Source of the DNA: Chrysomallon squamiferum
Taxonomy: Eukaryota; Animalia; Mollusca
Assembly: GCA_012295275.1 (NCBI GenBank)
Contig: CM022672.1
Span: 24,614,001-24,678,000 of the forward strand
Length of the DNA: 64,000 bases
Direction: 5' to 3'
This document shows, in pieces, positions 1 to 64,000 of this stretch. The notes under the pieces are model-generated. The model was given only the letters and a program-made list of their open reading frames with translations, did no database searches and had not been told where the DNA came from. The position numbers were made by a program, and so were the translations under genes. Within the stretch, counting starts at the first letter, position 1; each line of letters begins with the position of its first letter.

Positions 1-696
1 CCCTTTTGTTATTCAACTGTATTATCCAGTAACTTGGTCACTGGAGTTACTTATAGCTGGTCTTGATTGCTGTTTGCTTTTTCCCAATCACTTGTTTTTT
101 TACTATATACGTTATAAGTATGAAATGCTGGCAATCTATAGGTATCTTACTGCAGAAATCACTCTCACATTCCCACATGCACACACAAAAAACACATGAT
201 GAAGTATGAGAAAAGAACCTGCAGCCTTTATTTCATTATCTACCTATTCAGTTAGAAAAATACATCCCCAAGACATGAAAGCACATACATTGATCTTTGA
301 TAAACAAAAAAGTAACTTGATCTGCTTATAAATAAGAGATCCAACCTTACAGTTGTAAAGCATATCCCTTGTATGGTTTTGGGAAAATGTGACATCAAAA
401 ATTGTATGTGGACTGGGAGTATTGCAGTCATTAGGCCTGTTTCGATGGCATTTCCTTACATGCATGTACATTAGTACTATAGGTATTTTGCTCAACCTAC
501 TTTATTATTGTTGCTATTATTAGATTTATTTCGCAACGCCAGTGCAATCCATTTTTAGGAAAACAACAAGTCATATAATTTATACAGACCACAATTCTAT
601 GGTAAGGTATTAATACTTATCTCTTGTTTTAGTTATTTATTTACCTAACTAATATGTGAATATCAGTTTTGCAATTCTAATGCTAATAATGATAAC

Positions 697-727
<31 letters not shown>

Positions 728-1295
728 GATGGCAACTAATGAACTATATATTTCGGTGAAGTTTTTTCATAATATAATCTACACCACTTATTATTTTTAT
801 AATACAGTTATAATTTGTGGATCTGAATAATGTCTCATATCCATATTTCTGTATATACACATACAGATTCACATGTGACATACACATACCCAATTTATAG
901 ACAGTTTACTAGTCACACAAGTAAGATAACATACCTTTACTACTTGCTGTATCTCATTTCTTTTTATTATTATTTTATTGGACCAGCAGCAAAACTACAA
1001 ATTGTTGCCGAATATTAAGTAAAATTTGTCCTGGCAGGGTGAAGACTTAAGCTACAACGTTCAAAAACTACGATATTGGAATTAATCTCATAATTATGCT
1101 TAAAATGTGTAATAAATAAATTATAGTGATTCACATTTCAGAATATTTTTGTGAAATGTGACCCATAAAAAAATTTAATATAAAGTAGTTTGACAGTATT
1201 AATCATTTCTTATAACTAGTAGTTTTATCTTTATTTTTGTTTCAGTAGAATGAATAGCATTTGGTTTGAAGAATTGTCTCTGATATATTCCAACT

Positions 1296-1399
<104 letters not shown>

Positions 1400-1833
1400 C
1401 CTGGAAGGACTGATTTAAAAAATAATGATAACAAAAATAACCTCCAGTTGTTGTAACTTAATAGGGTAAATATTTTTGAAATGACTAGTGAATATAGCAG
1501 AATAAAAATGATTTCCTTCCATACAGCCAGAAAAAAAAAAAAAAAATAATAATAATTTAAGAAATTCATCATTGTTGCATATATGATGTTTTATCTGAAA
1601 CAAAATGTTGTCTAATTATGCCTATTGCATTATATTTTCCATTAATGAATTGACAAATTAGGTACTGGCACTCGCATTGCTCAGTTGTCTGCAAAGCCTG
1701 AAAACTGCAGTCCTCAGCTTGACACAGATACATTAATGTTCAGAGGAACATGTTATGTGTACCACAATAAAGAATTATCATGTAGAAGTATGGACACAAT
1801 AAATTCAGATCCACAAATCATATGAATATTTTT

Positions 1834-1871
<38 letters not shown>

Positions 1872-2129
1872 AAAAAAAAAAAAAATCGTAAGAAAAAATT
1901 ATTACATGTATGTCTGAAAAAATTAAAGATCATAAATATGTTTGTGTTTCTTGTTTTATACAATGCACAGGCAATGCAGCATTGTTTCTGTACATAAATA
2001 TATAATTACATTTTTCTAGATACTGGCAAAAAAGTCATTTGAAAAGTAAGTTTCTATCTTTATTCCAACAAAAGTTATGGCTAACAATGTTCTCCAGGTT
2101 TTTTTTTTAGGAAAACATAAAAAAAAATA

Positions 2130-2724
2130 CCGTATATACTTGTGTAGAAGGCGACCTTATGTATAAGTCGATGTGTATTTTAAGACCAAAAATTGCGTCA
2201 TTTTAGGTATTACTTGTGTGTAAGTCGACTGTAGATTCCAGGCACCGTCACTTTGTTTTCGATTTGTCGGTAGTGGATATTAATGACGATTGCAATATTA
2301 TTTCACCAAATTCTTTACAATTACACAAGTGAGTTTTGTTTATGAAATTAGGACCGATATTTAGTGCAATTTGGCAGAGAAGTCTGCATTCCTAGATCAT
2401 TGCAAGACGCCGTAAGGCATAACGCCGTACTGACAGTTTTTTCGCTTTAAAATGTATTTTTATGTCATTAAACGGAAGAATATCATTTTTACATTCATAT
2501 TTGGTTTTGTTATTTAATTTTTCAAAAATTTTTATACGATAAAATTATATTTTTGAAAAGCTGAAAGACTGCGATTATTTTAGATGCATCCCGTAGCAAA
2601 AAATAGTCAAAATGGCAACTCTTCGGCAACAGCTACAAAAGCATTACCTATGTATAAGTCGACCCCCAAAATATTACCTTAATATAGTCTCCCAAAAATT
2701 CGACTTATACACAAGTATATATGG
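2130..2724. mobile_element. Non-autonomous Tc1/mariner-superfamily (Tc2/pogo-like) MITE, ~595 bp
   Basis: Left end ccgtatatacttgtgtagaaggcga matches the reverse complement of the right end, ccatatatacttgtgtataagtcga (~25-bp TIR, 3 mismatches). Flanked by TA on both sides (2128-2129, 2725-2726). The TIR core tgtataagtcga recurs internally. No transposase ORF. The CCGTAT terminus plus TA TSD is typical of Tc2/pogo-type elements. Confidence 0.85.
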
Positions 2725-2726
2725 TA

Positions 2727-3661
2727 CATCTTTATGAGAAAACGATGATTTTGACAGTTTTATAAACAAAAGCTTAATAGGTAATGTTTATTTTGTTAAT
2801 GATTAATCTGCTGAGATCTGATTTAGCAGTTCAAGAAAAAACGGCTCTTAAGCCATAAACTAGGACAGCATATTCTCTGAATATTATAAAATATAATAAA
2901 ATATAATAAAATGTGTAATTATAACCTGATTTGTATAATTCAGTCAGCATTTTGTTTAGAATGAAAAGACTTGCATAAAGAAATGTTACAAGATATACAT
3001 GGCTGGACACGCTGACTGGGAAGGGTGTGTATACATATATATATATATATAGTGAGCTCTAGATGTTAACATAGATATTAGTGATTTGAAGGGAAATAAT
3101 CACTGTGTTGTGAATTTTAGCCAGTTTGAGTTTAACATCAGCTTGTTTTTAGCCTACATTTCAGTTTATTCTCGTGAATGATTGTAAATTTTTCATAAAA
3201 AAACTTCTTTTTATTTTTTAATTCAGACTGAAGGAAGAGAAAATGTTGTTTGGTAAAGACTTGATAAAGCCCTTGAGAAATACACTCTGCTTCATAAGCA
3301 TACTGTCATGTTAGAATATGCTAATGAAGTGAACCTTATCTTGCCCTGCAGATGAGCTCAGTCATTGCACCCCCATCCCAGTCAACGTGTCCAGTCATGT
3401 GTATTTTGTAACATCTCCTTAAGCAGGTATTTTCATTCTAAACAAAATGCTGACTGAATTATACAAATCAGGTTATAATTACACATTTTATTATATTTTA
3501 TAATATTTAGAGAAAATACTGTTGAAAAATTTGGGATTAAGAGCCATTTTTTCTTCAACTGCTAAATCAGATCTCAGCAGATTAATCATGAAAAAAATAA
3601 ACATTGCCTATTAAATTTTTGTATATAAAATTGTCAAAATCATCATTTTCTCATAATGATG
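2727..3661. repeat. Long inverted repeat (arms ~2727-3027 and ~3368-3661, ~340-bp spacer); foldback/MITE-like element
   Basis: gattaatctgctgagatctgatttagcagtt pairs with aactgctaaatcagatctcagcagattaatc. atgtgtaattataacctgatttgtataattcagtcagcattttgtttagaatgaaa pairs with its reverse complement at ~3432-3486. Scattered mismatches elsewhere. Confidence 0.9.
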
Positions 3662-4006
3662 TATTTTTTTAATTTGTTTTTTTTTATTATTTATTTTTAT
3701 CATTATCATCATCATTATAACATCTATTGTTTTTAATTAAGCATTTTGATGCTTTTACAGTTGTCACATTTACTGACTTGTTTAATAAAGTGATTGAGCT
3801 AAATCATGTCGAATAGTAGTGTAATCACAAAAAAGACAGCTGTATTTAGAACAATTACTGAAACCACGAAGTAATTCTTTTACACATTTTTTATGATTTT
3901 GTTTACACACTGTTGTATCTATTTAATTATTTTGTACATTTTAGTTTGAAGAATTAAAAATCAATTAAAGAATCTTACACAGGGAGCCAGAGCTGAACAT
4001 TGCATT

Positions 4007-4086
4007 ATGGAGATGAACACAGAAGACAATGTAAGACTGAAAATATCTGTTCCTAATAAACAATACATAAAAGTAATCAACTAAGA

Positions 4087-4119
<33 letters not shown>

Positions 4120-4343
4120 ATGTTTACATTTTTTATATTAAAGAAACGTTTATTTAACAACCCATTAAATACTATTAAGTATGGGAGAAGCTATAGCTGA
4201 GACCATAAAATGCTCAATCTGAGAATTATTTTGCATAAAACAAAATTCAAATTACATTTTTTATAAAACTTGATGTTCAACAAAAGACAAGGAATAAACT
4301 AAATGTTTGTTATTTTTATCTCTATTTATCTCTTATTTATCTA

Positions 4344-4384
<41 letters not shown>

Positions 4385-4391
4385 GTTATTA

Positions 4392-4433
<42 letters not shown>

Positions 4434-6122
4434 TTTGTTATTATTATTCAGGCTGAAGATTTGTGGTTTGATGCAAATGAAGATGTGAAAGCAGCTAACG
4501 AAATTACTCTACCACAGACAAGACCAGTGTGTGCAGATCAGGTGGTGAATGATGCTGGTGGTTTTGTGTGGGCAGTGACTGACATTGTAAGACTGAAGCG
4601 CTTCCTTTGCTTAGGTAGTGAGGGAGGAACGTATTATGTCACAGAGCAGAAACTGACAGAACAGAATGTTCAGTGTATTAGTCGCCTCATTGCAGATGGC
4701 AAAGGCAAAGAAGTCGTTGACATCATATGTCAGTTTAGTGTAGAAGGCAGGACTTCGAAGCAGACTTCGATTCTGTTTGCTCTGGCATTCTGCGTACGGC
4801 GAGGGGATTTAGAAACAAAACAATATGCATATAAAAATCTTAGTAAAATATGCAGGATACCTACACATTTGTTCCAGTTTGTAGATATTTGTGATAAAAT
4901 GGGAGAAACAACTGGATGGGGACGATCACATCGCAAGGCTGTGTCCTCGTGGTACACCAATTTTGTTACTGACCCTATGAAACTGGCCATGCACATGACC
5001 AAGTACAGAAAGAGAAATGACTGGTCACACAGAGATGTTCTTCTTCTCTCTCATACAAAACCACCAGATGATGCAGTAGGTCTTATACTGCGCTATGCAG
5101 TCAAAGGAATTAAAGATGCCAAGTCTATGTATTGTCAGAAAGATTTTGACCAACAGTCATCTCTTGGAAAAGTACTTTCTTTTTTGGAAGCTGTAGAAGA
5201 AGCCAGAACAATATCTGATGAAACTCGACTAATAGATCTTATCAGAGAACACAAGCTTGTGAGAGAACATGTTCCAACACATCTGTTAAATTCAAAACAG
5301 CTTTGGAAAGTACTGCTGGAAGAGATGCCTATGACTGCAATGATCAGAAATCTTGGTAAGATGACTTCAATCGGTGTTATTGAAGTTGGTAGCCAAGAAG
5401 AACAGGATATTGTGATGAAAGTAACAAACGAAAATCTACTCAAAGCGTCCAGGATCCATCCTTTTTCTGTTCTTTTAGCTCATGAAACATACACTGAAGG
5501 CTGTGGATTTAAAGGTAAACTAAGGTGGAAACCTAATGAAAGAATTGTCAAGGCACTGGACACAGCATTTTATTTATCATTCAAATTTGTACAACCGACT
5601 AATAAGCGCTATCTTCTTGCTGTTGATGTCAGTGGCTCCATGGGTTGTCCAGTCATTGGGGCCTCAGGAATCACTTGTCGAAATGCAGCTGCAGCCATGA
5701 TGATGGTTACCAGACGAAGTGAAAAACAATGCGAGGTGGTTGCTTTCTGTGAGAATCTCAGACCACTGCCAATTGCAGAGGATGATAGTTTGAACACAGT
5801 TATCAAAACAGTATCTTCTCTGCGATTTGGTGCCACTGATTGTTCTCTGCCCATGGTTTGGGCTAAAGAGAAGAAGAAAAAGGTTGATGTATTTGTCGTT
5901 TATACTGATTGTGAGACATTCATTGGTTCGGTCCATCCATCTGAAGCTCTAAGGCAATACAGGAAAGAGAGTGGCATATGGGATGCTCGTCTCATTGTAT
6001 GTGGCATGAGCAGCAATGGCTTTACTATTGCTGACCCAGATGATCCAGGCATGTTGGACATGGTTGGTTTTGATTCAGCAGCGCCAGAAGCAATGAGAAA
6101 TTTTATAATGGGCGATATTTAA
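4007..6122 (+). CDS. RO60: RNA-binding protein RO60 (TROVE + vWA domains); CDS exons 4007-4030 and 4452-6122, ~564 aa
   Basis: Motifs LKRFLCLGSEGGTYY, CRIPTHLFQF, GWGR, KYRKRNDWSHRD, MPMTAMIRNLGKMT, MIDAS AVDVSGSM, ATDCSLPM, YTDCET and C-terminal DPDDPGMLDMVGFD are characteristic of Ro60. The ORF-track start (poly-Leu from a TAT repeat) is intronic; the true acceptor is ttattcag|GCT at 4452. Upstream exon (acceptor ~3945) has ATG at 4007, encodes MEMNTEDN and ends at donor |gtaaga. Both junctions are phase 0. Confidence 0.95.
4348..4448. repeat. (TAT)n microsatellite abutting the RO60 splice acceptor
   Basis: Direct reading. Produces the poly-Y and poly-L artefacts in the ORF track. Confidence 0.95.
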
Positions 6123-7229
6123 TTACATGGCAAATACAGAAAACTGCTCTAAACAGATCTCCAATGCAGAATATTTATATACTGCTACAAATACTAGTTT
6201 TAAAATTATTACTACTATTAATATTAATAATAATGATAATACCACAAATCAATCACTGCATTAAGATATAAAATGAATGTATATGTATATGTATATGTGT
6301 GTATATACTGTAAAAATGAAATTAATGCATGGATAAAATAATGCACAACCACAGCTCTGTCAAAAATGTGTGTATTAATTAATGCACTGGTCATAAGACA
6401 ACCTGTTTCTTTAGCGCGATGCTTGCTTTCAAAAGGCAAAAAGCTAATTGTGTCATACAATGGCTGTGTTTGTAATAACTGTGAATGCTATGTAGGTTTT
6501 GCATACTGCCATTTTATTGTTGTGAAAACAACTTGCTACATGTATTACTTAATGATGTTATTCAGTGATGCACTGGTGAAATTCAGGTGATGGATCTTTC
6601 CGTGAATGGTGGCTACAAAGTTGCACTGAAACAACAGTTCACTAGGTGGCATGGCGATCAAGTTTAAGAAACAACAACGACTTCCATGTGGACTTGAGGA
6701 TTTGTGTGCTAAAGCCCATTTATTCTTGCTTGGATTGTCAGTTGTTTTGACTCAGTTAAGAAAGACACAGAGTGTATCAAACAGGGTTGGATCAAAGCAG
6801 GATTGCTTGATGCGTTGTAAAATTGAATGAGCATATCTGAGATGTGCTCACTCTGTGAAACTGAACAAAAACACTTTGTAATTGGCATGTGAATGTGTTT
6901 AAACATTATTGTTTTAACGAATTGTTGGAGATAATTATTAAGTGAAATAAAACTGCTGCTGTTCACTGATTCATGATTTTATTTTATTGTTTTATAAATG
7001 CATGCTAAAGTAATGTGTCAAATATCTGTTCGCATTTTTTGCATTAGTTTCTCTTGTGCATTAATTTCATATTTTACAATATATATATATATATATATTT
7101 TCATTAAAAAATATTTCAAAATATTCAATATCATTTTTATTAATATTTGTCTGCTTATAATATAATGTCCTTTATAAATTAAAATGAAAGTATGTTTGAT
7201 ACATGTGTGACATATTCCAACAAAAAACC

Positions 7230-7322
7230 TTGATTTTTTAAAATGAAATTAGATTTACAGGTGCCATTATTTGATTTTTTAAAATGAAATTAGATTTACA
7301 GGTGCCATTATTTGATTTTTTA
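7230..7322. repeat. 41-bp perfect tandem duplication (~2.3 copies)
   Basis: ttgattttttaaaatgaaattagatttacaggtgccattat at 7230-7270 and 7271-7311, then a partial third copy. Confidence 0.93.
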
Positions 7323-10300
7323 CTCTGCAAAACAGGATAATTCTTTGTGTTAGTATTCTATATTAGTATATATTACTCTTGAATATTTTTTGTTAAATTA
7401 ATGAATTTATATTTATATTTTTCTTATTCTCTTCATATTAAATAGATGTTTTTATCTGTAGTTGCTAAAATACTTTCAGAATGACTTGTTATGAAATTCA
7501 AAATCATGAGTATCAAATGAAAAGAGAGAAAAATATAATCAGATTTGAAGAAGAAGAAAGCTGCAATCCAAGCATAAATCAATATATTCATTATTGGATA
7601 GCTCTCATTTAATGTTGAAATTTGATGCATGGCATGATCAGTAAAATAGATAAATAAAACAGGTGTTAGTGTAACCTATTTATGAAAGACATATGTTATA
7701 TCTTATAAAAATCAGTGAATAAGAAATTTATAGTTTCAGGACAAATGGGCAAGACAGGTGTGTTCCCCCATTTTAACAACAATTTATTAATCAGTTCCCT
7801 GGCAAAATGGCAAAATGTTCTTACACATCTCTCTATATCAGTCAGCACCAGACACATTCATTTGCTTTATAGATGATGACACTAAATAAACAGAACTAAG
7901 AATTTTATTCAAATTATAGAGACCTATCAAATGGATCTCAGAAAATAACCACTTTGTTTATCAGATTCTCGTCTGAGGTGGGAAGGGAAGTTTTCAAATG
8001 GACGCACTGGTTGTGTCACTTGATTTCTGGTATTTAGGGGATAGGCATTAGACAGATAATGGTGTTCTGCTTCACCCTACCCTACTTACTGATGTTTTCA
8101 CATATAATTTAAATACACAATCATTGATCTACTAGTCAGTTTGGCTTTCAGCAGCAAGGCTTTGGCATCAGCAGGAATTTTTTCTTTGCTTTTTCTTTGT
8201 TTTCTTTTTTCTTACAATTTTCTTCTGATAACTAGAGACTGATATTATTCATTTTGTTGTGATATCATTTAGATCTTCAACGAAATGTAAACTAAATAAA
8301 TTAATAAACATATTTTATTTATTTATTTAGTTCTGCTGTTACTACTAAATCGCAATTAAAAAGGAAAATGTCTGTTTCTGAAAATCCTAATTAATTACTG
8401 CTGTTTTAATGTTTTCATAATTAATAAACTGTTGAGGCTATAACAAAATAATAGTGCATAACTTGTATATATTAATTTTTGAATATCTATTTGTACCAAC
8501 ATTTTAACATTTATCATTTTCTGAGTAGGACAATCAATTCTAAAGAATAAACTGAAATCAATATAGATCTGTTCCCACGTAAATGAACATCTGTCTCATG
8601 TTAAAGTCAAAAATAAGATAACCAAGATGCATAGTACCTAGATGAGAAATTTTATTTCACAACTCCCTCTATAAAAAATTGATATTTCTCCAGTTACTGT
8701 TACAAATAAAAGATATGGAAACAGCTCAAGATCACTTCAGTTAACATAGTGACATGAGTAGTTTAACATTGGTTCATATTATATTTTTTTTTTTTTTTTT
8801 AGCTTAGGTAATTTAGTTCCAATTTGTAATTGGTGATGAAATAAAATGTACACACTAATATTTTGAAATGAAATCTGTATGTTCCAGCTACAGATATCTG
8901 TTCTAATATGAAATTATCAATGTATGTGCGTGTGTGTAAAATGGAAGAAAGAAAAATACAATTACTATGACTATGATAAAGTTATCTGAAGATTATTTTC
9001 TTATCTCCTTAATACATGTTATGTATGCATGTGTGAATGAATAGTAAATTCCTTTTATTTCTATCATAAACATAAAAGAAGTCATTTAACACAGATATTC
9101 ATCAAAGTATCTTTTGGTATGAATGCTATTCTGCACTATGTGATTTAAATTCTTAAGACACATTTAGCATAATGCTTCCTGGTTATTTTATGTTTAGTAA
9201 TTTTAACACAGACATAAATAAAGAAATGACAATAAATAATACAAAAACATTTTGGAAAAAAATGTTAGTGTTTATTTTGCAATCCAATAGGAGCAAATTA
9301 TACATAGTTCATATTTTCTAAATACAAAAGCTGTAGCTGTACATAGGTATTATTTCCCCATCTTTATAGACCATTAATTTGAATGTTACACACCAAAATG
9401 ACAAATTATCTCTATAATAACCAAAACAATTAAAAATAATTGCACATAATTTCTTTTTTTAAAACAAAACAAACAATAATAAAATTTTAAATAGTAATAA
9501 TAATTTTACAAATATATGCATGATTTGTAAAACAGTGTACCATTACATATTTACCAAGTGTAATAAATTAATATGATATCAAATCATGTAACAATTAAAA
9601 GCAATGTGATAAATTTTTATTCTTTTAATTAAAATAACAAAGTACAGTTTAACTGGAGATTCCTATTAGAGAACTAAAATGTATTATGGCTATATTTTAG
9701 GCAATCTCCATTATTAGTCTTTGGTTTTTTTTTTTTTTTTAAATTATAAACTTATAAATGGAAGAAATTATTTTACGTTTACTGAGAATAACAAGAGTAG
9801 GAAATTGGTTTTTACTTAGTGAAAAAGATTTGAAATATGTGGATACATATATTTATTTATAAAATTATAAAAATGTATTGGGCTTTTTCATTATAAAATA
9901 TAATGAAACATTAGGTTTGTTAAAAATTTTTAAAAGCCAAAAAGTTATGTATGTATGTATATATATATATATATATAACTAAATATTTTTAATATTATAA
10001 ACAAGGTAATATTAGTCATGTAAATGTTTAAAAAGTGCTTGAAATCAACAAGTGCTATAAAGCTAAACAATACACAAAACAGAAATATAAACCACAAAAT
10101 ACCATTTAATGGCCATCTGAGACACAAACTTAATTTCAGTGAACATAGAAAAGTATCATGTTAAATATAAGATAAATAGAACATTATGCAAATGTATATA
10201 ATATTATTTGGGGATTTTGTTTATTAATACCTGCATACTTTTCCAAACATTTACTGTAACATACTAATAACAAAATAACAACAACAATGATAACAATAAC

Positions 10301-11753
10301 AGATTTTTGTGAATAATAAATCTTTACTTTTTCTTCCATTTTTTTTAAAAAGAGTACAAAATATCACATTTGTAATACCTAAAGTTAATGTTTAATGATT
10401 ACAGTGATAAACGTTAAATAAAATTTATATTTGAATTAATAGTGTCTAGAAATAAATTAATGTTTTTTTAATATGCTTTTTGGTCATCCAGACTTCATTT
10501 TAACACAATTACGGTAATACTTTACATAAGCTGTAACTGGTAACATATGTAGTAACAGTTAAACTTAGAAAAACTATCAGACACATATTTGTACATACTT
10601 CAATACTGTCGCTGAAGGCACGATTCATTTCCTTATTGTTGTGAGCTCAGAGGTATTACATCAGCAGTCACAGAAACCAGGTCCAACACGTCTCAGAAAT
10701 TTCTGTCCCAACACAACTAAATCTACATTTTCTGAAATTTTGACAATGATCTTAATTTTGAAGATTAGTTTAACTTTTAAAAAAAAGACAAATCAGTCCC
10801 AATAAGTCTGGTTGTTAGTTGTTCAGAACTAAATTATCATAGGCAATCAAATTTTATAAAAGTGGGATTTTAAAAAATCATTAAATTATTTTAAAAAATC
10901 TTAAAAAGGTTTTGCAGTGGAGTAAGGAAATCAATGACAAACATTTTAACCTTTGTTCTGAAAATGAATGTCATCAAATAATAATATTAAAAGTTTATTA
11001 GATGGTTGGTTATGATAAAAAAAAATTAATAATAATAAATTTAAAAAAAATAAATAATTTATTGTCTTAATTACTTTTCTGAGTTTTTTTAAAAGAAAGA
11101 AAAAAAAAAGAAAAGTACTCAAAGATATATTTTACATTGTCAAATGTATTTTATTCAGTTTGTGCCTCAGTTTAGCATTAAGGTCAACATGTATTGTAAC
11201 AAAGGTTCTAAATTAAAACTGTAGCTGAGAATCATCTTCCTCCACTGAACAATCACAGAAGATCACAGTTCTGTTGGCAAACAGCCATAACATATTGAAA
11301 ATACCCTCTACATTTTGCTGTACAACATTCTACGCTTAGAATATCTAACATCGTTATAATTACTAGCTGAATACATTATTGGATAAAAGCAGCCACATAT
11401 CACTATTTCATCAGTGTACACCAGTGTAGAGTATTCCTGCACTAAATTTGAAACAACCAACCACAGACTGCAAAAAAAAGCTTTTGCCAGTATCCACAAG
11501 TGAAGCTTATATAAAGAGAAAAAAAACCCAGAAATAACAATGCTGCCCTTTTTAATACAATTGTACAGTAAGCCATCTCAGTTACTTGCGGATGAAATAT
11601 TTTTCCGGGTGACATCACAGCCAGTATCATGTGATAGCAATGTGATAATTATGTCAAATGTCTGAAATAACATCGTATCGTGGCACTTTCATCACACTGA
11701 TCGTCTTTCAGAAACAAAAATACAAACAGAATAAAATTGCAAAACCTTATTTT

Positions 11754-14277
11754 TCAAACACTGAGATTCCGTAGTCGCATCGCAACAGCTGCAACAATTG
11801 CTGCCCCTTTACCACTTCCATCATGAGAGAGAGACAGCTTGAACTGAAAAATAATATTGTAAGCTAAATAAAACAATGGCAGCAACATAAAAAAAATCCA
11901 CAATAACTGTAATAAAACACACACACACACACACAGAGTAAAACTGAGAGAAAATGTTAAAAATGTTTCTACCTTTAAGCCATTCTGAACAAGTTCCTTT
12001 ATTTTTAGTGACATCAAATTGTGAAATCTGGGATGGAAACGATAAAGAGATCCATCAACAGCTATTGTCATTTCTGGTTTCTTCAAGCGGTTAATTAGAG
12101 TAGCAAGCCCTGAAAATGAATTTATAATGACAATGATAAAAAAAATCAGGGTATCAAGAACTCAAATGCTCAAAAACTATTTCCATTAGTAATAACTGTT
12201 ATGATAATAATAATAATTAAAACAATAAAAACAAATAACATTAATTTAAACAAAATGATCAATTAACTAATCAGTTATATCGTTAGACTAAAAATAATTT
12301 TAAATTATTCTTGATAAATAAATCACACATCCATATCTTTATTTTCTTTAATCTCCTGTTGACTGTTCTCTGTATAATTCATAGAGACTGTGTTAGAGAC
12401 TGACCTGCAGCAGCAAGGAAAGCTGCCCTGGCAGAGACAAGGGTACAGACGTACTTCATGATTTTACAGTCTTCAGTGGTGTAGTTCTCAATACCCAATT
12501 CCTCCAAAACTTGCTTTGTGTTGCGGAAAAACTCATCATGATCACTACAGAAACCAAAAATAATTGCTTTAATACCCATTTATTTTACTACATGTCATTT
12601 ATAATTCAATTATAGTTTTAAATTAAAACATACCTCAAACATTTCTATCTTAATTAATAAATGTTCATATAATACTAATTATAAAGAAAAATCACGAATT
12701 GTTACAAAATAATTTTAGTTGTTAGAAAGTCAGTAAAGCAAATATTTTATAATTTTTAAATGTTCTTTGTCAGCTATCATATTTTTAATATAAAATACAT
12801 TAATTCAATATTAAATACCTTTCAATCTCTGAGACATATTTTGTGTAGAATTTGCCTCGTTCAAAGAGCAAGCTGTCTCGATCTGCACCCATGAAGACCA
12901 AACCCTCTGAAGTGAGTCTTTCTAATGTTAGTCTCACAATCTCTCCCATATACATTCCTGAGATCATTTTTTCCATGCTGAAATTTTTTAAAAATGTGTT
13001 TTAGTTATGATATTAAAATATAAGACTCCAGGGGATTGAGGGAAATAAGCAACTGGTACAAATATAAAAGTGAAAAGAATCAGTGACATGGCCTTTCATT
13101 TGATCACTCTTAGAAATGACAACATTATATACTTTTATAAGTAAAAATGGACTTATGCTTTGGATTCATATGTGAGGTGAAAACCGTTGCTATTAAATTA
13201 TAGTTCATTTTCCTAAATTTTCTACTATTCTTTGAGTTTAGAACATTATTATCAAAAATTAATACTGATACAATATTTTGTTGAAAGGTAGAAACATAAA
13301 ACATAACTTCATGGACATTACAGGATGCTAACTGATTATTCTAGATTTAAACATTTAAAAGTATAATATGTTTTCATAATGTTGGTGATGTATGAAACTG
13401 AAAACGTCAAGATAAAAAACATAAAATATCTTACATCTGTTTTCCTGGATTAATGGAATATGTGTCAAGTTCTCTGTCATATTCTGTCCTGATGAAATCC
13501 AGGCAGCCATTGTCACCAAATGCACCCCATTCAGTGTTGATGATTACCTAGAAATAACAATTAGATTTAATTTCATTATCTGCTGTAATTCTAAAAGCTG
13601 ACAGTGAATCATTGCTATTGAGGAAGAAAAATATTAGTAATAATAATTAAGAAAATTTAATATCACATGATCTTTTTGAGTAATAATGTGTATTATTATC
13701 TGAAATAATTCATTTTAGAGTTCAACATACCTGATTGGGGTGACATTTGTCTTTATTATCCTTGTCCCATAAACCAACATTGTCAAGTTTTTCCATGTAG
13801 CAAGCATTGCATCCAGTACCTTAATAAAAAAATTTAAAAATTAGAACAGAAATATCTATTTTATTAGAAAAACTGATAAAACCAAAATAATAATAAAAAT
13901 AAATAAATAAATAAATAATAATTTATATATTGCAATGGGTATAATTCCTTACCGAGAATAAGTCCAATCTCACATGCACTGTCGACATGAGCAGCTGACA
14001 TCAAAGTTCCTACTGCATCATTAACAATCGCCACAATCTCTACATCAGTGTTCTGAAAATACGTTTACAACAGAGATGATTATTGGACAAGTTTATGATG
14101 AACAGTTATGCAAAAGAGTAATGAACAGGGATGTGTTTACTTCAGTTAAAACAACATTTTCATTTAACACAAAAATGAAAAGTAAAATATTTTCTTTAAC
14201 TAGTTAATTTTTCTTCTTCTTCTTTTGTTTTCATAATCCTAACATTACAAAAGTACAAACATAAAATGTCCTTTTCA

Positions 14278-14316
<39 letters not shown>

Positions 14317-16361
14317 TTTACTCTTTTCTAAAAAAAAATTATTTTTATTTTATTTATTTTTTACAGATTTTAATATCTATTAAAGTGATAGTATAGCTAA
14401 TACAAATAATGGCAGGAATAAAATGACTTACTGTTCGTCTTTTCAAAGCTTCGTGTAAAAGCTGACAAATATCTTCACCTACGACTCCCTCACAGCGGAA
14501 ACCTTTGGTCCATTTTGACAATCTCGCTTTAGCCAGACCTTCCTGGCTGCATGGAAACGAGAATGTGAAACCAAGAGGAAGTTTCTGCCCTTGTAAATTG
14601 TGGTCTCGGATGAATTTTCCAATACAGTCAGCTATGTGGTCAAACAGCTGGGCCAAATAAACAGAAATTCCATGGTAGTGAAATATTTTTCATTTATCTG
14701 AATATGTATTTTCTAATCTAGTTCTAACTCAAGAATGATATCCAAACAGTTAAATTACAAAAACAGACCAAATACAATATAAAATATTTAGTGCTTTAAA
14801 AATTTTACTCATTTCAAGTAATTTTAAATCTTGATATAGAATTTATTTGTGATACAGTTATAATTGTTTTCATTTATTTAATACAGACCACTTTTCTCAA
14901 ATTATGTAATCTACCTGTTGTCCTGTCCCAAGCATAATTCTCTGGGGTATGAGGTAGGTTTTACTCTGAATGTCCACATTTCCTTTATCTATTTTCACCA
15001 ATAGCACTCTGAAATTCGTGCCTCCAAGATCAAGAGCAAGAAAACTTCCTGTTTCTGAAAATTGAGGCAACAAATCTTAACATGTAAAGTTGCTCTCTCT
15101 CTCTCTCCTATATATATATATATAGGGTTCTATTTGATTTCATCTTGTTCCTCCAATTTGAGAATTTAGTGGAGTGGAATTTCAAGCCCAAAATCGAAAC
15201 ACTAATTAATAATAAAAAAATAATAATCACTAACCTGTTCCATCTGGCAGGGACCTGACAAATGTGGGGAACATTTTGATGTCGGCCACGTGATGTGTTT
15301 GCTTGGTCAGCCCGTTGTTCATTTCTGCATCTAACAGATGCATGATACGTTTGTATGTTAGGGTTGACAGCTTGAAACCCTTAATAAGAGCCTCGATCTG
15401 AAACGATATTTTGCGATCAGTACTCAGTCTGTGCAGAAATAGCGCAATTCAGTAACTGTTCTTACTTGAGTCTTCATACAAACTAAAAAGTACTACAGCC
15501 AAAATAGTTTTTAAAATATATTAAGAAATTCCTCTCATGGTTACTCTACAAGTAGACTACTAGGTGACATAATAAATTTATTTAAAATGTAAAATATATT
15601 TATTTTATTTTTAAAAATTTATTTATAAAAGGTCACTTTTACAACAAACAGAAAAGAAAAAGTTCAAGAACAAAAAATAATTAAAAAAAAAAAAAAAAAA
15701 AAAAAAACGCACCAAAAAACCAGGAAAACAAAACCAGTTCAGTATTAAAAGTAAGTAGTAATTTGTAGAACAGTTCATTATTGGATAAGACTTTATTACT
15801 GTAGAACAAGCATACCTTAGAGTAATTCATTTCCGAATATAAATTATTAGGACACACAACTGTTAGTCTAAGATAATGTTTATCAACAAAATAGTAGTTT
15901 CCGAATAGAAGGGGATAAATATCAGACTAAAATAGCTATGAACAGTAGACACGTGGTCGATGACGTAGGTGGATAAGATCTCTGTGAACGATTTTGTCGT
16001 AAACATTCTTGAACGGAAACAAGATCAATATATTCACACCAGTTTTTCTGGCACCGAGCCATATTGTAGAATAGCGCTTTAGATCGTCTGACATTTCACC
16101 GATAATACGTCAGAATGTTGTAAACGTAAGACCTTACCAAATTCTACAGGACCTAAAAGAGTTGTTATTAAGCAGGTTTCCGAAAGTACGCATTTACGTG
16201 AACTCCAATACCATTTAATTTTTTATTTTTTTATGTGTAAAATATATGAGTGGCCTTATATCTGCTGTTGCATTTACTGTGTTGTTTACTAACATCGTAG
16301 AAAGGTTTAGTCACATTGTCCTTGGCCCATAATTCATGAATTCATGATCAGGAATCATTGG

Positions 16362-16407
<46 letters not shown>

Positions 16408-17060
16408 ACACAATTATCTGTTATCTACTCACATTTAAAAAGGATTTTTACTAATACATTTGCCTCAGATAAATTCAAGTGTCTGATGACAATTTCATCT
16501 AAAACCAACGATATTTTCAAAATTAAGCAGCATTTCATTAATCGAAGGTGTATTTTTAAATTTAATTTATTATTATATTTATTATTATTATTTTTTTTTT
16601 AATAGGTGTAACAAAAGCAGCGAAACCGAAGTTAACGTATAATATCAGAATACAAACCTTTGTGCGCGGGAACTGCGGTTTGTGAACCATGAAATGAATT
16701 TATGAATGAAAAGACGTATAATATAGACTTCATTGACTATTTTTTTTTTTTTTTTTTTTTTTAAATATTTTTTAGAAAAAAAAAAAAAAAAAAAAGGATA
16801 AAATATAGAACATTTCTTTTTTTTTTTTTTTTTTTTCTCTTTGGCATGCTTTTTTGTAAAGTGAGAACATTTCTGAATGTAAGCTTTTTTAGAATGTGAG
16901 TCCAAAGTTCGAGTATATTTCCATAACAAGAGAAAAAAATTCTCTTGAAAGTAATATGGTTGACACATTTAAGCCAGTGGAAGACTTAGAATTCTTGGGA
17001 AATTTACCGAGCAAGGCGGACATTTAATCTTCAAGGAGATTCTGCTATTGTATTCATCTG

Positions 17061-17093
<33 letters not shown>

Positions 17094-18170
17094 AAGAAAA
17101 GAAGAGCCATAAAACAAGAATTATAATATTTATATATATATATATATATATTGTTTGCAATTTAAATTTATTTAAATATTAACATTTTTGTTTTTCCCAA
17201 GAGAGAGAGAGAGAGAGAGAGAGAGGTCAATAAAAAAAGAAGTGTATAATAATAAAAAAAACATTAACACAGTGAATATTTATTATGACATATTGTTTAT
17301 AATCGTATATTTATGTATGCATAGACAGGTGCCATATTCGATTTACGCAATACGCATTCCTGGGACGGCGCAACCATTTATGCAGTACAACACAGGGAGA
17401 TATGACGTAGGTTAAATAAATGTGGTGAATACCCTTGCCAATATCTAAAAATAAAACATAACCTTCCATTTTCCTCCAACGCTTGATGTCATTCAAAAAC
17501 ATACAAAATAGATACCAACAGAAAATAAAAATGTTTTCGATATTTCCTATTATTAGCGGGAGGGAATATCGCTGAACGAACAACATGTAACATAGCTGAC
17601 TGGAAGAAAAAAATAAAAATAAAAATAAAACAAACAAATAATACTATTTATTTTAGTAACACCTTACTTCCTTGTTTGCTCGAACTGGTTTCTGGGTCAA
17701 AAACCCCCCCAAAAGTCACCTTTTAGGGAATCTAAATTAACTATTTGCAGAACGCTTTTCAATGATTTTGTATTTAAAAAATAAAGAATTGTTTTGGATT
17801 TTTCTGTTAATGATGTTTCATATAATAGTCTAATTTCTAATGTTGTTATCTATACATATACTTGTATGTTTATATTACCTATGAAATATATATATCTCTG
17901 TCAGGCTACTGGCGTTCTGATGGTTGAATATTTTACTGTTATTTCAATTTAAAACATTATTGCACTTTTAGACTTTAAACTTGAAAGAAATAAGCTAAGA
18001 TAACTATTAAGAAAACCATCTAGGACTAGATAATACTATACTTATTATAGCAATATGATATATGTGTAACTTTAAGAGAAACATCCAAAAGAAAATTTTT
18101 TATTTTCCTCATACAAAATCATTGAAAAGCATACTACAAATATTTAATTTAGATTATCCAAATGTGACAT

Positions 18171-18202
<32 letters not shown>

Positions 18203-18296
18203 CTCCCAGAAGCCAGTTCGCGCAAACAAGGAAGTAAGGTTTTACGAAAATAAATAGTGTTATTTTATTTTTGTTATGAAAACAAGGATATCCTGT

Positions 18297-18338
<42 letters not shown>

Positions 18339-20445
18339 GTCTTACACAGCCTTTGATAACAGTGCATCTCGATCTGTTTACGTTTAAAACATCAAGAACA
18401 ATAAAGAATAAATAAATAATAAAAAAATAAAATAAAAATAAAATAAAAATAAAGCTCTTAATAGTCATGAGGATCTCTGGTCGACGCCTCAGTCGCAGCA
18501 ACAGCTACACGGGTAACCTGAGTACACCGATGCAGTCTTATAAAAGTCGCGCGGAACATGCCCTACCGGTGACATGTCAAAGAATGGGTTTGAAAAATGG
18601 TCTTGCTTCACAAATAAAAACATATATAAATAATTTTTAAATTTGCAAGTTTCAGTAAATTTCGTCATGTTAGTTTGATGAAAAAGAGTTTGCAAAGAAC
18701 AATGCACCAACAGATAATTATTAATTATTACTTATGCATTAAGTAACGAAGAACGTGTTCGCCAGTTTTTACAAATGTTTTTAAAACTTTCTGTTTATTT
18801 TTCAGAGCTGATGCATTATTAAGAAATGTCGCTAAATTGTACACATATTCAATGTTTAGTAAGCTATTTATAGGAAAAAACTGAAGTTTTTTTTTAATTA
18901 TACGCCTCTATTCATAGATATTATCGTTCGAAATGTATATTATACAGATATACTAACTTTTAGCATATAAACCAGACCTTCACAGAATGAATAACTGCAA
19001 TAAACATAACAGTATTTAAGATCCGAGAGATCGATGATAGAAACTAAATATTAACGTCACCGAAAAGTATCGCAGCAGGAATACAGAAAACTAATCTTGA
19101 CACAGGTGTTTTATGTTTCAGAGCTTCAAGAATATTAAATTGTCTTAAAACAAATTAAGCGCTTAAAACTAAATATCAGAGATCTGAATTATGTCTGGAA
19201 AAGGACAAAGTTAGAGATGAAACCTTTTTAATATAGTAACATTTATTTGGTTGGGTTCCCCCTTAATTTATTAGATTCGTTGTTGTTGTTGTTCTTGTTA
19301 CTATTATTATTATTATTACTGATGAACAAAAAGAAGATTGACCATAACCACATTTATTTTAACGGGTGCAATAATAGAAATGAATGTTCTACGATCATTG
19401 TATTCTTTTTATTCTTTTTTATCGAGGGCAACGTACTCCTTCAAGTAAAGCAGAGGTACAATCTTCCATTCTGTTTGACAGACAGATAAGAATGTCTAAG
19501 AAAATGCTTTTCGTGAGAACGATGCATTTATTCTTTGGCAGGTTGTCAAGAAGAGGGTGATTGTACTGATAAATCTCACATTATCTTCTCTTTTTTTTCT
19601 CTTTTTTCTCCCAGCAGTCTTAGCCAGCAGAAGGATAAAAATCGTCGAGGAAATGCAAGCCAATCGTTTCGTTCCAAAGTACAAGGTTTTAAATCTTACA
19701 AAATAGTAACAGCACACAAAAAGTGAATTTGGGCGTAAATGCAGTCATGTTACAGTTATTTCATACTGTAACAATATGTATTCAGCAAGAAGTTTTATTA
19801 TTTAATGCTATTTCAAAGCATAAGAAAATACATTTCAGTTCTTTTCTGACAGAAATACATTTATATTCATTTCTCTCGTTTTCTTTGTAACAATAATTAA
19901 AATTACTGATAACAAGAAACATTATAACTGATAGAAAAAAATCACCCCCCCTTCAACATCTACAGTCTTAAATATGTTTCTTTAGCAACTAAAAACTGAT
20001 GTTACTGTGTTTTGTCACGCCAGACAAACTCAGCATAAATTGTGCTAATGAAACTAGTTTTGATTTAATAGGGAAACCAAAAAGTCCACAAAACTAATAG
20101 TAAAACATTTCATAAACATGTTTAGCTGTTAACAATAATTGTCACTGTAAGTTTTGTCTCGCTGTTCAAACTCAACATAAATTATGCTAATGGCACTAGT
20201 TCTGAATAGAAGGTAACTCCGTACGACAGCTTCCGTTGACGTCAAGGACAAACAATACCTATATGGGAATGGCCGTTCCGCAACAATGAAAGATACGGCG
20301 CACAATAACGACCCAGACTTTATTTTGTTGAAAAGTTACATTATACCGTCTATAATCCTGTTATATTCACAAATACGTAAATCTAGTCAATAGTCTGTTT
20401 CGTCGGACCAGAGATAAAGGACTCTTCAGAAGAATAAAAATAAAA

Positions 20446-20483
<38 letters not shown>

Positions 20484-20980
20484 AATAATAGTAAACAAAT
20501 AAATGTTTAAAAATAATAATGATTTTTAACAAATAATCAGCTGTAATTATGTACGAGATCGTAAATCAACAATAAATTAAATTAATATTTTAAAGTTTTC
20601 TGTTTCGTTTTTCATTACCCATATATATATATTATTATTATTTTTAAATGAATGAATGAATAAATGATGATGATGATAATAATAATAATTTATGTACTTT
20701 AATAACATAAGATTTGCGTGTAAAACCATCCAAATGAAAAGGAAAGAATTACAATTAATAATAAAAAATTATATGAAACATATTCTGCATTTTGGATATT
20801 TCACACGAAAGTGAGTAGTTTGGTACAGCACCATTTTTAATCTCAGTGACTTTTTATTCTTTTCTTTTATATATATATTTACAGCGGGAGAGAATTTCTA
20901 CATTCCTCACTACTGGAGTTGTCTCTCTGATACTAATAATTGAAATAAGATCAAATTAATAAAAGTTATTTTAATAATCT

Positions 20981-21048
<68 letters not shown>

Positions 21049-21971
21049 CCATGTTGAAAACTGTATGATGATCTATTTTTGTAATATTGCATCGGGAGGA
21101 AAAGAACGGTACGGAAAACAAAAATAATTAAAGAGAAAAGAAAGAAACGAACGAAATAAATAAATCTAATGTAGGACTTCACTTATTTCGCAATCTTGCA
21201 CCTTCCAACGTTCGTCCTCTAAAGTCTAAGCGAACCCGCGGCAAACAATCTATTCGACCTATCTCGAAAGCTATTTTTAGTTATCCTCTTTCGCCAAGCC
21301 ATGTGTAACGATGCTAATGATTTTTGCAGTGCTTAGTCTCAAGGGTAATTTATTCAACCTTTTGGAGGTGTGCCGAGGACACACACTACGTTTCAGCCAA
21401 TCAAATCCCTTGGCTGCGCTATACTGCTTAAACAAGAAACGAGATATATACTGGAGTTTTAAATGATATGCTATTGCGTTACAAATGAAAAGAGAGGGTT
21501 AAAATAAATAGCGTGATCATTAAAACGTTTAATGATTACTGATTCCAAATAAATCGCAAATTTCGCCACAATTTCTATTAAAACAAATATTACATAAATA
21601 ACCAGAGACCGACATTTCTGACAGATGTCAATGTCCGATTTCATTCATTTATTCGCTGTATAAAACGACAATACTTTTATCTCAAAACCTCATTCATTTC
21701 ATGTTTAATAATGATAATATTGTAACCTGTGTTGAAATCAAATAAACAAATACAACAGTAGAAATAGAAGTTTTAAAATAAGAACACAACACTATAGATG
21801 TAGCGCTCACGCGTGATGATTTAGAAAGACTACGAAGGAGCTCGATTTCAGTGCGTCTCGGCATAATATTTGGTTAATAAATCTGCCACTGCTGTAGAAT
21901 TAAAAATTCGTATTAACAGTCTCAATTCTTACCTTTTCGTATTTACTCAGTTGCTGAGGTGTGGATGGCAT
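11754..21971 (-). CDS. Hexokinase paralog A (single-domain ~50 kDa, ~461 aa with exon 1 at 21971-21933). Exons in transcription order: 21971-21933, 15397-15235, 15054-14915, 14647-14432, 14052-13953, 13819-13731, 13547-13435, 12977-12819, 12544-12405, 12109-11973, 11843-11754
   Basis: Motifs [85 protein letters not shown] and DGSGKGAA. All introns are GT-AG and phases chain without frameshift. Exon 1 is acc[16 protein letters not shown], donor |gtaaga. Confidence 0.95.
17636..18265. repeat. 61-bp inverted repeat pair (17636-17696 / 18205-18265) around ~510 bp; MITE-like, in HK-A intron 1
   Basis: aaataatactatttattttagtaacaccttacttccttgtttgctcgaactggtttctggg versus the reverse complement of the right arm: 5 mismatches in 61 nt. 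No clear TSD. Confidence 0.85.
18346..18468 (-). CDS. Candidate alternative first exon of HK-A, 41 codons, [41 protein letters not shown]
   Basis: ATG at 18468, phase-0 donor TGT|gtaaga. A CpG-rich patch with a TATA-like element lies at ~18480-18580 just upstream. The hydrophobic stretch derives from T-rich low-complexity DNA, so it could equally be UTR. Confidence 0.4.
19437..19469 (-). CDS. Candidate alternative first exon of [14 protein letters not shown]
   Basis: Good start context (agaATGG), 33 nt, phase-0 donor GGA|gtacgt. CCAAT motif (agccaatcg) at ~19658, upstream on the minus strand. Confidence 0.5.
20000..20205. repeat. Diverged ~65-bp direct repeat (20000-20063 and 20140-20205)
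   Basis: gttttgtcacgccagacaaactcagcataaattgtgctaatgaaactagttttga versus gttttgtctcgctgttcaaactcaacataaattatgctaatggcactagttctga. Confidence 0.75.
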
Positions 21972-22042
21972 GGTGATGTTTGAACGTGTGGAATATTCCT
22001 GGAGTCTCGAGGCAGACGTCTGCTCCTCAGTACTTGTGTATC

Positions 22043-22198
22043 GACTGACGAAGACCGGAGACTTCTACATGTGTTTATTATGCTGGTTTCGCAGGCTATA
22101 CATATTTATGAGCTTGTTTACATACGTCTCTTCCAATGGTATATCAGATTCTGTTACAGCAAGAAGGTAGCTAGCTATTGCCGGTTCTGATTACGTAA
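22043..22198 (-). promoter_or_regulatory. Probable HK-A core promoter
   Basis: Inr-like TCAGTC (22048-22043) about 75 nt upstream of the exon-1 ATG. AT-rich TATA-like element ~30 nt further upstream. Palindromic TTACGTAA (PAR/E4BP4-type bZIP site) at 22191-22198. Local CpG enrichment. Confidence 0.45.
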
Positions 22199-22851
22199 AG
22201 AGATATTTTATATTTTTAGTATTTGTTTTTTCTTTTCCCCCACCGCAGTATATATATATATTTTTTTTTTATTCGTGAGTTTTTTTAAGTGTTGTTCTGT
22301 TTTTGTTACACTGTTTAGTATAGTCAGTTACTAACACGCCATTACTTCTAGGAAATCAGCAAACAACAGCACCATCAACAACAAATACCGTTTTAACACA
22401 GTTTATAAATAATAATAATAATCATCATCATCATAAAACGATTATTATTTTCACAACGTTTTCCCTATGAATTTTTGAAATATATATATATATATATTTA
22501 TTTATTTATTAATAGAAATATCCAGTTAATATATATTTATTGTTTGTTTTTTAAATTATTTTTATTATTTATTTATTTATTTATATTATAATACATAAAT
22601 TTTAATATTCTTAAGAAATGCAACACTATATCAAATCTTTATACACGTACTTCACCTATGTCAAAACAATAACACACAATTTGTACTTTGACCAAGTAAA
22701 TTTGTTTTTTTTACTTGTTGAAGACACCTTAAACTGATATGTATATTATATATACAATAAAATAAAAAGTGTGCATCTCACAAAAACTGTATTTACTGCA
22801 ATCAACAAAGATTTGTTTTATATAATTTCAGATTATTTTTGCCAAATTCAT

Positions 22852-22908
<57 letters not shown>

Positions 22909-25900
22909 GAAGCACATCTCCATATAACAAGTATAATTATGTAACAGTAAAAGTGATGTAACTACCATTACTGCTAGTAGACAGTCACTGCTGCTGCTGC
23001 TGCTGCTACTGGTACCATGGTACTGTTACTATGCTTACTACTATTAAAATAATAAATAAATGGGCACACTTTCTTTCTCCTCTCATTCATTTAAAGTGGA
23101 AACTTAGTAGAAGATTATTTCAGGTCTTAATGGTTTAAACAGCACTGATAGTAGAATAGACAGGTGGATAAAAATATAAACAGTGCTTGAACATTAACAT
23201 GAAAATACTAATATATTATACTGAAAAATTACATATAAATTGAATGTACTTTGAAGTATAAATATAATGGAGGAAACGCAAATTATACAGAGAGAAAAAT
23301 CAGTTTAAATATGATAAGTGTGTGTGTGTGTGTGTGTGAATAAATTAATATATATGAAATAAATAAATGAAATGTTTACAGTAATAAAAAATAATTAAAT
23401 AATAAAAATGCAGATGTGTTAATCATTATTGTTATGGTCACCATCCTGAGTTGAAAGATATATCCAGGGAATATCATCACAATGTCAATCTGTATGATGT
23501 TTTAATATTTCCCCAGTCATCAAGTGATTTTTGGAAAAAATATTAACATTTATCATACAATGATTCTGTCATCCACAATTTAGCTGAAGTCAGCACTTGA
23601 ATTTTTAGTTTTCAACCTCCTGTCTCATGAGTGAACAATAATTAATTACCAGCTGACAGGGATGTACACTTCTTTCTTCTGTGGATGTTTGTATGCTGCA
23701 GCTGTTTTTCAAGAGGGGTGAAGTCTGTTTCATTGTTTTATTTATTTAAAAGTAAATAAACAAATAAAAGGTTGTGTTTGGAAAATGAAAAGGAATGAAA
23801 AATGTGTTTTTTTAATACAGTTCCTCTCTCTCTTGTACTATAAACAAAAAAATAAAATGAGTATAAGTAAAAATTTCAAGTAACACCTACAACAAAGAAC
23901 ATTAATAATAAACAATGAAGTGTCTGCAGTTCTAACAGACTGAGGCATCACATACAGCTTGCACCGACTAGTTTGTTAAAATATATTTTGCTTTGTCCCA
24001 GTCAAATAATGTTTCAAAATAACCAAGTATTATCCGTTTCATATGTGCTCATATATTTACTACATATTTACCAAAAAAATGTGTTATATGTCATAAAATA
24101 TTTTCTGCATCAGAAATTGAAAGGTTCTCGACCATTATCAATAAATAAAGACTAATAAAGAGAGAATAGCTAGGGTTTAATTTTTACATTTGTCATAGGT
24201 TTTGATTACAATGCAATGTATCTGGGGTGATTTATAGTCCAATAGGTAACCTTATTACGTATCCAGGTAACATGATCAATACATACTCACTTGTCTCCAG
24301 TTAAACTTTCAGTATTGTTAAGTATCTTGTGAGCAGGAAATGCATGTTCTGTCTAAACAGAAATGCTAATTTCACAAATTTCCAGTATGCAGTGCACAAT
24401 GCTGTCTTAAAATTTCATTTTTTTTTTTTTTTTATTTTTTTTAAAAGAACTGTATTGTTTAGTTATATGCTTGAATTATCTAAGCTTGTGAAGTTTTCAA
24501 ACTTTACAAGGACTGAAATGCAATTTCCAGTTAATAAGTATTTCTTTTATAAATAATATAGCAAAATATTCAAAATGAAATGAAAATTCACAAAAACACA
24601 GAAACGACATAAAATCAACTTTAATGGTTTCTATATCAATAACAGTAATACATACTTGGCAAAACAATATACCCACAAGCCCTACCCAGAATCAACCCCT
24701 GTGAAATGCAGCCTTAAATAATTATATATTATGTACATGCTTTTGAAGCAGGAAAATACAACTACAGGTATACACAAACTGCATAAAAATCTTTAAATGA
24801 GCATCAATAAAACAAGGTTAAAATAGTGTTTGCAAGAACCAAATAATATAAACAGCACATTGTCTAATTTAAAAATAAAAATTGCATCAGTCATGATTAG
24901 TGTGTGTATGTGGATCGCGCTCGTGTGTGTGTGTGTGTGTGTGTTGTAATAAAACTGAGAATAATTTAAATATATATTCAGTTAGTAATTAGCTTTATTA
25001 TCATCTTTTTTCTTCTTTATGGAAAAATAATATTCTGCCTCAAAATTTCATTTGAAAATCATTTATAATTATAAGTCAGAGGTCTCAGTAATTTAGTTAC
25101 TAATGAAATGATTTTTCTAGGGGAATTAATCTTAATGTTTGGAGTTGCATAGAAAAATTACCAGGAACATTTTAAAAATAAAACTATCTTACATGCACAT
25201 TTGAAAATATGCAACAAGATAACAAAGTTCAAACTATATCACTAATGGATTTCTTTTAATAAAATATAAGTTCCCTTTTAGAATAAAAGAGTAGTTCAGT
25301 TTGAGATAATGGAATCATTCAAGATGTGAAAGATACATCACAGGATGCAACAATTCTTTTAAAATTCTCATTGATTACTTTTAATATATATATATATTTA
25401 GTATAAGTTATCAATTTACCTATGTATTTCATTGTTCTTATACTTTTAATGTATCAAATGAATGTTTTACAAACACTAATATAAAAATTACTTAAAATAT
25501 TCAATATTTTCTATATCATACATGTGTATTAAGTAAAATGGCAGCAATATCTTAAAAATACAAGAGTGAATTTCAGTGTTTAGCTACAAGAAACAAGCTT
25601 TAATTTTAAAGTATGAAATTCAAACTATAGGCTTTTAATTTTGATTTTATATTAAAATGGTTAACTATTATTTCACATTTTATTAAGCTTTGACATTGCA
25701 ATAATATGATATAACAAACACATTTTGTGGTCACCATCTATTACAGTTTTTAACAGATAGGCAGTATGTAACAGGAACAAACACAGGAGATATTCTGCTT
25801 GCCTTCCATACTACTTTTACATACACAAACGACTAGTGAATGAAATATAAACTAGAATGCATATACAATAAGTGTTTTGGTCTCAGTATTGTTACACAGA

Positions 25901-27414
25901 TGGATAGATTTATTACAAATCAACAGAGCTTTTTTGTCTATAATTTTTATACTGTCTTGCTGGTCAGACTTAACTTCATACATCAGTAAATGGCAAGAAA
26001 TGAGTTTAACACTAACAAAAAACAACAGGCATGATAGATGCTATCATTATTGAGCCACCACAAATCCTAAATATGTTTTTATTCAAATAATTTTTTTTCT
26101 AAAATGCACTTTTTTGATATTTCACTTCACTTTTCATTTCGGGCCCTCAATCTAAATAAAAAAAAATAAAATAAATTAAGAAAAAACTTCAAATATAAAT
26201 TAAATATTTTTTAATAAATCCTCAAAATAGTAAAAGGTTTCCAATCTAAAGTCATCTATAATGAAAAGATTAACAAAAAAAAGAAGAAAAAAAGGGAAAA
26301 ACCCACAAAATATTATTAATTAAAAAATTCTTAAAAACAAACTATATTGCGTATTAATTAAAGAACCATATTACATAACTAATAAGTATTTCAGACAATA
26401 AAAGTATTTCAGTATTTCTCCTGAAACATAAAGAAAACTGAATGAAAAATCTTTCAGATATACAAATAAATTACAGATTATCCAGTCCCCAAACTGCCAC
26501 AAATAAAAAGCTAGTCCAAGAATATTCAAGTGGTTTTTATGAATTTATCATCTGTTCGTTGACAAATAATAGAAGAAACAGCAAAATGCAAATGACAGGA
26601 TTATCAAGCTTTCTACACTCATTTTCAGTGTAACAATTTCAGGTGAATGTTAACATTTTTTATTTGTAAATTCAATAAATCTGAAAAAAACCACAAGAAA
26701 AAAAACACATATTCTATCTGATTTTCAGGTTTTTTTTTTTTTAATAGTTTATTAATAAATAGTTTGTTCAGAAATTTATTTTGATCATTTATTATTAAAT
26801 AAGGCTGCCTCTCATTTCTAATAAAAACTTATAAGTTATGCTTGCATTTATAACAATATTCATCAAATGAATTACATAAAAATGAACTTCAAATGTGTTT
26901 CAGTATTAAATTTCAAGCTAAAAATAAAGAAAATAGCTATAAAAAATGAGTGTTAACTAATAAACCAAATTCAATTTTATCTGTATATAACTCAATATAG
27001 ATATTATTGAAAAATGCAACCTGAAATGTACTAAAACATCAACTCTCGTAAATACAGAAAAACTCCACCTCTTGCAAACTAACTTAACCTATACTGAAAC
27101 TCTTTCTTGTTAATTCTTACAGGTGCAGAGATAAAATTCATAGTTACATTTGTTTTTGGGTCAGTTATTGATATGAATTCAACCTGAATTGCTTCAGATC
27201 TTCACCACATGAACAAGACATTAATCTCCGACTTAATGACACCCACTTCTGTATTTTGTGTATTGGAATTGTCTGTGTGATATGATATAAACTGAAAGCA
27301 GATCAAGTGATCTGAGCTGTGGCCCCCAAACATTGCTATCGGCATCAATACCGAATCCAGGTGTGACCAGTATCAGTCTTTTAACATGAGATTCAAACAG
27401 TCAGATACATTTAA

Positions 27415-28951
27415 TTATGAACTAAGTTTTAAGTCTGCTAGCTTATTCTCTGCTTTTCGTTCTTCTTTTTCCTTTTTCAGTCTGTTTGCTACTGCAGCCA
27501 CAAGAGCAGCCCCTTTGCCACTTCCATCATGAGACAACATGCACTTGAACTGGAAACAAAAAGAGGAAAAAAATGTTAGACCTTAATTTGTTGTAGAAAC
27601 TTGTAGAAAACTTGCTGATCATAATATTTTCAGACAAGTGCAATAATAATTTCTAATAATGTCAGCATTGTCTTCCAATCTCTCTTGAATAGGTTCAATA
27701 ATTTTAATGTTTCACTTATAAAGATCATTTCAAAAATTAACATTATGTTAAAAAATATTTTATAATTTATAAATTGGTTTCTTAAAACACATATATAAAT
27801 AAAATATTGATTAGCATTTGGTGTTATTCCTGTAAGTATTTGTGAGAATTCATGCATGTCTACAATCTAATACAAAATCAGTTATTGTGTTGTTTTGGGT
27901 ATGAAACATGTAAAGTTCAATGTATTTACTATATAAAGCAATTTTTAGTTGTACATACAAGTAAAGATGAGAGCTACAAAAACATGTTTTCAACTACAGT
28001 GCTGTGTACAATCAACTAAGTCAGTATTAATATTCACATATGTTGTGTAGGCTGACAACAGCTGGTACAGTTTTCATTGTAAGCAGAAATTTCCTAAACC
28101 CAATGGTCAATCTATAAATTTTACATTTCTATTAGAGAATATATTTTTGAAGCAATTGTATTTATTGCTTTCATTTCATACAATTCTTGTCTAAATATAT
28201 TATGCACACATTGCACATGTTCAATTTAAATACAGTTTAATATAAAATTTCATGAACATTAAGACATTAAGACTGAATGATCTCTAACAATGCCTCTAAA
28301 GGTATTATTACAACAAATTGTTTGGAAATCATGGTAAATCATGAAAAAAGACTCACTCGAATACCCTTGTCAACAAGCTGGCCTATCTTCTCCATCATGA
28401 GATCATGGAAATGAGGATGGAATCTGTAGAGAGATCCATCAACTGCTACTGTTACATCAGGTCTCTTCATCTTGTTCAATATGCAAGCAATTCCTAGAAA
28501 TATTTTATACTTTATTCAGTTTTTTCCATATAATCAATTTTGTTTATTCTCTAGTGATATTGTTCATTATTATTACGTTTTTATTTTTCTGGCTTTTTAA
28601 AAACAATTTCTAACATTTTAAAAGTTTAATGAGATTTTGTTTTTATGCTCTTGTTGAGTGTATTTTATCTGAGTAATATTATTATTTTCAACTTGAAGCA
28701 TAAATTACCAGCTGAAGCCAAATATGCCGCTCTTGTTGACACTGCTGCACAGACATACTGAGCAATTCTACAGTCCTCCTCGGTGAAATGGTCTATGTTC
28801 AACTCATCAAAGACCTGCTTTGTGTTCTTAAAACCATCATCAACATCACTGAAATCAAATCAGTTTATAAACTGGAGATAAAACCTCCTCATCATACCAG
28901 AGAAGAAACTGAATAAAAAGCTGTCATATATTTCATAACATTCAACATTAT

Positions 28952-28988
<37 letters not shown>

Positions 28989-31374
28989 AAACAAACAAAC
29001 AAACAAACAGACAAAAACAGCATAATTAATATTTGAATTTTGACAGAAGGAAATTATTTGTCAGATAAAACTCTAAAAAATGTTCTTTTCTGAGATCCTT
29101 AATTTATTTGGAAAGATATAGCACAGATTCAAAGATAATGCTTATCACAAAAAAGCCAGAATTTGAATGACGGAAAAGGATTTCATATACTCTGTAGCAG
29201 TCTTATACCTTTCAATTTCAGATACATATTTAGTGTAGAATCGACCTCTGGTTGCCATCTCTTCTGATCCATGACCTTGAAAGAGCAGACCATTCTTTCT
29301 TAACTTCTCCAAGATTAGACGTGCAATTTCACCCATATACATCCCTGAGATCATTTTCTCATATCTGTTTCAAAAATTGTATAGATATTACAACACAATC
29401 AAACAAACTGATGACACCAAAATAACAATCAATAGACATAAATATAAATATTATTTGAAAAAAAAAGTCCAATAAAAATCAAAAGAAATAATAAAAATTA
29501 AAATTAAAATTAAAAAAAAGTCAACAGTAAAGAATAAATTTGAACATTTTAAATAATTTGTTTCTGTTTATTCTTACATTTGTTTTCCTGGATTAAGAGA
29601 GTGACTGTCAACTTTGTGGTCATATTCTGTTTGAATGAAATCCAATGCTCCATCATTTCCAAATGCTCCCCACTCTGTATTGATTATAACCTGACATAAA
29701 AAATGTACTTATTAATCATTTTGAATGCATATAAAAATAAAAACGAAAGAATTTTTTAAAATCCTCCTTTATATCTATCCAAAAAACACATGTTTGAACA
29801 AATATTATAAATGCTACACTGGTTTGAAAATTCATGAACATTTTAGTTTAAAATATTTTTTTTTATAATTTGAACTTTACAGTGTCTTTCACAACAACTT
29901 GAATAGATTAAAAAAACAAAAAAAACAAAACAATTAGAGACTTTTGCAAAGACTAACTAGAAAAAAATGTAACTTACCTCCCTTGGCTCTTCATCATCTC
30001 CATCCCACAGCTCAACATTTTCAATTTTTTCAATGTAACATGCATTAGTGCCTGTACCTGAAACAAAATCAAATGAAAACTGCTGAATTAGACCCGCAAA
30101 AAAGAAAAAAAACCAAAACAAAAAAAAACTTGAATTTTTATGTGATGGATTATTCTACAAAAATTACTTTGAACAATTCCAGGCAACAGATGTCTTTCCA
30201 CACACAGTGGTTGGTGGAATGGATTTGTTATAAAAAAAATGCAAATTTAGGTAACACAAGTAAGTTTATAACTGAATAAAACATTACCTAAAATAAGACC
30301 AATAGCACATTGTCGATCACTATGAGCACATGACATCAGTGCACCCACAGTGTCATTTATCACAGCCAGACATTCCACGTGTATATCCTAGGAACGAAAA
30401 ACTTATTGAATAAAGCTTCAAATCCAGCAATGTTTATTATAATCATTAAATACTTAATTGTATTTCAACTACTGTGTTTCAATAAAAACTAATCTTTGAA
30501 AAGTGTAAATCAGTTCCTTCTGATTATAAAGCTTCAATCCAGGCAATTTTTTAAGTTTAACCAAAAAAAAAAAAAAAAAAAAAGAAAAGAACATATATAA
30601 TAGCTATGGAGATTTGCTTATATCTTTCAAAAAGTATATAATAATAATCTGTTGAAATTAGTTTTCTATTAACTACAAATGATTGTAATTAGATTAAATA
30701 ATAATACAAGTTTCTATTAAGCTTACACCACGCCTCTTGATTGCTTCGTGAAGTAGGTGAACAATATCGTTTCCTTCAACACCTTCACAGCGAAATCCCT
30801 TTGTCCATGTTGTTAAAATAGCACGGTCTAATCCTTTTTGTTGGCATGGAAATGAAAATGTGAATCCTAGGGGTAAATTAGAATCCTTCAAAGCATGTTC
30901 TTTCATAAAGCGATGTATACACTCTGCTATATGGTCAAATAACTGAAAAATAATTTATTGCATCACTTTAAAAAATTTGTTGATAGATGTTTAATTTTTA
31001 AATATTTGAGTGAGTAGTTTATTTCTTTCAGATATGTGAAAATCTTTTTGTGTATTCTAAATTTTAAAACATAAATGTGTTATGCAGATCATTTCAAGAC
31101 TGATCTTAAAAAATGTAATAAAATAATTATACATTAAGATTTGTAATGACTAGAATTTCAGTTAATTATTAACTATATGTGGTCTGATTATACTGCTGTT
31201 AAAGAAAAAAATAATAATAAAAAAAAAATTTGAAAAGAATAAAAATATAAAAGTAATAGTAAAAAAAAAAAAGTATGTGACTGCAATTAGATTTTTTTTT
31301 TTTTTTTTTTTTGATATATTTATTTATATAATCTTTATCTATATATGGTTCTATAGGATTATCTCTATAAATTC

Positions 31375-31412
<38 letters not shown>

Positions 31413-31946
31413 TATAATACCTGTACACCTGTTCCTAACATAATATGCTGTGGTATAATATAAATCTTGCTCTGCATTGTCACTTCTTGACCTTGTAAGG
31501 AGATCAGTAACACACGGAAATTTGTTCCACCCAAATCCAGTGCTAGGAAATCCCCATTCTCTGAAAACAGATGGTAAAAAACAGTCAAATATGACTGTTA
31601 TCAGTCAATCTGGTAATATAGTTTTAGGATTCTGGTATATTATTTTAATTTTAAAAATACTGTAAAAAGTGTTTTTTTACTTATGTTTACAAAAATGAAA
31701 CCAGATAAAATAGACAGATGCACATGTGTATCAGTAATCTGTTGGTTTGAGTGAGAATAAATGTCGTAGATCAGATTAATTACCTGTTCCATCAGGAACT
31801 GATCTAACATATGTTGGGAACATTTTGACAGCAGCATTGGCATTACTGTCCTTGCCAAGACCTTGGTTGAAGTTCTCCAACATTCGATCCATAACCTTTC
31901 GGTAGTCTTCATCCTTGAGGAGCAGAGGTTTTACAATATTTTCAAC
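27415..31946 (-). CDS. Hexokinase paralog B, common core (459 aa after a variable exon 1). Exons: 31946-31784, 31560-31421, 30942-30727, 30387-30288, 30057-29978, 29690-29578, 29364-29209, 28848-28709, 28493-28357, 27549-27415
   Basis: Motifs [85 protein letters not shown] and DGSGKGAA. Canonical GT-AG introns. Exon lengths 163/140/216/100/80/113/156/140/137/135 versus 163/140/216/100/89/113/159/140/137/90 in paralog A. Confidence 0.95.
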
Positions 31947-32825
31947 CTGAAATGTAATAAGAACATATTTGTTTTTTTAAATAACAAATACTATTTTCAA
32001 GTTATTTGGATTTTTGGATTTTTTCTTTTAAAAACCTGAAATTCAAAAAAAGAAAAAAAGACAGAAGGAATATAAATAAATAAATAAAATTTAATTTAAA
32101 AAAAGCAGATAATAAAAAATTAAAATTGAAAAGAATTCATACCAAAAAAATCAATTAATTTTGAAGCTGTGGCATTAAATTAACATTTTTCAAATACATC
32201 CATCAAAAATGCCTTTATTACTATGAAAAGAAAATTTAGATGAGAAATTAATTTTCAGGTTTTTTTTTAAAAGGATTATAATATAAGGTAATTTAAATAA
32301 TTTTTTTTGTTTATTTATTATTATAATAATTTGTATTTATTTATTTATTTATTTATTTATTTTTTTTGTAATGCTAGTATTACATATGCTTCAGGTAAGA
32401 GACTTCTCATCATTTTCATTCATGAAAAGGATTGCTTTTTGAAGACACACCTGAATTGACCTTTAACTGACAAACGCTTCCTGTCGAAATAGAGCCCTGG
32501 TTGTCTGGGTAAAATAGGTGTCATACACCAAGGTCACCTAATTTTCTTCAAAGCAAGCTTTAAATAAATCTCTCACAGCAATGTGTTACACTCAAATATT
32601 GCACGCAAACCCAAACAGCCAAATGTACAAACATTCACACAGTCTTAAGTATCAGGACAAATATTCATTGTAAAATAACTTAAAATTTATAGACTATTTT
32701 TAAAAATAAAATATAACAATAAGCTTTGCCATGTATGCCTTTAAAGAATGGATTTTAAAGAAAGGATGGATACTGTTTCTGTTTGTTTGTGTGTGTATGG
32801 TATAAAGAATTTAACAAGTATGAAT

Positions 32826-32870
<45 letters not shown>

Positions 32871-34486
32871 ATATAAGTTTAGTAATTGTGTATGGTTATG
32901 AAGATTTAAGAAGTGTATTAATAATAAAAATGTTTAAATGATTAAATTAAATGACATCAGTGAATGTTGCTAAATGCTAAATAAATAAATAGATAAATAA
33001 ATTTAAAAAAATAAAAATAAAAAAAATCACAAAATAATTAACATCTGATGCAACCGCACTGTTTAAAGAAAATTACTTAAAGAAATATGGTACTGGGTAA
33101 TTGACTTGGAGTTGTAACCTACTCCCAATAAGCACAGTTATAGTTTCATTCTTGGAATGGAGTAAAATTCCATATTTGCTTTCCTTGCTTTCCCTACACC
33201 ACATTTAGAGTATGGAAATTTCCAAACATTTATTTGTGTCACTCATTTGCAAAATTGCACAGTGAACAAAAAACATCAAACTGTAGGGAAAATAAAAAAA
33301 AAAAAAAAAAAAGATACCTTCTTGATACGTGTTTTAAGTGTAAACTTGATAGTATTTAATAAATATCTTAAGATTAGTATTTGTTTGGAATGTCTTTTTT
33401 CTTCCACTATTTCAGTTTTTAAAAATAATTTAGTCATAAATGTTTTTTTCTTATCATGCTAGTTTTATATAGCTGTCAGATATTTGGTTAAAAATACACA
33501 GAACAGTACCTCAGATGTTTGAAATGTCATTATATAATATGCTGTAACACTACGTCAATTCAAATTTGAAGTGTAGTTTTGTCATACATTACTGTAAACT
33601 AACCTGTCTGGAATGTAAAGGATCAGAGTGACCTGTTTGATGTTGCAGAACCTATCCCACAGACCTACTGACACATTACAAACACACAGTAATCTTAAGA
33701 TATACACTAAAGACAGATAAAGTTTATACATATAATAGGTATTAATTAGCTTCAACAAGGTCATCTTTATGATGTAATCAGACTGTATCACAAAGGTTAT
33801 TATGCCGCAGGTGAAGTACACATTACTTCATCTTTATCAGGTGTAACATGACATGCACTGACAGCTATATGCAATTACTGAAACTTGTTTGTTCACTTCA
33901 CTACTGTACAACAAGAGCAAGGGACTTTGTCACTAGAGTAGACCAGTACAAACATATTTTACACTTTTCATCTTTCACTTAGTATCTTTTTAAATGAATG
34001 GGAATATATAACTTGTTTAGTAAAGGATGATTTTGAAATGAGATTATTTTGGCAAGCTCCATTAAAAATTGTAAAACTAAGCATCTGTATATCACAATTA
34101 AGGATTTGTGTTATTTATCAAAATTTGGTAATTATATTATTCATTTAACAAAATATACCTTAATATAATAATATACATCAGTATACCATAATATAATTGA
34201 ACTATGAGTTACTGAATATAATATCTTTCACACTGTAGTTAAAACATTGTTTTAAGGATATTAAATTATTACATTTTCAGAAATGGGATATCCTCTGAAG
34301 TAATATTAAAGTTTTTATCTTTGGATACTAAGTCATTAAGTCAGTTATTCTGTATTGTAGTAATTGATACTATCCTTTTGTATTTTATGGCATTATGTAA
34401 TAATTAACTACATTTTCAAAAAAAAAAAAAAAAAAAATCTGACAATGATCATACTTACTCTATGGCTCACTGTTTGAGTCTCTCTG

Positions 34487-34519
<33 letters not shown>

Positions 34520-34587
34520 AATTATAAAAGATGATGTAACACTGAAAGAGAGACATGTTAAAAAACAGATTATGATGATACACTTGC

Positions 34588-34674
34588 CTTTGATAGGGCT
34601 GTTTGATCAGAAATTGTGTATTTCCACTTTCTTGCACGCAGCTTGAAAGATTCTGTACTTTGACAAGATCCCAT
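34588..34674 (-). CDS. Candidate HK-B first exon, MGSCQSTESFKLRARKWKYTISDQTALSK (N-myristoylation/palmitoylation-like), GC donor
   Basis: 87 nt (29 codons) ending AAG|gcaagt, the textbook GC-AG donor context. Phase 0. MGxCxS pattern followed by a basic cluster. Confidence 0.65.
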
Positions 34675-37600
34675 TGAATTGATGAAACGAATGATTAATA
34701 GAAACCGGTGAAAATCTGTTACATACGCAGATTAGTTCCAAATGAAATAGTGTATCCTTTTTAAAAACAGTAATCTTAAACTCTTCACAATACTTCAGAA
34801 AACATTTTCTCACTGATGTATTGTGATTTTAAATTCAACAACAAAATTTTCTTCAGCAACAAAAAATGAAGTAGTACGTGTATGATGACAGACAGATATT
34901 GTAGGAGAGCCCACTGTTAGCAGCAACTAGTCTTTCCTTAGGATCAATAATTCTAAACTCAATAGCTTACTCACAGTTCACCTGCAGTTTGATAATTCAG
35001 TAACAACTATTTTGTTTCCAATTAAAACTACTTTCATTCACTTTGGATATAATTTATATTATTTCTGTAATACACTTGTAGGATGTCACAGAATAAAGTG
35101 ATTTCATTAAGATGTGACAGTTGTTTATAAACACAAGATTATTCACTGCAATCCTGTTTGTGTGAATGACACATACTTGGTTCAGGATGGTACATGTGTC
35201 CTATTTGTCTGAATGAAATAAAGTCTTGGGATGGTAGGCTTTGTTTCTTCATATAAATTAGGGATGGATAAAGACCAAAAAAGGACAACTATTTTGACTT
35301 TTGAATGCCATTTATGATCATTTTTCTTAAAATCATATTTATGTTTTAAGTATAAAATCACTACCAGTATTTGAGAGGATTCTTAATTATTACAATGAAG
35401 AATATATTTTCCTTTTATAAATGTGCATTTTTTTTTTACTTGCATCACATATACTTTTGATATTTTTATTTAACAAAAATCTTTGGCAAGATATTTTCAT
35501 ACATAAATATTTTGCTTTAATCATGCACAGAAAATTATTAGTCAACAAATACTATATTTTCACTTTTGATAATAAAAAATTTATTGTTTAGGGTCTTTTT
35601 TTTTTTTACCATGCAGCTTTTATTAACCACAAAGGTCAGACTGTCCTGTCTCATACTTTTACAGGAATGGATTGGGGGTGTGTGCTATCTAGCATTCCAC
35701 ATTGGCTGATGCAACATCCTGATCAATATTTTGTCAATACTGCGTGGCAGTCTGCCAGCAACGTTAACACACTAAAATAAGGCTTGGCTAATTGCCAAGG
35801 TTACCTTGTTTAATATATTGTCTGTCTGAAAAAGGTGGGAACAGATGGAAACGTTTCATTGGCTGAGAAAGAAAGGGCACTGAGTTCATTGTGTCAGATT
35901 AAAAAGGAAACCTATGAGTTGAACAGTCACGCTAAGAGCATAAACATATTTTCATTACTTACTATGTAAAAGCAATACTTAGAAACACAGCCCACTACTT
36001 AAGTAGATATTTGATATCACAGTACTGCAGTCTATAATAATTTCCAATCATTATGTTCACTACTATTAATTTTTTTAAAACAAAGTTTAAATACTGAAAT
36101 TGGATGGTTGAATATAGTTTTTGCTGCACATTGAATGATTGTTTAGGTAATTTTAATGAAAAATTATCTCTACAAACTGATGATTAAATTAAGATGTACA
36201 CAGCTAAAGATCAGCTAATAATTCAACAGATATATCTTGCAAGGTATAAAAAATGGTTTTGATCTTAAAATTATGTATTACCATTAGTTTGCAATTGAAT
36301 AATGAGATCAAAAGCTTAATAAACTATCTTTCTTTACAACCAAAACAATATATGCCTTTCTCTGTCCATCTTTTTCTCTCTGTTCTTAACATAAATTTAA
36401 ATAAAAAGAAAACGATTATGTCAAATGGTGAAAAGGAAAGTGAATAAAATTAATTTTTTTGATAAATTAAATAAATCATTCTAAAGTTTTGGTGTGCATG
36501 TTAACATATACAAATTTCTCTTTTTTCTTTCATTGGGGAGAGAGAAAAAAAAATTTTGTAAATATTTTTGTAATTATCGGTTATCCACACACGTATGTTA
36601 TGTTTTCAAAGTATTTGCACAAAAATCAATTCTACAATAAAAATTAATGAACACAGTATCCAGTTAATGCTGATATGTACTCATGTTTAGGCAGATATAC
36701 GTTTGGGAAAATATCTGTTCTTATAGTTTTAACGTAGTATGCCTGCTGCAATGGCATGCAGAAAACTGTTTCCCAAAGAGTGTGCTAAAAATAGCCATAA
36801 TTACATTTACATCAGTTATGAACCAACATTACTGTATCTCAGAAAAATCAAAGCCTGAACTATTCATTTAAAATTCTGCTTTTTTTTTGTCAATGACAAA
36901 TAGTTTAGTGAAGGTCAAATCTCGTCAATAATTTGGTCTGATCTGCTTTCAGCCCATGACGCAAATAGTAAACTCATCAATATTCAAAGTGAATATGTCT
37001 ATGTATACAAGCCATATAAGGGAGATATTGCACATATATTTTTATTTGTTAAGCTTATGGAATCTTAATGCTATTTTACCATTATCAAACTGTGAAAAAG
37101 TTTGTGATTAAACAAAGATTAATGAATATATACACAGATATGCATGATGAACATTTAAATAAAAACAAATGATTTATTCCAGATAAAAGCACAACAGAAA
37201 TGCAGATAACATTAGAGAAGCATATATTGTACACAAATTAACATTATTATTTATTTATACTTTTAAACTAATGAATCACTCATACAAATGTTTTTTTTTT
37301 AGCTTTTCTGTTTTCAAAAGAATACAAATGAAGACTAAACATAGGAACGTTCTTTCTTTATTATGCCATGTACATATCTACACATGCATAAACACACACT
37401 CAATCTCTGATACAACACTTTGCAAATTCAGTAAGTAACAAATATGCTTTTGAACTGCATATTCTACAGAAGATAATGTTAAATCTCATCAGCATGTAAA
37501 TAAAAAATGACTTAATCTTGGTGTCAGATGTTGATATAAAATATTTTAAAAGTATACATATTAAACTGCTCCTGTTTATCTTTTACATTCCTTTGTTTGC

Positions 37601-39041
37601 TAGGAGTAGAACTTTTGCACCACTGTTAATGTAAATAACATACAAGTCAGTTTTCTAATTAGATATACATGAAAATGATATTATTATTAACATGAATGAA
37701 ATGTATGAGAATCCACGAATGTGTGTTCAACAGAACATCCTTCCAGAGGATTTTCATTGTATTGTATGATCAGTACAAATGTACCTATCACTGCATTCCT
37801 GACTACATTGTCAACAGTTAAACTATGGTGACATAAAAAAAGGATATGTCGCAATGTTAACAAATAGGGCCACTGGAGTGAACACAGGAGCTTAGTTAAA
37901 GGTGTCATAAAGCATGTAGTTCTGGTTATAGAAATACACCAAAAGAGTTAAATGATGTACAATGATCAAAGGTGGGGACAGTCTTAAATACATCCTCAAC
38001 CGACATTAATATCCAATCTGCAATATTTCTAATATTCCATACAAAATAATTTCAGATGATGCCACAAAGCAGATCTACATTACACAAAAAGAGGTGTTAA
38101 GACAGCCAGTAATTAAATACCAACATTTAACACATCAAGTTAAAAAGGTTTTTCTGGATTTGATATTTACCTGAATTTTGGCTAATTTTACACATTACAG
38201 CTGGAATAGCAGATTTTTTAATTTTTTAATTTTTTTAAAGCATTTTAATCCAATGAGGAAATCATTGATCATTAAAACATATCAATGTAAATCTGACATT
38301 TAAGAACAAGACTCAGAATCCAGTTATACCTTCAGAAAGAGTATAACATTACAAATTAAGACATTAACCACATTTCAAAGTATTATCAACTCCTGTGGAC
38401 ACTGTACAAAATATTACTTATCTAAACTGTTCATGACAGATTTATTATAATGGATATTTATTTCATTTTTACATAATTTCTATTTTTACAATTTCTTCTT
38501 GATCTTTTTATAACAGTCTTACATTTTGAGGTATTTTTTATATCAAAATATGTCATACAACATAAATAATTTGATTTCTATTAGGATTAATTTTAGAAAT
38601 ATTTGTAGCAAATACTGAATACTTTTATGTATACCCTTTACAACATCCATAATACTTAAGATACATATTAATAAGATTTCTTTACTTGTCTTTAAATTAA
38701 CACATTTATATAAAATAAAACAAATGTTCTGCATTATTCAGTTCTACTGCCTTTTCATCTCAAAGTTTAATACAAATAATTTAATTCATGGCAAATCATA
38801 AGCTAAATAATATAATTTTACTGTGTTAATTATTCTTTAAAAAAAGTGACTAAAATATGTTTGTTGAGTTCTTTAAGATTTATTGATATTTATATTGTTT
38901 TGTGAATTATTTACGTTAGCTTTATGATGTTTCTCATCATTTTAAGACATTTTTGAGGCATTATGTCTGGTTTATGCAAAAAGAAGAAGAAAAAAGGTTA
39001 TGTCGCAGCTTTTAGAACCAATTAATAATACATGCTGTGTA

Positions 39042-39083
<42 letters not shown>

Positions 39084-39399
39084 TGTGTGTGTGTTTACTT
39101 GTCTATATTTGTTCACACTTAAAATTATGTGATTGTAGACAAAATATACAAATTTATAAACAATTGTACAGATCTAAACTTAATGACTAAAATTAATAAG
39201 TCTTAATTCTAAATGACCTTTATAATATGAAAGCAAATAATTCTAATTGTAATAGTTAAACTGACTGACAGGAATGATTGTACAGACTTCAAATTAATCT
39301 TGTGTTAGAATTTAGAGGACAAACAAAGATCACCTTATTATAATAGAAACGACCACACCTGTAACAGAAACACACAACACAACACTGCAGGTTACCTAC

Positions 39400-39504
39400 C
39401 AGAAGTCTTCGTGCTTTTTCATCTTTGTTCTTCAACTTCTGAGCTTTCCGTATTCCACGATTACTTATCAAACTAGGTGGCTTTAATGTATTTTGTGAAG
39501 GCAT
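39400..39504 (-). CDS. Candidate HK-B first exon, MPSQNTLKPPSLISNRGIRKAQKLKNKDEKARRLL (basic)
   Basis: 105 nt (35 codons), donor CTG|gtaggt, phase 0. TATA-like TATATTTA at ~39608-39601. Confidence 0.6.
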
Positions 39505-41816
39505 TATATAAATATAAACAAGTACTCTCTACATATAAAAACTGACACCAATATCACAGCAAAAAAAAGTGCTGGAATGTATCTAGTAGCGTGCTGATCC
39601 TAAATATAGTTCCAGTTCTCCATATATCAGTCAGATCAAACAACAGTTTGGGTTTTTGTGATACTGGTGTAGTGTATCACAATGTAGATGTAACCTAGAG
39701 TGAAATACTTTAACAATTCACAACAGAATATCCCACAGTCCCTTCTGCTAATAATCAGTCGAAACAATCAATGGCCATCACCATCAATATACAGACCAGG
39801 CAACTGTATGTTGAGCTAAATTTGGCAGCAGGAAATATATTACCATGCAGAACTTGTACAGTGATCAAGAAAGCAAGCAGTGCATGAGTGAAAATGTTGA
39901 GGGTTGAATCACATGAATATCAGTGAAAGCAGTAAAGCAGAACAAAAATTTGACCTCTGAAGGATACAATAGGTCATTCATACATTTGGAAACATCCTGT
40001 ATGTAGTGTTAAAACTGTGGTAGATATTCGTGAAAGCAGACATGAAAACTGATAAATTATGCATGCATGGTAGCAATGTTTCTTTGATGGAGTTTTAATG
40101 CAAAGTTTAATCATAAAAATGTTCTGCCATGCATGAGCAAATGCTGTAGTGAGCTAGAAGAATTTTAAGAGAACAACTCAATGACTTGGCATTTTACATG
40201 TCATGATATTATAAATAAATAAATGAGAATTGGCAAACTGCCAGAACTGCCGTTTAGTTCTGTTTTTTGATAGGAAGTAAAGGAAGACCATTGTTATTAT
40301 ATTTTATATACATCTTGACACAAACATATATGTCTTGTTATCAAATACGTGTTTTTTTAAACAAAAGCGACCCCCTGCTTAACATTTTGACACAACTTCA
40401 ATATAAATTATAACAAGATATGTATTAACTAAAAACTGGGAATGCTTATGTACACGTATGCAGATATGTGGGATTGGCCTTCATTGTCAGCAGAAATGTC
40501 TTCATGTGATCTTTGTATGTCCTCTACATTTATTATGTCACGTTGTTTATTGTTCACATCTTGGAAATATATGCTTAACAAAAGAAAGGTTCTATGATAA
40601 AAATAATTAGATTTTTTTTTCAAAAGAACCCACCCCCATTAAATTTCATGTAACTCATACTGGCCTCAAAACAGTTAATTGATATTAATGTCAGTCACAG
40701 ACTGTAATTAATGTGAGTTTTTAAAACTAATAATTTATTTCTCAAGTCTTATTTATAATGGAAAAGGAAATTCCAAATAAAAATCCTATCAAACATGTAA
40801 GATATCAATTAAAACATTTCACAGTAACATTTTATTAACTTGTTACCAACAAACAATTTTTTTATTTATAGTAATTACACAACAAGCAAAAGAAATACAT
40901 ATTTGTCAACTTTTCAACAAATTTTAACTTGATTTGTTAAAATATAATCAGGCTACAGGTTTGTTTTTAAAGTAAAACAAAAAAATATTTATGTTTACTT
41001 TTGGAGCTGTTTGTTACTGAATATCAATTTCAGACATTAAACAATCTAAACAATTCATACATATATTTATTTTTAATAAAGAAAATCAATTGTAGGTATG
41101 TATATCCAAAAATATAGTTATATATATATATTGTACTTTATTGATTTATACCCAGCTGTCATTACCTTCAAACCCTGTAAACAATTTAATTATAGTTCAC
41201 AAACAAGTTTTATTATACTTGTAGATAAAACTAAGCTTATTCAACCGTTATAAAATTTTAAATTATATTTTAAATTATTATAATTTTTTATTAATTTTTG
41301 TTTTTGTTTTTATTTAATTTTGATTATTTACGTCTTTTTTTATAAATATTTTTTTTTTTTTTTTTTATTATTAATATCACTTCCTTTTTACTTAGACAAA
41401 CATACATGTATACATTTAAAATTCACTAAATATATCTGAGAAAAATACTTTATTTGTATTTGTAAATAAGATACACTTATTTGTATATTTTATTTGTAAA
41501 TAAATAAATAAGATCAAGACAATGGTAGGAGGATGACATTTTCCCCCCTATCTTATCTGAATAATTTTTCTCTGGCAAAAAAACAATAAGAAAAATTTAC
41601 AAAACTGATATGATTTTAAAAATATGATAAAATTTTTGAAAATCAAGTTTCAATATTAATTTTTAAAAATTTAAAAAAAAAAAATAAAAAAATGAAAAAA
41701 AAAATATAACAATAAGAAAATAAAAACAAAGTTTTAAATTCTTAAATACTTGAATGCTAATATCTAATAAGATTATAAATGATTATGCTGATGATAATTT
41801 TAATAATAATCCCTAC

Positions 41817-42038
41817 CTGTTGTTCTTTGGAAAGTGGAATTGAATCTAAGAAACTGACCAATGGCTGGAGTAACATGAGACAGAATTCAGTCAGTTGAAA
41901 GACGAGTGTCAATAGTGGCTGAGGCAGACAGGTCATCAAATACTTCATTAGAAGACTTACTACAGGCTTCATGTATTCATTCACAACGATCCTTTTAGTT
42001 GTGCGAGGTGGATACAAACGTTCCACAGCAATAGCCAT
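41817..42038 (-). CDS. Candidate HK-B first exon, 74 aa, MAIAVERLYPP...LLMKYLMTCLPQPLLTLVFQLTEFCLMLLQPLVSFLDSIPLSKEQQ (hydrophobic)
   Basis: 222-nt open frame, start context aaaATGG, donor CAG|gtaggg, phase 0. Consensus TATA box upstream. Confidence 0.7.
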
Positions 42039-42315
42039 TTTCTTTTTCTCTGGTTTCTCAGAATTAATATATTTTCAGTATATAAAATTATTACTTTTTT
42101 TTTTTGGTAAAATCAGTGAAAAGTATAAGATATTTTACATCAAGTTTTCAGAAAAGATATTTTTGTAACTAAATTTAAAAAAAAAAAAAATAAAATTTAC
42201 AACAAATTTTGAGAGAAAGGTCTTCAAGATACGTTAAAAATACAGCACAATAATGCAGGCAGCTGTAACAGGCAGAAAGCTTGATGCGAAGTTGTACATG
42301 TGTCACAGTTCCCCT

Positions 42316-42323
42316 CTTTTATA
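42316..42323 (-). promoter_or_regulatory. TATA box (TATAAAAG followed by AGGGG) for the 42038 exon
   Basis: Consensus TATA in non-AT-rich context, ~280 nt upstream of the ATG. Confidence 0.55.
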
Positions 42324-45300
42324 GCTACCTTGCTGTGCTAGGTCACACTGAGAGAGACAATGTGTGGCTGTTACCACAAATACTCTGATAAATACAACAC
42401 TGGATGTGTAGGTGGTAAAGTTACTGTAATTTACTTTTTAGTTGTTTTTATTCTTTCTTTTTTTACATAATTCATGTATTTAAAAAAATTAAAATTATAC
42501 AATAATTATGAAATAAGTGTTGATATATATATATATATATATATATTTTTATTTTTTTTTTTTAGGGGGTGTTTCTCATTGTAGTTTTGGAACAGAAATA
42601 TTTTTTTTCCTTTATAATACTGATTATTAGATTATTAAATCTATTGTTAAACTTAATTAAAATTTTCATCAGCATCATATACAGATATTGCAAATATAAA
42701 ATATCTAATAACAAAGAAAAAAAAAAAAAAATTTCCCTCTAAAACAGAAATCATAAGAAGACTATAAGAGATAAAAAATCCATTAGCACATTAAAAAACA
42801 TCACAGAACCAATAACAGTTAAAACCACAATGGTTAGACACCTCTGTAATTTGCATAAATATAATCATCAAATGTTCATTTTACTTTAAATACATGCATA
42901 AATCTTTTAATTAATGAATATATTTTTCACATACAAACACACACACACAAAAGAATGTCTATAATGCAGCCTTCCAGAATATTGCTGCTGCAACATTCAT
43001 CATCAGTTTATTTTATTATGTTCTTTAAAGTAATATTTCAAACAAAAGTTACATGTATGTACTATATGTAAGAACCTGTAAAGTAACATACCTAATGAAT
43101 AATAATATTATACATTGCAAACATTCATTCAGTGTCATAAACATTTTCTGAAACAATATCCAGATCTCATAACTTTTTGTCTGGTAAAATAATAACTATT
43201 TTCTTTCTTTTTTAACTGTTTATGGTCATTAAATGCAACAAAAAGGAACAAAAGATGACCATTTTCAAAAGCAGAAAATTAAAAACATGCAAATAAGTGT
43301 AAAATACATAACTCATAATTATATTAAAATTATTTGACAATGTATATTTTTCAAAATTAATGTTGTTTGATATGAAACATTATTTTTCATTATATCTTTA
43401 TCAAGTAACTTGTCTTTTGATCTTGAGTAGGAAACATTTTAATCGTTGAATCAAGTGGGCTTTTTTAATAACATAAGATAAGTATATCTGAATTATATTT
43501 ATAAATTTGTATCTGAAAAAAAAAAAAATTTTAATTATCTGCAGACTGACAATGTTTTTTTTTTTAAAATTATTATTATTATTTTTTGTATTTTTTTTTT
43601 AAGCATTCATCCGGCAATGAAAATGCCTTCATCATGGTTCTGTTGTCACAACATTTCCCATTACAGAAGACATGAAGACACTGTGATGGGTAGAAGGGTG
43701 TCTTGCTCTAGTGATAATCTTTATCACAGATGATTGATTGCACATAGTAAAATTAATATTATAATAAATGTATGTGTTGAAACATGTATACCTTCACCAA
43801 GCGACTCACTTCATTTAAGCACATATCAGTTTTCAAAATACAGTTAAACAACAAGTTATGCAAGGTACTTTAAAAGTTCAGTTTCTGGCATTGTTTAAGA
43901 GAATATCTTCAGAAAACTGAACTTTCATCTCTGACTTGGTGTCTGTGTTTCCTTAGTTTAGCTGAAGTTCTTCATTTGTTAATTTACCTATAAATATTTT
44001 ACTTTAGAAAATCTCATAATAGGAGAAAGGAGAAAAAAAAGAAGAAAAAAAGAAGAGAACTGTCTATTTTGGTATATATGCATATATATTATTTTGAATC
44101 AAACCAAGTCACAACTGATCCAGCTTAAAAGATAGTGTCTGCTGAAATGCATTTGTGTGAAAGTTTCTTTTTTTGTTTCTTTTTTAAAATCTAAATATGT
44201 TTTTTGATAATTAAAAGAATAAAGTTGTAATGCAGAAATATTTTTCTATCATAAAGTTTTAGTTTGAATAAAATATTAAAATAAGTGAAATTTCAGTATA
44301 AATATATTACACACATTCAAGACATAAATTCTACAATTTATTTTTAATTTGGCTTAAGAATCAATAATATATACTAAATTTTGCTTCAAAAAAATTATTT
44401 CTTTAAAGAATATATTCTTTTCTAGAAAGTTTACTGGAAAAGAGAAGGGTTTATCTAACTCCTTTGGGAAAAAAAAAAAAAAAGCTTGTGAATGTTACTA
44501 CCATGTGGTTACAACATGCAGCCTTGACACTCTAAGTATGGCACCAGGACAATTACAGTTAAACAATAGTTTTGTATTTCACCTTGTTTAAGTACTAGCA
44601 CACTTGTCAGGCAATGACCTGCAGACATGTATTTTAATACAACAAACTTCATGACATCACGTTTCTTTAGACATAATAGAAAGAAAAAAAACATAATAAT
44701 AATTTTAAAAAAAAAAAAAAAAAAAATTACATATTAAATAAAGATAGACTCCTTCTCCTACAGCTATTCACTACCAAATTAAAAATAATTTTGCAATTTT
44801 CATGTGGTTTCTTGTAATGTAAATATTTCACTTAACCGTACATAAACACATTTCTCTACATATAATTGCCATAAAAGGTTATAATATTGGAAATGTATTT
44901 TATAAGATTTCAATAATAGGTTCCTCTGCATAAGTTGCATAATTATAATTATTTATATTCTTCAAAAATAATTATCTTTTTAACTTTGTTGCATAAATAA
45001 ATCTTTTATATCTACATGTAAATACTAAATTAAAAATAAAATGGAGCTAAAATTGAAAACACATGAACAATTAAACATCAATTCCTAGTTCACTGCATCA
45101 GTACGTTACATATGTTATTTATCTGAATATGAATACAATATATTTGTTAACATACTACAGCCACTTGTAAATAATCATTTTTTGTTGTATTTACTGATTA
45201 GAATATTAAATGAAGTGTTTGTCTTTAACACTGTTGTTTTGTTTTTTACTTACTTATTTGGTTCTTTACTAATGTGAATATCACTTAGCATCTAAACAAC

Positions 45301-46620
45301 AATTTGTGAATTGGAAACATTCCATGTTAAAAACTGTTTATTCATAAGAACTTTGTACAGTTTCAGTAATCAAGAAGAAAAAAAATTATTTCTAAACTTT
45401 TTAATCTTGCCTTTATAAAAACTCACTTTGTGTATCACTATACACAAATGTTTTCTCCGATATTATAAGCTGTATGTGTGTATGCATGCATGAATTGTTA
45501 CACACACACACACACACACATACACACACAAAAACAAAAACAAAAACAATGAAATAAAAATCACATAAAGTAATCAATGAAAATTGTATCCACTTAAACC
45601 CAGGTGTTATTGGACTGTTTCCCATTCGTAATACAAAAAGAAAAAGAAAATGAATAACTAATTTCAATATAGGGTGTTCATTAATATTTCTCACTGTGCA
45701 CCATATAAGTAGACTAAGTGATTATAAAGTCCACAACACTCTTACTCCTATATTGATTAAATTCATCAATACATTTGTTCATATTAAGACACTGTGCACC
45801 TAAGACAATCTGAATCCCAAAAAGATAAAAACTAATAAAACTAAATCTTTACTACTAAACATATTATATAGTAATGTATATTTTGATATTTTGAATCTTT
45901 AAAACCTGCAGTGCTGGTTCTGCTGTGAGTGAATTAAATAAAATAAAAGCAACAAATTGTTTTTCTTTTATTCTCTCTAGACCGAATTTTTTCTAAATTT
46001 ATTTTACCAATACTTTACGACTTTTGTATCAGTAAAACCAATTTCTTTTTAGATATATTTATGTTAAGAAACAGTTCTGATCTGGAACAAAGCCAAAATA
46101 ACTTGGTATCAATACACAGCAGTAGTGAATGCTATGTGTATATGATTATGTTCATTTCACAACACTATTCATTGATTGCTTGGATACACACATATAAAAA
46201 ATATGTCCTTATGACGCAAAACATTGAAGAACTTGAATATTGGTTTACGTGATCAAACAGCATGCAGTATACTTGTTACCCTCTGACACAAACCAAGGAT
46301 CAATAACCTGTATCTATATAATTCTCTGAATAACAACACTGTATGGCCAAAAGAAGTATACATTACTTTTAAAAACGGTTTAATAAGTTTGGAAAAACAT
46401 CTTATAGTTAATATATTTATATATTTTTTAAATAAGTGATAAAATGTTTAAAGCTTAGGTGAAATAACTGATATATGAAAATAATCGTCTTAGTGAGAAT
46501 TACATTATACAAGAAGACCTAGGACTCAGTCTTAGTAGAATTTTTGACCATGTGTATAAAATTGTAAAATAAATAAATAAATATAAAATAAAATAAATTA
46601 TATAAATTATAACACACCAA

Positions 46621-46661
46621 ACAACTTTTCTACTTTAGGCCATGGAAGATAGGAATATATA
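46621..46661 (-). repeat. Exact 41-bp inverted copy of Abraxas exon 3 sequence (50937-50977)
   Basis: acaacttttctactttaggccatggaagataggaatatata is the reverse complement of tatatattcctatcttccatggcctaaagtagaaaagttgt. Confidence 0.93.
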
Positions 46662-49198
46662 AAATTCTAATCACTGTTATTAAAAGTCTTATAGTTTAAA
46701 AAAAAAAATGAATTGTTATGTTAGCAGATATTACCAGTTATTTTTTTTTAAAATAGAAGAGATTTTTATAGTTAAGATTATATTTTAAAGTTGACTTTTT
46801 GAGATTTTTGCCAAAATTCTAATCACTGTTATTAAAACAGTCAAATCTGCTTTTTGTTTATCAGTTTATGATAAAAAAAAAAAAATGAATACTTAATAAT
46901 GTTATCTGCTTAACATCTGATTAAAAAACAGATACTGGAATTGGGAAACAGACTCAGATTTGGTATTAATCAAATGTTTTTAAAACATATCTATAGGAAA
47001 TTTATGCTTGGCAATTATGCCCCTAGTCAATGGTCAGATGGTTAATACTGGTGAATTGTTTATATATTATATATATATTTTTGTGAATCTAACCTAATAT
47101 TTTTGTTCTTAGAGCATTTCTTGAAAAACTGACAGTGTATCTAAATATTAACTTGATAATTTTATATTGCTCATTAAACTCAATTCAAATTATCCTACAT
47201 ACTGAAAACATTAACATGTTTCAAAAAATTAGACAATCATGTATCAACTGCCTACTTTCCAAAACACTAAAATAAGTAAATAAAAAATTAATAATATTCA
47301 TGAACAAACTCACTGATAATTTTTATGGGTAAAAAAACAAACATTAAAAAAAAAAAAAAAAAAATTAAAATGTTGGAACAACTTATTATGAGTGTTCTTA
47401 TAGCAGGGTTCAGCCATAACAGAAGCCATCTACCCTGAGATATCAGATTTTATGGCATTGTAAAGCTTGTATTCTGAGTATTTAGTATTTCAGACTTATT
47501 TATAACTAAGTTGTTGGCAATTCTCATTTTGTTGATGTCAGAACAATGGCAAATATTTAACAACAAAACACAAACACAAACACAACCAGCAAAATGACTG
47601 TAATAAAAACCACAAATGAAAAATAGATATGACAAACTGAATGGGTCAAAAGGTTTTATGCTGCTGGGTGAAAAGGAGTTAGAATGGGTGACTTTCAATG
47701 AAGATAAAAATGCTATATTTTTATTCCATGTACAGTCTGAATGTAATAATTTAAGAAATAAACTGAAAACAAAACATCCACACAAATGTAGTGAATTTCA
47801 AACAAAATGTTCTGCAATCGAGTTAGCAAAATTGAAAACAAGAAAAGCAGTGGAAGCACAATGGATATTAATACAATTTTTTTTTTAATGAACATTCAAT
47901 TGTCAAATATATTATGGGGCTCCCAACTTTTACTGTTGCCTTCCAGATTAAAAAAATATTAAGCTCAAGATATCAATAACAATGTCATTAGTTAAAATAA
48001 TTTAATGGATTTAAACACACAAATATATAATATTACACCACTGAATTCTTTATATACATATTTTCCCAAAGGTTGAGATCATCAATATTTAATAGACTCT
48101 AATATAAAAATGAATAACTAATTTGGAATTCTTTTTATTTTTTACATGTCAAATTATACTAACTTCATGCAGTGTAACACTACTGAAAGCTATTGATCTG
48201 ATGCAAGAAATATTTGGTATTACATTTTATACCATCCATTATAAACAACTCTGTAGAACTACAGCAAAATTTGATGGTGGGCTTAAATATTTTAGGTGAT
48301 TTGTTTTGGCATTATATTGTAATGCAAATGAAATGAAAAAGTTGCAGAATCATTAAAAAGACATGTTCTGTATAAATGAAAAGTAATAATAATAGAAAAA
48401 GACATCAAGAAATGATCAATTCTAAACTATTTTTTGTGTATTTTGGTATACAGCTATTTATATGACTGAACAAGTGTAACAAAATCTAAAGCTCTCATTC
48501 TAGTGTACTTCAGTGTTTTATATAATATAGTCACCATTAATTTTTTTTTTTTTTTTTTTTTTTTTATAAATGTAATAATTAGAAAGGAAATTTGGTACTA
48601 ACACCCATTCTGATCAATTTAAAATGTTTTATAACTTGAACTATTAAAATGTTCTTAATGAAACAATATTAATTATGAATATATTTTTATATATAAATTT
48701 TAACTTTTGTTTGGTTTTTTAAAATATAAAATGAAATTATAATGTTTAAGTTTATTAATAATGTGCTTGAAATCAGTAATATCCATCAGTATTTTGATAA
48801 CATTTTTACTGCAATCATCCGATTTCGGTAATAAATACGTCTGTATGCAAACTAGAAGTAGTGGTTTGGAAACAGGATTAAAGGGAGACAACCATTTAAT
48901 GTTGATACTTTTGGATTTATTCGATCTTTATGCGCGGAAATTACAAATCAAAGCCTTTACTTTGCTGTAACAACAACAACATCTATTAATTCAGAAACCT
49001 ATCTTTTATAATAAAAACTTATCCACCGATAAAAATACTAGATATATGATGGAATAATTTATGAAAGTGGGATGGTCACTACATACAAACCGGTGATAAA
49101 TGGCAAAAATTTGTACACAACGACATAAACAAAACAAATTGTGACAGAAAAGCATGGCTGATTGTGATAAAAATAGACAGAAAATAAAGAACACTTAC

Positions 49199-49273
49199 AG
49201 AAGACTTATCAACTGGCTGAATAAAATGTTTCTTTTTTCTTGAGGGGCTCTTTTTAAGGGGAACACGAGACAT
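49199..49273 (-). CDS. Candidate distal HK-B first exon, MSRVPLKKSPSRKKKHFIQPVDKSS (NLS-like basic cluster)
   Basis: 75 nt (25 codons), consensus donor TCT|gtaagt, phase 0. Lies in CpG-enriched DNA divergent from Abraxas. I found no other minus-strand gene body between it and the HK-B core. Confidence 0.65.
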
Positions 49274-49938
49274 TCTTTAAACGCCTTCGCTGGACGAGTG
49301 AAGGTCAGTCGGTCACCTAGGATATGCTAGTACCTAAAATACAAGCCATGGAATAAAAATGATGTTTCGTTCATCGTCGAACATCATGAAATATTGTAGT
49401 ATATAAATATTGTTAATAATTTCATCTAGGTGATCTATTTCAGGACTTAAAATATATTTTATGTTTATATTTAGTTGTCTATTATAATCTGCTGATAGCT
49501 TGATATAATCGATGGTTCATATTCAGTTTTTAAAATTTTATCATTACTGTTGACGTTGTGGAATAGTTGAACCAAGTATTCACATTATAGATGAATATTG
49601 GATTAAAAGAAAAAAAAAAAAAGAAGAAAGAAACGTGGAATAAATATTGGATTTAAAAAAAAATTGCTATGGGCAATTTTCATAATCAGAATTTGTTTTA
49701 TTGGTTCTTTTACAATTTTGCTAGTAATTAATTAATTATTAACATTTTAAACAATAATCCCAATGACGAAAACAGACACAGACCGTTAAATTGTTTATAT
49801 AAACGTTATTTTTTTCCAGATGTGTCTAATTCACTTGCGAATAATAGATATTGTCAGAAACAGAAGTAGAACGAAGAGGTAATACAAATTGTACTGGTTA
49901 CTCCAAACCAGAGGACAAAATTAAGAAAGAAAAGAAAT
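49274..49938. promoter_or_regulatory. Putative bidirectional promoter (HK-B distal exon / Abraxas)
   Basis: Divergent ATGs about 665 bp apart and local CpG enrichment. ETS-type CCGGAAGTG nearby at 50108-50116. Confidence 0.5.
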
Positions 49939-52900
49939 ATGGCCGCTCATGGCAGCGGAGCTGTATTTGCTTCCTTGTTTTTTGATCAAATCAATAGCCC
50001 AGATGATCAGGTTTGAAACTGAGATTTATTTTAATTTCGTTGGTATTATATGTGGTTCATGTTGAAATATAATTGCTATGGTGTTTCCCTTTCATTAACC
50101 GATCGACCCGGAAGTGGCTAAATGTTTTATTTTTTAAAAAGAAAGTAGGCGTATTTCTATAATTTCATCGAATTGACAAATAAATTGAAATAGAACAAAT
50201 ATACACGATCATATAATGTTTAATTTTAATTTTCTTTGATATATTTTTTTCAAAGAGTTACACTGATAAATTGTAAAGGATCTTTGTTTTAATTTCAAAA
50301 TTAATTTGGTCAAATTCAGAAATTGGCGTTTTTGTGGTTTACAAGAAATAAAATAATATGATAATAACAAGTATTTAATATTTTGCAGGAAGGATTTCTC
50401 CTGGGGAAAATTATTGATCAAGTTCATGACAGAATTAGTGACTCACAGATAAGCAATTATAAAGTTGAAACTAGAGTTTGTGAGTATGTTAGGTGCGTGC
50501 GTGTGTATGTGTGTGAGTGTGTATATATATACATATACACACACGCACACACAAGCACACACACCCACACTAATAATAATTTAGTGGGTTTATTGGTAAC
50601 TAATAGGGATTTACTTAACAAAGTTTGTTTCCTGGAGTAATAATATATAGAAGGCACATAATAATGCATCTGTGATAAAATCTGCCAAAAGATCTTATAA
50701 TATTTACATTTGATACTTAACTATGCTGTTAAATTACATAAACGTTTCTTTTAGTAAGCTTATACCAGAAGATAATTACATGAAATCAAATGAATGTTTA
50801 CAGTTCATACATAACATCACTATTCATCAACACAATAGTTATTTCTTAAGTGAGTAGCCAACAATTTCAATATATATATATATATATATACCAAATTTTG
50901 GTTTCAGTTAATTTCTTCTTTTTTTTCACTATAAGGTATATATTCCTATCTTCCATGGCCTAAAGTAGAAAAGTTGTACAACCAGGCTGGTCAGTTCTCC
51001 ATTGACTTGCTAAAACAGTTTCTTCTAGGAAAAGAAAAAGTATGTATTGGGTTATTTTGTTCACAGGTTAAGGATAATCTAATTATAAAACAAAAATAAT
51101 TATATAATGTTGTTTCAGAATTCTAAATATTTTGTAAAATTTAACTATGATATAAAAATGTCAACAAAGCTGTTTTAAACATGTAACTATTAGCACCATC
51201 TAAACTTTCTGTGTAATAAAGTTTAAGTGATGGCATTAATATATGGTTTACTTAGAGAAGTCTGTTTAATCCCAGTTACATTTTTAAAATAAAGATTATG
51301 ATGCTAATATGATCATTATCCATTATAACTTTAAAAGACTATTCAAGTGTAAAGATATATGTGAAAAGCATCAGTGCATATACTCAGTACTTAACAAATA
51401 AAATGTATGTATTCTTTTCTGGAAGCAGACATTTGGCTAGAATATGTTCTATTGTATGTAAAAATTAAAAAATAAAGTCCATGAAATATACATTGTTAAG
51501 CTAATATTGTCAAATGTGTATTATTTTTTAAAATAACTGTTAAAATAAAAAAAATCATAGCTTGGCTGTTATCATTGTAACTGAGTGATTAATGCTAACT
51601 AGATGCCAGATTGAAATTTAAAAAAATATTAATTGTGACTTGACCAGAAGTCACAAAATCAGATACATTTTAAAAATAATATTCTTAGTTAAATATACTT
51701 GTTATTAGGCATGAGTATTCCTTCAAATTGTTAATTTAAAATTGCTTTCATATGATAACAAAATATTTATATTTTATAGCTAGCTAACATTTTTCATTTA
51801 GGACTTTCTCTCTGATTTATGACATTTTATTTATTAAAATATAATTCCAAGATGCTGTTTTTTGGTCTAAATTAACTTACACTTTAGCAATTCACACACA
51901 ACACACAGATAATATTGTGTTTTCATATCTTATCCATTTAGATCTGAAGAATTATGAAATATTTTATTTCCAGGATGTTATTGGTTGGTATAAGTTCAGA
52001 CGGAATTCAACATTACGTCCATCACTGAAAGAAACAACCTTACATCATAACCTTATTTATTCTCTCTCCTTGGAACGTGATCAGCCTGAAAACTTCTTGT
52101 TCTTCCTCTGTAGCACTTTCACATCACCAAATCTTGCTACACATACTTATGACCACTGCTTTCTGAAACATCAACATGGGTATGTTTGTGGGTCACTGGT
52201 ATTTTGAGTAGTTATAATGATTTATCCAATAACTTGACTAACTTGTCCCAACATCATACTAGTATTACTTGAATAAAGTGTTTGGTTATTATGAACCTTT
52301 GTTAATAATAATGAAAATTGAAAATCTAAACATTTGCAGTGGCTAGCTTAGTTTTTCAGGTATGTTTCTGATTTCTATGGATGATATGATTTCATTAAAA
52401 AAGAATCCTAACCTACATGCAGTTTAAATAAGACTGTCAACTGATGCATAAAAAAATTAATTAGGCAGATTTTCAAACTCCATGTGTAGAGTTTAACTGC
52501 AGCTTATTTCTAAATTATCATTTGCTTTGATATTCGCACATATATTGTGAATAATTGTCTTTATAAGAATGCATAAAATTGTTTTGTTTTATTCTCTGTT
52601 ATCATTTTTTTAAGATGTTCATTTCAGATTTATAATTTATGAGAATTTATGAGTACGTGTTTATTTTAATCTAAAATTAATTTGTGTTTTTATTTTAATA
52701 ACTAACTTATTTATTTGTTTACAGAAAATTTCACAGGATTCCTGTTCAGATTCTTAATCTTGGAGACACAACACACACTTCTTACAGACAGCAGGCAAAC
52801 CTTGGGATTAATCCAGAGAGTGGAACTATACATTCAGTGCTACATAAATTTAGGTAAGTGTGCAAGTTTCCAGTTGATCTTTTATATTTTTCTTTTTTAA

Positions 52901-55900
52901 ATTTATTAAAATTGCTGTTACAGCATATATGGTTGGTACCTTACGATTTTACTTCAAAATAATATATACTTAAGATTAATTGTTCATTTTTATATCGTTG
53001 TTGTTAGTTGTATTTGTATTTTATAATGTTATACAGAAAGTCCTTGACAAATATAAAAAGTAAGTATGACAAAGACAGGTTCCAGATTACTTCATCAAAT
53101 TCCATAGATTATTGGTTGACATAATTAAACCTTTGAGCCCACAGTTCTGATAAACTGGGAATTTTCTTAATTTTATATGCTTTTGCAACTATTTAAAATA
53201 GTGGGATATATAATGACAGTATTATTTGTCATTTCATAACTTCTGGCTGTGTTCATCTTTCTGATTTGTTATTTGAGATACCTGCATCTAGAAAGAAATT
53301 ACATGAATTTTTCAAGGCCTTAAATGACAGTTTTAGTTTCTGAGTCACAATCTATGATATAATGATAATCTAAAAATGATTTGTGCTATTATTATTAATA
53401 CTACACATACTGAATTATTACCTATAGTGATTTTGGTAATTGAAACCAGTAAAGGATATCCTGCAAAACTAGAATATTAAGTAAACCCTCAAAGTGTTCC
53501 TCCTTAAAAATATTTTGTTACCTTTGTCAGTGGATTTAAAATTAATTGTACTGGTTTGAATGAAAAAAGATTATTTATATAAGGCACAGATTTCCAAAAT
53601 TTCCAGCATGATGTGGGAGGGCAACCCCAATCAAAAAGTTTTACTGTTGTGTATTGGAGCATGGTCTAGTTTGATAATTGAGATTTTTTTAATTTTAAGT
53701 AATTAAAGAAACTCAAAATATACACATTTACTGGACTACAAAATAAATTTATCTTGGCTCTTAAGGCGCTTCATATCAATTTTTATGTTTTAATGAAAGC
53801 AAATCTCCCATTCTTGTTCAGTTTTCCCAAACTGCCACCTCAGATGTAAAATCTAGCTGCTTTTTTTAATCCCAAAACTCTACCTTAATTTCACATTCAT
53901 TTTTCTATCAAAATACTCTAACACAAAGAGCCATCTTCTAAAAGTAGACAAGAAAGTAGCCACCAACTGAATCTTTGAAAAACCCTCAAGAGCAGTGATG
54001 AACAACCTCTGAAAAGACATTAAGATAACACTGAACTGAAACCGTGGAATTCTTTAGTCTGCTGAAACAAACGTTTAATTAAGTTTGTAATAAAATAAAA
54101 TAAAATAAAATAAAATATGTTCCTGCTGTAAAAAATAGACTTGGTGAAGGTGTTAACTAAGTGTTTTCTTACCATAAATTAAGAAATGCAGTAATAAAAT
54201 TATCCAGAGTTACTACAGAAATTTAATTTACAACCAATTATATTTTTACAGTAATTAAAAGAATTCTTGAAATTGATGATATTTTTGCATAAATGATTCT
54301 GTAAGAAAATGTTGGGATATCTGTCTTAATAGCAAAATGAATATTTATAAACATGTGAGATAAATTACAATATTGGAAAATACATTTTTATTATATAGCG
54401 CTTTCTCTGGAACTTCTTAGTTTAATTTTGTCTAGATCTGAAGTGAACATTGATTCCCAATCAAATAAATTTCAAAGAATTCAGGGCAGTGTTTCAAATT
54501 TAAATTTTTTATTTTTCTATTAAATTCTGGGTATTTTTTATTTTTTCAATTTTTCTTAATTGTATTGTTATTTGTACTCTTCTGTTCACAGAAAAGATTT
54601 TGTTACATCTACAGGAGAAATGGGTGAAGTTAAAAAAATCTGCGCAATGTCTGAGACTGTCAACAAAACCCTTCAGGTTGGTTAAAAAAGAATTTTACTC
54701 AGTAAGCCATTTCTCAGTAGTGTTGAAAGAAACACATAAAACTGGAGTTTTCAAAATATATATTTTAAAAAGTAATAATAATCAAAAATTAATTATGTAT
54801 TTTTCACTTTTTTGGTTTGCTGACATAATATATATATATATACATTTCAGTTTTACAGTCTTTATTTTAATTATATCTTCTTTAAATATATGTTTTTTAA
54901 TTTTTAGAATTTAGCAAAAACTGTGTTAGAGAATGAGATGATTCTGGGATGTTTGGAAGATGAGGTACAAACACTTACAAACATTTTAGCACAAAAGGAA
55001 GAAGAACATCTTCCAGCCAAGCCAGTTCAGTCAAGTTCTCCACCTCCTCCATATATGGATATTTTTGAAACTTCCCCAGCTCCTAGCCGTATAAAAATTC
55101 ATGCTATGAGATCTGATATGAAGTTCAGGAGAAGTATTGGCGACAGTGACAGCAATGTTAGACATGTTAGACAGATTAGTGTAGATGGTAAGATGAATGT
55201 TTACAAATTTTTCTGGTTTTCATAAAATTAGTTTATTTCTTTATCAGTGTTGTGATTTTCAAAGCTGATTTTCAAAGTTAACACAGGCTGAATGTATATA
55301 ATAATAAAATTAAACTACTTTGAAATTTTAAGTGGTCTTTTGCTCCTTTTTCCATAGCAAAGCTAATCACAGATGAATTTCTGCTTCACTGTTTTGGAAG
55401 CCTAATGCACATGTAACTTAATCTGTTTAAAAAAGAATATAAATAAATGTTCCTGAAAACATCTGCATACAAAAACAATTACATCAGATAATCCAAAAAA
55501 AACCACACACACACACACAGACCTTTAACTCTTTATTGTTGATTGTAAATAGAAGTGAAATACAAACTAACTGTGAAAAATACCATATTTTGGTTTTACA
55601 GAAGATCAATACAGAAAGGAAGAGGATGTCCCTGAAACTGCATCAGCTGTTGATATAAAAGAATATGAGATAATAGAAGGACCTGAAAAGATGAGTCAAA
55701 GTTTGCTTGGTACTTGTAATTCAGAACAGGCCCTCTCTTGTCAACTAGACATCTTGACACCAGAAAAGGCCAGAAAAGACTCAGTTACTGGAGAACCACG
55801 TCACACCAGAGGGACAACCCCGACTAAACCAGGTGCATCTGAAGATGATTATGAAGAACAAGTATCTGAAAATTCTGATCACTTCTCTTTTCTTAACACC

Positions 55901-56434
55901 ATGCTGGAAAAAGAAAAACATTCTGTGAAAAATGATGATTGCATGGCTGTTCAGATAGGTGAAAAAATTAAAATGCCTGCTAGTTCTGATGGAGCTGGAG
56001 CAATCCAGAAAACAAGAACCCGCTCAGGAACAAAGCAGTCTGGAAAACACAAAGTGCATTCATCTAAATGTATGCATGATGATGACTTTACTTCACATGA
56101 TTCAGTGATTGTTACCAAAGCAAGATCGCAGAGACAAGATAGTAGTAGGAAAGTGGAAAGGTCAAAATCAGAGATGACAGGAAACACAAGAACGAGAAGT
56201 AGACAAGGTTATGGTCAGAATGAAAGGCCGAGATCAAAAGAGAACTGTAAAAGTGACTCTATTAGTGATGAACGATGTCAACATAGCCCATCCTTCAGCC
56301 CCAGCCCTAAGAATATGCAAAATGTAGGTTCTAAGACGATTATTACAACCAGTGACAGTCATTGTGAGCAAGAGCATTCTCAAGAATCTGAGAAACATGA
56401 TAGCCTTGACATTTCATCTTCACCAGTGTTTTAG
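49939..56434 (+). CDS. ABRAXAS1: Abraxas/FAM175 family MPN- scaffold (BRCA1-A complex subunit Abraxas 1-like), 599 aa. Exons: 49939-50010, 50389-50479, 50936-51039, 51974-52179, 52725-52853, 54592-54676, 54908-55187, 55602-56434
   Basis: MAAHGSGAVFASLFF..DQ|EGFLLG..ISDSQI, VIGWYKFRRNS, ATHTYD and ILNLGDT match Abraxas/ABRO1. A coiled-coil-like region and long disordered tail follow, ending in C-terminal SPVF-stop (pS-P-x-F BRCT ligand). Exon phases chain to 1800 nt. ABRAXAS1 versus ABRAXAS2 orthology is inferred only from the tail. Confidence 0.9.
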
Positions 56435-58129
56435 ATCCTAACTAAATATTAGTTACTGAGTGGAAGGTTAAAATTTAAAACAGAAATAGTCAACATTTAG
56501 ATATATTTCAAAATAGACAAAATAGACATCAATTTGGTCATATTTGGTATGCCCATCAGTACTGATACACATGCCAAATGAGAAAGAATAAGAAAGTGAA
56601 GTCACAATAACATATACACAAAAATTACTTATTTAAATATAATGAAAAGATTTTCTTTTGTTATCATGTGCAGCTATCTTCGTGGAAAACACTGAATCCT
56701 TTTATATATCGATTATGAAATACCAATTGTTAGGGAAGAAGTTAGATAAAAAAAATAAAAATAAAAAAAATGTTTTTTTTATTTTTTATCTTTGTCTCTA
56801 CCCTGTTAGTTTTTCATTTCTATATTAAAAGCGACTTAAGAATCACAGAAAGAAGAAAATCATGTTCTCTGTTAAATACTTCTGATTAGATATAGTCAAG
56901 CTTTATAAGTAGCAAAGATTAGTTTAAAATTACTAAACAGTGTTTTAGAAGAATACAAACAATATACCTCCAAAGGTATTTTTAAACAACTGAGAAATAT
57001 CTTAATGTCTTGTTAAATATGAAAACACCATTATTGGCCTATCCAGTTACATAAGCGTTTACCATAATATTGCTGGCGTGATTTATTTTAATTAAAATTT
57101 TGTGCATATTTGAGAATTGATCTGGCATTTATAATTTTCTGATAATCAATATGGATGTTAAAAAAGGTATATAAACAAACTAAAAAGCATTCTCAAAAAA
57201 TTATTTAAAAATTATTAAATGCATGTGAAAAGGATAAACCTTTGAATATGACATTCACAACAAATTTGATTTAAAACATTTTGAAATTGTCTTGAGTTAA
57301 TTTTTGCAGTGATGCTAAATTAGTTTATAAATTATTTTGCATAATGTATTCACTTGCTGTGTCTTCATAAGAATTGAAAATGTGTTCAGTGTATTGCTTT
57401 AACAAAATATGAAAATAATGGTAGTGATACAACATTTACAAATATTTTTGAAGTCTGTTGTGTAACTTCATCTTACACTGAGATTATATCCATAGCTTAT
57501 TAGATTTAAACATAATGCTAGTTTTCATATTGTCATTTATGTTTAATACATCTATGTAAATTTTGATATATTCTTGTATATATAGTTTAATACTCGTGAT
57601 ACTAAAATTATTTGTATAATTTTCAAATTATATTAATTACTGGCAGAATTTAGTGTGTATTGTTGTGTGTGTATATGTGTATACTTGTATTATATCTATT
57701 TTGTTTGCAGTTTCTTAATTTTAATAAAACTTTTGACATAATAAATGTCATTTAGATACAATATATCACATTTCAAAACTGATTGCATCAGTTTTTATTT
57801 TTGTGCCACAAACACGTGTCATATTGCTATCTGCGTAATGTAATGCACATATAGATAAACGAACATTTAATGCGTTTGAAAGTTCGATTAAATGAATACA
57901 TGAGCAAAAGGGGAGTCACGAATTGATGAAAACCGAAAAGATGAAACCGTAAATGGTTAAAAATAATATTTTAATATTTTAACACATGAAATACTTAAAG
58001 TACTAATCATTTTTATTATTAACTATTATAATTTTTCAAAATAATAATAATAAAAAAGTATTCGGTTTGTTCATAGCAAACTGAAAATTATTATGGTAGC
58101 CAAGATTAAAGCGACGTTTCTCAAGCCCC

Positions 58130-58550
58130 ATACTATGACGTACGGAAGTAACGTGCCACTTCTTTTCTATAAGAAGATTACGGAAGATTAAAAGAAAAAC
58201 ATTTTATTAAAAAATAAGAAAAGAGAAAGATACATATATGCATACGATTATATAGTTTAAACCTATTGAATTTTTAGTCCACTTACTCCGAAGCCCATTG
58301 AATACGGTTAAATTACTTGTCTACATGCTTAACAATTATTGGCTACATACGATGACGTTAATCTCATGACGACGGACTGTCGGGAGGAATCATAACGACA
58401 AAAGTGAAACGTTTTCGTGCTGTGTCAACCTAATTTCAGTAAATACGGTAAATATTTTAGCGATTAATAATTGAAAAATGAAAAAGAAATTTTCATTTAA
58501 GTTAAGAAATATAAATAAAAGAAATTTCTTCGCAGTGTCCGCCATTAAGA
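58130..58550. promoter_or_regulatory. CpG-enriched promoter-like region
   Basis: atgacgtacggaagt (CRE half-site + ETS) ~58135-58150, further TGACG sites, possible donor ACG|gtaaat ~58447 and YY1-like ccgccatt ~58539. Confidence 0.35.
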
Positions 58551-60634
58551 ATAATAAACATTCAATATAATAGCAGTAATGAACGTTATTAAAATAAGTA
58601 ATTATTTTAATTAAGTAATATGGATTTTTTTTATTATTATTATTAATTGTTGTTTTTTTGAGTACATAAATTATTTATATTTCGAATGATATTACCAGAG
58701 ATTAATAGTTAATCTATTCATTTGCAGAGAAGGACATAAAGACCCGTGTCCAAAATTATCCCACTGTTTTGTCCTTTGTGGGAGAATTTGAGTCATATCC
58801 CCATGTATTTCTAGAACAAAACATACGTTCTATCTTTGAGAAGCACTTGCATCATTTGCAATTATAATAAATATTCCCGACTATTTTATTTCAGATATTA
58901 GGTTGTTGATCATTTGTTACAGGAACTTTCAATAATTTCATTCTATGATGAATGAGAAATAAATAACAATTACTGGTACTTGCTACTCTTATGTATAAAA
59001 TGTTTCCACTAAACAGAGCTCAGTTACATAGTTATGTAAAAGTTGTTTCCTTGTTTCCAAAAGTTAAAGCCACTGATAGAAAATACATGCAGATTGTTCT
59101 GATTTTATTTGGACCAAAATGGAAAACAATATGCAACATTTCTTTTCACAGAATATTCTAAATATTTACAGTTATAGATGCAATATAATTGCAACGAACG
59201 TTTCTTCAAGTCGCACTTTTATATGGATATCGCGTTAACGTTTTTAGCTGCGTTGGACCATAAATGTATTAGTATGTGTCCAAAATCTACAACTATTTGC
59301 GCATAGCTACAGTCGAAACTACATTTGGATAGTCAGTCCATGGTCTTGGTTTCCGATGCTTTATACGTTTAAATTCTTGAACATGATGTTCAGTACAAGT
59401 AATAGGCTGTTGTATAAATTTGCTGTTTTACCGCAAAAAATTGGTACACAATCGACTCTAACTCGAATCAATGTAGATCCAAATTAAATGGTTCAAATTT
59501 CTCCATTAATAAATTCTGGTTGATGCATAGAATCAAGTTACATAAGTAATAAAGTTATAAGCATGCCTATTATAAAATAAAAGTTAAAACGAAATTGTGT
59601 TTATACATAGCCACAAAGTGTAATGTGGATGATACTGATGAAAATATTTAAATGAATGTTTAAGGTAATGACCGCTTCCTTTCGATAATTTTTATAAGAC
59701 GTCGATCCGCGACCACAGAGAAACCGAAAACCTGAATAGAATGGAAAATATTGAAAAAGGAGGTAAAAGTCTTGCATAACCTCTGTGTCATCAATATTCA
59801 CACAGCAAGAAACGCTTTAGATAGCTGTGAGAAATACTTTGATAAAACCCCTCTTCTAGAGCTGGTGGGTAAAACTAGATTACGTCATGGCACAATAGCT
59901 AACCGCGATGATCGAGAATATTTACATATCACTATGATATAGCCACGATGATATTGTATCTGCTGGCCAATTATAAATAAATCCGGATTATTACTAGCAT
60001 TCGCCTGTCTCACTGGATAATTATCATTAATTTTTAAAGTTCCAACTTGCAGACAGTGCTTGAAACTTGATACACAATACGGTAGCTATGTTACTTTCAA
60101 AATTTTAAACTTTGTGTTACTAATATAGTGAGTTTAAGAAATTTAACGAAGTAAGGTGTTTTTATTAAATGAAATTTAACAACAATCAAAAATTTATTTT
60201 TATAAAATAAAAATTGTTTTATTCAAATGAAAATTATGCCTCTGAAACTGAACTCTATTCTTGAAATAGAATGCAGTTATACAGTATACTTCATACGTTT
60301 TAAGACGATTCGTTTATCGTTTACTTTCTGCAATTTATTTATTTATTTATTTATTTATAGCTTTACAGTGGTCTAAAAACTTTTGTTTTATAAAGAGTAT
60401 TAATGTGTATTTGTGGCGGTACGAATAAATAGTCTAACATATTTTCGTTCATAACGAAGTATGACAAAATATTACTGTTATTGGTGCCGTGACGTCATCG
60501 TGTATGTGCCGGACTCGTGGTTGTATTTTTCTGACCACAATGCACTAAACAAATAAAACCCAACTTTAATTATGCAGAACATATTTCAACTTTTTCTTCG
60601 TATCATTACTCATTTATCATTATAACAATCGTCA

Positions 60635-60636
<2 letters not shown>

Positions 60637-60695
<59 letters not shown>
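60637..60695. repeat. (TAT)n microsatellite
   Basis: Direct reading. One of many AT, AC, AG and AAT runs, e.g. 20983-21045, 22853-22905, 63097-63154. Confidence 0.95.
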
Positions 60696-60697
<2 letters not shown>

Positions 60698-61199
60698 TTT
60701 TTCATCCATGATCATTGTAATTCCGATATAAATTTAATATTTTCCCAATTTTTTTCAGTGAGAATAAAATGTGCAACCTTGGACCTGAAGAGCTATAAGT
60801 GTGATGACACATGTCGTTGTTAAGTGACTAAATATACTATAATATATCATTCCCGAACAACCGGCCGTTATAGAAAAAACCCACAAAAAACAACAAAAAC
60901 CCCAGATCTTTTTGTTGTCAATCTTGTACACAGAAGTCATCGAGAATATATGTCTACAATACAAAACGGTTTAGCATAATAAATAAACTGGAATTTTTAT
61001 GTCTGACTGCTCGATCTCCTTGGAAGTGTACAGTCTTAAGATAAACCCATGGCTGGATAATCCCCTTGCTGAAACAGCTTTGGAAAAGTATACTCGGCAC
61101 AGCTTATATATTAATACAGAAGGTCTCATGTTAACAAGTAACACCTATATCAAACTTAGTATATTGTAACACAAACCCTGAGGGTCTTACAACGACAAC

Positions 61200-61220
61200 A
61201 TGTCTAAACCAAAGGGAAAG
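61200..61220 (+). CDS. Candidate short first coding exon MSKPKGK of an unidentified downstream gene
   Basis: aacATGTCTAAACCAAAGGGAAAG|gtaaac, phase 0, preceded by ~200 nt of UTR-like balanced-composition sequence. Confidence 0.4.
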
Positions 61221-62377
61221 GTAAACTGTGTAGATTTTTCTTTATCTGAATTTACTAAATGTAATATCCTTCATTTTATATTGTTCAGACAAATAAATAA
61301 ATAAATGTATAATAATAATAAAGAAAGAAAAAAAAAAAAAAAAAAAAAAAAAAAGAAAGAAAACCCACGAAAAATGACTTTAAAAATTGTCAGCTTGATA
61401 GTTTAACATCGATTTCCCATTTTTAAACAGTATTAATATTTATTTTTAGCAAGCTTTTTCTAAATGGAGTTTACTGAAATTGATTAAGAACAATATTATT
61501 TATTTTTCCACCTTATATATCTGTTTTTTAAGTAACATAAATCTTAACATTACTTGTAATTTAAACTGTCCAACAATAAACATGAACAGTGTCAGTCATT
61601 CAAAAATATATATAAACATCTATGAGTATAAAACAATGAATACATGTTGAGTTCTAGCTTTGTATTTTCATGGCTAAATGTTTGAAAAGTAATACAAAAT
61701 TAATAAGTAAATACAGTGTTGAATGTAATTATGCAGTTATGATCTTCAGAAAAAGAAATGTATAACTTTAAAATTTAAGTTATTTTATGAGATTAACAAA
61801 TAGTTTTCCAATAAATATTATCGATATCTAAAACCGATTTTTTTTTTTGCTATTTCAGTATTTATTTATTTACTTTTTTATTTTATTTTATTATTATTAT
61901 TTTTTAATAAATTTTTATCAATGTATCTAATATTACTGTATAATGATGGTATTTTTGTATATTTAGATTTTTCAACATCAAAAATTAATCTGCGCTTCTC
62001 AGTATCATTCGTAATGTCCAGTAGAGAAAAAACAATTATAAAAACTTGTATTAGTCGTATGCTTCAAATAAATATTTTATAATAATAAATGTTTTTAATA
62101 TTTTGTTAATTATTTCAGAGATCAAGAGGAGGGAAACAAAAGGTGAGTCCTTTTCTTTTTGTTTATTAAGAATTACGTACATATTTATCACTAAATAAAT
62201 AAGGCAGAAAATAACTAACATGATGTAAATAAAATAGAAACAAAACAAAAAATACTTTTTAATTATATATAATGGTCTTGGCAGCAGTTTTAAACACTGA
62301 CATTGTAATTAATCAATTTTCTAAATAATATTATAATTTAATAATTTATATGAAACATAACCGCTGTGCGTATATTT

Positions 62378-62428
<51 letters not shown>

Positions 62429-62937
62429 GAAAGTTTATTATTGACTATCAACAATGTGCAAATAAGATCAATTGAAATTTACGTAGTCGCCAGCAGTGTT
62501 TCCTTTATGAAAATAAACTTTAAAAATAAAATACATGTGCATAAACATGTTAAGATTAATTTGACAATGAAAGAATAAATGCGAAATAGTGGTGGTTACT
62601 AAATTTCATACTGAAATATGTTATTATATTCACATATTTTCTAAATTATGTTAGAAATTAATATCAGTCGGTCCAGTATCTAATATATTGCAGCATCAAG
62701 TTAAAACTGAAAAAGATTTTCAAGTAATCGTTAAGATCGGGTTCTTTTACAGACACGGCTATTCTTTGATAAGTGTAGATTGCATTAATAATATGATGAT
62801 TAATACAGTTTTATTGGATTACACATATTTCTTTGGCTATCAGTCCCAAAACTGCAGTGTTTGCATGTGTCATGCTTGTGCACTAAACACTCAGTATTTG
62901 AGTAGTTTTAATCAATGTAAAAAAAAAAAAAAAAAAA

Positions 62938-62969
<32 letters not shown>

Positions 62970-63095
62970 TAATAATGAAAAAAATAAATAAATAAAAATA
63001 ATACAAATGTCGATAATATAATGAAACTGTAGAAATTTATTGTTCGAAATTCATGAACTGATCTCGTCTTTTTAGAGTTAGAAAACCAAAACAAC

Positions 63096-63159
<64 letters not shown>

Positions 63160-63413
63160 CTAAATTACAACATTTACAAAAATAATCATTTAAATATTTC
63201 AGTAACTACAGATTTTTGTGATAAATTGATCTGAAATATACACTTATTATTGTTGTGAAGAAAAAGATATTTTATTATTAATGGTGCTGCTACTGCTACT
63301 AATAAAATTGTATTAATTCCAAACAAAAAAAATGATCGACTCTGAACAACCTGTTTATTCTGCAAGAGTTATTGCCCTGAGCTCATTCTCCTTTGTTGTC
63401 ACTGACAACAAAT

Positions 63414-63530
63414 ATGTCGGGTAAAGGTAGTCAGTCAAGATTATCGGGACGATCTAGCAAACCAGGAGCTCAGTTATCACCTTCTAAAGGCGATTCTAAG
63501 ACAATGTCCCCAAAGAAACGAGTGACTGTG
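63414..63530 (+). CDS. Probable first coding exon (MSGKGSQSRLSGRSSKPGAQLSPSKGDSKTMSPKKRVTV) of an unidentified gene continuing beyond the window
   Basis: GC-richer open frame with S/K/G-rich disordered-type peptide, aatATG start, donor GTG|gtagga in phase 0. No recognisable domain. Confidence 0.55.
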
Positions 63531-64000
63531 GTAGGACGTTTAAAACAGTGTGTAGAACGTCATGTTTTCAGATCTGTTTTTTAATCATTTTTTTGGTAGT
63601 ACCATTTGGCATTTATTATAAAAACATAAATAAACACAGTCATAACAATGTTGTTAATTTTCATATTATACTGAAAGCCTTTCTCTCACAGTAGAAAATT
63701 AAAGATATGAAAATTATTATTATAATAGTTTATTTATTCTAAATTTTAATTATAGCATTAAAATAACCTGCAAATGCAAAACGTTTCGTAAGAGTTTTCC
63801 CCCCATCTTGCGGAGCCTTTTGTAATTTTTCTTTAATACTGGAATTTTATTTCTTATTGAAAGATAAAATGCCTAATAAAAAAAGTACTATAAAATCTGC
63901 AGGCATAAGCCGATAATAACCATCAGAAAAGCTATACACACAAAACAAAATGCTTTATGAAAGAATAATAAACAGACGAATATATTTTATGACACCACAA

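What the first reader, a model, noticed from the sequence alone, without database searches (positions are those of the whole stretch)
31947..49273. Hexokinase B appears to carry a cassette of alternative first exons encoding different N-terminal 'addresses'
Seen: core exon 2 begins at a phase-0 acceptor without its own start. Across 17 kb upstream lie at least four ATG-initiated exons, each a multiple of 3 and ending at a good donor: 34674-34588 (MGSCQS..., lipidation-like), 39504-39400 (basic), 42038-41817 (74 aa, hydrophobic, own TATA box) and 49273-49199 (KKSPSRKKK). Known: hexokinase localisation is set by the N-terminus, e.g. the HK1/HK2 mitochondrial-binding helix, erythroid and spermatogenic HK1 exons, and tissue-specific GCK first exons. 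Inference: one catalytic core is sent by promoter choice to lipid-anchored membrane, organelle membrane, nuclear or cytoskeletal sites. I know of no description of such a broad array for an invertebrate 50-kDa hexokinase.
Basis: partly seen in the sequence, partly recalled or inferred. Interest (0 to 1): 0.88.

Follow-up and report, generated by a model that had tools for sequence, protein, structure and literature searches.

The report
Snail hexokinase with four swappable starts
A snail hexokinase gene has four alternative protein-coding start exons (two seen spliced in RNA here, all four matching annotated isoforms of a related snail, one shared even with clams and oysters) that likely send the same sugar-phosphorylating enzyme to different places in the cell, as mammals do with their sperm hexokinase.

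Summary
The cassette is real. All four exons are in frame with exon 2; the 34588 donor is GC, not GT. RNA contigs join the 74-aa exon to exon 2 in 3 of 4 runs and the 35-aa exon in 1 of 4, by one short contig. No joint was seen for the other two. Gigantopelta aegis has four RefSeq isoforms matching the four exons one-to-one, 60-76% identical. The MG-x-C exon spans three gastropod lineages; the 25-aa exon reaches bivalves. The swap point is the intron where human GCK changes its first exon. The 'address' reading holds unevenly: lipid anchoring of MG-x-C is likely (precedent: mammalian HK1S) and membrane binding of the 74-aa exon plausible. A nuclear role is unsupported, because the conserved part of that exon is a predicted helix cap, and nothing points to the cytoskeleton. 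No localisation was tested. Ten paper searches found no description in molluscs. The scan had no earlier hexokinase note, only a similar exon array in another gene. Verdict: new variant of a known kind.

The parts
49199..49273 (-). First exon D, 25 aa, basic run then F-x-x-P-V-D-x-x-S at the junction; outermost exon, in the only CpG-rich stretch
   Evidence: G. aegis X4 15/25 identical; motif in 16 proteins, 14 named gastropod and bivalve species; no joint seen in 4 runs; CpG o/e 1.04
41817..42038 (-). First exon C, 74 aa, two predicted amphipathic, hydrophobic helices
   Evidence: joint to 31946 in runs X1, X2, X4; G. aegis X1 47/74; three Haliotis species; helices 24-37 and 40-65 in the model of the G. 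aegis isoform
42316..42323 (-). TATAAAAG, candidate TATA box of exon C
   Evidence: one contig would start 22 nt inside the expected start, another would reach beyond the box; weak
39400..39504 (-). First exon B, 35 aa, basic (net +8)
   Evidence: joint in run X1 only, a 57-nt contig with 28 and 29 letters on the two sides; G. aegis X2 22/35
34588..34674 (-). First exon A, 29 aa, MG-x-C-x-S plus basic KWKY patch, GC donor; predicted myristoyl plus palmitoyl anchor
   Evidence: G. aegis X3 22/29, two Haliotis and two Patella species; pattern met in all five orthologues and the window; no joint seen
32451..32860 (-). Possible fifth, non-coding first exon (weak; upper limit approximate)
   Evidence: two low-depth contigs in run X4 end 2 nt from the best of 37 GT sites in 32900-31947; no ATG in frame; no joint seen
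31784..31946 (-). Common exon 2, 163 nt, phase-0 acceptor; equals GCK residues 16-69 and HK1 residues 22-75
27415..31560 (-). Rest of the catalytic core, exons 3-11 (core of 459 aa from exon 2)
   Evidence: all AG/GT boundaries, 93.5% identical to G. aegis
49939..50010 (+). First coding exon of an Abraxas-family gene, head-to-head with exon D (666 bp between the ATGs)
   Evidence: PF21125 on its next exons

Best explanation
One 50-kDa hexokinase gene splices different coding first exons onto a common exon 2 (seen for two exons here, inferred from relatives for the other two), and the resulting N-termini likely place the same enzyme at different sites in the cell. Step 1 (shown for C and B, inferred for A and D): each exon brings its own ATG and joins exon 2 in phase 0. 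Step 2 (inferred): each has its own promoter; D would be the outer one, shared with the Abraxas-family neighbour in CpG-rich DNA, and A, B, C would be internal ones in CpG-poor gene body. Step 3 (predicted): isoform A is myristoylated on Gly2 and palmitoylated on Cys4 and, helped by the basic patch, sits at the plasma membrane. Isoform C binds an organelle or lipid-droplet membrane through an amphipathic helix pair. Isoform D is the old soluble form, whose P-V-D caps the first core helix and leaves a disordered basic tail. Isoform B carries a fast-changing basic tail of unknown partner.
For: Joints in RNA contigs: C in 3 of 4 runs, B in 1 of 4. G. aegis RefSeq X1-X4 differ only before the exon-2 sequence, with N-termini of 74, 34, 29 and 25 aa, 60-76% identical to the window exons. 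Peptides are conserved far beyond a promoter's needs: A in 5 species of three gastropod lineages with Gly2, Cys4, Ser6 invariant; C in 4 species with all polar residues of helix 2 within 100 degrees of the wheel; D profile matches bivalve N-termini at 94% probability, E 2e-7, while the other gastropod-to-bivalve and between-class pairs score under 4%. Precedent at the same intron: human GCK exon 1 encodes the first 15 aa from two promoters (PMC11382428, passages) and exon 2 ends at c.208 (PMC11919142, table rows), so it is 163 nt like the window's; 7 of 10 window coding introns map onto GCK introns. Mammalian HK1S replaces exon 1 by an N-terminus whose Gly2 and Cys5 are needed for plasma-membrane location (PMC4736023, abstract, introduction and passages).
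Against: No localisation, acylation or promoter was measured. The B joint has 28 and 29 letters on its sides, under the tool's 31-letter rule. B does not align beyond Gigantopelta (z at most 1.6). C was not among 6 of 6 Patella proteins read and does not align to the long bivalve N-termini (probability under 1%). C is not a clean transmembrane helix. D, proposed as the outer default form, was not the form seen in these runs. GCK's two N-termini give similar kinetics (PMC11382428), so first-exon swaps need not be addresses. One contig would reach upstream of the TATA box of C.
Confidence: 0.65

Rival explanations
1. The exons exist to give tissue-specific promoters; the peptides are tolerated by-products and all isoforms are cytosolic, as liver and islet glucokinase largely are.
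For: GCK isoforms differ in the first 15 aa yet have similar kinetics (PMC11382428, passage). B turns over fast. D's conserved part can be explained as a helix cap.
Against: Gly2, Cys4, Ser6 and KWKY are kept across Neomphalina, Vetigastropoda and Patellogastropoda; a 69-74 aa amphipathic segment is kept in 4 species. By-products would not be expected to keep these.
Confidence: 0.17
2. The N-termini tune the enzyme (oligomer state, stability, kinase or partner docking, feedback inhibition) and do not set its place.
For: The D motif abuts and is predicted to extend the first core helix; bivalve basic N-termini carry several R-x-x-S/T sites.
Against: The window's B and D have no such site by my patterns; the acylation pattern of A has a tested membrane-targeting precedent (PMC4736023). 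Not exclusive with the best explanation.
Confidence: 0.12
3. They are mutually exclusive second exons behind a shared non-coding leader, or A and D are no longer used in this species.
For: No A or D joint in 4 runs; only D lies in CpG-rich DNA; a T-tract plus AG lies in the leader of C near 42168 (sequence); the X4 contig has 655 letters on the C side.
Against: A and D are intact, in frame and 60-76% identical to G. aegis isoforms; the X3 contig stops exactly at 31946, as a branch to an exon not ending in G (such as D) would give, a weak hint.
Confidence: 0.06

Closest known systems
Mammalian HK1 with somatic (porin-binding), erythroid and spermatogenic (HK1S) first exons
   Same: First exon swapped at the same position (exon 2 = HK1 residues 22-75); one isoform begins MG with a nearby Cys; HK1S is shown to be myristoylated and membrane-located (PMC4736023).
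   Different: HK1 is a 100-kDa double-domain enzyme. The snail gene is single-domain, its Cys is at position 4 with Ser6, and it has no recognisable mitochondrial porin-binding helix. Homology of exon A to HK1S was not tested by alignment; only the six-residue motifs were compared.
Vertebrate glucokinase (GCK, hexokinase IV) with islet and liver leader exons
   Same: 50-kDa enzyme, two promoters, first 15-16 aa swapped at the identical phase-0 intron, 163-nt exon 2, 7 shared intron positions.
   Different: Two main short leaders with similar kinetics, against four unlike peptides of 25-74 aa here; the leaders show no evident likeness to the snail peptides.
RefSeq and GenBank hexokinase isoform sets of Gigantopelta, Haliotis, Patella, Mya, Mizuhopecten, Argopecten, Crassostrea, Saccostrea, Mytilus
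   Same: Same gene (tree: window with G. aegis 100/99); several N-termini per species, all ending at the same junction.
   Different: These are automatic annotations with no function attached; bivalves share only class D detectably and have their own long and basic classes.

Membership tests
Animal 50-kDa hexokinase (PF00349 + PF03727) | One copy of each Pfam domain | tested here: met
   exon 2 hits PF00349; G. aegis orthologue has one of each; core 459 aa
Animal 50-kDa hexokinase (PF00349 + PF03727) | ATP- and sugar-binding motifs intact (motif list recalled) | tested here: met
   DLGGT, GFTFSFP, NDT, INTEWG, EKM, DGSGKG all present
GCK/HK1-type alternative first exon system | Several coding first exons joined to one exon 2 | tested here: met
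   C in 3 of 4 runs, B in 1 of 4; A and D only through relatives
GCK/HK1-type alternative first exon system | Swap at the intron before the first core helix | tested here: met
   maps to GCK c.45; exon 2 is 163 nt
GCK/HK1-type alternative first exon system | Separate, tissue-specific promoters | not testable with these tools
   contigs cannot show starts; tissues of the runs unknown
GCK/HK1-type alternative first exon system | Peptides homologous to the vertebrate leaders | tested here: inconclusive
   0 of 129 scored representatives carry the D motif, 1 has an MG-x-C start; one protein per 50% cluster, so weak; HK1S itself was not aligned
Dually acylated (myristoyl + palmitoyl) membrane anchor | Gly2, allowed residue 3, Ser/Thr6, nearby Cys | tested here: met
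   window A and 5 of 5 orthologues (pattern recalled)
Dually acylated (myristoyl + palmitoyl) membrane anchor | Acylation shown and needed for location | not testable with these tools
   needs labelling and mutants
Classical monopartite nuclear localisation signal (exon D) | K-K/R-x-K/R or basic run conserved in orthologues | tested here: not met
   strict pattern absent in the window and in 14 of 15 class-D proteins scored; the run of four basic residues is lost in Patella and scallops
Transmembrane signal-anchor (exon C) | Uninterrupted hydrophobic 19-mer | tested here: inconclusive
   Kyte-Doolittle 1.66-2.39, but conserved Gln, Glu and Pro on one face and unfavourable insertion sums of 1.3-5.1 (scales recalled)

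The most novel reading that the evidence does not exclude
The first-exon slot of hexokinase is an ancient bilaterian address cassette: the ancestral single-domain gene already used several promoters to swap N-termini at this intron, and molluscs and vertebrates each kept the switch and refilled it, arriving twice at a myristoyl-palmitoyl anchored isoform. Compartmented glucose phosphorylation would then predate the vertebrate HK1/HK2 mitochondrial system.
Probability: 0.3. Interest if true: 0.72.

Novelty: new variant of a known kind. Interest (0 to 1): 0.5.

Why it matters
Where hexokinase sits decides where glucose-6-phosphate goes, and that control is known almost only from mammals. A single-domain invertebrate gene with four conserved N-termini at the same intron, one with the signature of a lipid anchor like mammalian sperm HK1S, makes it directly testable whether addressing by first-exon choice is ancestral or has evolved repeatedly. 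It also matters in practice: oyster, mussel, scallop and abalone studies that treat 'hexokinase' as one protein are averaging over isoforms.

Tried and rejected
No genome is held for this window, so no second allele or wider context. No DNA of relatives was available, so dN/dS, exon order and the GC donor in relatives were not tested. A search with the first 45 aa of the G. aegis A isoform returned only its own cluster, because isoforms hide behind one representative. Pfam found nothing for the four peptides; the ESM Atlas gave no usable hit for C. Homology of C to the long bivalve N-termini: rejected for now. Haliotis-only N-termini (X5, X6 types) have no match upstream of exon 2. The four other lenient ATG candidates (46363, 44694, 33764, 33437) have no relatives. 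The search of 50% representatives collapsed molluscs and showed no D motif elsewhere; the look-up of 7 further representatives, most unnamed, gave single-member clusters, so other phyla remain untested. The bacterial promoter scan is irrelevant to this gene. Contig depth was not used to rank isoforms; absence of A and D contigs is not evidence of silence. The tree does not resolve whether the cassette genes form one clade apart from the paralogue (open node). Ten paper searches found no account of the molluscan array; subscription journals and supplements were not seen.

Full report
Observation. I label them A (34674-34588, 29 aa), B (39504-39400, 35 aa), C (42038-41817, 74 aa) and D (49273-49199, 25 aa). 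A ends at a GC donor, and D's donor is weak on a rough matrix. Each ATG has an in-frame stop 1-19 codons upstream. By sequence alone the set is only modestly above chance: 12 lenient donor sites from 8 ATGs, against 4 on the other strand and 2.6 in shuffles. The gene is the upstream one of two tandem hexokinases; its core is 459 aa with all motifs, 93.5% identical to Gigantopelta aegis and 74-80% to abalone, limpet and bivalve proteins, so the organism is a gastropod close to G. aegis.

RNA evidence in this organism. Four RNA runs of one study hold the gene as contigs. Laid on 30700-32800, contigs that carry exon 2 run on into letters that match the 3' end of C in X1, X2 and X4, and of B in X1 (letters checked against the window, each unique). 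In X2 and X4 a single contig spans C and at least three core exons. The B joint is one 57-nt contig with 28 letters of B and 29 of exon 2, under the tool's 31-letter rule for bridging but exact. No joint for A or D appeared in 4 of 4 runs. The X3 contig stops exactly at 31946, which a branch to an exon not ending in G would cause; D ends in T; this is only a hint.

Relatives. G. aegis has four RefSeq isoforms of 537, 497, 492 and 488 aa that differ only before the exon-2 sequence. They match C 47/74, B 22/35, A 22/29 and D 15/25. That RefSeq models of this kind rest on RNA-seq is my recollection; I did not see their support. Against 65 distinct N-termini, hits at E<0.01 in the 20 kb upstream fall only on these four exons. 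A is found in G. aegis, two Haliotis and two Patella species; C in G. aegis and three Haliotis species but not in 6 of 6 Patella proteins read; B aligns only to G. aegis, although most species have some basic N-terminus; D's P-[VIL]-D-x-x-x end is in 16 of the 94 proteins that passed my exon-2 filter, from 14 named gastropod and bivalve species. Gastropod and bivalve D profiles match at 94%, E 2e-7; other gastropod-to-bivalve and between-class pairs stay under 4%. Cluster listings were partial (15 of 62, 15 of 17, 15 of 18 and 15 of 74 members), so absences are soft. Bivalves have several N-termini per species of their own, all ending at the same junction.

The junction is old. Exon 2 aligns without gaps to human GCK 16-69 and to HK1 up to residue 75, starting at 22 by offset. 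GCK's leader exons encode the first 15 aa from two promoters (PMC11382428, passages), a splice variant c.45+1 is listed (PMC12017003, one table row), and exon 2 ends at c.208 (PMC11919142, table rows). Mapped on GCK, 7 of the window's 10 coding introns fall at c.45, 208, 363, 579, 679, 863 and 1019; the other three (c.750, 1153, 1311) have no GCK counterpart in those tables. Bat and pig glucokinase proteins with 15- and 16-aa leaders diverge at the same column. The tandem paralogue, which groups with a Mytilus paralogue at 100/100, has the same 163-nt exon 2 and a 13-codon first exon.

What the peptides look like. A: Gly2, Cys4 and Ser6 are invariant in six sequences and meet the myristoylation pattern, followed by a basic KWKY patch. 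Mammalian HK1S has an alternative N-terminus whose Gly2 is myristoylated and whose Gly2 and Cys5 are needed for plasma-membrane location (PMC4736023; part 1 of 6 and passages). C: the model of the G. aegis isoform has helices 24-37 and 40-65 at pLDDT about 70-76; hydropathy is high but conserved Gln, Glu and Pro lie on one narrow face, which suits a surface-inserted or oligomeric helix better than a plain anchor; the organelle cannot be named. D: residues 1-19 are disordered and 21-30 confident, with a helix from 23 to 33, so P-V-D is best read as the cap of the first core helix; the basic run that suggested a nuclear signal is lost in limpets and scallops. B: basic, no conserved motif.

Promoters. 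Only D lies in CpG-rich DNA (o/e 1.04), 666 bp from the ATG of a head-to-head Abraxas-family gene; A, B and C flanks (0.22-0.31) resemble the gene body (0.22). That fits an outer shared promoter and three internal ones, by inference from gene-body methylation in molluscs (recalled). If colinear, the C contigs would start at 42271, 42101 and 42471; the first fits the TATA box, the last passes it, and contigs cannot show starts.

Verdict. The alternative-first-exon structure is about 95% secure; that the peptides act mainly as addresses is about 65%, strongest for A, fair for C, weak for B and D. It works like the HK1 and GCK first-exon systems and uses the same intron, but the peptides are not shown to be homologous to vertebrate leaders. 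Ten paper searches (listings only, except the six papers opened) found no description in molluscs; a hexokinase review (PMC8256278, passages) mentions oyster hexokinase only as a pattern receptor, and a preprint (10.1101/2022.06.27.497447, passages) confirms the testis and erythroid exons of HK1. New variant of a known kind; interest 0.5.

Noticed in passing
window 32451-32860, - strand: Two low-depth contigs of run X4 cover this part of intron 1 and none of the other introns laid; they end 2 nt from the strongest donor of the stretch (7.0 bits). Possible fifth, non-coding first exon that would give an address-less enzyme from the internal Met of exon 2, like 439-440 aa forms annotated in Haliotis and Mytilus. 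Could be pre-mRNA or DNA.
   Followed up: partly
window 11766-21971, - strand: Tandem hexokinase paralogue with first exon 21971-21933 (13 codons) and a 163-nt exon 2 at 15397-15235; it groups with a Mytilus paralogue, so the duplication predates the gastropod-bivalve split. Mytilus has two N-termini for it; a second one was not identified here.
   Followed up: partly
window 11700-22300 versus 27400-48700: The paralogue region is CpG-normal (o/e 0.81) while the cassette gene is CpG-depleted (0.22), suggesting unmethylated versus body-methylated genes side by side.
   Followed up: no
window 49939-56500, + strand: Abraxas-family gene (PF21125) head-to-head with exon D, likely sharing a promoter.
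   Followed up: partly
proteins P0163, P0194, P0196, P0197: Class-D N-termini of heterodont clams carry P-E-I-R-I, resembling a calcineurin docking motif (motif recalled); absent in the window.
   Followed up: no
proteins P0195, P0204: Ruditapes and Mercenaria have 1011- and 1094-aa hexokinase models in these clusters, with two hexokinase halves in P0195: either independent 100-kDa fusions or merged tandem genes.
   Followed up: no
window 34587-34586: GC donor of exon A with an otherwise near-perfect consensus; whether relatives keep the GC is unknown.
   Followed up: no
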